This document shows positions 1 through 64,000 of a stretch of 64,000 nucleotides of DNA, piece by piece (the first letter of the stretch is position 1; every line of letters begins with the position of its first letter). The notes under the pieces were generated by a model that was not told where the DNA came from, did no database searches, and was given only the letters and a program-made list of their open reading frames with translations. The stretch is from an uncultured Chloroflexia bacterium (GTDB lineage: Bacteria > Chloroflexota > Anaerolineae > Anaerolineales > UBA4823): positions 26,021 to 90,020 of the forward strand of contig CAWHGE010000007.1 of the NCBI GenBank assembly GCA_963828845.1, read 5' to 3'. A program made the translations under genes and the position numbers.

Positions 1-133
1 AAGAGATGGGTTGCTTGTATCCTTGTAATTATATTAATGGCTGGCAAAAAGAAGATAATTTTTCCATCTGAATGAACTTTTTGAGTAATGACTGAGTGTA
101 TTAATTAGGCTAAACAAACTAAAGGAGGAAATT

Positions 134-826
134 ATGCCAACTGTGCCTCACATTGAACGTCATTTCACAGCGAATGAGACGGTGCGGGATATCGTCATTG
201 GCATGTCTGATGGCTTGACAGTGCCTTTCGCCCTGGCAGCAGGTATATCTGGAGCCGTTGCTGTGACACACGTTGTGGTTACTGCCGGGCTAGCTGAAAT
301 TGCAGCAGGGTCAATCGCCATGGGGTTGGGTGGCTATTTGGCAGCTCGAACCGACTTTGAACACTACCTTTCAGAGCAGGGACGAGAAAATTACGAGATT
401 GATAATCTGCCAGAAAAAGAAAAAGAAGAAGTCGCCTATGTGTTTCGCGATTATGGTCTGAATGATGCACAGATAGGGCCGATCCTGGATGCCATGGTCC
501 AAGATCGAAAGAAATGGGTGGATTTCATGATGCGTTTTGAACTTGGTCTGGAAGCCCCCAACCCCAAGCGAGCCAGGATCAGCGCTTTGACGATTGGCTT
601 ATCGTATGTGGTAGGGGGATTTGTTCCACTGAGCCCGTATATATTGATCCACCAGATATCCAAGGCCTTGATTGTTTCTGTGGTAGTCACTTTGATTGCC
701 CTGTTCTTGTTTGGATATATAAAAGGGAGATTCACGGGATTGAAGTCATTAAGGGGCGGGTTGCAAACAGTTTTTGTGGGAGGGTTAGCAGCAGGAGTGG
801 CATTCTTACTTGCCAGACTGATCTGA
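134..826 (+). CDS. VIT1/CCC1-family Fe/Mn transporter
   Basis: 230-aa ORF with AAGGAGG Shine-Dalgarno just upstream. It has the MSDGLTVPFALAAG motif, a glutamate-rich cytosolic loop (EKEKEE) and several glycine-rich hydrophobic helices typical of the VIT family. Confidence 0.8.
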   Translation: MPTVPHIERHFTANETVRDIVIGMSDGLTVPFALAAGISGAVAVTHVVVTAGLAEIAAGSIAMGLGGYLAARTDFEHYLSEQGRENYEIDNLPEKEKEEVAYVFRDYGLNDAQIGPILDAMVQDRKKWVDFMMRFELGLEAPNPKRARISALTIGLSYVVGGFVPLSPYILIHQISKALIVSVVVTLIALFLFGYIKGRFTGLKSLRGGLQTVFVGGLAAGVAFLLARLI

Positions 827-833
827 TCACAAT

Positions 834-2026
834 ATGAAAAGCCAAAAGCTTCTTCTTTGCATTTTATGCTTTTCGGTTATATGTGGATGTAGCTCACGCT
901 TAACCTCACCTCCCACGGTGGTATTGCAAACCGAGACTAAAACCGTAGTTGTAACTCATTTGAAAGCAGTTCACAGATTACGCCATCTCCGAAACCGAGA
1001 ATATCTCCTGAAATTGAGCATAGCATCGAAAGACTAGTGAAAAATATTCTAGATGAGGGGATCTTAGCCGGGCTGACAGTAGGCGTACGGTATGGGGATC
1101 AATTGCCTCTTATTGTGGGTTATGGTTATGCTGACAACGAGGCTCAAATACCAGCGGAGGCTGATACTGTTTATATGCTTGGCTCTGTTACCAAGCAGTT
1201 TACTGCGGCAGTAATCATGCATCTAATGGAGCATGGTGCTTTAGGATTGGATGATCCCATCTCACGATATCTCAAAGACATCCCCCAAAGGTGGGAAATT
1301 GTAACTATTCGTCAACTATTAACTCATACCGGAGGAATCCCAAATTATTCCACTGATTCCATGGGATTCGACATTTCGCAATTTTATACACCTGAAGAAT
1401 TGATGGTTAAGTTCACTAAATGGAATTTACTGGACTTTGAACCTGGTACAAGATGGGAATACAGCAACAGGGGTTATTTTCTGTTAGGGATGATCATCAA
1501 ACAAATCACTGGACAAGACTATGGCGATTACCTCCAACAACATATCCTTGGACCTTTGGGTTTGGAAAATACAAAATCATGCATCATACCCGGTCAAAAC
1601 CTGGCGCAGGGATACCGCATCAAGACTCTGGGCGGTGAGATTGAATCAGCCCCTACTGTAAATGCAAGCGTTGCATACGGAGCGGGTGATCTGTGTAGCA
1701 CTGCAGGAGATTTATTGGAATGGCAGGAGGTTTTAGCAACTGGGCGGGTGGTTAGCGAGGAATCCTACCAGATGATGATTAGTCCAATAGAACTTCCTGA
1801 TGGAACACAGACGGGTTATGGTTTTGGTCTAGAAATAGCAGAAAAGGACGGGAGATTGGTGATTTTTCACGCCGGTGGAATACCTTCAGGTTTTATGACA
1901 TTGCTATCCTATTACCCCGAAGAAAATTATCGAATTGTATTATTAACGAATACTATGACCCCTGCATACAATCCTCTAGTTTCACTAGAAAAGTCGATAA
2001 CAGAATCAATATTAACCATCCCATAG
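834..2026 (+). pseudogene. lipoprotein serine hydrolase (beta-lactamase/PBP-related family), one frame break as assembled
   Basis: ORF 834-1037 encodes essentially only a lipoprotein signal (LLLCILCFSVICGCSS). The 1037 frame is open back to 941 (TPSPKPRISPEIEHSIERL) and carries SxxK (SVTKQF) and YxN (YSN) motifs. A break near 900-945 would join signal and enzyme. Confidence 0.6.
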
Positions 2027-2318
2027 ATATATCAGTCATGGACCGAAATTCGGTTTTGCAGGTTAAATAAAATAAACCGTAGGCAGAGAGATTTTATCGA
2101 AACGATAAGGAAGCTCACTCCCAAATCATCGAGCACAACCTAGCAGAGAGTTGTAGACTAATGGTAATATATGATGAATGACACATGACATCCTAATCAC
2201 TCTTTGGTTTAATAATTCGTCTTCTCTGAACTTCCTTGAAAGGATGTCTTGCTAACCCATAAGATCAAATAATAAGTAGATGGATAAACTGTTTCTGAGA
2301 ACCGCAGAGGAGGTATGA

Positions 2319-3435
2319 ATGGCACAATCAGCAGCGAATATCAAGCGAATCGCCATCTGCACTGGAGGGGGTGATGCTCCTGGTTTGAATGCGGTCATCC
2401 GGGCAGCTGTACTCTCAGCCATCAACCGGGACTGGGATGTTTATGGCATCCGCGATGGTTACAATGGGCTTGCTCATGCCTGAACAGTTTATCGAAGGCG
2501 GGTTGATCCGCCTGACACGCGAAAAAGTGCGAGGCATCACTCATCTTGGGGGAACGATCATCGGCACCACCAATCGGGGCAATCCGCTCAAATATCCGAT
2601 CCAAGGACCGGATGATACTGTGATCGAAATCGACCGCTCGGATGAGCTGATTCGTGCCTTTAAGCTGCACCAGATCGATGCACTCATCTCGGTCGGCGGG
2701 GATGGCTCGATGGTAGATTGCCAACGAGCTGGCAAAGAAAGGGCTGTGGGTGGTGGGGGTACCCAAGACGATCGACAATGACCTGGAAAAGACAGTCATT
2801 ACATTTGGTTTTGACACTGCATGTTCATTTACGGTGGAATGCCTGGACCGTCTGCATACCACAGCGGCTTCTCACAACCGTATGATCGTGATGGAAGTTA
2901 TGGGACGATATGCTGGCTGGATCGCACTGGAAAGTGGGCTGGCTGGCTCGGCTGATGTAATCCTGATCCCGGAAATCCCATATGACTTAAGAAGGTTGCT
3001 GAGAAGATCCACGACCGCGAAGAACGGGGAAGCCTGTTTTCCATCGTTGTTGTGGCTGAGGGAGCAAAGCCGAAGGGAGGAAGTATTTCAGTGATCAGCC
3101 GGGAATCAGGACGTGCTGAACGGTTGGGAGGGTGTGGCGAAAAAGTAGCGGAGGAACTACAGGAACTCACTGGTAAGGAAACTCGCCTGGTCGTATTGGG
3201 GCACTTACTGCGAGGCGGTTCACCAACCCGGTTTGACCGCTTGATCGCTCAGCGGTTTGGTGCGGCAGCAGTGCGTGCGATTGCGGATGGTGAGCGGGGC
3301 ATTATGGTAGCACTCGATCCGCCGACGGTTAAATACGTCCCACTGGAAGCTGCCACGAAACGCATGAAAACTGTGCCATTAAATTCAGATATCATGTTGA
3401 CGGCACGTGATATGGGGATCTGTTTTGGAGATTAA
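2319..3435 (+). pseudogene. pfkA: 6-phosphofructokinase (PfkA family), at least 3 frame breaks as assembled
   Basis: Pieces in three frames read colinearly: [29 protein letters not shown] (ATG 2319 after GAGGAGG), [57 protein letters not shown]. Breaks lie near 2460, 2710 and 2990. Confidence 0.85.
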
Positions 3436-3453
3436 GAATCTCCGAATTCACGA

Positions 3454-4111
3454 TCAAAATAGGGAAGTAACCTGATCATCGGTTAATCGATCCATTGTTT
3501 CGACCACAATATCCGCCCTGGTGAGTGCCTCCGGCGGATTTGTGGTTGTGACCGCAATACAGCGCATATTAGCCCGGTAGGCAGCTTCTATCCCTGGGAT
3601 GGAATCCTCGATGACCAGGCAATATTGAGGAGACTCACCAAGTTGCTTAGCAGCAAGAAGGAAAACTGCCGGATCGGGTTTACCGGGTAGGTTACCAGGG
3701 GTAACCAGGGCATCAAAGTACTTACGTATACCCAGCTCATCCACCAGGGTTTCTACATTTTCTGGTGGGGCAGAGGAGGCGACTGCCTGCTTACAGCCCA
3801 ATGATCGAAAACGCCCCAACCAATCCACCACCCCCGGTAAAGGGAAGAGATGACCAGGAAGGGCGAGCCTGAAAGCCAGCTCCTTTTGAGCGGCAATCCG
3901 CTCGATCCATTGCGGTTCCAATGGCCGACCTGCCAGATATGGAAGCAAATCGTGATTCTTTAGGCCGTAGATTTTGTGAAATTTCTGTCTGTCAAATGGT
4001 ATGCCTTGTTCAGTCGAGAACACGTTCCCAGGTTTCGAAATGCAGTGGACTGGTATCTGCGAGCACACCATCCATATCCCATAAAATGGCTTTAGGAAAA
4101 GACATGGGCAT
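3454..4111 (-). pseudogene. HAD-superfamily hydrolase (beta-phosphoglucomutase-like), one frame break
   Basis: The N-terminus MPMSFPKAILWDMDGVLADTSPLHFETWERV (HAD motif I DxDG) is in a different frame from the long ORF. That ORF carries GKPDPAVFL and LVIEDSIPGIEAA (motifs III/IV). The break is near 4020. Confidence 0.75.
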
Positions 4112-4300
4112 GATTGTACCACCGGGATTGATGATATGACTTCACCTTTCTGGAATAAATGGCCGTACCTGAAAAAACAATCTATTAAGGAATGGAATGG
4201 AAATTTCAGGTGGAAGAGATTAATCTCCCCAATTACTCAGGAAATCTTAGCTGGAACTTGACAACCTCTGATAGATTATTATTGGAAAGGAGGATTGACG

Positions 4301-4880
4301 ATGGAAACCCTGGTGAACGCAAAGGATTTAGTGCTCTTTTGGGTGCAGCCGAGGGCTACAAGGCGTAATTTTATCCTAAGGTCGGGTGAAAGGATATTTG
4401 GTAAGCTTGATTTCCGCTCAGGATTTGATTCTCTGGCTGAAGCGATCTCTGCCAATGGGACCTGGACATTCAAACAGGTAGGCTGTTTCTCACCCCATGT
4501 GACAGCACGATGGGCAGGTTCAAATATAGATCTGGTGACCTGTCACACTAGTTGGATTGGAACTGAAAGACAGATGAAATTTTCTAGCGGAGAGATTTAT
4601 CTTTGGAAAGTAGCAAATTTTTGGGCAACCAGCTACACTGTTAGCAGTGGAAGATGGGGTTGAGTTAGTCACTTATCGATCTGGCTCTGACGAGATGAAT
4701 ATTACCAACCTATTCAAACATCAAGCGCAAGTACATATCTCACTTGATGCGTGGCAACTGGCTGAGTTGCACCAAATTGTCTTGCTAGGTTGGTACCTGG
4801 TACTATTGCAACAAGAAGATTCAGCCGCTAGTGGCGGTAACGGGCGCTTTAGGGTGATGGTAGCCAACAGCTTTCTCTGA
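4301..4880 (+). pseudogene. hypothetical protein (two ORF pieces, probably one gene)
   Basis: ATG 4301 lies 8 nt after GGAAAGGAGG. ORFs 4295-4663 and 4647-4880 overlap in different frames and read on as one polypeptide. I recognise no family. Confidence 0.35.
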
Positions 4881-4952
4881 ATGACGATACATCATAAATT
4901 GGGGCATTTATTTTTCAGGATGGTTGTCATATCGTTCAGGTGATACCCTGCC

Positions 4953-4981
4953 TTGAATGCCACCTTCCATTGACTTATAAT
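4953..4981 (+). promoter_or_regulatory. sigma70-type promoter of the arsR operon
   Basis: TTGAAT (4953-4958), a 17-nt spacer, then TATAAT (4976-4981), about 65 nt upstream of the arsR ATG. Confidence 0.5.
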
Positions 4982-5005
4982 ATATTCAGAATATTGAATA
5001 TATTA
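4978..5005 (+). promoter_or_regulatory. ArsR/SmtB-type operator (perfect 11-6-11 inverted repeat)
   Basis: TAATATATTCA-gaatat-TGAATATATTA. It overlaps the -10 hexamer and the expected transcription start, and its TTCA/TGAA cores resemble known ArsR/SmtB operators. Confidence 0.55.
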
Positions 5006-5045
5006 ATGCTCATACTTTTTTGAATGGTGTATTTAAATCAATCCC

Positions 5046-5426
5046 ATGGCAGCAATTACCCCTCCGGCAAATATATTTAAGGCTCTGATGCACCCCTCAC
5101 GACTAACCATCCTGGAAATCCTGCGTGATGGAGAGCAATGCGTTTGTCATCTGGAAGCTGTGTTGGGATGTCGCCAGGCATATATCTCACAGCATTTAAT
5201 GGTGCTGCGCGAAGCCGGTTTGGTTGAAGATCGACGTGATGGAGCGCGCATATACTACCGAGTGATTAAACCGGAAGTATTTAGCCTGGTGGAGGCTGCG
5301 ATCCGGTTGGGTGGCGTAGAAGCTCTTCAAGTGAGCCATTCCAAGGTGAAAGATTGCCCCTGCCCGAAGTGCAATCCATCAGCAGCTGGTAATGATATAA
5401 ATGATGAGATGGTTGGAGAGGATTAG
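5046..5426 (+). CDS. arsR: ArsR/SmtB-family metalloregulator
   Basis: Winged-helix signature PSRLTILEILRDGEQCVCHLEAVLGCRQAYISQHLMVLREAGLV with a CVC motif in helix alpha3. There is an extra C-terminal cysteine cluster, DCPCPKC. Confidence 0.85.
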   Translation: MAAITPPANIFKALMHPSRLTILEILRDGEQCVCHLEAVLGCRQAYISQHLMVLREAGLVEDRRDGARIYYRVIKPEVFSLVEAAIRLGGVEALQVSHSKVKDCPCPKCNPSAAGNDINDEMVGED

Positions 5427-5435
5427 TGCAAGCCC

Positions 5436-5885
5436 ATGATGGATTACCTCGAATTTACAATTGACAAATTTACCTTTAGAACTGCTACCGACCGTTTTTA
5501 TAATGACGAGGGCGTGTGGGCGAAACCAGAAAACAATCATGTTCGCATCGGGATTTCCGATTACTTACAGCAACGCAGTGGTGACGTGGCTTTTGCAGAG
5601 ATCAAGCAGGTCGGGACAACTGTTGCCTTTGGTGATGAACTTGTGGTTATTGAAACCATCAAGGTGAATATCAGTTTGACGTCACCGGTGGCAGGCAGGG
5701 TGGTTGAGGTTAATCCAGCGATGGAGACCTCACCGGAAGTCATCAATCAGGACCCATACGAGGCTGGATGGCTGGTGATAATCGAAGCTATAGAATGGGC
5801 AATCGATCGGAAGCATTTATTAGAACCGCAAGCTTATTTCGCCAAAATAAAGCTGGAGGCTGATCAGGAGGTCAAGAAAGAATGA
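5436..5885 (+). CDS. glycine-cleavage H-like lipoyl/biotinyl carrier protein
   Basis: GcvH fold signature: VRIGISDYLQQ, then DELVVIETIKVNISLTSPVAGRVVEVN with the conserved carrier lysine (ETIKV). It starts 9 nt after the arsR stop. Confidence 0.75.
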   Translation: MMDYLEFTIDKFTFRTATDRFYNDEGVWAKPENNHVRIGISDYLQQRSGDVAFAEIKQVGTTVAFGDELVVIETIKVNISLTSPVAGRVVEVNPAMETSPEVINQDPYEAGWLVIIEAIEWAIDRKHLLEPQAYFAKIKLEADQEVKKE

Positions 5886-6316
5886 CTAATATCGGTCAAA
5901 AAGGTAAGGTCATCATCGTCCCCTGCAGCGGAATTGGTAAAACCTATGGCACTGTCAGCCGCCAAGCCGCGTATAGCGTCACAGAAGATTTACGACCCGA
6001 TGATACACGATTAGTAGCGCTTTCTAAATTGGTCCTGGGAGATGAAGAGGCACGTTCCATAGTAGGAGTTAATCCTGCCATCACCATAGATGGCTGTAAG
6101 TTAGCGTGTGCCACAAAAATGGTGCGGGAAAGTGGCGGAAGGATCGCACGGGATTATGCCGTTTTGGATGTATACCGCCGGTATAAGCAATTTAAACCAC
6201 AAGGTATTGCTGAGCTGAATGCTGGTGGGGAGCAGTTGGCTCTTGCTCTGGCAAATGAGATCATTCAGGTGGTGGATGAGCTTATCTCCATCAAGGGAGG
6301 AGAAGAAAATGGTTGA
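5882..6316 (+). CDS. DGC-domain putative zinc-binding protein
   Basis: VIIVPCSGIGKTYG ... ITIDGCKLAC matches the Pfam DGC family layout (CSG near the N-terminus, DGC motif followed by Cys). It overlaps the upstream stop by 4 nt. Confidence 0.7.
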   Translation: MTNIGQKGKVIIVPCSGIGKTYGTVSRQAAYSVTEDLRPDDTRLVALSKLVLGDEEARSIVGVNPAITIDGCKLACATKMVRESGGRIARDYAVLDVYRRYKQFKPQGIAELNAGGEQLALALANEIIQVVDELISIKGGEENG

Positions 6317-7052
6317 CCTGCCTAAGAAGAAAGTAGGGATTGTTGCTTGCTCGGGAGAGGAATTAGCTGAAGGCACTGTCACACGCCTGGCAGCCTTGCG
6401 GGTGCTGGAAAAATTGCGGCCGAGCGATACTGTAACCATCTGTCTGCCGCTTTTTTTAGCGGGTGGTGAGGGTGACCGGGCTTTTGCGAAATTCTACCCG
6501 ACGATCTCGGTAGATGGGTGTGAGCTGCGTTGCGCAGAAAAGGCTACTGCGAAATATTCAAATAAACCGGCGGCGAGTATCATGGTGCGGGATTTGATAC
6601 ATGAAAATCAGCTCGACCAACCGCAAGGGCAACGCCGCTTGAATACCGCTGGAGTACGAGCGGTTGACATCACAGCGGAGAAGATTGCAAACACAGTCGA
6701 TGAGCTGTTAGGAAAGCAATGGAACCGCAAGCTGGGAGAGCTCATCCAGCTTGAGACAATCGATGAGTATCAAACGAAGACGGATCAAGAACAAGACATA
6801 GCCACCTGTGGGTGTGGCTCTGGGATACCCATCCAGAATGTAATCATTGCAGGAAAGGAAGTAACACTTGTCGGATTGCCACTGATATTTCAACAATTTG
6901 CCGAAGCGGGAAAAACCCCCACCGAAGAAAATGTGGGAGAACTGATGGACACTCTCAAAATATACAATTCAATTCCTGATGAAGAAGAATTAGCATATAG
7001 GGATGCCATACGAAAAGCATACATGAATTTTTGGTTCAAGGAAAAAGATTGA
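6309..7052 (+). CDS. DGC-domain protein, longer paralogue with extra C-terminal domain
   Basis: ATG 6309 (ATGGTTGA overlap with the upstream stop). VGIVACSGEELAEG ... ISVDGCELRC, plus a C-terminal part with CGCGSG. The ORF-track start 6219 is an in-frame upstream extension. Confidence 0.7.
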   Translation: MVDLPKKKVGIVACSGEELAEGTVTRLAALRVLEKLRPSDTVTICLPLFLAGGEGDRAFAKFYPTISVDGCELRCAEKATAKYSNKPAASIMVRDLIHENQLDQPQGQRRLNTAGVRAVDITAEKIANTVDELLGKQWNRKLGELIQLETIDEYQTKTDQEQDIATCGCGSGIPIQNVIIAGKEVTLVGLPLIFQQFAEAGKTPTEENVGELMDTLKIYNSIPDEEELAYRDAIRKAYMNFWFKEKD

Positions 7053-7522
7053 TGAGCCAAATTTCCACCTATCATACGATCGTCTCATGGAAGGGTGAGC
7101 ACTTAGGGCACATCACCATGGGCAACGGACCCGAAATGGAATTTTCAGCGCCGCCCGATGCCAAAGGACTGCCTGGTGTGCTTACCCCTGAAGACGCATT
7201 TGTGGGTGCGGTGAATACTTGCATCATGATGATGTTTCTGTGGTCATGTGAACGATTAAAATTGAAGTTGGTATCATATGAATGCCATGCTGAAGGCACC
7301 AAACTGGTTGAGCTGGATCATACTGAAGTATTCGCTATAATTCGCCTTTTTCCTGAAATCCGCGTGATGGCTGGTGATGAGATGCCTACCAGCGTCGAAG
7401 CTCGAATTCAAAGGGCGTTGAAATCAGCGCAAAAGTATAGTCTGGTGGCAAATTCAATCAAGTCGGAGGTGATGATTGACCCGATAATTGAGGTCATTGA
7501 AAGTACCAAAGGAGCAAACTAG
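7052..7522 (+). CDS. OsmC/Ohr-family protein
   Basis: About 156 aa with typical OsmC features (SAPPDAKGLPGVLTPEDAFVGAVNTCIMMMF, second Cys in YECHAEG). ATG 7052 overlaps the upstream TGA. Confidence 0.7.
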   Translation: MSQISTYHTIVSWKGEHLGHITMGNGPEMEFSAPPDAKGLPGVLTPEDAFVGAVNTCIMMMFLWSCERLKLKLVSYECHAEGTKLVELDHTEVFAIIRLFPEIRVMAGDEMPTSVEARIQRALKSAQKYSLVANSIKSEVMIDPIIEVIESTKGAN

Positions 7523-7575
7523 GTTTTCAAGGTAATCAGGCAAACTATTTACATTTTTTTCTTAGGAGGTTCGTA

Positions 7576-7878
7576 ATGCTTACTGTAAAAGTTCTAGGAT
7601 CAGGTTGTGAAAATTGCAAAAAGGTCGAGGGGATCGCGCGCAAAGTGGTAACCATGATGGGCATGCAGGCGGAAGTGATCAAGGTGACCGACTGGACAGA
7701 GATAAAAAAGTACCCCATATTAGGGACACCCGGACTGGTAATCAATGAAAAGGTTGTTTGCGCTGGACGCATCCCAACTGAAGCCGAGGTCACCACTTGG
7801 CTGGTAAACGCTGAGATGGCAGACAGCTTAAAATGGCTACCTCCAAAGCTTCTGCTATTGACCAAGCTGGGGGTGTAG
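7576..7878 (+). CDS. small thioredoxin-fold protein (redox-active disulfide protein 2 type)
   Basis: [16 protein letters not shown] ... [17 protein letters not shown] is the classic ~77-aa family often found beside arsenic permeases. AGGAGG SD. The last ~23 aa are an unusual extension overlapping acr3. Confidence 0.75.
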
Positions 7879-8912
7879 TTCGCCAGCTATCCTTTCTTGA
7901 CCGATATCTTACCCTATGGATCTTCCTGGCAATGGTGGTAGGCGTTGGACTGGGGTATTTATTTCCAGAGGCGGTGAAAACCTTCAACTTGCGAGTTTCA
8001 GTTGGGACGACCAACATCCCGATTGCCATCGGTTTGATCCTGATGATGTACCCTCCCCTGGCAAAAGTGCATTATGACGAATTGGGAGATGTCTTTAAGA
8101 ATTGGAAAGTCTTGGGTTTGTCGCTGGTGCAAAACTGGGTGATTGGTCCGATCTTGATGTTCGTTCTGGCAATCGTCTTCCTACGAGCTTACCCGGCGTA
8201 TATGGTAGGTTTGATTATGATTGGCTTGGCTCGCTGCATTGCCATGGTGATCGTGTGGAATGAGCTGGCGAAGGGAGACACGGAATACGCGGCCGGTCTG
8301 GTGGCATTCAACAGCATTTTCCAGGTCTTATTCTATAGCGTTTACGCTTATGTATTCATCACAATCCTGCCTACCTGGTTTGGCTTGCATGGGAGTATCG
8401 TAGCCATCACGATTGGTCAGATTGCCAAAAGTGTGTTTATCTACCTGGGGATTCCATTTATTGCAGGTTTCATCACCAATATGGTCTTGACCCGCACCAA
8501 AGGGAAAGACTGGTTTTACAAAAAATTCATCCCCAAGATCAGCCCCCTAACCCTGATCGCATTGCTCTTTACCATTGTAGTCATGTTCAGCTTGAAGGGT
8601 AATCTCATTGTCACCATCCCGCTGGATGTTGTGCGCATCGCCATCCCATTACTGATCTACTTTGTGATCATGTTCCTGGTAAGTTTTGCAATGGGCAAAT
8701 TGGTTGGCGCAGACTACAAACAGACGACCACGCTGTCGTTCACTGCGGCCAGCAATAACTTCGAGCTGGCGATTGCCGTAGCCGTGGCAGTGTTTGGGAT
8801 CAATTCGGGAGAAGCCTTCACGGCGGTAATAGGCCCATTGGTAGAGGTACCGGTGATGATTGGTTTGGTGAATGTGGCTTTCTGGTTGAAGAAGAGATTA
8901 TTTAGCGGATGA
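7833..8912 (+). CDS. acr3: ACR3-family arsenite efflux permease
   Basis: 359 aa, about 10 hydrophobic helices. N-terminal [16 protein letters not shown], then MMYPPLAKV and [14 protein letters not shown] motifs characteristic of ACR3. Confidence 0.9.
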
Positions 8913-9175
8913 TTGATCTAAAGATTCTCAGTTATCATTCCGCTCAGCGTTATGCGGTTAGACAAACCGTGGTGGCAGCACAGAGAATCCTACAAAATGA
9001 ATACCCAGGATTGAAAATTGTCATCACAGAGTTGAAAGACTGGGTTCACATTGAACAATATACACCGGTACTATCAGCGCCGAGCCTGGTGGTGAACGAA
9101 AAGCTGGTTTGTGTGGGCAGATTTCCATCAAAGCAGGAAATACTCGATTGGATGAAGAAGGCAATTGGAGAATGA
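8909..9175 (+). CDS. thioredoxin-fold paralogue lacking the CxxC motif
   Basis: Same fold register as 7576 ([26 protein letters not shown]), but the GxGCxxC position reads SYHSAQR. The start overlaps the acr3 stop by 4 nt. Confidence 0.6.
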
Positions 9176-9211
9176 ATAGGAATGGTCAAGTAAAAAATAT
9201 ACCCCGTTTGT

Positions 9212-9747
9212 ATGCTTAGGGAAAATATCAATATGTTCCTTGAATCGATCACCTTGACCAAAATCTTACCTTGCCTGGCGGAACCTGGCAAGATCATTGT
9301 GATCGGTGAGCCATCACAGAAGCTGGATGACGTGCTACCCTATCTGGCTACTCTACCCAATGTGATCTCTTACAATCCCGATACCTGCACGCTGACTCTT
9401 CGTCGCCAACCGGGATTCATCTCCCTGTATTCCAATAAAGCTTATATCACTAAGGTAAAGGACACTGAAGAGGGGTTGGAATTATTCCAAGCACTGGTGG
9501 ATGCCATCAATGCAACCTGGAAACACCGGGATGAGCTGGTGGCGATGACCTCTCGTAAACATGCTCCACGCCCGCTGGATATATGGACCTTACTCCCACA
9601 AACTAATTGTAAAAAATGTGGAGAGGCAACCTGCATGGCATTTGCCTGCAACTTGCTATTACAACAACGAACTCTGAAGAATGCTTGCCGTTACGGCAAG
9701 ACGTGGCCTTCTCTGAGCGAATGGCGACCCTGGAGACAATGCTTTAA
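9212..9747 (+). pseudogene. 4Fe-4S-domain (CFeSP/RnfB N-terminal type) protein, C-terminal 24 aa shifted as assembled
   Basis: LPQTNCKKCGEATCMAFACNLL. After a 1-nt shift near 9674-9680 the sequence reads EECLPLRQDVAFSERMATLETML-TAA (stop 9745-9747), restoring C-x2-C-x4-C-x16-C. The same C-terminal sequence recurs at 12700-12790. Confidence 0.6.
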
Positions 9748-9748
9748 C

Positions 9749-11014
9749 ATGACTGAAAAGACTTACGCCACTATCGATGAAAAGGGTAGGATTATTCTTC
9801 CGCAAAGTATGATCGATCAGTGGGGAATTTCGCAAGGCGGGCGCGTATCGGTAGAATCCGATGGATTTGGTCTTCGACTTCACCCGCCTATTACGAGCTT
9901 AAGACGGGTGTATATTGAAATCACCAACCAGTGTAACTTGAATTGCAGCACCTGCATGCGTAATGTTTGGGATGTGGAATATGGCCGCATGACAAGGGAA
10001 ACCTTCGAACAAATCCTTTCTGGGTTCCAATCCTGCTCTCCAAAACCGAATATATTTATTGGAGGATATGGCGAACCACTCTCTCACCCAGAATGCCTTA
10101 CGATGATCAAGCAGGCTAAATCGCTTGGTGTTCATGTTTCCCTAATCACAAATGGCATCCTGCTAACCGAAGATGTCGCACGAAGTTTAATTGGTACGGG
10201 ATTGGACATGCTATGGGTTTCGCTGGATGGTGCTTCACCAGAATGTTACACGGATGTTCGTCTTGGGAATGCTTTACCAGTCATCCTCGAAAACCTAAAT
10301 CGTTTAAGATCACTACAATATCGGTATTATGGATTTTTCCCCTGGACCATGCTCCCAAAACTAGGAATTGCTTTTGTTGCCATGAGGCGCAATATCCACG
10401 ATTTACCTGAAGTAGTCAGACTGGGAACAAAACTAGGCGCGGTAGAATATTCGATCAGTAATGTCCTGGCGCATAATAGCTCTTTGGGCGAGGAAAGCCT
10501 ATACTCGCGGTCCATGAATTATATTTACGGTCCTTATGCCAACCATTGGAGGCCGTTGGTCCGTTTCCCCATAATCGATATAGATAGAAGTACGGAAAAT
10601 GTGATCATTGAGCTGCTTAGGAACTCCAATCGACTGGAATTGATGGGCAATGAACTGAGAGGAAATGGAGATCAGTGCCCGTTTGTTGAAAGAGGCAGCC
10701 TTTCCATTCGCTGGGATGGAAAGGTTAGCCCCTGTTTACCACTGCTTTATACACACACGTATTTCCTGGACAAACGAGAACGTACATCCCGAGAATATTT
10801 CGTTGGTGATATTCATAAAAACGATTTATACGATATATGGAATAACGCTGATTATCAAACCCTAAGGTTGCACCTTCAGGATTTTGATTTTTCTCCTTGC
10901 ACATCCTGTAATAGTTGTGAAATGGCGGATGGAAATCTTGAGGATTGCTATGGAAACACCCATCCGACTTGTGGTGGCTGTTTATGGGCACAAGGGTTTA
11001 TCCGCTGCCCATGA
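9749..11014 (+). CDS. AbrB/SpoVT-domain - radical SAM - SPASM-domain enzyme
   Basis: ATG 9749 lies 2 nt after the restored upstream stop. The N-terminal swapped-hairpin-like IDEKGRIILPQSMIDQWGISQGGRVSVE is followed by the CNLNCSTC (CX3CX2C) cluster motif. The Cys-rich C-terminus (CPFVERG..PC, CTSCNSCEMADGNLEDCYGNTHPTCGGCLWAQGFIRCP) is typical of SPASM auxiliary clusters. Confidence 0.8.
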   Translation: MTEKTYATIDEKGRIILPQSMIDQWGISQGGRVSVESDGFGLRLHPPITSLRRVYIEITNQCNLNCSTCMRNVWDVEYGRMTRETFEQILSGFQSCSPKPNIFIGGYGEPLSHPECLTMIKQAKSLGVHVSLITNGILLTEDVARSLIGTGLDMLWVSLDGASPECYTDVRLGNALPVILENLNRLRSLQYRYYGFFPWTMLPKLGIAFVAMRRNIHDLPEVVRLGTKLGAVEYSISNVLAHNSSLGEESLYSRSMNYIYGPYANHWRPLVRFPIIDIDRSTENVIIELLRNSNRLELMGNELRGNGDQCPFVERGSLSIRWDGKVSPCLPLLYTHTYFLDKRERTSREYFVGDIHKNDLYDIWNNADYQTLRLHLQDFDFSPCTSCNSCEMADGNLEDCYGNTHPTCGGCLWAQGFIRCP

Positions 11015-11130
11015 AAGAATGGTGTGGAAAAACTCTCTGATTTAAGGTGGCACTTCATTGAACAATCAAAAAGAAAAATCACCCCACACGATTGATGTAT
11101 CAACTACAACGCGCTGCATCTGGGTGACTC

Positions 11131-11307
11131 TTGGAGGCCTCGGAGGTGATTGAGCTCAAGCGCATCGCAATGGATCGGGATGTGGACAGTGCGGTTAGCT
11201 TCTTTTATGATGTGCTGACCCCACGCGTGCGTACCGCAGCCTTGCAGCGGAAGGTTGGGCTGGAAATGCTCGTGGAGAATAAAAATAATGAGCATATATC
11301 TGGATAA
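11131..11307 (+). CDS. small hypothetical ORF (~58 aa), weak paralogue of 12433-12597
   Basis: Below the ORF-track cutoff. TTG 11131 (alternatives GTG 11146, ATG 11170). LEASEVIELKRIAMDRD...ALQRKVG is colinear with the second mini-ORF. It overlaps the desulfurase start by 20 nt. Confidence 0.3.
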   Translation: MEASEVIELKRIAMDRDVDSAVSFFYDVLTPRVRTAALQRKVGLEMLVENKNNEHISG

Positions 11308-12424
11308 CGCGGCCACGAGCTGGCCCAAACCAGAGTTAGTTTATCAAGCTGTTGATAATTTCATGCGCAAAGTCGGTGCTACCCCCGGTCGTGGTGGTCA
11401 CCGGCGGGAGGAAGATGCCGCACACATCGCCGATCAAACACGAGATGCCATAGCTGAACTTTTCCATGCCCCCGACCCTACGGGTGTGGCTTTTACTATG
11501 AATGCTACCCAGGCAATCAATATGGCACTTAAAGGTTTGTTGCGCTCAGGTGATCATGTTATCACCACATCTATTGAGCATAACGCCATGTGGCGTCCAC
11601 TGAAAGCACTGGAACGAGGCGGGGTCGTTATAACAGAGATCACCTGCGCCTCAGATGGTACTCTCCACCCTAAAGATGTTGAGGCAGCAATCCGACCGGC
11701 AACACGGTTAATTGCCATGTTGCACGCCTCGAATGTGTTGGGAACGATCCTTCCTATTGATGCTGTAGGTGCGATAGCCAAGAAGCATGGCATATCCTTC
11801 CTTGTGGATGCGGCGCAAACAGCTGGAGCATATCCAATTGACATGCTAGGAATGAATATCGACCTATTGGCGTTTTCAGGTCATAAGGGACTGTATGGCC
11901 CGCATGGCACGGGTGGCTTGGTTGTCCGCCCTGGCATCAGGCTAGAGACATGGATCGAAGGTGGATCTGGAGTTGAATCAACTCCAGAGACCATGCCGGA
12001 GGCGCTACCACTACGCCTGGAAGCGGGAACACAAAATGCGGCTGGTATTGCTGGATTGATGGCAGGAGTAGCCTTTGTTCAGAAACTAGGGGTTGAGCAT
12101 ATACGCGATCGCGAAATGGCTCTGACCACCTTGCTTATCAATGATCTGAGTAATATGCCAGGCCTGACCATCCTGGGGCCGGTTGACCTGACCCAACGCA
12201 CGGCGGTTGTATCCGTCACCATCGAAGGTTACGTCCCTGACCAACTCGCTGCAGTACTGGATCAGGTTTTCGATATAGCAACGCGTGCTGGGTTGCATTG
12301 CTCACCCCAAGCTCATCGCACGGCAGGGACACTGGAGAGTGGTGCATTGCGCTTCAGTCCAGGCTATTTCACAACGGAGGACGAAATCCACGAAGCAGCT
12401 GAAGCGCTTCGGAGTATCCTATAG
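11288..12424 (+). CDS. class V aminotransferase, cysteine desulfurase/selenocysteine lyase family
   Basis: Starts MSIYLDNAATSWPKP. PLP lysine in FSGHKGLYGP and active-site Cys in RAGLHCSPQAH (SufS/CsdA-like). The ORF-track start 11255 is an upstream extension. Confidence 0.8.
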   Translation: MSIYLDNAATSWPKPELVYQAVDNFMRKVGATPGRGGHRREEDAAHIADQTRDAIAELFHAPDPTGVAFTMNATQAINMALKGLLRSGDHVITTSIEHNAMWRPLKALERGGVVITEITCASDGTLHPKDVEAAIRPATRLIAMLHASNVLGTILPIDAVGAIAKKHGISFLVDAAQTAGAYPIDMLGMNIDLLAFSGHKGLYGPHGTGGLVVRPGIRLETWIEGGSGVESTPETMPEALPLRLEAGTQNAAGIAGLMAGVAFVQKLGVEHIRDREMALTTLLINDLSNMPGLTILGPVDLTQRTAVVSVTIEGYVPDQLAAVLDQVFDIATRAGLHCSPQAHRTAGTLESGALRFSPGYFTTEDEIHEAAEALRSIL

Positions 12425-12432
12425 GAAGAGCT

Positions 12433-12597
12433 ATGGCAAAACAACGCATCGAAAAGACCCTGGTAATCCTTGACGAAGCTGAAGTGCGCCAATTACTACA
12501 AATAGCGCAGCGGAAAGATAGGCTGGAAATCCAACAATATATGATGAAGGTTTTCATCAAAAAAGTCGAGGCAGTACTACGCCGAAAGTGCGGGTAA
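12433..12597 (+). CDS. small hypothetical ORF (54 aa)
   Basis: ATG 12433 lies 8 nt after the desulfurase stop. MAKQRIEKTLVILDEAEVRQLLQIAQRKD...VLRRKCG. Below the ORF-track cutoff. Colinear weak similarity to 11131-11307. Confidence 0.35.
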   Translation: MAKQRIEKTLVILDEAEVRQLLQIAQRKDRLEIQQYMMKVFIKKVEAVLRRKCG

Positions 12598-12598
12598 A

Positions 12599-12790
12599 TG
12601 GCTAAAAGAACAGGAGAAAATCAAAAAATCCTATTCTCATGTTAGCCTTAGCCATCCAACAAAGGCGACCTGTATGGCATTTGCGTGCAAGCTGTTATAA
12701 CAGGAACGGGAGCTGGAGGAATGCACTCCACTGCATGCGGATGTAGGCTGTACTGAACGACGGGCAACCCTGGAAGCGATGTTAGTGTAA
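12599..12790 (+). pseudogene. decayed second copy of the 4Fe-4S-domain C-terminus
   Basis: Reads ...HPTKATCMAFACKLL*QERELEECTPLHADVGCTERRATLEAMLV with an in-frame TAA at 12698-12700. The first two Cys of the cluster motif and any start codon are missing. Confidence 0.45.
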
Positions 12791-12834
12791 GATTTCGCTG
12801 ATCAGGTTTAAATCCATGCTATGATTAAATTGTA

Positions 12835-13296
12835 ATGGGGAGGGGAAATGCCCCATTTCACGGAGATGCATTCATGTGGTACAACACGATCACGGTTTGG
12901 CTGCTGCACTCACCCCTGCATGGAATGTTCAGTGGGAATACGATGGTGTTAGGGTACGCCGGGCGGAAAAGTGGCAAGACTTATCATTTACCAGTCGATT
13001 ATTTTCGGGTGGGTGAAACACTGCTAACCGTCAGTTACAAGAGGCGCATATGGTGGCGCAACCTGCGCGGTGGAGCATCAGTGACCACCTACCTGCAGGG
13101 AAAAGAAGTCAACGGGCATGCGGAAGTGATCGAGGATGAGGTGGGGGTGGTGGATGGATTGAAGGCTATAATCGGGGGAAAAAAGCAAGCAGCACGCATA
13201 TTCGGGGTGAAACTGAGTGCGGATGGTCAGCCCGACCCTGAAACCTTGCGACAAGCGGCGAGTGAGCGTGTTATTGTGCGTACATCTTTGCAATGA
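12835..13296 (+). CDS. DUF385/deazaflavin-dependent nitroreductase-like protein
   Basis: GRKSGKTYHLPVDYF...IWWRNLRGGASV follows the F420H2-dependent reductase (Ddn-like) pattern. The true start may be ATG 12874. Confidence 0.6.
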   Translation: MGRGNAPFHGDAFMWYNTITVWLLHSPLHGMFSGNTMVLGYAGRKSGKTYHLPVDYFRVGETLLTVSYKRRIWWRNLRGGASVTTYLQGKEVNGHAEVIEDEVGVVDGLKAIIGGKKQAARIFGVKLSADGQPDPETLRQAASERVIVRTSLQ

Positions 13297-13787
13297 AAGA
13301 TTCTCCCCGGTTTCCTGTCGTTTTCTGGCGGATAATGAGCAGATTGAACCGGTGGATGCTCTCCAGGTATGGACCAAAGAGCAAGGTAGCTGGCAAGGTG
13401 TTGGTGCTGACAACCATTGGGAGGAAATCTGGTGAACCACGCTCAACCCCATTACAATTTGAGCAGGTGGAGGGTGTGTATTATGTAGCCTCCGCACGCG
13501 GTGTAAAAGCAGATTGGTATCGCAATCTGGTGGCATGCCCAAAGGTAGATGTTCAGATCGGAGACGTGCGTTTCTCTACGCTTGCTGAACTAATGAACGA
13601 TCCCGGTCCGATCGCTGATTTCCTGGAGTTACGTTTGAAAAGACACCCCCTTTTTATGGGTGTCATGTTGAGGCTTGAGGGGTTACCGCGTAAATACACC
13701 CGCACTGAGCTGGAGAAGTTTAGCAAGCGGCTGGCAATTGTGACCCTTCGTAAGGACCCCCAAGAATATCGGAATGTTGAAGGATGA
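13293..13787 (+). CDS. DUF385/deazaflavin-dependent nitroreductase family protein
   Basis: LVLTTIGRKSGEPRSTPLQFEQVEGVYYVASARGVKADWYRNLVACPKV is the canonical family signature. 4-nt overlap with the upstream paralogue. Confidence 0.75.
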   Translation: MKDSPRFPVVFWRIMSRLNRWMLSRYGPKSKVAGKVLVLTTIGRKSGEPRSTPLQFEQVEGVYYVASARGVKADWYRNLVACPKVDVQIGDVRFSTLAELMNDPGPIADFLELRLKRHPLFMGVMLRLEGLPRKYTRTELEKFSKRLAIVTLRKDPQEYRNVEG

Positions 13788-14928
13788 GCCAACGAACACG
13801 GTTTTAAGCTACCAGCCGAAAACCATCCTCAATAAGGGCAAACGCGCAGATCATTGGTTTTGGACGCGATACAGCGCATACCCGTACCTGGGATGCCAGC
13901 ACGGCTGCGCTTTTTGTTATTGCAGAGAGCGAAAATATATCCCTCATAAGCCACAGGAAGCTGATACCGTCTATGATGGAGAAGCGGATGAATTCTCCCA
14001 TCTCATTAAAATCAAGGAAAATGCGTCCCAACTCTTACGTAAAGCACTCGGGCGCGTACCCGTGGATATGGTTTTTACGGGTGATTATCAGGCTGCAGAG
14101 CGTAAATTCAAACTCTCGCGCCAAATGCTGGAAGTGTGTTTGGAGCTTGGCTTTCCGGTCTTCGTGCTCACCCGCTCACCGCTGGTGTTGCGTGATTTAG
14201 ATCTGTTCAAGGCTATCAATCAGCGTTCCAGAGCGGTGGTAGCGTTCAGTATCATATCCACGCCGGATTCACCCGGTTACTTGCATATGTCACAAATGGA
14301 AGGATTAGCTCCTGCTGCCGAGAAGCGCTTCAAAGCCATGGAGGAATTTGCACAGGCGGGCATCCTCACTGGAACTATTGCCATGCCGTTGCTGCCTGGC
14401 TTGTGTGATGACGATCGAAACCTGCAAGCTTTGGCAATATGGACTGCCGGGCACGGAGGAAAGTTCATCCTTGGAGGAGGGCTGACCCTGGCGGACCAGC
14501 AGAAAGAATTCTTCATGGACGTTCTGCGCCAGAATCATCCCGATCTGCTTTCACTCTATACACGCTTGTATCCTGAAGGGAGCTACTCTCAAACCCAACC
14601 ATGGCATAAAGTAGGTTTACGCGTTCGTGAATATTGCCAGCGGGAAAATATCTCAGACCGTATACCGCGCCCGGTGATCCCAGGAGAAAAACGTTATTTG
14701 AATAAACGCATCGTGGAACAGCTGGCAAACACGCTTTATACATTAGAATTGGAAAATGGGAGCCCGAACCGTATTTGGGCTTACCGAAAAGCAGCTTGGG
14801 CAGTTGAAGATCTGGAGCAGGATATTGGATTGGTCTACCGCACGATGGGGGCGAAAGGTTTAGAGAGCCTTCCAAACGTCAGCGCACAAATCGCGAAGGA
14901 AATTGAATCAATTCTGCGTAATGATTGA
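13774..14928 (+). CDS. radical SAM protein, SplB/DNA-photolyase-like, with C-terminal helix-hairpin-helix
   Basis: YLGCQHGCAFCY (CX3CX2C). The C-terminus RIWAYRKAAWAVEDLEQDI...GLESLPNVSAQIAKEIESIL resembles the PolX-type HhH DNA-binding module. It overlaps the upstream gene by 14 nt. Confidence 0.7.
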   Translation: MLKDEPTNTVLSYQPKTILNKGKRADHWFWTRYSAYPYLGCQHGCAFCYCRERKYIPHKPQEADTVYDGEADEFSHLIKIKENASQLLRKALGRVPVDMVFTGDYQAAERKFKLSRQMLEVCLELGFPVFVLTRSPLVLRDLDLFKAINQRSRAVVAFSIISTPDSPGYLHMSQMEGLAPAAEKRFKAMEEFAQAGILTGTIAMPLLPGLCDDDRNLQALAIWTAGHGGKFILGGGLTLADQQKEFFMDVLRQNHPDLLSLYTRLYPEGSYSQTQPWHKVGLRVREYCQRENISDRIPRPVIPGEKRYLNKRIVEQLANTLYTLELENGSPNRIWAYRKAAWAVEDLEQDIGLVYRTMGAKGLESLPNVSAQIAKEIESILRND

Positions 14929-14941
14929 TCAAACCTGGTAA

Positions 14942-15349
14942 TTATGGCAGCTGGTAAAGCTCCACCAATACCCCATGGGTGCTCTTGGGATGGATGAATG
15001 CATAACGCCTGCCATCCTCACCCATTTTTGGCTCTTCGTTAATCAACAGAACCCCTTTGGTTTTTAGTTGCTTCAACAGTCCATGGAGATCATCCACTTC
15101 AAGACACAGATGATGCATACCAGGACCATGCTTCTCAAGGAAGCGATTCAACCCCGAATCGCTGGTGATTGGCTGCACCAACTCGATCTCACTTTCCCCA
15201 AGTGGTAAAAATGCGATGCGAGCTGCTTCGTTTGGCATATTGGAAATTTGCGAAGGCTTAATTCCAAGGATGTCGTGCCAGAACTTCAATGAGGTATCAA
15301 TATCTTCCACCAGCACTGCAATGTGATGAATCCGTTTAATCTCAGGCAT
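14942..15349 (-). CDS. mce: methylmalonyl-CoA epimerase (VOC/glyoxalase fold)
   Basis: 135 aa with IHHIAVLVEDIDTSLKFW...GPGMHHLCLEVDD...AFIHPKSTHGVLVEL. It lies directly downstream of the mutase. Confidence 0.8.
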   Translation of the reverse strand: MPEIKRIHHIAVLVEDIDTSLKFWHDILGIKPSQISNMPNEAARIAFLPLGESEIELVQPITSDSGLNRFLEKHGPGMHHLCLEVDDLHGLLKQLKTKGVLLINEEPKMGEDGRRYAFIHPKSTHGVLVELYQLP

Positions 15350-15379
15350 AGTTACCTCTTCAAATCTGATTGGCTAATC

Positions 15380-17039
15380 TTACACCCAGGCAGGCGAATG
15401 ATATTCTCCGAACACCTGGCGGAGAACTGAGCAGATTTCGCCTAAGGTAACGTCATTCTCTACACATTCAATGAATATAGGCATTAGGTTTTCATCACTT
15501 TTGTTAGCAGCGTTTTCTAGCTGGCTGAGGAGCTGACTCACTTTACCAGCATCACGTTGAATTCGTAAAACTTGTAGATGATTCCGTTGTGATTGCTCAA
15601 TTGCGGGATCAACCTTCAATCGCTCGAGAGTGATTTTTTCATCACTTTGGAAAGTATTGACCCCCACGATCAATTGTTCTCCTTTTTCGATTGCCTGTTG
15701 AGTATGGTAGGCTGCATCCTGGATCTCTCCCTGAATGTAACCCTGCTCGATTGCCTTAAGTGCACCACCTAGCTCATCGACCTTTTGGATGTACTCGAGT
15801 GCACGGTTCTCGATTTCGTCGGTCAGGTATTCAATCAGGTAGGAGCCTGCCAGTGGATCGATGGTATCAGTTATACCGGATTCATGAGCAATGATCTGCT
15901 GAGTACGCAGAGCGACCCGGACGGATTTTTCTGTCGGCAGCCACAAGGCTTCGTCCATACTATTGGTGTGCAAGGATTGTGTCCCCCCGAGCACAGCAGC
16001 CAAAGCTTGTAGCGAAACTCGCACTACATTATTCTCCGGCTGTTGAGCAGTGAGGGTCGAGCCGCCAGTTTGGGTGTGAAAACGAAGCATCATCGAGCTT
16101 TCTTGCCTGGCAGCAAAACGGTCACGCATAATGCGAGCCCATAGTCTGCCGCGCTGCTCGGAATTTTGCTACCTCTTCCAAAAAGTTATTGTGTGCGTTG
16201 AAAAAGAAAGAAAGCTGCCCGGCAAATTCGTCAATATCCAATCCTGCCTGGAGGGCAGCTTGAACATATGCGATGGCATTAGCCAAGGTAAAAGCTAGTT
16301 CCTGGACTGCGGTTGACCCAGCTTCGCGGATATGATAGCCGGAGATGCTTATGGTATTCCAGTGAGGGAGCTCCTTTTGGCAATAACGGAAAACATCAGT
16401 AACCAGGCGCATGGATTGGGTCGGGGGAAAGATATATGTTCCGCGGGCGATATATTCCTTCAAGATGTCATTTTGGATCGTTCCCCTGAGGGCTGTAATT
16501 TTCACACCTTGACGCCTGGCGACGGCAATATACATCGCCAACAGGATGGCTGCTGGTGCATTAATGGTCATGCTGGTGGAGACTTTATCGAGCGGGATCT
16601 GATGGAACAGCGTTTCCATATCATCCAGGGATGAAATCGAAACACCCACTTTGCCCACTTCACCCTGAGACATGGGATCATCGGCATCGAAACCGATCTG
16701 GGTGGGCAGGTCAAACGCCACCGAGAGGCCGGTTTGTCCTTGTTCAAGCAGGTAGCGATAACGGCGGTTTGACTCTTCAGACGTGGCATAACCAGCATAC
16801 TGGCGCATAGTCCAAAAGCGCCCACGGTACATGGTGGGTTGGACGCCGCGAGTATAAGGATATTCTCCTGGAAAACCGAGTTGATCCATATAATCTGGAT
16901 CCGGGTCTGGGGGAGTTAGCAGGGGGGGTAGTGGAATGCCTGAAGGCGTCTGAAATTCGGGCTTGCGTTCATGTAAATGATGATCATGCGAATGCGATGT
17001 ACGTTCTTCCCAGCGCTTTCTTTCATTTTCCAAGGTCAT
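15380..17039 (-). pseudogene. methylmalonyl-CoA mutase catalytic (N-terminal) subunit, one frame break
   Basis: The two ORFs (16122-17039, 15380-16129) are colinear: [32 protein letters not shown], then (shift near 16138-16151) [33 protein letters not shown]. No B12-binding domain is present. Confidence 0.85.
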
Positions 17040-17165
17040 AACGGCCTCACTTTACTGGAGCCATCTAAAAATCAAGATTTCATCAAGAGTATACCTTATG
17101 TTGCTCTGTTCTGGATTTTTGCCCGGTACTTTAGTCGCCGTCAGGTATGTGGTAAACTCACAGGC

Positions 17166-18332
17166 ATGAAAATACTGACGGTTGATATTGGTACGGGTAC
17201 CCAGGATATCTATCTATACAATTCCAATCAGGATATGGAGAACAATTTCAAGCTGGTAGTCTCTTCGCCTACCATGATCGTTCATCGACAGATCAAGAAA
17301 GCAACCGAAGATTACGAGCCAATCCTATTGACCGGTGTAACCATGGGTGGTGGTCCCAGCACTTGGGCTACCGAAGCTCATCTACGGGCAGGAATGTCGG
17401 TTTATGCCACACCTGATGCAGCACGGACTTTCAATGACGACCTGGCAGCAGTGAAGAAAATGGGGATTGAGGTGGTGAGTGAGGATGAAGCAAAGCTGCT
17501 ACCTGAAACAGTCAAACGCTTGAGTCTGCGGGATTTTGATTTTGCTACGATTGCCCATGCTTTTCAAACTTTTGGCATCACTTTGGATCACCTGGATGCA
17601 ATTGCCGTTGGGGTGTTTGACCATGGAAATGCACCAGCAAATATTTCCGACCGGCAATTCCGATTTGATTATCTAGATAATCGCATTCGTAAGCTAAACC
17701 GGCTGAGTGCGTTTGCCTACCGAAGGGAAGATGTCCCGGCTATCATGACGCGTCTGCAATCTGTGGTTGATTCCGCTCAGAATATAGACTTTCCGTTGGT
17801 AGTGATGGACACAGCCCCAGCAGCCGTTCTTGGCGCAACACTTGATCTGAAAGTTGCAGAGAGAGAACGAGTTATCATCTCTAATATCGGTAACTTCCAC
17901 ACCCTGGCTTTTCGGATGGGTAATAATGGAATCGAAGGTTTATTCGAACACCATACCGGATTATTGGATGTGGATAAATTGGAATCTTTACTACTGGCCC
18001 TCGCAGAAGGGAAGATATGCCGTGCAGATGTGTTCAACGACCAGGGGCATGGCGCTCTAATGTATGACCAGACCTCGTTGCCCTTGGGTATTGGTGAATA
18101 TGATGTGGTCATCACCGGACCGCGAAGAAAACTATTCCGAACCGGTGGCCCATACAAGAAACCACTCTCATTACGTCCGTATTACCCGGCTCCATTTGGG
18201 GATATGATGATCACCGGGTGTTTTGGATTATTGGCAGCGACTGCAGATGTTATGCCAGAGTTGGCTGGTCCGATCCGAGCATCGTTATATGACCCTGGGG
18301 GGAGCGGTGTTGCCCCCTGGGATGTAGATTGA
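17166..18332 (+). CDS. actin/ASKHA-fold protein (DUF1786-like)
   Basis: Starts MKILTVDIGTGTQDIYLY (phosphate-1-like motif). The ORF-track start 16977 runs antisense into the mutase gene and is rejected. The family assignment is from memory only. Confidence 0.5.
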   Translation: MKILTVDIGTGTQDIYLYNSNQDMENNFKLVVSSPTMIVHRQIKKATEDYEPILLTGVTMGGGPSTWATEAHLRAGMSVYATPDAARTFNDDLAAVKKMGIEVVSEDEAKLLPETVKRLSLRDFDFATIAHAFQTFGITLDHLDAIAVGVFDHGNAPANISDRQFRFDYLDNRIRKLNRLSAFAYRREDVPAIMTRLQSVVDSAQNIDFPLVVMDTAPAAVLGATLDLKVAERERVIISNIGNFHTLAFRMGNNGIEGLFEHHTGLLDVDKLESLLLALAEGKICRADVFNDQGHGALMYDQTSLPLGIGEYDVVITGPRRKLFRTGGPYKKPLSLRPYYPAPFGDMMITGCFGLLAATADVMPELAGPIRASLYDPGGSGVAPWDVD

Positions 18333-18337
18333 CTTTT

Positions 18338-19420
18338 TTACCGAGAGATCAAATGCACGGCAGTGGCTTTAAATGTCGCAATCACTGCCTGACCTTCAAC
18401 AAGCTTCATTTCATTGGCCGATCCGCGTGTGATCAGGGCGACGACGGGTAACCCACAATCGATAACCACACGGACAAGCGGCCCGCTAGGTGTCATGCGG
18501 ATGATGTGACCACTCAAACGATTGCGTGCACTGGTAACACTGGTTCCATCTGAAATGGATAGGGTGATATCCTCAGGGCGTAGGCAATATAACACTTGCC
18601 TTCCGATGGGTATATCTCCCACAGCCTCCAGGCTTAAACCATTGGCTTCAACGATTACCTGCCCATTTTGACAGACTGCCACTTTTCCCGCGATCACTGT
18701 CTCGACACCTACGAAGGCAGCTACTTCACCGTCACTCGGGGCAGTAAATACATCCTGCGGACGCCCTACCTGGCGTAGCACGCCTCCCAGCAATACAGCC
18801 ACCCGGTCTCCGAGCAGCAAAGCTTCGTCCAAATCATGTGTAATGAAGATGGTGGTGATGCTGGTCTGAGACAATAATGCATGCAAGTCCTGGAGCAGGC
18901 GTGATCTGGTGGGTGCATCTAAAGCGGAAAATGGTTCATCGAGCAAGAGCAATTCGGGCTGCAAGGCAAAAGCGCGCGCCAGGCTGGCTCTTTGAGCCTC
19001 ACCACCAGATAAGCGGTGAGCTGGACGGTTACTTAACCGGCTAATATCTAAGCGCTCCAACCAATCGTTCGTACGCTTTTTAATCTCTGCACGTGCGACG
19101 CCTCGAAACTTGAGACCCGAGGCGACATTATCAAAAACAGACTGGTGCATCAACAAAGGTTCCTGGAGCACCAACGCAATCCGGCGGCGATAGGTCAGCG
19201 CGTCTTCCTGTTCGATTGGTTTTCCACGGAAATATACCTGTCCACTTTGTGGTTGTAGTAAACGCCCCAATACGAGCAGAAGTGTGCTTTTTCCAGCCCC
19301 ATTGGGACCAATGACAGCCAGAACCTCACCTTGGAGGATGTCAAGTGAATCAACCTGCAAAACTGATTGATCACCACGTCTGACCAACAGGTCTTTTACG
19401 CTGAGTATAGGTTCAGCCAT
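18338..19420 (-). CDS. tupC: ABC transporter ATPase with C-terminal TOBE domain (TupC/ModC-like)
   Basis: Walker A GPNGAGKST, signature LSGGEAQR, Walker B LLLLDEP, and a ~120-aa C-terminal TOBE-like beta domain. Confidence 0.75.
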   Translation of the reverse strand: MAEPILSVKDLLVRRGDQSVLQVDSLDILQGEVLAVIGPNGAGKSTLLLVLGRLLQPQSGQVYFRGKPIEQEDALTYRRRIALVLQEPLLMHQSVFDNVASGLKFRGVARAEIKKRTNDWLERLDISRLSNRPAHRLSGGEAQRASLARAFALQPELLLLDEPFSALDAPTRSRLLQDLHALLSQTSITTIFITHDLDEALLLGDRVAVLLGGVLRQVGRPQDVFTAPSDGEVAAFVGVETVIAGKVAVCQNGQVIVEANGLSLEAVGDIPIGRQVLYCLRPEDITLSISDGTSVTSARNRLSGHIIRMTPSGPLVRVVIDCGLPVVALITRGSANEMKLVEGQAVIATFKATAVHLISR

Positions 19421-19426
19421 GTGAAA

Positions 19427-20071
19427 TTAACGAGCTCCGCGTTGCTGGATCAGGGTTAACCCCAGATTGACCATATATGCCAGGATAAGTAGAAGAACAC
19501 TGAGAGTAATAGCGTTTTGGAATTCACCCTTGCCGGTCTCCAGGACGATGGCGGTGGTTAATACACGTGTTTGATGCCGGATGTTGCCGCCTACCATCAT
19601 CGAGGCGCCCACTTCGGAGATCACACTGCCAAAACCAGCCATCAAAGCGGCCAACAACGGTAGACGAGCTTCGCGCCAAAGTGAGATCACCATTTGGATG
19701 GATGAGGCACCCAAACCCAATAATTGCAGGCGCAGGCGTGGGTCGAGCTGCTGCAAGGCTGAGGCTGTCAAACCGGTGACGACCGGAGCTGCGATGATTG
19801 TTTGGGCAATGATGATGGCAATTGGAGTATATATCAAGTGAAGGTTGCCTAAAGGACCACTTCGCCAGAGCGTCATAGCAACGAAAAGTCCAACCACCAC
19901 CGGGGGTAATGCCATGCCGGTGTTGATCAGGCTGAGGATGAACCTGCGTCCACGTACCTGGCGTAAAGCTAGCCAAGTTCCCAGGGGCAGACCGATAAAG
20001 AGGCTAATCCCGGTTGCCAACAATGAAACTTTGAGCGAAAGTACAGTGATTTCGAAAATATCTGAGCTCAT
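19427..20071 (-). CDS. tupB: ABC transporter permease (TupB-like)
   Basis: 214 aa, about 5 TM helices, between the ATPase and the binding-protein genes. Confidence 0.7.
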   Translation of the reverse strand: MSSDIFEITVLSLKVSLLATGISLFIGLPLGTWLALRQVRGRRFILSLINTGMALPPVVVGLFVAMTLWRSGPLGNLHLIYTPIAIIIAQTIIAAPVVTGLTASALQQLDPRLRLQLLGLGASSIQMVISLWREARLPLLAALMAGFGSVISEVGASMMVGGNIRHQTRVLTTAIVLETGKGEFQNAITLSVLLLILAYMVNLGLTLIQQRGAR

Positions 20072-20179
20072 GGCGGTATTGTATCATGTGAGATTAATGC
20101 CTGAACTGATTGAGAAGGAAAACCACATAGGATTAATCCACCCAGTAAAGTTACAAAATGGGATTAGCTCAAATAAAGA

Positions 20180-20227
20180 GCGCAGCGATTTAAGAATATC
20201 AATCTCGTTCTTTAATTTTCGCTGCGC
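20180..20227 (-). other. intercistronic stem-loop between tupA and tupB
   Basis: GCGCAGCGA (20180-20188) pairs with TCGCTGCGC (20219-20227). The inner TTAAGAA/TTCTTTAA pairing is imperfect. On the minus strand it is followed by CTCTTTATTT. Confidence 0.35.
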
Positions 20228-20325
20228 CCTCACCCCTGGTTGCGGTGGTTTTTTTAAAAGAATACCTTACTAGAGACTCGGAGGCTAGTAGGATTGATTA
20301 TTTTTACTCAATCAACACGAAGCAA

Positions 20326-21231
20326 CTATTTTCCGAGCGTGGCTTCATCCTTACCAGCATCAGGTGTGAATAAGGGTGAACCAAATTTGTCCACACCGAA
20401 GGCACCGATCAATCTTTGGGCTTCGGGAGAAACGACATAATCGGCAAAGGCGATTGCTCCAACGTTATTCACCGTGGGACAATTGGCTGGATTCACCACA
20501 ATCACATGATATACGTTCAATAGAACTGCATCTCCCTCCACCAGGATATCAAGCTGGAGCTTATCTTTATTTGCCAGGTAGGTAGCTCGATCAGTTAATG
20601 TATAGCTAGATTGCTCAGAAGCAACCGTTAATGTAGCTAACATACCCTGACCAGTCTCGACATACCAATCTCCTTCGGGTGTGATGTTGGCACTCTTCCA
20701 GATGGCCAGCTCCTTGGCATTGGTGCCGGAATCGTCAGCTCGACTGATGAATGGTGATTTAGAATCAGCGATTTTCGTGAAAGCTTCTGCTGCGGTAGCT
20801 GAGCCCTTGATGCCGGCTGGATCTAATGACGGACCGACGATGATGAAATCTGTATGCATCACTAGGCGGCGGTCGGATCCGTAGTTGTTGCTCATGAAGT
20901 CTTTTTCAGCGGAGGGTGAGTGCACAAACAAAACATCAGCATTGCACTCCTGACCCATTTTCATGGCCTCCCCAGAACCGACTGCGACTGGTTTAACGGT
21001 ATATCCCGTACGTTGTTCAAAATCTGGGATCATCACATCCAATAACCCTGAATCCTGGGTGCTGGTGGTCGTTGCCAGGATCAGGGATGGGTTAGCAGGT
21101 TTTGGTGGCGTGGTGGGAGCCTGGGTTGGGGCTTGTGTAGCGACGGGTGTCGCAGTGGCACATGCCACCAGGACAAACGATAAGATTACCACTATAGCGA
21201 ACAAGGAATTCAGATGCTTCGATGCTTTCAT
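20326..21231 (-). CDS. tupA: tungstate/molybdate-binding lipoprotein (TupA-like)
   Basis: Lipobox LVACAT, a low-complexity linker, then LILATTTSTQDSGLLD..VAVGSGEAMKMG..DVLFVHSP, which is the TupA-type TTTS anion-binding signature. Confidence 0.75.
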   Translation of the reverse strand: MKASKHLNSLFAIVVILSFVLVACATATPVATQAPTQAPTTPPKPANPSLILATTTSTQDSGLLDVMIPDFEQRTGYTVKPVAVGSGEAMKMGQECNADVLFVHSPSAEKDFMSNNYGSDRRLVMHTDFIIVGPSLDPAGIKGSATAAEAFTKIADSKSPFISRADDSGTNAKELAIWKSANITPEGDWYVETGQGMLATLTVASEQSSYTLTDRATYLANKDKLQLDILVEGDAVLLNVYHVIVVNPANCPTVNNVGAIAFADYVVSPEAQRLIGAFGVDKFGSPLFTPDAGKDEATLGK

Positions 21232-21255
21232 ATTCTTTCTTCTCCTCTTATAAGA

Positions 21256-21465
21256 TTAGTCGATTCCGATCATCACATTGGAAGCTTTGATGATGGCATA
21301 AGCCTCTTTTCCTTCTGTCAGGCCAAGATTTTCGACCGAACTGTTGGTAATGATTGAAACCAGGCGCGTGCCACCCGGAAGCTCAATAATGACTTCTGAA
21401 TTGACCGCACCACGAACCACCTTTACTACTTTACCTTTCAATATATTTCGTGCACTGATTTTCAT
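21256..21465 (-). CDS. mop: molbindin (Mop/TOBE single-domain molybdate/tungstate-binding protein)
   Basis: 69 aa: MKISARNILKGKVVKV..GAVNSEV..ELPGG..SIIT..S...LGL..G.EAYAIIKASNVMI. GGAGG SD. Confidence 0.8.
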   Translation of the reverse strand: MKISARNILKGKVVKVVRGAVNSEVIIELPGGTRLVSIITNSSVENLGLTEGKEAYAIIKASNVMIGID

Positions 21466-21823
21466 TTTTTCCTCCGCGTTTATCTCCTATATGAATCATT
21501 TGTTCTCCTCGTTGGGTGACATCATACCCATGGTTGGAGGTGTACAAATGTTAATTATTTCCATAAATAATTCATCAATGCCATTAAATATTTCCTTAAC
21601 GGCAATGGATAGTTTAATGTTACTGGATAAATCTGTCAATATATCTCGTAAAGACATCACTATCGCTTAGCTATATTTAATTTTGATTAGATATGTTGTG
21701 TTTATTTGTGTGGCATTGTGATTGAAGTGAGATGGGCTTGTTCATACTAATATTGTGACAGAATAGTAGATAACCTATTTATCAGAATAAATAATTTAAA
21801 AAGACTTTGATGGATTTTAAACC

Positions 21824-21853
21824 AAAACCAGAGCTGAAAATCAGCTCTGGTTT
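21824..21853 (-). terminator. rho-independent terminator
   Basis: CCAGAGCTGA-aaa-TCAGCTCTGG (21828-21850) flanked by A/T runs, 15 nt downstream of the stop of the 21868-22158 gene. Confidence 0.6.
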
Positions 21854-21867
21854 GTGAGGGAGTGGAA

Positions 21868-22158
21868 CTAAATTGCGGGTGGGAGAGGTTCGTTAGGATT
21901 CGAGGGAGGTGGAGTCACTTTTTTCTGGCGTAGAACCAGGAAGCTGACAACTGCAGCGATAACTATCAGGACAATCCCACCACAGATCCCACCAAAAATA
22001 TAGCCCAGATAGGTGTTTTGATCAGTAGCAAAGATTCCAAATCCACCTGCGTAATCAACGACACTTGCCAAACCCCAACATAATGCTGCCAAACCGGGGC
22101 ACCCGCACAATATCACTGAGACTATTGTAATGATTACTGCGGTAGTTCGATTACTCAT
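21868..22158 (-). CDS. small membrane protein, hypothetical
   Basis: 96 aa, two hydrophobic helices rich in Gly/Cys, and a proline-rich C-terminal tail. GAGGAGG SD. Confidence 0.5.
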   Translation of the reverse strand: MSNRTTAVIITIVSVILCGCPGLAALCWGLASVVDYAGGFGIFATDQNTYLGYIFGGICGGIVLIVIAAVVSFLVLRQKKVTPPPSNPNEPLPPAI

Positions 22159-22282
22159 AATATTCCTCCTCTACAATTGTATGATTAGGACGTTGATTTA
22201 AGTATACGGCATACCATTCAAGTCTGCAAGCAAACAACACAGAGTTTTGCCATCCAAACATTTTTACTGATCAAATCTGGGA

Positions 22283-24926
22283 TCAGGCGTGCAACCGGGC
22301 ACCCAATTCCTGTTCTAATTTAGAGATGATCCGTTGGCGAATCTTTGCAACATCATTATCCGTAAGGGTTTTCTCCGCAGATTGATAAGTGAGGGAATAT
22401 GCCAGGCTCTTTTTACCCTTCCCGATTTGCTCACTGCGATAAACATCGAAGAGAGTGATCTCCGTCACGATATGTCCAGCTCCATTTTTAATGATTTCGG
22501 CGACACGCTCAGCAGGAATTCCCTCGTCGACAACGACCGCTATGTCTTCCAACACTGGTGGGAAGGCAGGCACGGGTAGCATGTTATAGCGTTCCGGGAT
22601 GAGTGCTGATCAACAAATCCAGGTTTAAATCAGCTGCTATTACTGGGTTAGTGGGAAAGTCATAATGCTCATGCACTAAAGGATGTAACTCGCCGAACAC
22701 GCCAATTTGACGATCTCCAACCAGGAGACGGGCGCATTTACCAGGATGGAAGGTTGGATGCTCGGTGGGCTCGACGTGCACCTCGATGTGTAATTCTTCC
22801 ATCAATCCTTCGATGATCCCCTTGAGATCATAAAAATCCATTGGAGTTGTATCAGCTTTTTGCCAGCCTGGCAATGTACGAGATCCGGTGAGAACGACCG
22901 CCAGGCGTTGGAGCTCATCCGGACGTTCACCTGCTTCTGAAGCCATGAAGATGGCGCCAACTTCAAAGAGAGCCATACGCGGACGAATGTGGGCATTGCG
23001 TTCCACAGTTTCAAGTAAGCTATTAAGTACACTATGGCGCATAACCACCCTATCGGAGGCAATGGGGTTGATGATACGCAGATAAGGTTGATCATCTATG
23101 GGAGTTCCAGGCGCCAGTCGGCGCGCTTCGCGTTCGGGTGTGGTTTGGCGGTGACTTACAATTTCCTGCAACCCTAGATTCATCAGGATGTCGACAATGC
23201 GCTCTTCACTTTCGACAGTTGGGTTGCTACGCTGGGGTGGTAATTCTGAAGCCAGACGTGTCTCAGGGATGCGCTCGTACCCATAGATGCGGGCAATCTC
23301 TTCCAATAGGTCAGCTTTGCCTACCAGGCCTTCGCTGATATCCAAGCGATGATCGGGGCTATGGGCACGGATGATAACCTGGCTAGACCCTTCGTTGATC
23401 AATTCACAGTGAAAATCCAGACTTTGCAGGATTTTGGTGATTTCGTGGACGCTGAGCTTGATACCCAACATACGCTGGACATCAACAGGAGTGAGATCAA
23501 TGACCGGATCGACAGGTTGGAGCTGGTAATTATCGATTAATCCTTGATAAACCATCCCTCCAGCGAGCTGATGCATCAATTTTAAACCCCGCCTTACCCC
23601 GCGCTCAGCCATGGCAGGGTGTACACCACGCGAAAAACGGAAGGCAGCTTCTGATTGGAGCTTTTGAGCAGCGGCGGTCTTGCGGATATTGATATTATTC
23701 CAAGCAGCACCTTCCAACAGGATGCTCGAGGTGCTTTTTGTTCGCCCGCTTTGGTTACCGACAAGCGTACCATCTGAGCTTACTTCCAAACTAGAAGATG
23801 CGTCATAAACTTCAGATTCAGCCCCACCCATCACACCTGCGATGGACAGCGATCCGGCGGTGTCGCACACCAAGACGGTAAAGGGGTCCAGTAGACGCTC
23901 AACACCATCCAGAGTGGTGAGACGTTCATCTGGATGGGCAGTGCGGGTGATGATTGTGGGGGAGTTACCGCCTGCGCGCTGCACCAACACATCATAATCA
24001 AAAGCATGTAGTGGCTCACCTACCTCGAGCATGGCATAATTGGTCACGTCGACGATGTTGTCGATTGGGCGCATCCCGGCAAGTTTAAGTCTGCGCTCCA
24101 TCCAATACGGGCTTGGTTTAATGATGACATTTTGGATCAACCCGAGCACAAAGCGTGGGTTCAGCTCAGGATTTGTAATCTCGATCGAGGCTTTACTCTG
24201 GATATTTGGACCTTCAGCCTGGACCAGATAGAAATCCGCTGGAATGTGCAATGGTGACCCGGTGAGAGCTGAGACCTCACGTGCAACACCCAGGATGTTG
24301 GCATTACGGGCAATATTAGGTAAGATCTTAATCTCAAAAATCGCATCACCAATATAATCCACCAAAGGGACACCCACGGGAGCATCTTCATCGAGGATGA
24401 TCACACCTTCATGATCGTCCGAAATGCCAAGCTCTTTTTCGGAACAAATCATCGAATAAGATTCAATACCACGTATTTTAGCTGGCTTGAGTGTGGTCAG
24501 CACCTGACCGGGTTGGTGACCATCAAATATTTGGGCTCCTTGCCGTGCATATGCCACTTTCAGGGGTTTGGGCAATGCACCCAACCCTTTATATGGATAT
24601 AAGTTGGGCGCACCGGTAAGCACGATATGCTCACGCTCGCCATCATAGAGCTTACATAAAACCAGGCGGTCAGCGTTTGGATGAGGCATGACCTCTGATA
24701 CAGAGGCGGTGACGATTTTATCGGGTTCCCAGGCTAAACCAGAAATATTCGCGTTGATATTTTCGCCGGTACGTTGCTGTTCCACGGAATTGGATTGCGG
24801 AAGTGGAAGACCGATATAGATGATCTGTTCCACTTCCAATCCTGCCATGGTCAGGCGCCGTGCGAGCTCGGGGAGTGGTATGTTGATATCGACGAAGTCT
24901 TTCACCCAGGAAATTGGGACGCGCAT
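22283..24926 (-). pseudogene. pheT: phenylalanine-tRNA ligase beta subunit, one frame break near the C-terminal domain
   Basis: 780-aa ORF plus 99-aa ORF. Removing one base in CCGGG at 22594-22598 gives ..HPERYNMLPVPAFPPVLEDIAVVVDE, the normal junction into the anticodon-binding-like domain. Confidence 0.9.
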
Positions 24927-24935
24927 ATATACCTC

Positions 24936-25961
24936 CTAGAACTGTTCTAAAAAGCGCATGTCATTGGCCCAGAAATTGCGGATGTCTTCGATACGGTGTT
25001 TGAGCATCATAATACGTTCAGTGCCCAAACCAGCGGCGAAGCCGGAGAATTTTTCGGGGTTATAACCACCATTTTGCAAAACGACGGGATGCACCATACC
25101 ACAACCACCGATCTCCAGCCAACCGGTCCAAGCACAGACAGAGCAGCCTTTACCGCTGCATAATAAGCATTCAAAATCAAATTCAGCACTGGGTTCGGTA
25201 AACGGGAAGTAGGAAGCCCGAAAGCGTGTACGAAATTTTTGACCGAACAGACGGTGGGCTAGGTCACTCAACGTCCCTTTTAAATCGCCGAGAGTGATGT
25301 TTTCACCAACCACGAGCACTTCGATCTGGTTGAATTGGGTCTCATGGCGGCTGCTGATCTGCTCATAGCGATAACACATGCCAGGCAGGATTGCTCGGAT
25401 GGGTTCCGGGGCATATTGGCGCATAACGTGAATCTGCCCCGGAGAGGTATGTGGGCGCAGGGAGACGTTGGGCATGTTGGTATAAAAGGTGTCATACATA
25501 TCGCGAGCGGGATGGTGGGGAGGCATATTGAGCAAGCCAAAGTTATATTCATCTGTTTCTGCTTCTGGCGACCGGTAAACCTGAAAACCCATATCGGCGA
25601 AGGCACGAACAACCTCCCGCACCGAAATTGTTGCGGGATGGAGGCGACCCATGGATAAAGCCCGCCCAGGAAGAGTGACGTCCAAACGCTCAGACTGAAG
25701 CGAGTGTTGGAGGGCTGATTGTCGCAAAGCTTCTGATCGAGTAGAAAATGCAGACTCCAGGGCGCGCTTGAGTTCATTAGCTCGTCTCCCGATGACCGGT
25801 CGCTCTTCCTTGGAAAGCTTACCCAGCTGGTCAAAGATCTGCATGAGGGGTGAAGACCGTCCAAGATTGGCTACCCGCCAATTTTCCAAGCTCGCTTCAT
25901 CCTGGATGGATTCCAACGACTGGAGAGCAATTTGCTCAATTTGATCCAATTCTATTAACAT
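24936..25961 (-). CDS. pheS: phenylalanine-tRNA ligase alpha subunit
   Basis: ATG 25961 lies 5 nt after GGAGG. Class II motifs are present (FPFTEPSAEFD, GCGMVHP, GFAAGLGTERI). Confidence 0.9.
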   Translation of the reverse strand: MLIELDQIEQIALQSLESIQDEASLENWRVANLGRSSPLMQIFDQLGKLSKEERPVIGRRANELKRALESAFSTRSEALRQSALQHSLQSERLDVTLPGRALSMGRLHPATISVREVVRAFADMGFQVYRSPEAETDEYNFGLLNMPPHHPARDMYDTFYTNMPNVSLRPHTSPGQIHVMRQYAPEPIRAILPGMCYRYEQISSRHETQFNQIEVLVVGENITLGDLKGTLSDLAHRLFGQKFRTRFRASYFPFTEPSAEFDFECLLCSGKGCSVCAWTGWLEIGGCGMVHPVVLQNGGYNPEKFSGFAAGLGTERIMMLKHRIEDIRNFWANDMRFLEQF

Positions 25962-26030
25962 ATGCACCTCCAAACCAAACAGTTATCACGATTAAATAAA
26001 GTATGATGTCATTTACCAGCAAATGAATCA

Positions 26031-26294
26031 AAACTCCCGCCCCATCAAGGGACGGGAGGCGTTTCCCGCGGTACCACCCTTGTTGGTCGCGCGTGCGACC
26101 CTCTTCGGCCGACGGCTGAAAGGCGATCGGCTCCCTGATTAACGCTTGGGCTGCGGTCCGCGCTAATAGTGTTCATCACATTCACCCGGACAGCTCCGGA
26201 GGGAACTTCGTCGGATTTCTGCCTGGCGGGGTCTCAGTCTGTGCCCGACGCCTCCCTGTTGGGTTCGATCCAACTACTTTCCTCTTTCAAAGCC
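26031..26294 (-). promoter_or_regulatory. T-box riboswitch leader of pheST
   Basis: Minus strand features: GA/K-turn and AGUA elements (UUUGAAAGAGGAAAGUAG), an AG bulge AGGGA and a Specifier-loop 3' side GAAGUUC (26203-26209). Further downstream are a Stem III hairpin GGUCGC-ACGC-GCGACC and the T-box sequence AACAAGGGUGGUACCGCGGG (26065-26079 core). The terminator is CUCCCGUCCC-UUGA-UGGGGCGGGAG followed by UUUU (26031-26058). Confidence 0.85.
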
Positions 26295-26312
26295 TTTCAT
26301 ATTGTTCTCCCT

Positions 26313-26340
26313 ATTATCGGCAAATGTCATTTTCTGTCAA
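26313..26340 (-). promoter_or_regulatory. promoter of the pheST T-box leader
   Basis: Minus strand TTGACA (26335-26340), a 16-nt spacer, then GATAAT (26313-26318). Confidence 0.5.
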
Positions 26341-26460
26341 GACTTTACCCATGAAAAGAATCATTCCAGAGTAAGGATTATAGGGTGACGAATCCCATCC
26401 AGGCAGGATGATTTTTCTCCAGCAGAAGGTGGGAATTGATTTACGGGTATAATCTACCCA

Positions 26461-27390
26461 ATGAGCGTACGCCGACTACTAGATATCCTGATTGGTATTT
26501 GCTTCCTCCCCATTTTAGTATCAGCATGCAATAAAAGCAGTCCAGTCTCTACCAACACGGCTGCCGTGATAAAGAGCTCTGAAACAGCTTTGTTTTCACC
26601 TGAGCCGTCTATCACCCCAATTCCACCCACACAAACGCCAGTGCCATTGGCGGCAGTAATCAATGGGGAGGGGATATCACTGGATGAATTTCAAGCGGAA
26701 ATAGCCCGCTTACAAGCATCTTCTGCCATAACTGGCACGATTCTCGCATCCGATACGAATACAATCGTCCTAAATGAGCTGATTGATCAAACCCTGCTAG
26801 CTCAGGCTGCAACTGAGAATGGATATTCTGTGGATGATACCCTGCTTCAATCAAGAATAAGTGCGCTCGAAGACCAGCTCGGCGGAAGCCAGGCATTAGC
26901 GGATTGGCAAGCTGCACATGGTTACTCAAGCGAGGATTTTGTGCAGGCACTAAAACGATCCATCGGCGCCGCCTGGATGCGGGATCAGATTATTGCAGCA
27001 GTGCCAGAGACTGCTGACGAAGTGCATGTGATGCAAATATTGGTGCCCACTTCAGCAGAAGCAGACCAGGTTTATGCCTCATTACAATCAGGAAAGGATT
27101 TTATAGAGGTAGCAGCCACGTATGATCCGCTGACTAAGGGAGATTTGGGATGGTTCCCACGCGGTTATCTAAGCGATGCAACCATCGAGGAAGCTGCGTT
27201 TGCGCTGGAACCCGGTCAGTACAGTGTGGTGATACAGACGGATATCGGTTTCCACATCTTGTATCTTGCGGAAAGGGATCCTGAACACACCCTCCAACCG
27301 GATGCCAGAAGGACATTACAAGTCAAAGCCTTGCAGGAATGGATCAACGGCCGAAGGAATCAAAGTGAGATCCAAATACTATTACCGTAG
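26461..27390 (+). CDS. parvulin-type peptidyl-prolyl isomerase lipoprotein (PrsA/SurA-like)
   Basis: Lipobox ILVSACNK. Rotamase domain HVMQILV...GDLGWFPRGYL...QTDIGFHILY. Confidence 0.75.
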   Translation: MSVRRLLDILIGICFLPILVSACNKSSPVSTNTAAVIKSSETALFSPEPSITPIPPTQTPVPLAAVINGEGISLDEFQAEIARLQASSAITGTILASDTNTIVLNELIDQTLLAQAATENGYSVDDTLLQSRISALEDQLGGSQALADWQAAHGYSSEDFVQALKRSIGAAWMRDQIIAAVPETADEVHVMQILVPTSAEADQVYASLQSGKDFIEVAATYDPLTKGDLGWFPRGYLSDATIEEAAFALEPGQYSVVIQTDIGFHILYLAERDPEHTLQPDARRTLQVKALQEWINGRRNQSEIQILLP

Positions 27391-27415
27391 CCTGATTTAA
27401 TCGGGGAGATGATAG

Positions 27416-28168
27416 ATGGATGGGTATGAATTTTCTGAGGTAAAAGCACCGCGACGGAGGAAAAGTTCTTCCGCTAGGGTGTGGAATATCTTGACCATTT
27501 TGGTGCTGATTATCTTGCTCTGTGTCGTGTCGTACTTCTTCCTGATCTATATGGACCCGAACAGTAATCTAAATCCATTTCCGCCGAGCACTTCGAACCC
27601 AGCTTTGGCAACCGCGACCGTCACTGTAATACCACGATTTACATTGGTCCCTTCATGGACACCAACCACTGTCATACTCCAAGTGACAGATACACCAGAA
27701 CCGCCCCAAGCGTCGATAGTTACGAGTAGCATAATCGAGGAACCAACCGCAATGGAGCAAATCATTGAAGGTACTAAATATGAACCGGCATTCGTGCTAC
27801 AACAAGGGAGCCCATCCGAGATCGCGGGAACACAGTTTCACCCAGATGCTGGATGCAATTGGTCTGGAGTAGCCGGACAGGCGATGAGCTTGAATGGTGA
27901 AGCGGTGAGGGGATTATTTGTACAGCTAGGAGGTACCCTACCCGGCGATGATAGCATAAATAACTTGACCATGACCGGATTGGCACCTCAATATGGTCCA
28001 GGTGGTTTCGAGATTACTTTGTCTGATAAACTGATTGCTTCAAACAGCACGCTATGGATCCAATTATTGGACCAACAAAACCTACCTTTATCAGACCGGA
28101 TCTACATCAGTACATTTGATGATTGTGAGAAAAATCTGGTTATTATCTATTTCGATCAGATACGCTGA
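27416..28168 (+). CDS. membrane-anchored hypothetical protein
   Basis: A basic N-terminus and one TM helix (ILTILVLIILLCVVSYFFLIY), then a Pro/Thr-rich linker and an extracytoplasmic domain with 2 Cys. Confidence 0.5.
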   Translation: MDGYEFSEVKAPRRRKSSSARVWNILTILVLIILLCVVSYFFLIYMDPNSNLNPFPPSTSNPALATATVTVIPRFTLVPSWTPTTVILQVTDTPEPPQASIVTSSIIEEPTAMEQIIEGTKYEPAFVLQQGSPSEIAGTQFHPDAGCNWSGVAGQAMSLNGEAVRGLFVQLGGTLPGDDSINNLTMTGLAPQYGPGGFEITLSDKLIASNSTLWIQLLDQQNLPLSDRIYISTFDDCEKNLVIIYFDQIR

Positions 28169-28199
28169 TAGAAAACCGAATTAATAAAAAAAGTAGTAA

Positions 28200-28234
28200 A
28201 GGCCGCCAGAATATTAACGGCAGCCTTATTTTTC
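28200..28234 (+). terminator. candidate rho-independent terminator
   Basis: AAGGCCGCC (28200-28208) pairs with GGCAGCCTT (28220-28228) with one mismatch, followed by ATTTTT. It overlaps the stop of the convergent gene. Confidence 0.45.
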
Positions 28235-29065
28235 ATCCCAAAGGGCTTTCATGTAAAGAGCATCATCTTCCATAATTGGGCTTTCGCACAATATTCTCCC
28301 ATGGCAATGGAACGCGGCCAATGACCGGAATAAACCATCAAGGTTCAGGTCAGATTCTTTGAGTGGAAGGTGCTCCCTTTCGCCTTTTTCTCCATATTGA
28401 ATGCCGGATAAGTGAATGTGTAAACGATTAAGAGACCCATCACCCAAGGTTTTTCCATACAGCTCGAGGATATGGGAGAATTCGTCATATGTGTTGATTG
28501 AGCCATCACCCGGGCGGGCATGCAGGTGAGCAAAGTCGATACAAGGCTCAACTCCTGGCAAAGTTTTTGCCATCGCAAGGGCATCCTCAAGAGAGCCAAG
28601 CATGGCAGATTTACCCATGGTTTCAGGGCGCAATATCACATTATTGCCTTTAGATCTGAGCTCCTCCATACATTTTTGAAGGCGTTGAATGGCAATAGGC
28701 AGTACTTCTGAAGGAGGTCTCCCAAAGTAGGATCCGGGATGAAAGATGATGTCGGTTGCTCCTGCCAGATTTCCATATATGGCAGAATCCATCAGGCGCT
28801 TGCGTGAATTAATCCACTCATCCTCAGTCGCATTAAGGTTGATGAAGTATGGGGCATGGATGCTGATCAAAACATCCTGCTCGCTAGCTGTAGATTGAAT
28901 GGCTGCACAGGTTTCCTCTGTCACCCGTACTGCACGTACCCAGCCGAGTTCCAGTGCATCCAGGCCTAGTTCTTTAAGACGCCGAATAGCACCTACACTG
29001 CCACCAGGTTTTTTGGGTGTGGAAATTGGTGAGCCGACGGTTCCGAAGCGGAAGGAACTGGACAT
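28226..29065 (-). CDS. endonuclease IV-like TIM-barrel protein (AP endonuclease family 2)
   Basis: ATG 29065 lies 5 nt after GGAGG. The spacing of metal-ligand-like motifs (HAPYFINL, FHPG, RPETMG, DFAHLH, HIHLS, EHLP) is like Nfo. Confidence 0.6.
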   Translation of the reverse strand: MSSSFRFGTVGSPISTPKKPGGSVGAIRRLKELGLDALELGWVRAVRVTEETCAAIQSTASEQDVLISIHAPYFINLNATEDEWINSRKRLMDSAIYGNLAGATDIIFHPGSYFGRPPSEVLPIAIQRLQKCMEELRSKGNNVILRPETMGKSAMLGSLEDALAMAKTLPGVEPCIDFAHLHARPGDGSINTYDEFSHILELYGKTLGDGSLNRLHIHLSGIQYGEKGEREHLPLKESDLNLDGLFRSLAAFHCHGRILCESPIMEDDALYMKALWDEK

Positions 29066-29142
29066 AATCACCTCCGGTTTAGTTTCTTTACTGTGGTCAT
29101 AGTTAATCGATAAAAGAATGCACAATGATAATTTTCGATAAA

Positions 29143-29538
29143 TTAAAACAGGGATTTAATAACTGCCCACAAAGGTGGACCCAGAATCAAAAGACCAATA
29201 ATAACGCTAGAGACGGCCGCAATCAAGACAGCAGCTGCACCAACATCCTTACCCACCCTGGCAAGCTCATGGTGTTGGTGGTTGGTAGCTAAATCTACTA
29301 CTGCCTCAAGGGCTGTGTTGAGAAATTCCGCGATCCAAACCAAGGCAATTGCCAGAAGGATCAATGCCCAGCTGGAGGCAGTGATGTGAAGGATGAAAGA
29401 CATCAGGATCACAGCAATACTAACTACCATATGGATCCAGGCATTACGCTGGGTTCGGATGACAAACCACCATCCTGAAAAAGCGTATCCAAAGGCCTTG
29501 ATGCGTGATTTTAAAAAACCCATCTGTTGGTTCGACAT
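29143..29538 (-). CDS. dgkA: diacylglycerol/undecaprenol kinase
   Basis: 131 aa, 3 TM helices, with AEFLNTALEAVVD and GKDVGAAAVL motifs. Confidence 0.8.
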   Translation of the reverse strand: MSNQQMGFLKSRIKAFGYAFSGWWFVIRTQRNAWIHMVVSIAVILMSFILHITASSWALILLAIALVWIAEFLNTALEAVVDLATNHQHHELARVGKDVGAAAVLIAAVSSVIIGLLILGPPLWAVIKSLF

Positions 29539-29540
29539 AA

Positions 29541-29994
29541 TCAGAGTATGCTGGTTAATTTGAGACCAAGCTTTTGCAAGATAACGTCTTGAGCGGCTTG
29601 CATCTTCACTTTATCTGCAGTCTCCATGTGGTCATATCCCAGGAGGTGCAAAGTTCCATGAACAACCAATAACTGTAATTCATCCACCAGTGCATGACCT
29701 TCAGAAGAAGATTGTTCCTGGGCACGTGCGAGGGAGATGACGATATCCCCAAGATAATAGGCTTGGGTGTCGGGATCGATCTCTCCGGACGGAAACGATA
29801 GTACATCGGTGGTTGAATCCACATTTCTGTATTTCAAATTGAGTCTTTGTAAGAACGCATCATTACCCACGACGATACTCACGTCTGAGTTTTTAGTGGT
29901 GTTGCGTAAAATCCAGGGTCATCTGAGCTGCCCGTAGTAGGATGGATTTTTCCACGGGGAGGCGGACGGAGCGTTTTACTTGAATAGTGACCAT
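29541..29994 (-). pseudogene. ybeY: rRNA maturation endoribonuclease YbeY, one frame break
   Basis: The C-terminal ORF has DVLSFP and HGTLHLLGYDH (the zinc site). The N-terminus MVTIQVKRSVRLPVEKSILLRAAQMTLDF (ATG 29994) is in another frame. The break is near 29890-29930. Confidence 0.8.
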
Positions 29995-30014
29995 GTGATT
30001 ATATTGAACCCTGC

Positions 30015-32180
30015 CTATTTTTTTTCATGGGTTGGCGAGGGCTCGAGATTGGGTGTGACTGGAGAAGTATCTCCATCCGGGAGTCTATAAGGCACGGGTT
30101 GGGTTTTAATTTCGCTCTCTGGTTTGGGATATTGGATGCGCGGATGATAGACACCTCGCAAAGTGGAGGTAAAGGAGCTGATAATCTCATCCAGATTTCG
30201 AATAGTTAGCTGGGTGTTATCCAGTTCACCGAGATCAAGCTTATCCTTCACTGCGTTTTTTATCAGCTCAAGGAGCTCGTCCTCATCCTTGGGTCTCTCT
30301 GCGCGCACACGGGCTTCACAGGTATCTGCCAGCATAAGTAAGGCAATTTCACAGGTGGAAGGGCGAGGACCGGGGTAACGAAATTTATCCATATCGATAG
30401 CTGCTTTGTTTGTCCCAGCAAGCTCAATTGCTCGGCCGTATTGGTAGCGGGTGATCGTGGTGCCATGATGTTGCGCAATGAAGTCGAAGATCTGTCGCGG
30501 TAGGTGGTACCTACGGGCTAAATCCAAGCCATCAGCCACATGGCGGATAATGGTGGCAGCACTGGTTTCCGGATCCAGGTCATTATGAGGATTCAGGTTG
30601 CCAGGTGGTTGATTTTCGATGAAGAAGTAGGGATTAATTATTTTACCAACATCATGGTACAGGGCGCCCACACGTGCCAGCATAGCATCCGCCCCGATGG
30701 TTTCAGCAGCTTGCTCAACCAGGTTCGCCAATTGGAGGCTATGCTGATAAGTTCCTGGAGCGTTTCTTAAGAGAAGCTGTTGGAGAGGATGATCTGGGCG
30801 GGAGAGCTCAATCAGCTGTAAATGCGTTGTCTTCCCTAAAAATTGTGCCAGATAATAGTGGAAAATCAATCCAATACTGGCTGAGGCGATACCATTGATG
30901 ATTGCTGCCAGAGCCAGTGTGGCTACACCAATCCAATCTGCAGTGGGTTGAATAATGCGATAAGCGATGGCGACAGCAGCAGCAGAAATCGCAATCGCCG
31001 CAGCGGACCAAAAGAATGTTGTCAACCTCTGAGCTCTGCGTAATACAAATACTCCAAATATGCTGCCTAATAAATAATAAAGAGTGAGGATTTGAGCTTC
31101 CGGCAAACCATAAGGAATCAGGTATGCCAGTGGAATAACAGAGATGATTGCCAACTCAGCTGAAAATAATGCCGAGATGGTCAGTGCAAAACCCATCACC
31201 GGGTATACATACGGGATGACGGCATGACCGGGGATGAATATGCGAGCAACAAACAAGAAGAGCAGGAAAAGAGCAATCAGCAAGGACAGCTTTCTCAAGC
31301 CTGGATTACCAGCAAAAAGGTCAGGGTTGCGACGATAGTAGAAAATAAATATGGCCGTGGTAATCAAAGATAATCCCAGTGAGCTGACGATATCTTGCCA
31401 ACGATTTATTGGCTGGGCGAGCCCGTATTGTTGTAGGGCTTCGTAATCAGTGACCGTGATGACTTTTCCACCCTGGATTATGGTTTCATTGGTCATGAAC
31501 GAGCGAGCGACTGGTGTGACAGAATCGCGGGCTTGTTGCCTGGCTGCTGCGGTCATTTGCTCATCATAGAGACTGTTAGGAACAACGAATGCTTGTATAA
31601 GGTTGGTAATGATTGTTGATTGGTCTTCGGGAAATGACAAGCTTACCAATGTTGGAACTTTTTGATCGACTGAAACAAGCTGATCTTCACGGATGGGCTC
31701 ACGCATAACCTGGTCGAGGACGGAAGTGGCTTCCTCTGAAACGGCTATCCACCGTGAAGCACTCAATGAGAGAATCGCTATGATCGTATCCCGGCTGAGC
31801 TGGATATCCGACAATGCAGCCAGGTCGCCAGTTTTCTGCTCCTGGGAAGCAAAATCGTCTGCTCGCACAGTATTGATATATACCAGAGTATTGCGTAGTC
31901 GTTCCAATTGCTGCCGGGCAATATTTGTATCGGCAGGAGAATAAATGATTGGAACAGCAGATGCCGCGGCATCTTGCTGCCGGGCGGTCAGGATTTGACT
32001 TTGATAAGTGAGAGCAACAGGGGCATGGATATCATATGGGGCAACATCGCCTACGCTCAGGGGAGGTTCTGATAAGTCTTGCAGAATGGGGAGCAATAAA
32101 GCCAGCAGGATAAACCCGCAGAAAAGCAGGAATATCAACCCCAAGAAGAAATCACGCCGGTTTAACCTAAATGCAGACAC
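30015..32180 (-). CDS. pgpH: 7TM-HD membrane phosphohydrolase (PgpH/YqfF, c-di-AMP phosphodiesterase family)
   Basis: 721 aa: an extracellular N-domain, a 7-TM block, and a C-terminal HD domain (ALYHDVGK, HH..T). Confidence 0.8.
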   Translation of the reverse strand: MSAFRLNRRDFFLGLIFLLFCGFILLALLLPILQDLSEPPLSVGDVAPYDIHAPVALTYQSQILTARQQDAAASAVPIIYSPADTNIARQQLERLRNTLVYINTVRADDFASQEQKTGDLAALSDIQLSRDTIIAILSLSASRWIAVSEEATSVLDQVMREPIREDQLVSVDQKVPTLVSLSFPEDQSTIITNLIQAFVVPNSLYDEQMTAAARQQARDSVTPVARSFMTNETIIQGGKVITVTDYEALQQYGLAQPINRWQDIVSSLGLSLITTAIFIFYYRRNPDLFAGNPGLRKLSLLIALFLLFLFVARIFIPGHAVIPYVYPVMGFALTISALFSAELAIISVIPLAYLIPYGLPEAQILTLYYLLGSIFGVFVLRRAQRLTTFFWSAAAIAISAAAVAIAYRIIQPTADWIGVATLALAAIINGIASASIGLIFHYYLAQFLGKTTHLQLIELSRPDHPLQQLLLRNAPGTYQHSLQLANLVEQAAETIGADAMLARVGALYHDVGKIINPYFFIENQPPGNLNPHNDLDPETSAATIIRHVADGLDLARRYHLPRQIFDFIAQHHGTTITRYQYGRAIELAGTNKAAIDMDKFRYPGPRPSTCEIALLMLADTCEARVRAERPKDEDELLELIKNAVKDKLDLGELDNTQLTIRNLDEIISSFTSTLRGVYHPRIQYPKPESEIKTQPVPYRLPDGDTSPVTPNLEPSPTHEKK

Positions 32181-32183
32181 TTT

Positions 32184-32627
32184 TTACGGTAACAGCTTTC
32201 GAACTACTTGACTGGCTTGATCGCCGGTCGCCCGTCCTTGTAATCGTGGGATGAGGATTTTCATGACCTGCCCCATCTCACGAATTGAGGTTGCCCCAGC
32301 TTCTGAGATGGCTATCTTTGCTATCGACTCCAATTCTTCTTCTGAAAATGCTGCAGGCAGATAACCTTGCAGAATTGTGATTTCCTGCTCAGCCTGGGTA
32401 ATCATTTCAGGTCGATTCGCTCGTTCTGCATCCACAATGGATTCCCGACGGGATTTTATCTCTTTTTGGATGATAACTAAATAGGCTGCCTCATCCATAT
32501 GGGCACCTTTCTCAACTTCCGCCAGCTTGATTGCAGATAATGCCATACGGAGGGTGCTTTTTCGAGTTTCCTCTCCATGGCGCATAGCATCTTTTAGATC
32601 GGATTGTAGAGTAGTTTTTAGGTCCAT
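32184..32627 (-). CDS. GatB/YqeY-domain protein
   Basis: 147 aa: LKDAMR...ALSAIKLAEVEKG...EIKSRRESI...GYLP. Confidence 0.8.
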   Translation of the reverse strand: MDLKTTLQSDLKDAMRHGEETRKSTLRMALSAIKLAEVEKGAHMDEAAYLVIIQKEIKSRRESIVDAERANRPEMITQAEQEITILQGYLPAAFSEEELESIAKIAISEAGATSIREMGQVMKILIPRLQGRATGDQASQVVRKLLP

Positions 32628-32705
32628 TTGATGAGGCTTCTTTCCAGATAACGACTTGGTTTTTATGATTAAATACTATTGTATCTTAATTAGTCACGCC
32701 TGGAA

Positions 32706-33986
32706 TTAAGCTGGAAGGATTTCCCCCACTAATCCACCTTGACTTTCTCCAATTATATGTACGTCCATCAACTGATTTCGACACGGTGAGGAGAAGATGG
32801 CGCTCACCCGCAGATAGTTATCGGATAAACCGCTCAGCTCCCACTGGTGGTCATTGGCTGGGGAGGCTTTTTCCCAGAGTATATGTAAATCGCGCTGAAT
32901 ATATTGATGCCGAAAGGTGGATGCACTTTGTTGAAAGATCTGGCGCATTATGGCATTTCTTTGCTTGCCTATCGACGGATTGATTTGATCGGGTAAATTC
33001 ATCGCCCTGGTGCCAGGTCTTGGTGAAAAGGTAAATACATGACCATTTGCAAAACTCATTGAATTGACAAATTCTAGACTTTCAGAGAATTCATCTTCTG
33101 TTTCGCCTGGAAAACCGGTGATGATATCCGTGGTAATTGCCACATCTGGTATAGCGGCACACGCATGGCGAATTAAGTCGGCATAAGATTGGGGGGTCAC
33201 TTTACGACCCATGCGGTGGAGTGTGGCTGCACTACCAGACTGTAAAGGTAAGTGTAAGTGACGGCAGAAACGTGAATTTTGCCAGAGCTCAAAGAATTCG
33301 GGAGAGATGTCCCAAGGTTCAAGCGAGGAAAGGCGTAATCGGGGTGTCTCGGTATCATCGAGGATAGCGCGGATCAGGTCCTGCAGGTGTAATGGGTGTT
33401 CGAAGTCATAACCCCATGATCCCAGGTGCACCCCTGTGAGGACGATCTCTCGGGAACCGCCATTCAGCGCTGAATGGATATCTTCTAAAACATCATTGAT
33501 TCGACGACTCCTACCAACACCTCGTGCAAGCCTGGTAATACAATAAGTACAATGATTGTCACATCCATCCTGAACTTTAATAAAGGCACGCGTGCGGAGG
33601 CGGTTACCAGGGATGGGTTCTCGTTGGATGGAGGTGTGATCAAATATTGAAGCGGGTATATTTAAAACAATTGGTACCAGGTTGTCTTTTTCCACGTTGC
33701 CGATCACCTGGCTTACACCAGGTAAATTAGCTGTGAGGTGGGGGTTGAGAGTAGCGTAGCATCCGGTGACAATGATCTGATGGTTGCCTGCCCTGGCAGC
33801 CTGGCGGATCTTTTGACGTGAGTCGGAGGCAGCGGCTGCGGTGACCGTGCAGGTATTGATCACGATAAGGTCTGCTAATGCTGCATCAGAGGTTAATGAA
33901 TGCCCGGCGAGACGGAATTGACGAGCGTAGGTTTCAATCTCACTTTGATTTAAGCGGCATCCAACCATATCCAAAAAAATCTTCAT
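32706..33986 (-). CDS. mtaB: MiaB-family methylthiotransferase, MtaB-like (ms2t6A37)
   Basis: UPF0004 N-domain (GCRLNQSE, NTCTVT), radical SAM GCDNHCTYC, and a C-terminal TRAM-like region. Confidence 0.7.
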   Translation of the reverse strand: MKIFLDMVGCRLNQSEIETYARQFRLAGHSLTSDAALADLIVINTCTVTAAAASDSRQKIRQAARAGNHQIIVTGCYATLNPHLTANLPGVSQVIGNVEKDNLVPIVLNIPASIFDHTSIQREPIPGNRLRTRAFIKVQDGCDNHCTYCITRLARGVGRSRRINDVLEDIHSALNGGSREIVLTGVHLGSWGYDFEHPLHLQDLIRAILDDTETPRLRLSSLEPWDISPEFFELWQNSRFCRHLHLPLQSGSAATLHRMGRKVTPQSYADLIRHACAAIPDVAITTDIITGFPGETEDEFSESLEFVNSMSFANGHVFTFSPRPGTRAMNLPDQINPSIGKQRNAIMRQIFQQSASTFRHQYIQRDLHILWEKASPANDHQWELSGLSDNYLRVSAIFSSPCRNQLMDVHIIGESQGGLVGEILPA

Positions 33987-34117
33987 AAAACTTAGGACAG
34001 CTCCTTAGATAAAAAGCTCGCCATTGGGATGCATAAGGCTTAGATTTAATTACGCCTTAAAGAAGACACATCGAAATGGTGAGCAGATATTCAGAATTTA
34101 GGCAAGATTACACCTAT

Positions 34118-34765
34118 CTATGGTTTATAAACAAAGAAATTATCAAATAGAATATCTGTACCAGCTGTGGTAAACGTACCTGCGATCAATCCAACATTTC
34201 CGGTCGTATAATCTCCATCCGTCTGCTGGTCAATCTGAGTATCATTGACGTAGAGTGTGAGGGTGGAACCGACACAATCAAAACGAATATGGTTGGTAGA
34301 TGCACCCTGGATTATCGTGTCACTTTGCAGCATGTTTTCATTACCGATGGGTTTCCCACCATCGGAGGTCATCTTCATAATCCCATAATAGCCATCACTG
34401 CTGATAACTCCATAATAAAACTTATCCACGCCAGAATATCGACAAAGAATCCCAAAATCATTGTCATCTGGTCCACTGTTCTTGGTGGCATCCGCCTCCA
34501 TGCGAGTGTCTGTGAAGCTCTCACTCCCTGGGTTAGCCCATACGTCGCTGTTGGTATCATTGACGATGATACGATAGGAATTGTTGTAGTAATCTGTGGA
34601 ACGTGTGCTATCCGAAACCTGATCCCATTTTTTGCTGGTGTTGGAAAAATCATCCGAGAATAAAATATTGCTCGATGGAGTTGGAGAACCAGTGCTAAAG
34701 CAAGCCAGGCTAGCGAATACCAAAGTGAGAATGATAATTAGAAACCGTATAGATTTCATTTGCAT
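34118..34765 (-). CDS. secreted lipoprotein with LamG/jelly-roll-like domain, hypothetical
   Basis: Lipobox-like signal LASLACFS, then beta-rich repeats with aromatic/Asp patterns (DFGILCRY, YYGVISSDGYYGI, LYVND). Confidence 0.45.
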   Translation of the reverse strand: MQMKSIRFLIIILTLVFASLACFSTGSPTPSSNILFSDDFSNTSKKWDQVSDSTRSTDYYNNSYRIIVNDTNSDVWANPGSESFTDTRMEADATKNSGPDDNDFGILCRYSGVDKFYYGVISSDGYYGIMKMTSDGGKPIGNENMLQSDTIIQGASTNHIRFDCVGSTLTLYVNDTQIDQQTDGDYTTGNVGLIAGTFTTAGTDILFDNFFVYKP

Positions 34766-34866
34766 TACTCCTGGTGGATTTAGATTGGGATGGATTGTAC
34801 CATTATCTGGATAAAGAACCTTCTATTTATAAACACAGATTTTACGACCCTCACTGAATAATTTGT

Positions 34867-36309
34867 TTATGGAAAGTAAAATTCCATCCATCTTTTGGCT
34901 TGAGCTGCAACCCACGAATCTGGATCCATCGTTTCTGCCTTACTCAACCATTGACGGGCTAAGTCGGATTCTTCAAGGTAGATGTAGGCCATGCCTAAAT
35001 GCAGGTATGCTGGGGTGAACCCGGGATCAGATTGAAGTGCACTTTGCGAGAACCGTTCGGCAGAGTGGTAATCTTGCAGGATCAACATTACCTGAGCCAT
35101 CACATCGAGAGAGCTGGCATCGAGAGGATCAAGTAGGATGGCTTGCCTGGCTGCAGGGAGAGCCAGCTCTCTGATTTGGATTTGGTTTTCAATGGCAAAC
35201 ATTGCCAGCTGCCGATAAAACAACGGGTCTTGCGGTGTAAGCTGGATGGCTGATTCATAGGCGGATTGAGCCGCTGGAAGATCACCTGCTTTAGACAAGA
35301 TGTTGCCAAGCTCGGAATATAAATAGGGATCGTCCGGACTCGAAGCGATGGCACGTTCCAGATATTGTTGAGCCTGAGCATAATCTTCCTGCCTTTCCCA
35401 GTAAAGACCCATGAGCGTATTGACGAGAGTTGAATTGCCTTCCAATTGGATTGCAAGCTCAAGCTCGGGTAATCCTATATCTGAGACCGAACCAATTTCT
35501 TGACGGCTGATTTGCTGGCGGGCTTCACCTAGAAATGCCCAGGCGTCGGCGTATCCTGGTCGGATAGATACAGCATTCTGAAATGCTACTGAGGCGAATT
35601 CCCACTTACCAAAATTTGCCAGTTGGCGCCCGACGATTAAATAGGTATAGGCTGGATCATCAAAGATATTTGCAGTGCGAATTTTGTCATGTAGAACCTG
35701 CGCATTTGAAGCATCAGTAGGATCAATTTCCCCTGCTTGTGCGAGAAATGGCAATGCTTTACTGGGATCGGTCATGGAATAGAGCAGCCCTATTTGATAG
35801 TATAGGTGGATATTGGATGGATTAAGCACCAACAGTTTTTCGGCGTAGCTGGCAGCAGATGCGTAATCCTTTTGCTGGAGATAAAGGTCAAGTAAACGCT
35901 GAGTGGCTGGGATTGATTCACCCAGCTCGGTGACATGCATCCATATTGCTGCAGCCATCGTTGCGTTACCCCTCTGGTTATAGGCATCGCCCAACATAAT
36001 TAAATCGTCAATTGTCAGGTGGGAGATAGCCCCAGGACGTTCAAAATAATCAATGGTCGACTTGGAGTCGCCTGCTTGGAAAGCATAATGCGCAGCGTCC
36101 AAATTTAAATCTATCCGCCAAGGGAAATAACTAGCCGCAACAGCCAGATTCTTGGAAGCATTTAGCATATCTCCATTGGCGATGGATTGGTAAGCTTTAG
36201 CTAGAAAGGTACTGGCGGCATGAGGGTATGGTGCAAGCCCTAATAAGGCAATAAAGATACTTACCACCAAGATGCGAAGATAAAAGTGTAAAGGAGACGG
36301 GGTATTCAC
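34867..36309 (-). CDS. TPR-repeat protein with N-terminal membrane anchor
   Basis: 480 aa with repeated A..YY.LG......A...F..A. 34-residue pattern throughout. Confidence 0.7.
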   Translation of the reverse strand: MNTPSPLHFYLRILVVSIFIALLGLAPYPHAASTFLAKAYQSIANGDMLNASKNLAVAASYFPWRIDLNLDAAHYAFQAGDSKSTIDYFERPGAISHLTIDDLIMLGDAYNQRGNATMAAAIWMHVTELGESIPATQRLLDLYLQQKDYASAASYAEKLLVLNPSNIHLYYQIGLLYSMTDPSKALPFLAQAGEIDPTDASNAQVLHDKIRTANIFDDPAYTYLIVGRQLANFGKWEFASVAFQNAVSIRPGYADAWAFLGEARQQISRQEIGSVSDIGLPELELAIQLEGNSTLVNTLMGLYWERQEDYAQAQQYLERAIASSPDDPYLYSELGNILSKAGDLPAAQSAYESAIQLTPQDPLFYRQLAMFAIENQIQIRELALPAARQAILLDPLDASSLDVMAQVMLILQDYHSAERFSQSALQSDPGFTPAYLHLGMAYIYLEESDLARQWLSKAETMDPDSWVAAQAKRWMEFYFP

Positions 36310-36466
36310 CAGGGTTGATTATATAGCAAAAGAATGTCGCAATCGACTCCTTTCTGCGAGAGGGGTAGTATAGATTCAAGCAAGGAGATGCCATCAGTGG
36401 GTAATATTCGCATTCAAGCACGCATGATTTATAATGGGGCTATCCTACTAATTCCGGAGGTTGTAC

Positions 36467-37672
36467 ATGGATTTCGCACTGACTGGTGAACACCGAATGG
36501 TTCAGCAGATGGTTAGGGATTTTGCCCAAAAAGAGGTCACTCCGATCATCAAGGAATATGATCGGGCTCAAGAAATGGCTCCATTCATCCTGCCACGCAT
36601 GGGAAAATTAGGTATCCTGGGGATTTGCGTACCTGTACGATATGGTGGGCAAGGGATGGACTACATCTCCTTAGGTTTAGCATGTGAGGAGCTGGAGGCG
36701 GTGGACAGCACCTTGCGGGTGGTTCTATCGGTGCATATTGGTCTTAACAGTCTGGGTTTATTGCAGTGGGGGAGTGAAGAACAGAAACAACAATTCCTGA
36801 TTCCACAAGCCAAGGGAGAGAAAGTTGGCTGCTTTGGATTGACCGAGCCTGGGGCAGGCTCAGATGTCGCCGCGCTCGTCAGCACTGCCCGCAGGGAAGG
36901 GGAGGAATATATCTTGAATGGGGAAAAGATGTGGATTTCGCTGGCCACCAAGGCGCATCACTGTTTATGGGTGGGAAGGACGAATCTCGAATCAAGCAAC
37001 CCACATGAGGGGTTATCCGCCTTCCTGGTAGAGCTGGACCGTCCGGGCGTGACTACAGGTGACTTGCACGGGAAATTGGGTATGCGGGCAGGTTCAACTG
37101 GATGGATAAACTTCCAGGACGTGCGTATCCCAGCTGACCACAGGCTGGGTGAGGAAGGCGAGGGTTTCAAGATCGCCATGTCCTGTCTGGATAATGGACG
37201 CTATACCGTCGCATCAGGTGCTACAGGCCTAATCCGTGCCAGTCTGGAGGCAAGCATTAAATATTCCAAAGAGCGTAAAGCCTTCGGAAAGGAAATCGCC
37301 AAATTCCAGCTCGTCCAACAAAAGATTGCACGTATGGTTCAATCCTATGAGATGGCGCGCCTGTTATACCTGCGGGCTGGATGGATGAAAAATCAGGGCA
37401 TGCGCAACACGCGCGAAACATCGCTGGCGAAATGGTTTGCCACGGATGAGTCATTCAATGCTGCCTCAGAAGCGATCCAAATCCATGGGGCATACGGATA
37501 TAGTGATGAATATGACGTTGAGCGCTACCTGCGTAATTCACGCGGGGCGATTATTTATGAAGGCACCAGTGAAATCCACCAGCTGATGCAGGCAGGGTAT
37601 GCCTTGGGATTGCGCGAGGACACTCCCTTACGCTGCGAGCTACCAGCATATAATGCGGATGATTGGCAATAG
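36467..37672 (+). CDS. acyl-CoA dehydrogenase
   Basis: ATG 36467 lies 6 nt after CCGGAGG. ACAD motifs GCFGLTEPGAGSD and IYEGTSEIH. Confidence 0.85.
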   Translation: MDFALTGEHRMVQQMVRDFAQKEVTPIIKEYDRAQEMAPFILPRMGKLGILGICVPVRYGGQGMDYISLGLACEELEAVDSTLRVVLSVHIGLNSLGLLQWGSEEQKQQFLIPQAKGEKVGCFGLTEPGAGSDVAALVSTARREGEEYILNGEKMWISLATKAHHCLWVGRTNLESSNPHEGLSAFLVELDRPGVTTGDLHGKLGMRAGSTGWINFQDVRIPADHRLGEEGEGFKIAMSCLDNGRYTVASGATGLIRASLEASIKYSKERKAFGKEIAKFQLVQQKIARMVQSYEMARLLYLRAGWMKNQGMRNTRETSLAKWFATDESFNAASEAIQIHGAYGYSDEYDVERYLRNSRGAIIYEGTSEIHQLMQAGYALGLREDTPLRCELPAYNADDWQ

Positions 37673-37676
37673 GATG

Positions 37677-37708
37677 ATCCCGGAAGCAGTCGCTTCCGGG
37701 ATTTTTTT
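37677..37708 (+). terminator. rho-independent terminator
   Basis: ATCCCGGAAGC-agtc-GCTTCCGGGAT followed by TTTTTT, 5 nt after the stop codon. Confidence 0.75.
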
Positions 37709-37825
37709 GATTAGAACAGGAGTATAATAAAATTAATCACCCAGATCATTATCGACTGGGATGGTTGCAGTAAAAAAAACAGGCTTTATGTTTGGCCCCT
37801 ACCAGAATAACGAAAGGAGGGTACC

Positions 37826-38752
37826 ATGTCAGTCATTCAATCGACAACCCCAAATTCTACAGAAGAACGAAAGAAAGTGACCACTCGCCTCATTCAGGCG
37901 ATGAAAACACGCCACGAGCCCATTAGCATGCTGACGGCGTATGATTATCCAACCGCCCTAATGATGGATCAAATGGGCATGGATATCATCCTGGTGGGAG
38001 ATTCTCTTGGAATGGTCGTTCTGGGCTACGATAGTACCTTGCCCGTCACCATGGACGAGATGATCCATCATTGTAAAGCGGTGGCACGTGGGGCGAAATA
38101 CGCACTACTGGTGGGTGACATGCCGTTTATGTCCTATCAAGTTTCCACCAGTGAGGCGGTCCGGAACGCCGGGCGCTTTCTCCAGGAGGCTGGAATGAAT
38201 GCCGTCAAGCTGGAAGGTGGCAGCGAACGGGCGGAGACCATCCGTGCCATCGTAAGCACCGGCATCCCCGTCATGGGTCACCTCGGATTAACCCCGCAGA
38301 GTATTCACCAGCTGGGCGGTTATCGGACCCAGGGTCGTGATGCAGACGCCGCCTATACCCTTTTAGAAAATGCGCAGGTACTCCAAGAAGCGGGTTGTTT
38401 CAGTATTGTGCTCGAATCCATCCCCGGACGGCTAGCTGAGCTCGTTTCACAGCGCCTGGAGATCCCGACCATTGGGATTGGTGCTGGCGCAGGTTGTGAT
38501 GGTCAGGTCTTGGTGACGCATGACTTGCTGGGAATCTTTGAGCGCTTCACACCCAAGTTTGTTAAGCGCTATGCGAATTTGTCTACAGAGATGAGAAAAG
38601 CGTTTAGTGAATATATAGCTGATGTAAAATCAAAAACATTTCCAGGTGCCGAGCATACAGTGGACATGAGCGAGGACGAATGGAAGTGCCTGGAGGAAAG
38701 ACTCACCCAGGAAAGCCCGAGATTTATCGTCCATGATCCGTCGGTGAGGTAG
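37826..38752 (+). CDS. panB: 3-methyl-2-oxobutanoate hydroxymethyltransferase
   Basis: ISMLTAYDYP, VGDSLGMVVLGY, VKLEGG, GHLGLTPQS motifs. Confidence 0.9.
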   Translation: MSVIQSTTPNSTEERKKVTTRLIQAMKTRHEPISMLTAYDYPTALMMDQMGMDIILVGDSLGMVVLGYDSTLPVTMDEMIHHCKAVARGAKYALLVGDMPFMSYQVSTSEAVRNAGRFLQEAGMNAVKLEGGSERAETIRAIVSTGIPVMGHLGLTPQSIHQLGGYRTQGRDADAAYTLLENAQVLQEAGCFSIVLESIPGRLAELVSQRLEIPTIGIGAGAGCDGQVLVTHDLLGIFERFTPKFVKRYANLSTEMRKAFSEYIADVKSKTFPGAEHTVDMSEDEWKCLEERLTQESPRFIVHDPSVR

Positions 38753-38756
38753 TCCA

Positions 38757-39656
38757 ATGGGATTGCTGGTAGTGGGGACTGGCGCATTAGCCTGCTTGTT
38801 CGCTGCTCGACTGGCGGGTTCAGGGAATGAAGTGACCATGCTGGGCAGCTGGCAGGAAGGTTTGACTGCACTGCGGGAGAGGGGGGTGCGACTGCTTGAC
38901 ATGAATGGAAGTATCCATCAGTATTCGGTAAAAGTCACAAAAGGCACAGATACTCGTGGAAAATTCTCCCAGGCCTTGGTGTTGGTTAAATCCTGGCAGA
39001 CGGAACGGGTTGCCAGGCAACTTGAGCGGCGTCTCACCAAAACCGGGATAGCTTTGACCTTACAAAATGGGTTTGGCAACTACGAAACCCTTGAGAGGGT
39101 ACTTGGGCAGGAGAGAGTTGCATTGGGTGTCACCACAGTGGCTGCCCGGATGGTTGAGCCGGGATACGTCCAACATACCGGGGAAGGAAAAGTAACGATA
39201 GGCCTCCACCCCCAATTGGGTGGATTGGGGGAATTATTGAATAAAGCTGGCTTTCAGGTAGAGATGGTCACCGATCCAAAATCTCTGCTCTGGGGGAAGC
39301 TGGTGATTAATGCTGCCATCAATCCACTCACCGCATTGTTAAGGGTCCCGAATGGCGAACTTCTGTCACGCCCTGCCGCCCGAGAGCTTATGTCAGAGGC
39401 AGCGTGTGAAGCTGCCATGGTTGCTAGCCGGCAAGGTATCACCTTGCCATATACTGACCCAGTAAATGCGGTTGAGAATGTAGCTCGAAACACTGCGGTA
39501 AATACCTCTTCCATGCTTCAGGATGTACTACGAGGTACACCAACGGAAATTGATGCCATCAATGGGGCGATTATTCGAGTGGGTGAAGCATTGGGGGTAC
39601 CAACACCGGTTAACAGAATTCTGTGGCGGTTGGTGAGGGCTCTTGAAAACCAATAG
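38757..39656 (+). CDS. panE: 2-dehydropantoate 2-reductase
   Basis: N-terminal Rossmann VVGTGALACLFAARL. C-terminal SMLQD...GTPTEIDAINGAI motif of the ApbA/PanE family. Confidence 0.8.
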   Translation: MGLLVVGTGALACLFAARLAGSGNEVTMLGSWQEGLTALRERGVRLLDMNGSIHQYSVKVTKGTDTRGKFSQALVLVKSWQTERVARQLERRLTKTGIALTLQNGFGNYETLERVLGQERVALGVTTVAARMVEPGYVQHTGEGKVTIGLHPQLGGLGELLNKAGFQVEMVTDPKSLLWGKLVINAAINPLTALLRVPNGELLSRPAARELMSEAACEAAMVASRQGITLPYTDPVNAVENVARNTAVNTSSMLQDVLRGTPTEIDAINGAIIRVGEALGVPTPVNRILWRLVRALENQ

Positions 39657-39668
39657 GGAGGATTCATT

Positions 39669-40503
39669 ATGAACGTTGTCGAATCTTTGGCAGAAGTGCG
39701 CCTGGCTCGGGCGAGTTTAAGCCAACCCGTTGGATTCGTACCCACAATGGGATCCTTGCATGAGGGACACCTGTCGCTGGTCCGACAGGCGCGTCATGAT
39801 TGTTCCAGTGTGGTCGTCAGTATCTACGTCAATCCGACCCAATTTGGGCCGAATGAAGATTTTAACAACTATCCGCGCGATTTACAGCGTGATCTTGCCC
39901 TGCTTCGATCGGAGGGGGTTGATCTGGTATGGACACCCAACGATAAACTCATGTATCCAACCGGGTACCAGACCTGGGTTGTGGTGGAGGACGTCACCAA
40001 GATCGTTAGAGGGGGTGATCCGAGCGGGGCATTTTCGAGGAGTAGCGACGGTTGTGACCAAACTCTTCAACGCAGTTCAGCCCCACAGAGCATATTTCGG
40101 GCAAAAAGATGCTCAACAAGCTATTGTCATCGGAACAATGACGCGTGACCTGGATTTTCCAATCGAAATCGTTGTTTGCCCGACGATCCGAGAGCCAGAT
40201 GGATTGGCAATGTCCAGTCGGAATGTCTATCTGGATCCAGACGAGCGAAGTGCTGCTTTAGTATTGTACCGCGGCTTATTTGCTGCCAAAGCAGCTTTCG
40301 GGGCTGGCGAAAGGGATGCTGAAAACCTGAGGAATATAGTATTGGATATCCTGTCAACCGAACCTTTGGTTAATGTGCAATACGTATCTTGTGCTCATCC
40401 AGACACATTGCAAGAGCTTGAAGGACGTGTGGATCGAGCACTATTATCCCTGGCGGTAACAATTGGAAAAACGCGCTTAATTGATAACATCGTTCTTGGG
40501 TAA
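39669..40503 (+). pseudogene. panC: pantoate-beta-alanine ligase, one frame break
   Basis: PTMGSLHEGHLSLV, then (extra base near 40001-40010) LEGVIRAGHFRGVATVVTKLFN and FGQKDAQQ. The two overlapping ORFs are colinear. Confidence 0.9.
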
Positions 40504-40557
40504 TATTATGCTAAATTTGAGGTTGGGACGCTATGTTCGGCAGGAAAGGAGGCTATC

Positions 40558-41337
40558 ATGCTGTTGACGATTGACATTGGGAATACAAATATCACCTTGG
40601 GGTTGTATCAAGGGAAAGAACTTGGTCCACGCTGGCGATTAGCCACTGCATATGATCATATGCCGGATGAGTATGGGTTACAGTTAGTGGGATTATTGGA
40701 GCACGCAGGTCACACACCAGAGGATATAGACGCCATCTGCCTGGCGTCGGTTGTTCCTCCCCTTACCAGTAAGATTGTTGAAGCCTGTCGGCGGTATCTA
40801 AACAAGGAACCGCTGGTGGTTGATGCGGGTGTAAAGACAGGTGTGCGTGTGCGGTATGAAGATCCCCGTGCTGTGGGAGCGGACCGGATTGTGGATGCAG
40901 TCGCAGTCGTGCATCTTTATGGGACTCCCGCGTGTGTGGTTGACTTTGGTACTGCCACGACTTTCGATGCCATCTCAAAAAATGGTGATTACCTGGGGGG
41001 AGCAATTGCGCCTGGGATCGGAATTGCTGCGGAAGCCCTGTTTCAGCGTACCGCCAAGCTGCCAAGAGTCGATCTCCAAAAACCTCCTTCGGTGATTGGT
41101 CGAAACACAGTTCACTCAATGCAATCGGGATTATTGTATGGGTACGTTGGGTTGGTTGAGGGTATGGTGGCACGATTCCGAGAGGAATTGGGTGCAGAGA
41201 TGAAAGTCATCGCAACAGGGGGTCTGGCTGATATAGTTGCTCATGAGACGGATGTCATCCAAATTGTTGCGCCATGGCTCACGCTGGATGGTCTCCAGAT
41301 GGTTTGGGAAATGAACAAGTCAATTGAAAAACCGTAA
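40558..41337 (+). CDS. coaX: type III pantothenate kinase
   Basis: MLLTIDIGNTN, GADRI, DFGTATTFD motifs. Confidence 0.9.
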   Translation: MLLTIDIGNTNITLGLYQGKELGPRWRLATAYDHMPDEYGLQLVGLLEHAGHTPEDIDAICLASVVPPLTSKIVEACRRYLNKEPLVVDAGVKTGVRVRYEDPRAVGADRIVDAVAVVHLYGTPACVVDFGTATTFDAISKNGDYLGGAIAPGIGIAAEALFQRTAKLPRVDLQKPPSVIGRNTVHSMQSGLLYGYVGLVEGMVARFREELGAEMKVIATGGLADIVAHETDVIQIVAPWLTLDGLQMVWEMNKSIEKP

Positions 41338-41758
41338 CCCACCAGTGGATGCAGATTATTTTCTACAATTACAGGTCTAAAAAGCCTGGATTGGATTTTA
41401 AATGGCTTTGCCAGATGGTGTTCTCTGAAGCCCGGGTGGGTAACACTGGACGTGGGATATAGTTCGTGGGAAGTATAGCCAAACTCAACCTATTGGAATA
41501 TTTATATGAGTAAATTACCCTGATTTTTGCATAGTAAAAGAGTGTAGAAGGAATGGGGCGAGACAAATTAGCAAATTGAGCTAGGCGTACTAGTAAATAT
41601 CACCAGTGGACTGAAGACGAGACCCTGTCTTGTACAGTAATGGGGAATGAAATGTATGACGAGTATTTTATAGGTGCGTCTGAGGTTTGGTCAGTTCCTG
41701 TAGGGATAGCTTGAATACACAAATCTGACCTGGGGGTATAATCCGTATGGTTATTCGT

Positions 41759-42376
41759 ATGAAGACCGAGATTCTAAGGGCAAATCGTCCGAGTGCGATA
41801 GATCATGCTGTTGACGTATTAAAGCATGGCGGTTTAGTCGCTTTTCCTACAGATACTGTGTATGGATTAGCCGCCTTACCATTCAAGAGTGAATATGTTG
41901 AGGGTTTATTCTCTGCAAAAGGGCGAAATAATAGTCGAGCAATTGCGATCTTGATTGGGAATTATGCAGATTTAAAGTGCGTGGTGGATCAATTCGATGA
42001 GACGTCCACCCGACTCGCACATCGTTTTTGGCCAGGACCATTGACTCTGGTGGTTCCAAAACTTTCCGGGTTGCCTGAAGTGCTTTCGCAAGATGGGACC
42101 ATTGGTGTTCGCATGCCTGATCACCCTGTCGCCCTGGCTTTGCTACGCCTGATTGGACCTTTAGCAGTCACTTCTGCAAATATTTCGGGTCAAAATAATG
42201 CCAATACGGCTGAGGAAGTGTATAACCAGTTAAATGGACGGGTGCATCTGATCCTGGATGGTGGTCGTTCATCGGGGGGTATCCCTTCCACAGTGGTCAA
42301 TTGTGCGACTTCAAAGATGACGATCCTACGCGAGGGACCGATAAGCCTGAATTCGATTGAAGCTGCTCTCTCGTGA
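41759..42376 (+). CDS. tsaC: L-threonylcarbamoyladenylate synthase (YrdC/TsaC type)
   Basis: GGLVAFPTDTVYGLAA, PGPLTLV, SANISG motifs. ATG 41759 is preferred over the 41747 extension. Confidence 0.8.
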   Translation: MKTEILRANRPSAIDHAVDVLKHGGLVAFPTDTVYGLAALPFKSEYVEGLFSAKGRNNSRAIAILIGNYADLKCVVDQFDETSTRLAHRFWPGPLTLVVPKLSGLPEVLSQDGTIGVRMPDHPVALALLRLIGPLAVTSANISGQNNANTAEEVYNQLNGRVHLILDGGRSSGGIPSTVVNCATSKMTILREGPISLNSIEAALS

Positions 42377-42460
42377 ACCCGAGTTTATTCTCACGAAGCT
42401 TTTAGCCTTTTTTCATACTATTTTTACCTAAATATATATAATGATAGTTGCATTCTCCTC

Positions 42461-42510
42461 ACTCAAACTCGCCCGATGAGATTGGAGCCATCTCAGAGGG
42501 CGATTTGAGT
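42461..42510. other. long imperfect hairpin in the tsaC/tsaD convergent spacer
   Basis: ACTCAAACTCGCCC ... GGGCGATTTGAGT outer arms (one bulge) with inner TGAGAT/ATCTCA. No clear T-run follows. Confidence 0.3.
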
Positions 42511-42562
42511 TTAAAAGGCTATTCGCTTTTTCCTCATGTCCTGATATAAAATACAATATTTT

Positions 42563-43642
42563 TCAAGATGGAACTGGAGCGGGAACCTCAGATAAAGGCC
42601 AATTGGGGAGGACATCCATATCAAGTGGATCGCGCTGACCTTGAATAAACCGGAAATAAGCAGCACCTGCAATCATGGCAGCATTATCCGTACAGAGCCA
42701 AATTGGGGGTATGTGTAATGGAATGGTGGCACGAATCTGGATGGAGTGGCGTAAAGCCCGGTTTGCAGAGACCCCGCCAGCTACAAGCAGGTTTTTAGCG
42801 CCAAACTCTTTTGCAGCGTTGATGGTCTTGGTAACCAGCACATCCACGACCGCCGCCTGAAAGCTGGCAGCCAGATCGGCAATGGGGAGGATTTTTTGCG
42901 GTTCCAATTGGCGTACCTCCCGCATGACAGCGGTTTTTAATCCACTGAATGAGAAATCCCAACTATCTTCCAGCCAGGCGCGAGGAAAGTTATAAGCTAT
43001 GGGATTTCCCTCTACCGAGGCGTTCTGGATGGAAGGCCCACCTGGATATTCCAAACCAAGCAAACGAGCTACTTTATCAAAAGCTTCTCCTGCAGCGTCA
43101 TCGAGGGTCGCGCCTAAATGCTGGTATTGCAGATGACCTTTCATCAAGACGAGCTCAGTATGACCACCCGATACAATCAGGGCAATCAGGGGAAACTTTG
43201 GCTCGTGGGGTGGGGTTGAATCCGATTTATACAGCCAGGCGGAATATAAATGTCCCTCGAGATGGCTGACACCTATGAGAGGCAATCCACTGCCTAGAAC
43301 CAATCCTTTGGCTGCATTCATGCCAACTACTAAAGAACCTGGTAAACCCGGGCCACGCGTGACAGCAATGGCATCCAGCTCCTTAAGTGTAAGGTGAGCT
43401 TGGTTTAGCGCTTGATCAATCACAGGATAGATGGTTTTTATATGCTGCCTGGAGGCTACTTCAGGGAATACACCTCCAAATTGTGCATGCAGATCAATTT
43501 GAGAGGCAACCACGCTTGATAGGATCTCCCGCCCATTTTCTACCACGGCCGCAGCTGTTTCATCGCATGAAGTTTCGATACCAAGGATCCGGATAGGAGG
43601 TTTATCCGCTTGTGCAGATTTTTTAGAGGAGGTTTTAGGCAT
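42563..43642 (-). CDS. tsaD: tRNA N6-adenosine threonylcarbamoyltransferase
   Basis: [28 protein letters not shown] motifs. ATG 43642 is preferred. Confidence 0.9.
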
Positions 43643-43684
43643 TTTCAAGTTACCTTGATAAGCATAATGCATTCCATGGACTTT

Positions 43685-44924
43685 TTATTCAGTTTTTACT
43701 GGCAAGACCAGGTCCATTGGATAGTCTGCCAACACTTCCATTTTCCCATCAGGTCGCACGTACAGGCTATTCTCAAGACGCACCCCCATACCTTGCTCCG
43801 GATAATATAACCCAGGCTCAATAGAAAAAACTTCCCCGGGCACCAAACAATCCCGCTCATCACTATTGATCCCACTCCACGGACGCTCATGGATGTTCAA
43901 GCCAATTCCATGACCTATACTATGTACATATCCTTGCTGCGTCTGGGGATTGTCCTTGATGGTAGGATGACCTTGCGACTGTAAAGAATTCACAGGTCAT
44001 AGCCTGGTAATAGCCGAAAGGTTTTCCAACCTCAAGCTGAGTGGTAATTTTGTTATAGGCTGATAATACAGTCTCGTAGAGCGCCAAGACATCATCAGGT
44101 GCATAACCAAGGCACCAGGTGCGGGTAAAGTCGTAGAAGTAACCACCGCCAGCCTCACAAGGGTAGATATCAAAAACAATGGTCTGACCTAATTTGAGAC
44201 TATCCTCAGAATTGCCGGATGAGTGGGGCACGCCAGCATCACGTCCGATTGCAAATATGGTACCTTCAGGGTTCTCGGCTCCACGCTCGGATAACCACAA
44301 GTTAATGTGTGCTTTTACATCCCCAACTGTCAATGGATGTCCGTCGGTCTTAACCATTACACCATCCTTGACGGAGTGTGAGGTAATAAACTCTGCCACA
44401 AGGCTGACGACCTGGGTAGTTATTTTGCCCATCCTGCGGATGCGTTCGATTTCGGTTTGATCCTTGGTCATCCTTGCGAGCATCAGTGCTGAGTTGTTAA
44501 TCTCGCCGACCAAAGTCAATCCTGGCATCTCTTGCTGTAAAGCGGAGAATATCGCATAGTTCGTACCAATCTCCGAGCGACCGTATAAAGCGACTTTTCC
44601 TGAGGAAATCCCTAGCTCACCAAGCATAATCTGGTATCGTTTGACCATGGCTTTCAAGTGATCTCCATTGACCTGATTGAGGAGCTCGGTGAAGTTGTAA
44701 TCGGCTAGATTTTTAGTCATCAAACCAGACCTGGCAGCTTCATCTCTTTCCATGGGTAAATAGAATAATATTGCCTGCTCACCTCGTTTTTTTATCAGGT
44801 CAGCATTGGTCAGGTGACAACCTCCGGTCAGATAGACCATGGCTGGGTTATGTTGAGCAGGTCCAGTAATTAGAATCGCATCCAGGTCATTTTCCTGCAT
44901 TAAGGCATCCAGGTCAGTCTTCAT
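43685..44924 (-). pseudogene. M24-family Xaa-Pro aminopeptidase, one frame break
   Basis: N-terminus MKTDLDALMQENDLDAILITG (ATG 44924). The catalytic C-terminus with HSIGHGIGLNIHERP and EPGLYYP is in the 43685-43993 ORF. The break is near 43930-43990. Confidence 0.8.
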
Positions 44925-46300
44925 CGGGTGAGCTATCCTTAGTAATGATTTTTTTGGTTGAACGAATGGCAGATAATAAATCATTATCTTGTTCTGGCAA
45001 TATTGTACGGGGGTCAAAAATAACCTTATCAGCCTCAAGACGGGCGATCACAGGTGGCTGGCATTGACGTAAGCGTTCTAAAAAGCGGTTTGGGGAGCGC
45101 ACGGACAAAGCGAGGACAAAAGTGGCCAAGGTTTCATCGGGTAGAGAGCCACCACCAACCGTCGATAGGTTGGGGATCACCTCACCCATACCCAGGGTTT
45201 GCATCCAGTTACCCGCACGACCCTGGAGGCTGGCGACCGGTGCAGCAATCATTCGCCAGATGGGTATCTCTTGCAGAGCTTCATCCTTCAGGTAATGCAG
45301 TAAAGTGGCAGAGAGAGCAGCCAGGCAAAGTTTATCTGCGCGAATGGCGCGGGCAAGCGGGTGTTTCTTGAGTTTAGCAATCAGTTCTGCCTTGCCAATG
45401 ATAATCCCTGCTTGTGGACCTCCCATGAGCTTGTCGCCTGAGAAACACACCAAGTCCGCTCCGGCTGCCAATGATTCATAGACAGTGGGTTCATGTCCCA
45501 GACCAAATTGGGCAGTGTCCAACAAAGCACCAGAACCCAGATCATTCACAAGCGGGATCCCCACCTGATGGGAAATTTCTGCGAGCTCTGACAGGGTTGG
45601 CTCGTGGTGAAACCAGTGATACGAAAATTGGAACGGTGAGCATGCATGATCAGAGCTGGCGATGCTTCTTCAATTGCAGTGAGGTAATCTGTGCGATGTA
45701 CACGGTTGGTCGTGCCGACTTCGTAAAGGTGTGCACCCGATTGCTGCATGACATCTGGAATACGGAAACCACCACCAATCTCCACGAGCTGCGTCCGTGA
45801 AATGATCACATTGCGGCGGCGTGCACAAGCAGATAGGATTAGAAGGACGGCGGCAGCGTTATTGTTGACCACCAATGCTGCTTCTGCCTTGGTCAGACGT
45901 TGTAGCAATGATTCAGCATGAACCAGTCGTGAGCCTCGCTGACCACTGGATAGATCAAATTCCAGGTTTGAATATCCCCGTGAGACATCCTGGATAGCCT
46001 GAATGGCAGCATTGACTAAGTGGTGCTCGCCCCAGGTTTGTGTGGAGGATTACCCCGGTGGCATTGATCACTGGAAGCAAGGAAGGAGCTGTCCAATCCT
46101 GAAGCTCACGGAGGGCATGATCTAATAACACCTCATGTGTAGGGAGCTTCTTTGTATGTGAATATCCTTCACGTGCTTCTTCCAGCGATCGGCGTAATGC
46201 TTCCAGGGTTTGCGGTCGACCGTATTCCGATGATCCAAGTGGATACAATGGGCTGTTGGAGTAATTGATCTACTGAAGGCAGGTCGCGTAAACTGCTCAT
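44914..46300 (-). pseudogene. selA: L-seryl-tRNA(Sec) selenium transferase, at least 3 frame breaks
   Basis: Colinear pieces in different frames: MSSLRDLPSVDQLLQQP (ATG 46300), INATGVILHTNLGRAPLS, YSNLEFDLSSGQRGSR, VVNNNAAAVLL, VEIGGGFRIP, and FSGDKLMGGPQAG (PLP lysine). Confidence 0.85.
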
Positions 46301-46342
46301 AGGTAATATTTCATGGGATATCGGGAAGCCAACCAGTAGAGT

Positions 46343-46735
46343 CTATGCCTTCCACTGACTCTTCTCGCTCAGCCTCAATAAGAATTCGATCAAGCCCAAG
46401 CCAATTGCCAATAGAATAGCCAATGCCGGATTGAGCACACGACCCATCTGGAGCCATATCAGCGTGGAAACGTAAACAGCAAACCATAGAGCTTGTCTGA
46501 CGACAACCATATAGGTGGGAGGGGGTGTGCTGGCGAAACGGCGGTTAAGGAAAGCTGTGATTGGCAATGATGTTCCGGTGATTGCCAGGACACATAGGAA
46601 GAAGAATAACCAACGTGGTCCAACGGTTGGCAGGGTGGTGATGATCAGGGCTATCAAGCCACCCCAACCAATAATGAATAGGAATATGGAGGCAGGGAGA
46701 AAATTAGCAACACGGGGTGAGGTGTTCGATTTCAT
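46343..46735 (-). CDS. membrane protein, hypothetical
   Basis: 130 aa, four hydrophobic helices, no recognised motif. Confidence 0.5.
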   Translation of the reverse strand: MKSNTSPRVANFLPASIFLFIIGWGGLIALIITTLPTVGPRWLFFFLCVLAITGTSLPITAFLNRRFASTPPPTYMVVVRQALWFAVYVSTLIWLQMGRVLNPALAILLAIGLGLIEFLLRLSEKSQWKA

Positions 46736-46773
46736 ATTGCAGATAATTCTATCACAGGCGATAAAAATAAAAA

Positions 46774-46801
46774 CAGGCGAGTGGATCGATCCACTCGCCT
46801 G
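46774..46801 (-). terminator. rho-independent terminator of dnaK
   Basis: Perfect 28-nt palindrome CAGGCGAGTGGATC/GATCCACTCGCCTG, followed on the minus strand by TTTTTATTTTTAT, 20 nt after the dnaK stop. Confidence 0.7.
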
Positions 46802-46820
46802 TCAACACCAGTATTATTGG

Positions 46821-48745
<1,925 letters not shown>

Positions 48746-49512
48746 ATCTTTCTCTCCTCTGCTATATTCATCTAGTATGTTGATTGTGTACATACAAATA
48801 TCTATAAATGTAGTAATGATCAAGGTTACATTGTTTATGCAAGAATCACATTAACAAGATGTAGGAAAGTTATATAAAATCATTGCCATAGAAATATTTT
48901 GAACAGATCTCGTAACCAAGATTTTTATGAACTATTCAGAAAAGAATATAAGTCCATGTTCGGGTTTGGTAGGATAAGTAGTAGATATTTCAGGTATATA
49001 TTGAGATCTTACTCAAAAAACATACCAATTTTGGCGAATAATCTTTCCAGAATATGAAATTCTACGTTGACATTCCTGTATAGATACTAGTGCCATATAT
49101 AGGCAAATTATGCATTTCTTGAGATTTGTACGCCATATATAGGGGTAAGAACATGTGTTCCCCAATCTCCAGGCTAAATTATTACCTAGAATTTTCGAAA
49201 ATATTTACCTAGGTTTGCCATCTACAAAGTTTGTTTTAACATTCCGAATCTTAAATAATTCGTTATTTTAAAGTTACCGTAGGTTTAAGGTATTGCAATC
49301 CCACCCGATTTTCTGCTAGAATGTTATAGAAATCATAACATTATAGATGTTCGTTGGTATGGTTAGCCAGCCTAACAATGGAAGTACTCCGGCTGGCTTT
49401 TCCGTAAAAATACTAGTAGGTGAATATAGGATAGGACCTCCCGCCAAATAGCTGGTCGGGGGTTAGCTATCTCCCTGTTTTCGCACCCTGATTGAGAGGA
49501 GGAAGGGTTTGC

Positions 49513-50859
49513 ATGAAAGCTGAGCAAGCATGGCAGGCAGCATTAGGCCAGTTACAAATGGATATGCCTAAAGCTTCTTTTGATACCTGGGTGCGAAATG
49601 CAGAAATTGTTAGCTATGAGGACAATGTTTTTATTATTGGTGTGCCCAATGCTTATGCACGTGATTGGTTAGAAAGCCGGTTAACCAGTAAAATCAAACG
49701 CTTATTATGCGGAATTATGAACCGGACAGTGAGCCTGCGCTTTATTGTTTGGCAGGCCGGAGCTGAACAACCTGTCGTGGAGGTGGCGCTTCAGGAAATG
49801 GAGGCTGAGATGCCTCCATCCCAGACTAAACCCTCAGCAGTCATCAATCGCTATACATTTGAAAACTTCGTAGTTGGATCATCCAATCGACTGGCTCATG
49901 CAGCCTCTTTAGCGGTAGCGGAACGGCCTGCCCAGGCATATAACCCCTTGTTTCTTTATGGTGGTGTTGGATTGGGGAAAACCCACCTCTTACATGCTAT
50001 AGGCAATCATTGTTTAAATCACAAGCAGAGTGTGCTGTACGTTACCTCCGAAGAATTCACCAATGATCTGATAAATGCCATACGTGCTCATACCACCCAA
50101 ACCTTTCGAGAAAAATATCGTCGCATTGATGTCTTATTGATCGACGATATTCAGTTTATTGTCGGCAAGGAGTCCACTCAGGAAGAGTTTTTTCACACAT
50201 TTAACGCACTGCATGGCCAGGAGAAACAAATCGTCATCACCTCCGATCGCCCCCCCAAAGCATTAGTGACATTGGAAGAACGCTTACGATCTCGATTTGA
50301 ATGTGGGTTGGCTGCAGATATTCAGCCTCCTGATTTCGAAACGCGGGTGGCGATTCTAAGGTCAAAATCAGAGCGTATGGGTCGTATCATCCCCAAGAAA
50401 TTGTAGAAACCATCGCACGACGGGTACAATCTAATATCCGCGAGCTAGAAGGTAGCCTGACACGGGTGCTTGCCTTTAGCTGATTTAAGCAATCTGCCAC
50501 TAAACGCAAAGTTGGTTGATGTTGCCCTGGCTGATTTGTTACCCAAACCAAACACAATTGAACCCGCGGAAGTGATGAGCCAGGTGGCAGGAGCCTTTGG
50601 TGTGACTGTTCAGAACCTGATTGGACCCGACCGGAGGCAAGAAGTGGTCCTGCCAAGACAAATTGCCATGTACTTGCTGCGCGAGGAAGCCAATTGTTCA
50701 CTCCCAAAGATTGGTGAAGCGATGGGCGGACGCGATCATACTACTGTGATGTATGCCTGTCAGAAAGTAACGGATATGCTTGAACGTGATGACAAGTTAC
50801 GACGTCAGGTGATCAAAATTCGAGAACAAATTTACGGACAGTCGAAAATGTCAATTTAG
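49513..50859 (+). pseudogene. dnaA: chromosomal replication initiator DnaA, two frame breaks
   Basis: ATG 49513 after GAGGAGG. AAA+ motifs [14 protein letters not shown] and LLIDDIQF. Next come [27 protein letters not shown] (second frame) and the DNA-binding domain IAMYLLRE...IGEAMGGRDHTTVMYA (third frame). The breaks are near 50385 and 50478. Confidence 0.95.
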
Positions 50860-50876
50860 GTGTGTGGATTGATTAT

Positions 50877-52159
50877 TTATCCCCTTATAAAGCAGCGTGG
50901 ATGGATTACCTTCCCTACCCACGCTGTTTTTATTCTTATCGTCTTGTTTCCTTTTCTGGAGTTCCACCAAACGCTGATATTCTTGAGCATCCTGCTAAAC
51001 CAGGGAAAACCCATTGGTTCGAACTCTTCCTTCATATCAGCCCAAGGATCACGATCGAACATTTTTCGGACGGTATAACGTCCGACGAGACTTCCACTTG
51101 CTAATACCGGCGCGGCTAAAACCAAACCAATCAGGCCAATCAGATTGGCGGCGATGATCGCCACCACGAGCACCGCTGCCGGATGAACTCCTAAGCGTTT
51201 TCCCATGATGCGCGGTGATACCAGGTTATCGTATATTTGGTCCATGAGAATTGACAAGTACGATGGTGAGTATTGTGTAATACATTGGTACCAAGTTGAA
51301 GTAATTACCCCCCTGGAATAATGTCACCAGTCCCATAACAATGTAGGTAATTAATGGACCAACGTAAGGAACAAAGCGAGCCAATCCAGCCAGGATGGCG
51401 ATGGCAAAAGCATATCGGACACCCAGGATGGATAGAAGAATCGTATAACTTAAGATGACCAATATCACAATCGTGAGCTGCCCCCTTAGAAAGGCGTTCC
51501 AGATGCGACCGAGAGCAGTGCTCATCTTCTGAATATCATATGAATATCCTGGAATGTTAATATAATCGAGAGCGCTAGGTACTTTACCGGCATCTGCCAA
51601 AACAAAGTATGAGATGACCAAGACGAAGAAGCCCCAACCAACGGTGCTGGCAGTCGCGTTGCCAAAGTCCCGGCTAGAGTTCCAGCTCTTCCGATTAGTG
51701 ATTGTAATGCGGTGATCACCTGGTTACCGACTTGACCCAGGTCTGTGAATTGGCTGAGATCGATCCTGTAAGGACCGATGATGATAATCTGACCGGATAA
51801 TTTGTCAATCAGATTTGGTAGGTCATTTGCTACGAAACGCTCAATGATCATTGATCAGACTTTGTATCTGTTGTACAGCAGCAAGACCAGTCAGGGTGGA
51901 TGAAGTGATCAGGATGAATTAGCAAAATAATATAGATGATATTAACCGAGGCGCGCCACGAAAGTTTGCTGTGGGTGTTCAAGAATGCAGCCAGCGGGTG
52001 AAGCAGGTAAATGAGGATAAATGCCAGAATCAATGGTCCGATGATCGACCGGAAATAAATTAACATTGCCAGGATTAAGCCGGCAATTGTGAGTCCAACG
52101 ACCATCTTAAAGGTGGAGCTCCATTTTGGTGAGCTTGGATTAGGTTTTTCCACACTCAT
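50877..52159 (-). pseudogene. AI-2E family (PerM-like) transporter, three frame breaks
   Basis: Four ORF pieces (51848-52243, 51522-51851, 51226-51621, 50877-51257) are colinear for one ~420-aa multi-TM permease. The likely start is MSVEKPNPSS at 52159. Confidence 0.75.
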
Positions 52160-53311
52160 GGCTCTTTCTCTCTTTTTTGTGTACGTTGCCACCAGTAAGT
52201 TTTTGGTGGTGGAAGTGGCTGGACAGCACTGACTGGTGTCCATTCTATGTCAAATAGGTTAGCAAATATATAACGCCCAATGACCCGCATAGATGCGATC
52301 GTAGGTGCTGCCAATGGTATTCCCAACACTCCCGCCAAGATGGCGCCAGAAACAATCCCCAAGATGACTACCAAAGGGGGGAGGTGGACTCTGCGACCAA
52401 CGATGCGAGGGATCAAATAATTTAAATCAAACTGCTCAAAGAACAGGTGTAGCCCGATGACGATTAACATGAACGCCCAATGGGGTAGAGGAATCCAGGT
52501 TGAACCCAGGAAAAATGCTAATAATGAGGCGGTAACCAGCCAGATACCATGCCCGACGCTGGGAAGGAACTCCAGGATTCCCGCCAGGATACCCATTGCT
52601 AAGGCAAAGGGTAATCCCAGGATCAAGCCAGCGATGATAAAAATAATTGTAACGAGGGTACTCAAAAGGAGCTGGCCGCGGAAAAATGCCGCCCAGATTT
52701 GATTGATCTCATCCCGGATCCATTGGTAGTCTGATAACAGTCGCTGTGGTAAATGGGAAGTGAACCATTCTTCCAGCTTTGACCCATCCTTGATCAGATA
52801 AAAAGAGACGAGGATAATCAAGATGATCCAAATGATGGATGTAATAATACTCTTAACCAGATTTACCGTCTGGCCAACGACGGGTTGTATCAGCCCCTGC
52901 AATGCACTAATCACCTGACCTGCCAGCGCACTGGGATGGATGGTAAATCCGGCGATAGTATATTGTTGTGCTAAGGCACTCTCAATAGAATTGATGATTT
53001 GCTGAGGGTTATACTGTAACAATTCAAGGTTCTCACCCATTCTGGGTATGATCAAGATAGGAATTCCGATGATGATCGCCATCACAATAATATAAGTAAC
53101 TAGGATTGACAAAATCCTGGGTAGATGAAATCGACTTTGGAGGAAATTTACTATCGGAGTGAGAATATAAGCGATGATAATAGCAATAATTAAGGGGGGG
53201 ATAATCTCGTCGGAATCGCGATAAGAGATAAATGAAAAAGGCCAGCAAAAGCAGGCTAATGGTCAGTTTGGTTGCATATGGCCAATGTGGTCTTTCCACT
53301 TCCCCACCCAT
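52156..53311 (-). pseudogene. AI-2E family transporter paralogue, one frame break
   Basis: 318-aa ORF plus N-terminal piece 53033-53311. The break near 53210 restores ..RFRRIIPPLIIAIIIAYILTPIV. It contains the conserved PRIVGRRVHLPPL segment. Confidence 0.75.
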
Positions 53312-53350
53312 TAAGCATCATCCAGGGCATTTACTCAGTGGCTAAATTCG

Positions 53351-53551
53351 TTAATGCAAGAAAAATGACAGCACCACTAGGATAACAATAAATGAACCTG
53401 CCAGTATTCCCACCCGACGGATATCCCTGATCACAAAATGATAATCAGGATTGAACCCTGTTGGGCGGTTACCTGCTACTGCATCAGTCAACGATTTTTC
53501 TGTACCAGGATTCACGTCCCGGCGAATCTGACGTTTTGATTTTTTTGCCAT
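53351..53551 (-). CDS. small single-TM protein, hypothetical
   Basis: 66 aa: a basic N-terminus (MAKKSKRQIRRD) and a C-terminal TM helix. Confidence 0.45.
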   Translation of the reverse strand: MAKKSKRQIRRDVNPGTEKSLTDAVAGNRPTGFNPDYHFVIRDIRRVGILAGSFIVILVVLSFFLH

Positions 53552-53635
53552 TGCTGTACTCCACGAATTTCTTATTGTGACGATGTGTGATTTTTATCAA
53601 TCACCCGGTATTTATGTGCCCCATATTATATATCT

Positions 53636-54500
53636 TATTTGTTGCCACTCTGTAAACTGGCTTGAACAACAATCCGCTGGTTATCCACCATATATGGGTA
53701 ACAAGAAATCAATGTGACCGTGGGATTGGGTGTAGATGCCATTACCTCTACATTTGTTGGCTTGACGATTTGGATGTTGGTGATAATGTAGGTAAAGGAA
53801 TGTTGGGGGGTGAATAAGACGATATTTGATCGCCGCGTTCCAATTGGTCAAGATAGCGGAAGATTTCTCCGTATACGTCATTATGAGCAGACAAGACCAT
53901 ATTCCCAGATTGACCCGGATTGGCAGAACCAACGTGTTGTGCTACTCCTTTTTTCAGTTGTTCCCATCCATCCCCTTGAACAATTGGCGCATCGACTTCA
54001 ATACTTGGAATTTGGATTTGAATGGCCTGTTCAGGACCAGGTGTGGGGATGGGAATTACTGCCATTGATTGGTAGAGTGGGAGTAGATGCTCGGGAATTT
54101 CAGCTTCATTGGGTTGAGCACCACCTGGAGAGTTAGGTGGAGTGTGCCCAGACGGCAATATCACTGGCACGATGAGCGGGGTGGGAGTGAGTGTGGATGG
54201 AATTAATGATTCAGCAAATTGAGTGTTTAAATCGCGTAGAATCTGTATGCCACTATAAATGACGAAGACCAGTCCAATTACAGCCAGGACCTCAATGGCT
54301 AGTAAAAAGCGATCCAATGTCTGCTTGGCACGTGACCGCCAAGGAACCTGGTTGCCATCAAGATCTGCCTCAGCTTGAGAGTTTGAGTGAAGGTGATCGA
54401 GAGGGGGAGTTTCGAGCTCGGGTGCCAGGGTGACCACCCTGCCAGTGTTGCGGAATCGTTCAAGATGTTCCATGCGAACTTTCCGCCTCTTTTCCACCAA
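53636..54500 (-). pseudogene. sortase-family transpeptidase, one frame break
   Basis: TM anchor, catalytic His region GNMVLSAHND, then (shift near 53810) FTPQHSFTYIITNIQIV...TVTLISCYPY carrying the TLxTC-type Cys. The stop is at 53636. Confidence 0.75.
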
Positions 54501-54572
54501 AAGCTCTCGAAGCTCATCGATGGATAAATCATCGGGCTATTTTACCTTGCGCACGAGACGATTATACTCCGA

Positions 54573-55877
54573 TTATTCTATTGAATTTTCGATGGCCGGT
54601 TCACCTGCTGGAGATGGTTGTAGTTTATCTTTTCGATGATCCTGCCGGGCGAAGAGAATAAAACCAATCAGACGTATTCCAGCACTAAACAAAAGGGCAT
54701 TGCTTAATCCGATATGTTCAGAGAGATAGGTACCCACTAATGGTGCCAGGATTGAGGAAAGATATTGAATACTCTGTGCGAGTGAAACGAATGTCGGACT
54801 ATAACGTGGCGGGATGGTTTTCATCAACTCATCGAAGAAGACCAGGTCGATCCCTGCCTGGAAAATCCCTGCAACTGTGGAATAGATAAAGATTGTGGTT
54901 TGGTTGTGCGTTAATGCCACCAAACCAGGATAAAGAGAAACGCAAAAAGTGGTGATCAGCAATACAAAACGAGATCCTTTACGGCGAGACTGGCGCGACC
55001 ATAAGAAATAACCAACTACCAGGACGGTGGTTTGGGCGGTATATAATAGACCAATCCAAGCATCTGAAGCATTCAATTGGCGCACAAAATACAGGGGGAA
55101 TAATGGTGTCCCCAGGGTGATTCCAAAAAGATAAACAAAGCGTTTGAGGGTAAATGATACAAAATCAGGTGACGAGTTGATCAGTTGGGAGTATTCACGC
55201 AGGGTGGATTTTATCGAACCCTTGGAGTTGCCTTGAACTGGTTCGGCATCCGGAATTTGAATCCGGCTGGAAAAATAATAGCTTATCAAGCCACCCATGG
55301 AGAGTCCTAAAAACACAAGCTGGTAATTGAGATGGAAACCGATCCGATCTAATACCTGCCCCGCAATGGCAACCGTGATGGCTGTGGTTATCCCCAGGAT
55401 CGACCAACGACGGCTCATCAGCTCATAACGACCTTCGGGCCCGGAAACTGCGTTCATGACCACCGAAAAACCAACTGCGACCATCGTCTGCGGTAGAGTG
55501 GCAGCCGCCCAGATGATCAGCACGACTGGAATGATGATATTATCTGGTACAAAGAAGGGGGCTAAACCTGTTAGGGCATAGGCTGAGATGACCATCAGCC
55601 GGGATAGGCTGAACCATGGAACGATATTGCGTTGCCTTTGTAGAAATCGTCCAACCCATAATGCCAGGAATAATCCGGTAATGCCAGGCATTGAGGTCAA
55701 TAGACCGACCTGAACCGGAGAAGCACCAAGGCGTGTGAGAAACACCGGAAGAAATGGAGCCGCAGCACTGGCGGTGCCTACACCGATGGCATCGATTTGA
55801 ACATAACGTTTGTTGCGTTCCTGAGTATCAATCAGCTCATTTTTTTCTATAGCAGAAGGTTGAAGAGCTGTGCTCAT
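54573..55877 (-). CDS. MFS transporter
   Basis: 434 aa, about 12 TM helices. The start ATG overlaps the upstream GT4 stop (ATGA). Confidence 0.75.
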   Translation of the reverse strand: MSTALQPSAIEKNELIDTQERNKRYVQIDAIGVGTASAAAPFLPVFLTRLGASPVQVGLLTSMPGITGLFLALWVGRFLQRQRNIVPWFSLSRLMVISAYALTGLAPFFVPDNIIIPVVLIIWAAATLPQTMVAVGFSVVMNAVSGPEGRYELMSRRWSILGITTAITVAIAGQVLDRIGFHLNYQLVFLGLSMGGLISYYFSSRIQIPDAEPVQGNSKGSIKSTLREYSQLINSSPDFVSFTLKRFVYLFGITLGTPLFPLYFVRQLNASDAWIGLLYTAQTTVLVVGYFLWSRQSRRKGSRFVLLITTFCVSLYPGLVALTHNQTTIFIYSTVAGIFQAGIDLVFFDELMKTIPPRYSPTFVSLAQSIQYLSSILAPLVGTYLSEHIGLSNALLFSAGIRLIGFILFARQDHRKDKLQPSPAGEPAIENSIE

Positions 55878-57093
55878 GCTACCATTCCAAGCATAATTTC
55901 CATTAATTTCGATGCCAGGATGACCCGGTCAAAATGGGTCTCCACGTAAATCCGTGCCTGTTCGACCCATGCGATGTGCTAATTCTGGGTCATCCGCAAG
56001 GCGTAGGATGGCTTTGGATAGCTCATCCGGATCACCTGGAGGTACGGCTATCCCCGCACCAGCATTTTCAATCACTTGACGGATGACCCCATCGATTGCC
56101 AGTACAACTGGTTTTTCGGATGGCCATGTAATCGAAAACTTTATTAGGATAGGTGGTTTTGTACATCTCCACAGGTTTGAGGATAGCGATGCAGGCATCA
56201 GCGGCTGCAAGCGCATATGGCATCTCAACTTTGGGGATTGGGGGCAGGAAAAGGATATTCTCCAGGCATTCCCGGGTGGCTTGTGCCTGTAAGGCAGGTT
56301 TATCCTTCCCATCACCGAGCAGGACGATGGAGATATCCTTTCGGGGTAGCAGCACTTTGGCTGCCTCAAGCACTATGCCAAGGTCATTGGACATACCATG
56401 AGCACCTGCATACAACACGACAAATTTAGCATCCAAGACCATGTGATTGGCGAAAGAATGTGCCATCCAGCTTCGGGATTGAACATGGTGGTATCGGTGC
56501 CATTGGGCACCAGCTCCACGTGAGGTGCACCACGACTTTGTACATGCTGGATGAACCCGGGTGAATTGACCACGACCAGATCGGCGTCGATGGTATAAGA
56601 AGCGCTCAAGCCATTCGGACAGCCTGATTAATAGGGGATTTCTCAGCACCCCAACGGCAATCGCAAAGGCTGGCCACAGGTCCCGCACTTCAAAGAGAAA
56701 CGGAACGCGTTTCAAGCGTGCCAGAGCCCAGGCAGTCAATCCCTGGAAAATGGGGGGCGATGTGCCCCATACCAAATCGACGTTCTTGACTCCCAGGCCA
56801 ATAAGAAATGATGAAACCATGAAGCTGAAGAAGCTAACCATGCGGAAAGCAAAGCTGCGGTGTAAGGCTGGATAGGTATACGCACGCAGGATGGTAATGA
56901 GATCACCATCGACTTGTTTTTCAGACCAGGGTACTTTTATCGATCGGGATTTCCCGGTAAGATAGCTGATTGGGCTGGCAATGATCGTTACCTGATGACC
57001 TTGGGCGGCAAGATAGCGAGCGAGCTCATGGTGACGGGTCCCACCTGGTTCATCTAAGGCTGTGAAAGCCTGGTGGATCAGTAAGATATGCAA
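55874..57093 (-). pseudogene. GT4-family glycosyltransferase, at least 4 frame breaks
   Basis: MHILLIHQAFTALDEPGGTRHHELARYL (GT-B N-domain). The remaining segments lie in alternating frames: IDADLVVVNSPGF..VELVPNGTD, FVVLYAGAHG, KPVVLAIDGVIRQVIENAGAG and ARIYVETHFDRVILASKL. Confidence 0.8.
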
Positions 57094-57142
57094 GGATTAA
57101 TTCTTTCTATATCAATCGGAGATTGGATCGACGACTTTATTC

Positions 57143-57609
57143 CTAGACTGGCTCATCGGGGGGAGGATCGGTTACGATCAATGGTATGTTCAGGCCAACC
57201 GTGCGGTGAGACTTCCAAACATATTCCGCCATTAATTTTGGAAGCACTTGTCTGGCTCAATATTTCGCCCATTGGCAACCAGACTGGGAGATAAGTCCCT
57301 TTTTCAGAGTCTGGTAGGCTGCTCATCTCTGCACCAGTGCCTATGACCGAACTTGCCCCGCGATCGCTGTCAGCCAGAAAATAGTATTGGGGTGAACCCA
57401 GATACCAGATTTCAGCGACCATGCGGTCCAATTCTTACATCCAATCCAAGCTCCTCCTTTGATTTCACGTTTTGCTGCTAAATGCTGGGGATTCACCAGC
57501 TTCAATTTTACCACCCGGAAAGACGAAATAGTGCTTACCCTGAACGATTACGTTCAATCAGGGCAATTCTATCATCCTGGATAAGGATAACTGCTGCTCT
57601 AGCTTTCAC
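57143..57609 (-). pseudogene. NUDIX hydrolase, at least 4 frame breaks
   Basis: The Nudix box can only be read by hopping frames: GGKIEAGESP / QHLAAKREIK / EELGLDV. The GTG 57609 start overlaps the heparinase-like stop. The C-terminus ends at 57143. Confidence 0.6.
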
Positions 57610-59660
57610 TGGGAAGGATCCACTCACTCTTCAGTTCAATTGGCAAAGATTGAGAAACCTCCAGAATGCATGCCAAAGCAGGGATTTTATCCCCATATGT
57701 GGGAGATGTCCAGCCGATAATTGGGGGTATTGCTCCAGTGCCAAAGAGCAGTGTTCCTGCGCGAGCAAGCTGAAAGTTTATGATCGGGACCGGAGTCAAA
57801 TTTTCATGTGGAACGGACAAACCAAGTTTAAGTGAGATCCATCCAGAAGGTGAATGAATTCGAATTTCAGACCAGGGGAAATTAGGTTTTTCGGGTGTCT
57901 TTACAATTTCATATTCCCAATCCGGTAACAACCAGTGCAAGCGGGCAGAATGGTCGGGACCTGGTAGGCCATCCAGATGGTCGATTACCTCCCAATGACC
58001 ATCGGCATAGGTCGTGACTTTTCGCGAGTGAAACACCCCGATTTTCCTGTAACCATCGTGTTGGGCAGTAATGCTTTCGTAGCTGCCATCAGGGGCGGTT
58101 TGAGTTGCGGTCACTTTGGCTTGAGCCCAATCCAGGTACAAGAAACGGCCCGATCGAAGCATGATATCCTGGTCATCCACAACCACCGTATTATGGACGG
58201 ACGCGCTGGTGAGGGAATTTTCCCAAGGGGGGGGTGCGTTATAAAGATAAGTTCCAGGGTCCTGAGCGAGGTTTAACCCATGCCACCATAGATCCACATG
58301 GAGCTGGTCTGCATGAGCAGGGCGGGAGTCAAATGTTGCCACGTGTATAGTCGCCCAGGAACCATTTCCGTGATTTTGGACAATATGAGGAGATTGAGTG
58401 GTCAAATCTTTTGGGTGTGGTGTTTTACGCCAGAAATTTAATCCATCTTCCGTCTGCATTGGATCATGGGGAGCGCACAACCAATAACCCATATCACTCC
58501 ATGAACCTTCAGGCAATAGTTTTGAGTTAAGGAAAGTTTGAGCAGCAGCATGGATAACAGGGCGATAGTCGTGATATGGGCAAACGGTTAGTGGGAGGAT
58601 ATAAGCTCCATCGTTATGCCCAAGATTGGGGACACGCCCTGTTTCCGTGTCGACCAACTTCCACAGCCAGCGGGTAGCAGCTTCCAGGTGGACGGTAATC
58701 TCCTGGACGATTAGCTCGTTCTTGTATGCGTGGTCATGCACCGCGAATGCCCACAATGCAGCCTGAAGCACTAGGCGGTGGTAATTTGTGCTATGCTGAG
58801 TATAGGTGCCTTCCGCTGTGATTTGAGTCCGGAAGGCATATTGCAGCCAGTCCCAACCCAGCTTGTGCCATTTGGGTGCCAACGGGTGCTCAGGTAGCAG
58901 CGCTGAGGCAGTATAGAGACCGAGAGCTTCGGTGATCAGGTGATTATTATTCTGTGAGCGGGCATAAACCATAGTGGGTGGAATACGCTCCGCATGGTTT
59001 GAAATGGCTTTGGCTAATAATTCAAGCCGTTCTGGGGTAGTCTGAGTGGATTGGACGAAAACCTGATGTGCGAAGGCGAGAGCGACAAGACGGAGGGCAA
59101 CCTCTTGCGCGGAGGACCAATGAGTTCCAATGTATGGCGGGTTGGAGGATAAAAAACTCTCCGTGTATCGCCAGAAAGCTTCAGTATAGTGCTCATTTTT
59201 TGATAGATGGTAAGCCATGGCAAGTTTGCAAGCCCAACCAAACCTGGCGGGTTCCCAGATGGACTTAACATCCTGGTCACCGCCTCGGTGATTCCCCCGT
59301 TCATAATTCGTCCAATCTTTGAGCGGTTCAGGCTGGGTCAGCACTAACGGCTACTGGATGACCCCCGAATAAGCGTACTTTCCCACTGACAATCTCATCG
59401 GCTTGTTCGTAGACCTGCCCAATTTGATCCCCAAGCAACTCGAGCATGTTATCCCTGTCTGGTAAGCAGGGGAGACAGGGGTGGAGCTTAAGGTATGGCT
59501 GGTGATTTAGGGAATTTAGCCTGGATAAGGAAGCGCTGAGCTGCCGCTGATAATGCCCTGTTCGCATTCCAAGCTGGTACAATGCGTAGAGACCTACCTG
59601 ACCGGGACCTAGCTCGCGTAATGCCTTTACGACCAGTGATAAACGGGAAGTAAGTTTCAT
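57599..59660 (-). pseudogene. heparinase II/III-like (alginate-lyase fold) protein, one frame break near the N-terminus
   Basis: NNNHLITEALGLY and RPAHADQLHVDLWWHG..DPGT resemble the two Hepar_II_III hallmark regions. The 110-aa N-terminal ORF (59328-59660) joins near 59330-59345. Confidence 0.7.
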
Positions 59661-59683
59661 CGGGTAAACATCACCGGTCAGAT

Positions 59684-60731
59684 CTAATTGTGGGGTAACA
59701 CAAGTGAAACAGGTTGCCTGCTCCGGATGGCATCCACTGCTGCGAAAGTAGCTTCAGTGACACCAAATAATTGTTCATATGGTATGGGAGGCGGACCCCC
59801 AGCTGATCATCGCCTGTGAGAATGCCTCCCATTCTGCTCGATGACCTTTATCCTGCCGCAGGCGTGAATGGATCACTTGCCGTTTCCCTTCAGAAACCAG
59901 CTCGAGGGTGCGGAAGTCATCCAATACAGCCACCCTACCCCCCACAAAGACTTCAATGCGTTCTTTTGGAAAGGTTTTATCTCCATTTGCCAGGTAGATC
60001 ACGGATCCCAATGAGCCATCTGGGAATGTGAATGTAATAACAACATTATCTTCCCGGTATCGGCTATCATCCGGAAGGGATTGGGCAGTAACTGAGATGG
60101 GGGTAGCCCCTACCAGGAAGGTCAGAAAATCCACAAAATGGCAGCCTTCACCGATAATTCGCCCGCCTCCCTGAACAGGGTCTTGCATCCAATGGGTGAG
60201 GGGGATGCTCCCAGCATTAATGCGATAGGTTGCTACCAGAGGTTCCTGATGCATTTTGATAAATTCATAAAGCCGGCGTGCCAGGGGTGCAAACCGGCGG
60301 TTGAAACCGACCATGAGCAGGGGTGAATATTCAGTGTTGAGTAATTGCTGTTTAATCTGGGCTAATTGCTCGGGTGTGGTCGCTAAAGGTTTTTCGCAAA
60401 ACACATGCTTGCCGGCCTGCAAGGCTCGCATTACCTGTTCAGCGTGCAGGTGATGACGGGTGAGTATGCAGATTGTATTCACTTGTGGATCCTGGAGGAT
60501 TTCATTTTCATTGGCAGCGGTGTATTTAAAGCCAAACTTTTTTGATGCCAACTCAGCATGGAAACCCGAGCCCGATGTGATTGAAACCAGCTCAATCGAG
60601 GGTATTTTCTTTAAGGCTGGTAGCATGACAGCGTTGGCGAAGTTACCGGCACCGAGCACGCCCAAACGAACGGCATTTACGCCGCTTATCGGTAAGGTTG
60701 ACTTTTTAACCGGCTGATTGACTATCTGCAC
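59684..60731 (-). pseudogene. Gfo/Idh/MocA-family oxidoreductase, one frame break near the C-terminus
   Basis: Rossmann LGVLGAGNFA, EKPLA motif. After the CTGGGGG run near 59790 the frame shifts to GPPPIPYEQLFGVTEATFAAVDAI... and stops at 59684. Confidence 0.8.
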
Positions 60732-60738
60732 TTTGGCC

Positions 60739-61869
60739 TTACTCGAGGGCTGCTTCTGGATAGGTCAGCAAGACCCCCAAAAAGGACTGGTTTGTCTTCC
60801 CAGTGATCAATTCATAAGCCTCGGGTGCTTTTTCGATGGGAATGCGGTGGGTGATTAGAGGTTTTACATCCACGAGGCCTTTAGCCAGCAGATCCACGAA
60901 AGCTTCCAGGTTACGCCCCTCAGACCAGCGCACATATCCAATGGGGTAATCCTGCCCTGCCTCTTCATACGCAGGATCGTACCGACCTGGCCCATAGGAG
61001 CGAGAATTTATGAACGATAGCTCTTTTTGGTAATAAATTTTCCGGGGGATAGTCAACCCGACTGCACCGATAGCAACCACATGACCACGGTCGCGGGCAA
61101 TTTCACCGGCCAGCTCAACAGGGTCTGCAGAGGGAGTATCTGCACAGATGAGGATATTGTCCAATCCCCGTCCATGCGTGAATGCAAGGGCAGCTTCTAC
61201 AGCTTGTGGGCGGAGCACCGCGATCGCACCCATCTGATTGGCAAATTTCACCCGGGTTTCATCAAGATCCACCCCAAAGACCTGGCAACCGGCAGCCCTT
61301 GCAATCCCGACCGCTAAAAGCCCCAATAAGCCCAGGCCGATCACACCCACCGTCTCACCAAGCTGAGCCTCGGAAAGCCGGAAGCCATGCAAGGCGATCG
61401 CACCCAGCGTGGTGAACGCAGCAGAATCAAAATCAACTTGTTCGGGAACTAGGGCTAACAGGTTATGCGGCACGAGGGCATACTCAGCATGGACAGCATA
61501 GCCACCCCCGGCACAGGCGACTCGATCGCCGACCTTGAATCCTTGCAGCCCCTCTCCTAGTCGCTCGATCACCCCCGCTGAAGAGTATCCGAGGGGCATG
61601 GGTTGATCCAACCGGTTGAAGGCCGCTTCAACGGTGGATAGCACACCCTCCCGACGAGCTTTATCCGCCAGTTGACGAACCAGGTCTGGTCGCGAAAGGG
61701 CTTTCCCGAGCAGTGATTTACCGGCAAATTCAACCAGCATGCGTTCCGTTCCAGCAGAGACGAGAGATGCTCGGGTGCGAACCAGCGCCATCCCAGCTTG
61801 AACCTGCGGGATGGGCACATCGACGATCACGGTCTCACCATTGTTTATATTCTGTAGAAGCTGTTTCAT
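60739..61869 (-). CDS. zinc-type (MDR) alcohol dehydrogenase family protein
   Basis: GroES-like N-domain (GDRVACAGGGYA..HAEY) and Rossmann VGVIGLGLLGLL. Confidence 0.8.
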   Translation of the reverse strand: MKQLLQNINNGETVIVDVPIPQVQAGMALVRTRASLVSAGTERMLVEFAGKSLLGKALSRPDLVRQLADKARREGVLSTVEAAFNRLDQPMPLGYSSAGVIERLGEGLQGFKVGDRVACAGGGYAVHAEYALVPHNLLALVPEQVDFDSAAFTTLGAIALHGFRLSEAQLGETVGVIGLGLLGLLAVGIARAAGCQVFGVDLDETRVKFANQMGAIAVLRPQAVEAALAFTHGRGLDNILICADTPSADPVELAGEIARDRGHVVAIGAVGLTIPRKIYYQKELSFINSRSYGPGRYDPAYEEAGQDYPIGYVRWSEGRNLEAFVDLLAKGLVDVKPLITHRIPIEKAPEAYELITGKTNQSFLGVLLTYPEAALE

Positions 61870-61994
61870 TCAATACCCTGCCTTGCTGAGATGCAATAAA
61901 GGATGATAAAGAAGATTATAGCGCGGATTTTACCGGCATGTTATAATTTTTCGCAGGTTAAATGTCAGACAACTTAAAATCAAAAGGAACGATT

Positions 61995-63103
61995 ATGACA
62001 TCCCATCCATTTCAGAAATTAGCTCAAATATTGGTGGACCATTCCACCAAGGTAAAACCGGGTGATCGTGTGGCAATCGAGACAACCACCAATGCTGAAG
62101 CTTTGGTGAGTGAAATCTATGAACTTGTCTTGCAGCGGGGTGGTCACCCACATGTGCTATTAAATCTCCCTGAGCAGGATAAGTATACTCTTCAAATATG
62201 CCAATGATGACCAACTGATCTACACACCCGCATTTCAAAAGCTTGTGACGGAGCAATTTGAGGTATATATCCGTGTACGGGCGGATATTGATCCGCGAGC
62301 TTTGAGTGGTGTACCTGGCCAGAAACAGTCTCTCCGTCAAAAAGGTATGGCACCTGTACGCAATGTGATGCTCCAACGGGGTGCCACCAATTCATTGCGC
62401 TGGGTACTGACCCAAATTCCAACCGAAGGATATGCCAAGGAAGCCGGGATGAATCTCGCGGAGTACACGGATTTTGCATTTTCTGCCTGCCATGTGGATG
62501 AAAACACCTCTGACCCGGTGGCACATTGGGAAAACATCCGCAAGCAGCAGATCGGGATGATCGAAAGTATAGAAGGTCATGATCAAGTGAAGCTGATTGG
62601 ACCTAATGTAGATCTGAACCTGTCGATAAAAGGACGCAAGTTCAACAATTCATATGGGCTGCACAATATGCCGGATGGTGAAATATATACGGGTCCGGTG
62701 GAAGATTCTGTGAATGGTTGGGTTAAATTTACCTACCCGGCGATCTATCAGGGTCAGGCGGTGGAAGGGAGTGGAGTTAAAGTTCGATAAGGGTCGGGTG
62801 GTCTCAGCGAAGGCGCAAGTAGGTGAGCAGCTGCTGTTAGCCATGATTGAATCTGATGAGGGCTCACACTATTTGGGTGAATTTGCGATCGGCACCAATT
62901 ACGAGATCAACCGTTTCACGCGCAATATCTTGTTCGATGAAAAACTGGGCGGGACCTTTCACATTGCCTTGGGAGCAGGTTATCCGGAGACGGGCAGCCG
63001 AAACACCAGCACCATCCATTGGGATATGATCTGCGACATGCGCAAGGATTCAGAGATGCGGGTGGATGGAACCGTCATTTATCGTGATGGAAAATTCATT
63101 TAA
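61995..63103 (+). pseudogene. M29-family aminopeptidase (AmpS/aminopeptidase T-like), two frame breaks
   Basis: Three colinear ORFs: MTSHPFQKLAQILVDHSTKVKPGDRV; YANDDQLIYTP...NMPDGEIYTGP; VELKFDKGRVV...GEFAIGTN...HIALG...HWDM. The breaks are near 62180 and 62775. Confidence 0.8.
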
Positions 63104-63117
63104 CGAATGCAGTAGAA

Positions 63118-63154
63118 GTAAAAACAGGGTAAGTTACACCTACCCTGTTTTTAC
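63118..63154. terminator. bidirectional rho-independent terminator
   Basis: GTAAAAACAGGGTA-9 nt-TACCCTGTTTTTAC lies between the convergent aminopeptidase and ABC genes, with A/T runs on both sides. Confidence 0.75.
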
Positions 63155-63304
63155 TTATTAGGGCAAATCTTATTATCCAACTAGATTATCAGGGGGTATG
63201 TTCTACAGAAGAAAGAGAAATCGAGGATCGATTGAATTATCTGCACTTGCTGTTCTTCAAGCCCAATCGAGGAAGGATTATTAGCGCATTAGGGCATATG
63301 TACC

Positions 63305-64000
63305 TTATAGGATTTGATGGTAAAGCTCCCACATTCGGCAATATATGCCTCCCCTTGATAATAACTGCTCATGACTACCATGTTCGATGATGTGGCCATT
63401 TTGGAGGACCAGGATTTCGTCCATGGTTTCAAGCCCAACCATGTGCTGAGTGATGGTGACCGTGCTGCGACCCTGGCTCAATTTATGAATAGATCTTAAC
63501 ACCGCAAGCTCTGTGGATGGATCCAGGTTGGCGGTTGGCTCATCAAGGATAAGCAGGGGAGAGTCCTTCAGCAAAGCTCTGGCAATTGCCAGGCGCTGGC
63601 GTTCACCAGCACTCAGGCGAAGCCCATGTTCACCAATCCAGGTGTCATAGCCTTCGGGCAACGATTGGATAAAATCGTGCAGCTGAGCCAGCTTTGCAGC
63701 CCGGATGATTTCATCATCCGTTGCAAGAGGTTTGGCAATCAGCAGATTTTCCTTGATGGTAGCGGTGAATAGATATGTGTTTTGTGAAATAATGGCAATC
63801 CGTCTACGGATATCATCCTGGCGGTAATTGCGTAGCTCTTGATTCCCAAACCGGATTGAACCATGCTGATAATCCCAAAAACGCAATAATAAACTGGTTA
63901 GTGTGGTTTTCCCAGCACCGCTGGGGCCGATCAGGGCGATATGTTTTCCTTGGGGAAGTGAAAATGATATGTCTTTTAGTCCAAATGATGACGAATTAGT
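63305..64000 (-). CDS. ABC exporter, C-terminal ATPase domain (CydC/CydD-like), 5' part outside the window
   Basis: Walker A GPSGAGKTT (read upstream of the ORF-track start, same frame), signature LSAGERQR, Walker B LLILDEP, H-loop TITQH. Confidence 0.8.
   Translation of the reverse strand, partial: TNSSSFGLKDISFSLPQGKHIALIGPSGAGKTTLTSLLLRFWDYQHGSIRFGNQELRNYRQDDIRRRIAIISQNTYLFTATIKENLLIAKPLATDDEIIRAAKLAQLHDFIQSLPEGYDTWIGEHGLRLSAGERQRLAIARALLKDSPLLILDEPTANLDPSTELAVLRSIHKLSQGRSTVTITQHMVGLETMDEILVLQNGHIIEHGSHEQLLSRGGIYCRMWELYHQIL

Follow-up and report, generated by a model that had tools for sequence, protein, structure and literature searches.

Does the 600-amino acid (aa) open reading frame (ORF) at 9212–11014 encode one protein or two? 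The ORF lies in a 64 000-nucleotide stretch of DNA (hereafter the window) from a member of the Anaerolineales (Chloroflexota), and the genes and motifs mapped below are on its forward (+) strand. The initial annotation considered the ORF to be an artificial fusion of a 4Fe-4S protein with a radical SAM enzyme, and our analysis upholds that view. It is very probable that two separate genes of an ArsR-headed arsenic resistance (ars) cluster have been merged in the sequence by the loss of a single base, most likely through error. Once the genes are separated, a further question emerges: what is a radical SAM enzyme equipped with an AbrB-like module doing in an ars operon?

The frame break in ORF 9212–11014

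In the given sequence the 600-aa reading is uninterrupted. As had been reported, the cluster motif in this frame is C-x2-C-x4-C-x17-C (NCKKCGEATCMAFACNLLLQQRTLKNAC), and it continues into MTEKTYATIDEKGR. The neighbouring frame instead reads through ...EECLPLRQDVAFSERMATLETML to a TAA stop at 9745–9747, a single base (C 9748) and the ATG at 9749. A one-base shift near 9674–9680 had been predicted to restore the C-x2-C-x4-C-x16-C spacing and to close the frame just ahead of ATG 9749, and both predictions were borne out. Aligned with the DNA of the loci L085, L002 and L001, the window is one base short at 9675/9676, where it lacks the third position of Leu codon 148. Here the window reads ACT CT- GAA GAA TGC, whereas L085, a metagenome contig 97.4% identical to it, has ACT CTT GAA GAA TGC, encoding TLEEC. 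The gapped position is occupied by T in L085 and by G in L001 and L002, the latter being a metagenome contig 85% identical to the window that likewise retains the missing base. ORF 9212–11014 is read as a single frame because this Leu codon base has been lost after 9675. Restoring it extends the PF04060 match from 27 of 33 profile positions (32.2 bits) to 33 of 33 (41.5 bits), and the repaired product of gene 1 aligns end to end with homologues of 171–175 aa at up to 88% identity, the alignment covering the fourth Cys and the ERxATLEAML tail.

The homologues found for the two halves are all separate proteins, of 171–175 aa for the Fe-S protein and 417–421 aa for the enzyme, with E-values (1e-96 and 1e-238, respectively) far beyond chance. 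Orthologues that are genuine 600-aa fusions, which would have spoken against a split, were looked for: the searches with the Fe-S protein and with the enzyme yielded no homologue of ∼600 aa, and a scan of 1.84 billion cluster representatives gave no protein of that size among the best 150. The TAA-C-ATG junction (9745–9751), at which gene 1 stops and gene 2 starts, recurs as an identical TAACATG in L002, and in five further loci (L006, L009, L014, L048 and L087) the stop and the start overlap or directly adjoin at this junction. The arrangement suggests translational coupling. Judged by its homologues, the 600-aa ORF is an artefact, and the small Fe-S protein and the radical SAM enzyme are encoded by separate genes.

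Is the missing base an error or a feature of the organism? The window contains at least 12 one-base indels that strike coding DNA as often as non-coding DNA, which makes an error of sequencing or assembly, and not a natural fusion, the most likely origin of the deletion after 9675. The remaining indels lie at 2472, 2715, 2991, 4015, 4218, 4653, 4830, 7822, 11129, 16149 and ∼48300. The comparison between the window and L085 reveals 12 gaps, nine of them in coding DNA and all of these frameshifting, whereas the control comparison between L085 and L002, which are only 84% identical, shows nine gaps and none in coding DNA. Nine of the 12 window-specific one-base indels disrupt conserved genes, PFK and ars genes among them; a HAD hydrolase, methylmalonyl-CoA mutase and DnaK are broken too. 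A deletion that is real in the organism would imply either a true 600-aa fusion or a fresh Fe-S pseudogene that happens to be read through in frame. The unbroken ORF in the given sequence and the dynamic nature of the region, which carries an insertion scar at 12662–12787, would fit such a deletion, but it would spoil both the spacing of the fourth ligand and the conserved C-terminal helix, the base is present in the 97%-identical L085, and the density of broken conserved genes in the window has no counterpart in the more divergent natural pair. We regard it as very improbable, and a natural fusion is rejected on the absence of a ∼600-aa homologue from both searches and from the best 150 of the large scan. 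Programmed -1 ribosomal frameshifting at 9670–9680, which would generate the 171-aa protein together with a fusion protein, is compatible with the fact that both overlapping frames near 9676 encode conserved protein sequence. Its probability is nevertheless close to nil and we rule it out: a slippery heptamer is absent at ACUCUGAAG, relatives have a single unshifted frame and unrelated genes of the same window exhibit many further frame breaks. A sequencing or assembly error thus remains our preferred reading. Annotation of a 600-aa protein should not be propagated, and any gene-level inference from the window requires prior correction of the indels.

The Fe-S protein

Gene 1 (9233–9747) encodes 171 aa once the base is restored. 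Homologue alignment places its true start at ATG 9233 (MFLESI...) and not at 9212. The protein consists of an N-terminal alpha/beta domain (residues 1 to ∼110, with a conserved Cys14) and a C-terminal [4Fe-4S] domain of the CFeSP/RnfB type, whose cluster motif in the repaired reading, C126-x2-C129-x4-C134-x16-C151, spans 9608–9684. The full PF04060 match, well above the gathering score of 23, is obtained only with the base restored. A gene 1 profile also matches, with E 3.5e-6, the [4Fe-4S] domain with which the large subunit of the corrinoid/Fe-S protein (CFeSP) begins (PDB 4djd and 2h9a). Domains of this type act as electron relays in CFeSP and RnfB. The AlphaFold2 (AF2) model is confident over residues 1–100 (pLDDT 82–96), and weak Foldseek matches of the N-terminal domain to a single TBP lobe (E 0.017–0.2) hint weakly at a TBP-like fold. 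Fe-S homologues bear the JGI product name ‘ArsR-family transcriptional regulator’. We discard this designation, as neither Pfam nor NCBIfam gives a match to an HTH family (HTH_5/HTH_20 winged helix) and the AF2 model displays a beta-sheet and long-helix domain without a winged helix.

The C-terminal peptide of the Fe-S protein had been noticed again at 12700–12790 and invoked as independent support for the shifted reading. The copy is real (12662–12787), but it is not independent. It corresponds to the 3′ end (codons 131–171) of an Fe-S gene: the segment 12662–12784, with its stop at 12785–12787, is 66–68% identical to Fe-S residues 131–171, has decayed to the point of containing an in-frame TAA (12698–12700) and is followed by native downstream DNA. 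L110, L109 and L116 have intact Fe-S genes whose 3′ ends, together with the spacer that follows, align with the remnant, and in these loci as well as in L093 the Fe-S gene passes directly into the DNA found from 12663 onwards in the window. Relative to L110-type relatives the window carries an inserted module (9661–12661) that comprises the Fe-S 3′ end, the radical SAM gene, p82, a cysteine desulfurase family gene and p54, and that is joined at the conserved GAGGCAACCTGCATGGCATTTGC stretch. We interpret the remnant as the scar of the insertion event and not as a second gene. An independent gene at this site was dismissed, given that the fragment has just 41 codons, is interrupted by a stop and is continuous with the native DNA downstream of the Fe-S gene in relatives.

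The radical SAM enzyme

Gene 2 (9749–11014) is intact in the window and encodes 421 aa that align without gaps with the L002 orthologue at 87% identity. The architecture envisaged by the initial annotation, an AbrB/SpoVT-like module fused to a CX3CX2C core and a Cys-rich SPASM tail, is supported by Pfam, profile and AF2 evidence. Radical_SAM (PF04055) scores 60.9 bits against a gathering score of 29.5 and SPASM (PF13186) 56.3 bits against 21.5. The CX3CX2C motif (C62, C66 and C69; 9932–9955), which binds the radical SAM [4Fe-4S] cluster, is invariant in an alignment of 44 sequences, and so are the nine Cys of the SPASM region (10676–11011; residues 310, 329, 384, 387, 390, 400, 408, 411 and 420), a number that, against a requirement of seven or more, should be sufficient for two auxiliary clusters. 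Foldseek matches the model to BlsE, PqqE, SuiB, SkfB, DesII and anSME with E-values of ∼1e-12 to 1e-10 and a probability of 1.00.

Residues 1–50 (9749–9898) are predicted to form an AbrB/SpoVT-like swapped-hairpin half-barrel. PF04014 (MazE/AbrB) scores 23.0 bits on the window protein, just under its gathering score of 24.7, and matches 30 of the 44 family members at E ≤ 0.01 (best E 1.5e-6). The N-terminal profile matches the PDB entries for PhS018 (2.9e-8), AbrB (1e-4), SpoVT (1e-3) and also Abh, the E-values for the four ranging from 3e-8 to 2e-3. In the AF2 model the segment adopts a beta-beta-alpha-beta-beta arrangement (strands 8–9, 15–16, 34–37 and 42–45, helix 19–25; pLDDT 71–89). An N-terminus that is not AbrB-like would have undermined the proposed architecture; judged by the model, the PF04014 matches across the family and the PDB profile matches, these 50 aa do look AbrB-like. 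Does the domain bind DNA? R8, R15, R23 and R24 of AbrB are reported to be critical for DNA binding, and the corresponding positions of the gene 2 family are basic in 0%, 34%, 3% and 37% of members, respectively. This lack of conservation argues against DNA binding in the manner of AbrB. It is plausible, as had been suggested earlier, that the module serves peptide or protein recognition instead.

A dedicated substrate peptide was not apparent. Pfam and NCBIfam show no RRE or PqqD domain in gene 2, and no precursor-peptide gene was detected next to it: the spacing between the enzyme gene and the neighbouring ars gene is ∼0–90 nt, too little to accommodate a conserved small ORF. Across 82 loci no small ORF or candidate substrate gene is conserved beside the enzyme in every locus. 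The products p82 and p54 were rejected as substrate peptides, as they accompany the cysteine desulfurase and Fe-S genes even where the enzyme is missing.

Family placement

Among curated models the best match of gene 2 is TIGR04317 (‘tungsten cofactor oxidoreductase radical SAM maturase’), covering profile positions 2–349 of 349 with 278.4 bits against a cut-off of 380; gene 2 reaches no curated NCBIfam model at cut-off. The earlier pointer towards a tungsten-associated maturase family was thus well aimed, although the score falls short. AOR-linked relatives from Anaerolineae are also below the TIGR04317 cut-off (267–300 bits). Going by its name and description, the defining context of TIGR04317 is a gene adjoining an AOR-family tungsten oxidoreductase. 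Within the 64-kb window tblastn gave no match to AOR, MoaA or MoeA, and Pfam detected no AOR or Moco domains in the 10 largest other ORFs. True membership of TIGR04317 was therefore rejected, on a score under the cut-off and the wrong gene context. We assign the enzyme to a subfamily, mainly of Anaerolineae, whose sister group is the TIGR04317 maturases; the gene 2 tree was built by neighbour joining and carries no support values.

ArsS is absent from the 25 best NCBIfam matches of gene 2. Neither ArsS nor, probably, ArsL is among its closest families. To our knowledge, TIGR04317 is a bioinformatically defined family without published biochemistry. Our literature search retrieved papers on ArsL and none on ars-linked SPASM enzymes, AbrB–radical SAM fusions or the tungsten maturase family. 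The gene 2 family is undescribed and, in the loci sampled, is found mostly inside arsenic resistance operons of Anaerolineae.

Genomic context

In the window both genes are part of a co-directional cluster of 13 genes (5046–12597), with the best promoter-like site at 4953–4981. The order is arsR, gcvH-like, two consecutive DGC genes, OsmC, arsE (Trx-like), acr3, a second Trx-like gene, the Fe-S gene, the radical SAM gene, p82, the cysteine desulfurase family gene and p54. A scan for terminator-like sites found them no more often than expected by chance. Within 6 kb of the enzyme gene, the 82 surveyed loci harbour Trx-like arsE (45 loci), arsR (43), acr3 (30), arsC (25) and arsP (19). Of these 82 related radical SAM loci, 62 have ars genes only, 13 have AOR/MoaA/MoaD only and none has both, a ratio biased towards ars-linked members, since the loci were picked by similarity to the window protein. 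Gene order differs among the enzyme loci, and the ars link holds in two metagenome-assembled genomes labelled as other phyla (L030 and L080).

Is the Fe-S protein the dedicated reductant of the enzyme, supplying the electron for SAM cleavage? The initial annotation raised this possibility, and the abutting or overlapping stop and start codons of the two genes in the window and six other loci (L002, L006, L009, L014, L048 and L087), the grouping of the abutting loci in the tree and the homology of the C-terminal domain with the [4Fe-4S] domain that relays electrons in CFeSP and RnfB are in keeping with it. The survey weakens it: of 82 loci centred on the enzyme only 5 have an Fe-S gene within 6 kb, and of 80 centred on the Fe-S gene only 1 has the enzyme beside it. 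Each gene is common without the other; L001, L086 and L089 retain the Fe-S gene and lack that for the enzyme. Furthermore, a Trx-like gene usually precedes the Fe-S gene, tandem duplicates of which are frequent. The Fe-S gene adjoins the enzyme in just one subclade and is therefore not a general dedicated partner. We consider a dedicated reductant unlikely, and view the Fe-S protein as belonging to ars clusters independently of the enzyme, to which it might donate electrons in one subclade at most.

A proposed function for the enzyme

What might the enzyme do? We propose that a 5′-deoxyadenosyl radical generated at the gene 2 enzyme would abstract a hydrogen atom from the substrate, while the nine-Cys SPASM tail would hold two auxiliary clusters. 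The AbrB-like half-barrel may pair with a second copy, producing an enzyme dimer, a cradle that would bind protein in place of DNA, or both. As to the substrate, our tentative suggestion is that gene 2 encodes an arsenic-induced paralogue of a TIGR04317-type maturase, which could mature or repair a thiol- or dithiolene-bearing protein or cofactor attacked by arsenite. More speculatively, and with some doubt, the ars-operon clade as a whole might constitute an unrecognised arsenic detoxification of strict anaerobes, for which a duplicate from the tungsten/molybdenum-cofactor maturase lineage would have been recruited and which would be based either on oxygen-independent making or breaking of C-As or As-S bonds, or on repair or maturation of an arsenite-poisoned dithiol/dithiolene cofactor or protein.

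An enzyme that acts directly on an arsenical, as an oxygen-independent C-As lyase or former or through As-S chemistry, and not as a protein or cofactor maturase, seems to us improbable. It would be in harmony with the lasting ars-operon linkage in strict anaerobes, with the presence, in 19 of the 82 loci, of arsP (a family annotated as organoarsenical efflux permeases) no more than 6 kb away, with the cysteine desulfurase family gene that shares the inserted module in the window and with the lack of an accompanying precursor-peptide gene. ArsI, a known C-As lyase, is dependent on oxygen. However, the families nearest to the enzyme, TIGR04317 and TIGR04311, comprise putative metalloenzyme maturases, and the known arsenic radical SAM enzymes are no closer. 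In addition, the AOR/Moco-linked paralogues are ∼50% identical to it and have the same architecture, which argues for a common, non-arsenical type of substrate. The maturase or repair role remains the reading that we tentatively adopt.

Arsenic transformations under anaerobic conditions matter in paddy soils and aquifers. For demethylation in particular no enzyme is known to us, which makes an ars-regulated radical enzyme a concrete candidate that can be tested. The AbrB-like radical SAM/SPASM subfamily resides in ars operons of dozens of Anaerolineae species, two of which are cultured strains, Longilinea arvoryzae KOME-1 and Bellilinea caldifistulae GOMI-1 (loci L078 and L067), and the division of the paralogues into ars-linked and AOR-linked forms could help to reveal the role of the ‘tungsten maturase’ family.

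Comparison with known systems

How does the pair of genes relate to characterised systems? The [4Fe-4S] domain of gene 1 shares the C-x2-C-x4-C-x16-C motif with RnfB and with the N-terminal domain of the CFeSP large subunit (AcsC/CdhE), but it is C-terminal, behind an unrelated alpha/beta domain, in a stand-alone 171-aa protein encoded in ars clusters. The N-terminal domain of gene 2 has in common with AbrB/SpoVT/MazE domains (PF04014) the signature V-D-x-x-G-R-[IV]-x-[LI]-P...[LF]-G-[LI] and the predicted beta-beta-alpha-beta-beta topology; in gene 2, however, it is joined to an enzyme and not to the tail of a regulator or an antitoxin. With anSME, PqqE, SuiB, SkfB, BlsE and DesII the enzyme shares an overall fold, a TIM-barrel-like radical SAM core with auxiliary cluster domains, at an identity of only 13–17%. 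SuiB-type RiPP maturases bear an N-terminal RRE (PqqD-like) peptide-binding domain, whereas gene 2 has the AbrB-like half-barrel in that place and no adjoining precursor-peptide gene. ArsS (arsenosugar biosynthesis) and ArsL (arsinothricin biosynthesis) are, like gene 2, radical SAM enzymes encoded with arsenic genes; ArsL is not known to have a SPASM domain, nor either of them an AbrB domain. The closest comparison is with TIGR04317, which has the same CX3CX2C core and Cys-rich SPASM tail (ending CGGCLWAQG-I-CP). Gene 2 differs from this 349-position model in its additional 50-aa AbrB-like N-terminal domain and in its context, an ars operon in the window and in 62 of the 82 loci, while the AOR, MoaA and MoaD-like neighbours that define TIGR04317 are those of 13 related Anaerolineae loci.

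Two genes joined by a missing base

The 600-aa ORF at 9212-11014 (+ strand) is present in the window, and the proposal of the initial annotation that it artificially fuses two genes is borne out. In the fused frame the translated stretch is ...LPQTNCKKCGEATCMAFACNLLLQQRTLKNACRYGKTWPSLSEWRPWRQCFNMTEKTYATIDEKGR..., while the adjacent frame gives ...NSEECLPLRQDVAFSERMATLETML, followed by TAA 9745-9747, one base and ATG 9749. Joining the frames near 9676 yields, as had been predicted, C-x2-C-x4-C-x16-C, and completes the Pfam match to the Fe-S domain PF04060, from 27/33 positions and 32.2 bits to 33/33 positions and 41.5 bits. In DNA alignments with three related contigs, the window is one base short at 9675/9676. 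The closest contig, L085 (JGI Ga0153915_10011946; 97.4% identical to window 1421-9765), reads ACT CTT GAA GAA TGC (T-L-E-E-C) where the window reads ACT CT- GAA GAA TGC. The TAA-C-ATG junction is the same in L002, and the stop and start overlap or abut in L006, L009, L014, L048 and L087.

Homologues of the two products are separate proteins. For the repaired gene 1 protein the databases contain 1,948 relatives; the best 120 span 151-189 aa (mostly 171-172 aa, identity up to 88%) and align end to end, fourth Cys and C-terminal helix included, which sets the correct start codon at ATG 9233. The 421-aa gene 2 product has 4,021 relatives; the best 120 measure 352-467 aa, mostly 417-421 aa, those of 352 aa being short gene calls, and L002 has an intact 421-aa ORF from the ATG right after the Fe-S stop. 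When all 1.84 billion cluster representatives were scanned with HMMER (E <= 1e-30), 289 relatives emerged. Single 600-aa orthologues, which the initial annotation had named as evidence against the split, were sought among the best 150 of these and none approached that length, the longest being 476 aa. At 35-46% identity, the remoter representatives (355-385 aa) have no AbrB domain.

The fused ORF is a routine artefact, most likely caused by error-prone sequence rather than biology. Comparison of the window with L085 gives 12 gaps, nine of which are one-base frameshifts within conserved genes (PFK, three; HAD hydrolase; a 218-aa protein, three; the ArsE tail; the Fe-S gene), and L085 and the more distant L002 share one reading at all nine sites. 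It is very improbable that the deletion at 9676 is instead a genuine mutation in the organism, as these window-specific frameshifts break conserved genes whereas the control pair, L085 and L002, only 84% identical, has nine gaps and none in coding DNA. Natural divergence thus keeps indels outside genes, while those of the window show no such avoidance: at a coding fraction of 0.90, 9 of the 12 lie in genes. Other frame breaks lie in p82, a small gene downstream of the enzyme, at 11129, in methylmalonyl-CoA mutase at 16149 and in DnaK near 48300. One-base indels occur in the window at 2472, 2715, 2991, 4015, 4218, 4653, 4830, 7822, 9676, 11129, 13805, 16149 and ~48300, outside long homopolymers, and insertions outnumber deletions (8 of 11 sites listed). 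A programmed frameshift is not credible: a slippery site is absent and relatives are single-frame. ORF-level readings of the window require frame correction first.

An insertion scar downstream

The C-terminal Fe-S peptide recurs at 12662-12784 (+ strand), reading ATCMAFACKLL*QERELEECTPLHADVGCTERRATLEAMLV* with an in-frame TAA at 12698-12700. In L110, L109, L093 and L116 an intact Fe-S gene leads directly into the DNA found from 12663 onward in the window. Aligned against those genes, the remnant matches their 3' end and the spacer that natively follows it, with homology starting at the conserved GAGGCAACCTGCATGGCATTTGC stretch. For these reasons the block 9661-12661, made up of the radical SAM gene, p82, the desulfurase gene and p54 together with the 3' end of the Fe-S gene, was brought in by recombination at the GAGGCAACCTGCATGGCATTTGC motif, while the old Fe-S 3' end stayed behind and decayed. 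The copy, which had been cited as an independent occurrence, does support the choice of frame, but it is an insertion scar. An independent gene is ruled out, the remnant having an in-frame TAA and being continuous with Fe-S downstream DNA. The segment containing it, 12598-13272, is window-specific and missing in L002. It also contains an extra F420H2_quin_red-type paralogue (12835-13296), beside the conserved copy at 13293-13787.

The two proteins

Gene 1 (9233-9747, + strand) carries PF04060 in its C-terminal third. Its family profile matches the N-terminal [4Fe-4S] domain of the corrinoid/Fe-S protein (CFeSP) large subunit (PDB 4djd, 2h9a, 4c1n; E ~4e-6), which relays electrons in CFeSP; the match to RnfB models is weak. 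In an AlphaFold2 model the N-terminal 100 residues form a beta-sheet and a long helix (pLDDT 82-96), for which the best Foldseek matches are single TATA-binding protein lobes, again weak (E 0.017-0.2). In JGI annotation the homologues are called 'ArsR family metal-binding transcriptional regulator'; searches with Pfam and NCBIfam detected no helix-turn-helix family.

Gene 2 (9749-11014, + strand) combines an AbrB-like module with Radical_SAM and SPASM domains, the latter two well over the Pfam threshold. The AbrB-like module proposed earlier proved a good call. The MazE/AbrB match at residues 7-39 is borderline, PF04014 is matched by 30 of 44 family members, with some matching AbrB-like or MraZ, a profile of residues 1-52 finds PhS018 (2.9e-8), AbrB (1e-4), Abh and SpoVT in the PDB, and AlphaFold predicts a beta-beta-alpha-beta-beta topology (pLDDT 71-89); the assignment stands. 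The positions of R8, R15, R23 and R24, the DNA-binding arginines of AbrB, are basic in 0%, 34%, 3% and 37% of the family, so that AbrB-style DNA binding is unlikely. A lone half-barrel suggests pairing with a second copy, and the module might serve dimerisation or protein docking. C62, C66, C69 and nine tail cysteines are invariant across 44 aligned sequences; reductive SAM cleavage would take place at C62/C66/C69, and the SPASM tail would hold two auxiliary clusters.

The Fe-S protein is not a general partner of the enzyme. The initial annotation had envisaged a dedicated electron donor. The Fe-S gene lies within 6 kb of the enzyme in 5 of 82 enzyme loci, and the enzyme near the Fe-S gene in one of 80 Fe-S-centred metagenome loci, where neighbours include a Trx-like gene (37), acr3 (31) and a second Fe-S gene in tandem (19); L001, L086 and L089 have the Fe-S gene with p82, desulfurase and p54 and lack the enzyme. 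Only the window's own subclade (L002, L006, L009, L014, L048, L087) shows the Fe-S-then-enzyme order, and coupled translation there leaves room for local electron donation. Tandem loci include L106, L108, L112, L124, L126, L128, L130, L131, L135 and L136. The p82/cysteine desulfurase (TIGR01977)/p54 module (window 11058-12597; L001, L086, L089, L100) accompanies the Fe-S gene whether the enzyme is present or absent; p82 and p54 are alike (…EA(S/E)EV..L..IA…) and matched no Pfam or NCBIfam family.

The arsenic-resistance setting

Thirteen co-directional genes (5046-12597, gaps <= 57 nt) form an ars cluster in the window, collinear with L002 and L001, with the best promoter-like site just 5' of arsR. 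Their order is arsR, gcvH-like, DGC, DGC, OsmC, arsE (MTH895/ArsE thioredoxin-like; 86.8 bits, cut-off 62), acr3, a second Trx-like gene, the Fe-S gene, the radical SAM gene, p82, a cysteine desulfurase family gene (TIGR01977; 443 bits, cut-off 377) and p54. In many ars clusters of Anaerolineae a conserved gcvH-like/DGC/DGC/OsmC block (window 5436-7519) separates arsR from arsE/acr3; it occurs in L015, L055, L058, L064, L072, L076, L083 and many Fe-S-centred loci. As arsenite targets dithiols, a lipoyl-carrier-like protein inside an arsenic operon is intriguing. In the Trx-like gene directly 5' of the Fe-S gene (8909-9175), similarity to the MTH895/ArsE model is limited to the model's C-terminal half (36 bits, cut-off 62), and the N-terminal CxxC of the arsE copy at 7576 is missing; in 36 of 66 loci a gene of this type precedes the Fe-S gene, more often than any other. 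Just 3' of the cluster, a second, unrelated radical SAM gene (13774-14928; Rv2578c/PA0069-like, below cut-off) keeps its place in many of the Fe-S-centred loci as well as in L001 and L002.

Among GTDB species representatives, a scan found 80 loci with full-length gene 2 relatives (47-65% identity), nearly all in Anaerolineae, and two cultured strains have them, Bellilinea caldifistulae GOMI-1 and Longilinea arvoryzae KOME-1. Within 6 kb of the enzyme (tblastn, 82 loci) we found arsE-like Trx in 45, arsR in 43, acr3 in 30, arsC in 25 and arsP in 19. Gene order varies widely, and the ars link is kept in two MAGs labelled Bacteroidota and Holophagaceae, which favours a functional tie over frozen synteny. 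We found no NCBIfam model that claims gene 2-type proteins and no description of them in the literature, and we regard the arsenic linkage as a modestly novel, testable lead. The enzyme may be, at slightly under even odds, a paralogue of a maturase for a metallo-cofactor or a protein, induced by arsenic; direct chemistry on arsenicals seems unlikely.

Comparison with known maturases

The whole gene 2 model resembles BlsE, PqqE, SuiB, SkfB, DesII and anSME (Foldseek, E ~1e-12 to 1e-10). Comparison with the tungsten-cofactor maturases, suggested by the initial annotation, was apt: among curated families the strongest match is to TIGR04317, 'tungsten cofactor oxidoreductase radical SAM maturase', end to end at 278 bits, below the 380-bit cut-off, with TIGR04311 next. 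When AOR (tungsten oxidoreductase) and molybdenum cofactor queries were added, the 82 loci divided into 62 ars-only, 13 AOR/MoaA/MoaD-only, none with both and seven with neither. The AOR-linked cluster (around positions 6000-12000 of loci L054, L061, L066, L069 and L077) comprises AOR, a 264-aa protein, MoaD-like, MoaA and the AbrB-radical SAM-SPASM gene; some loci add MoeA. NCBI's TIGR04317 model seems not to capture the Anaerolineae branch of the family it defines, because the AOR-linked paralogues also score below cut-off, at 267-300 bits like the ars-linked ones. AOR-linked proteins have the AbrB domain as well, their clade is nested among ars-linked sequences in a neighbour-joining tree, and one MAG carries both types (L007 and L062).
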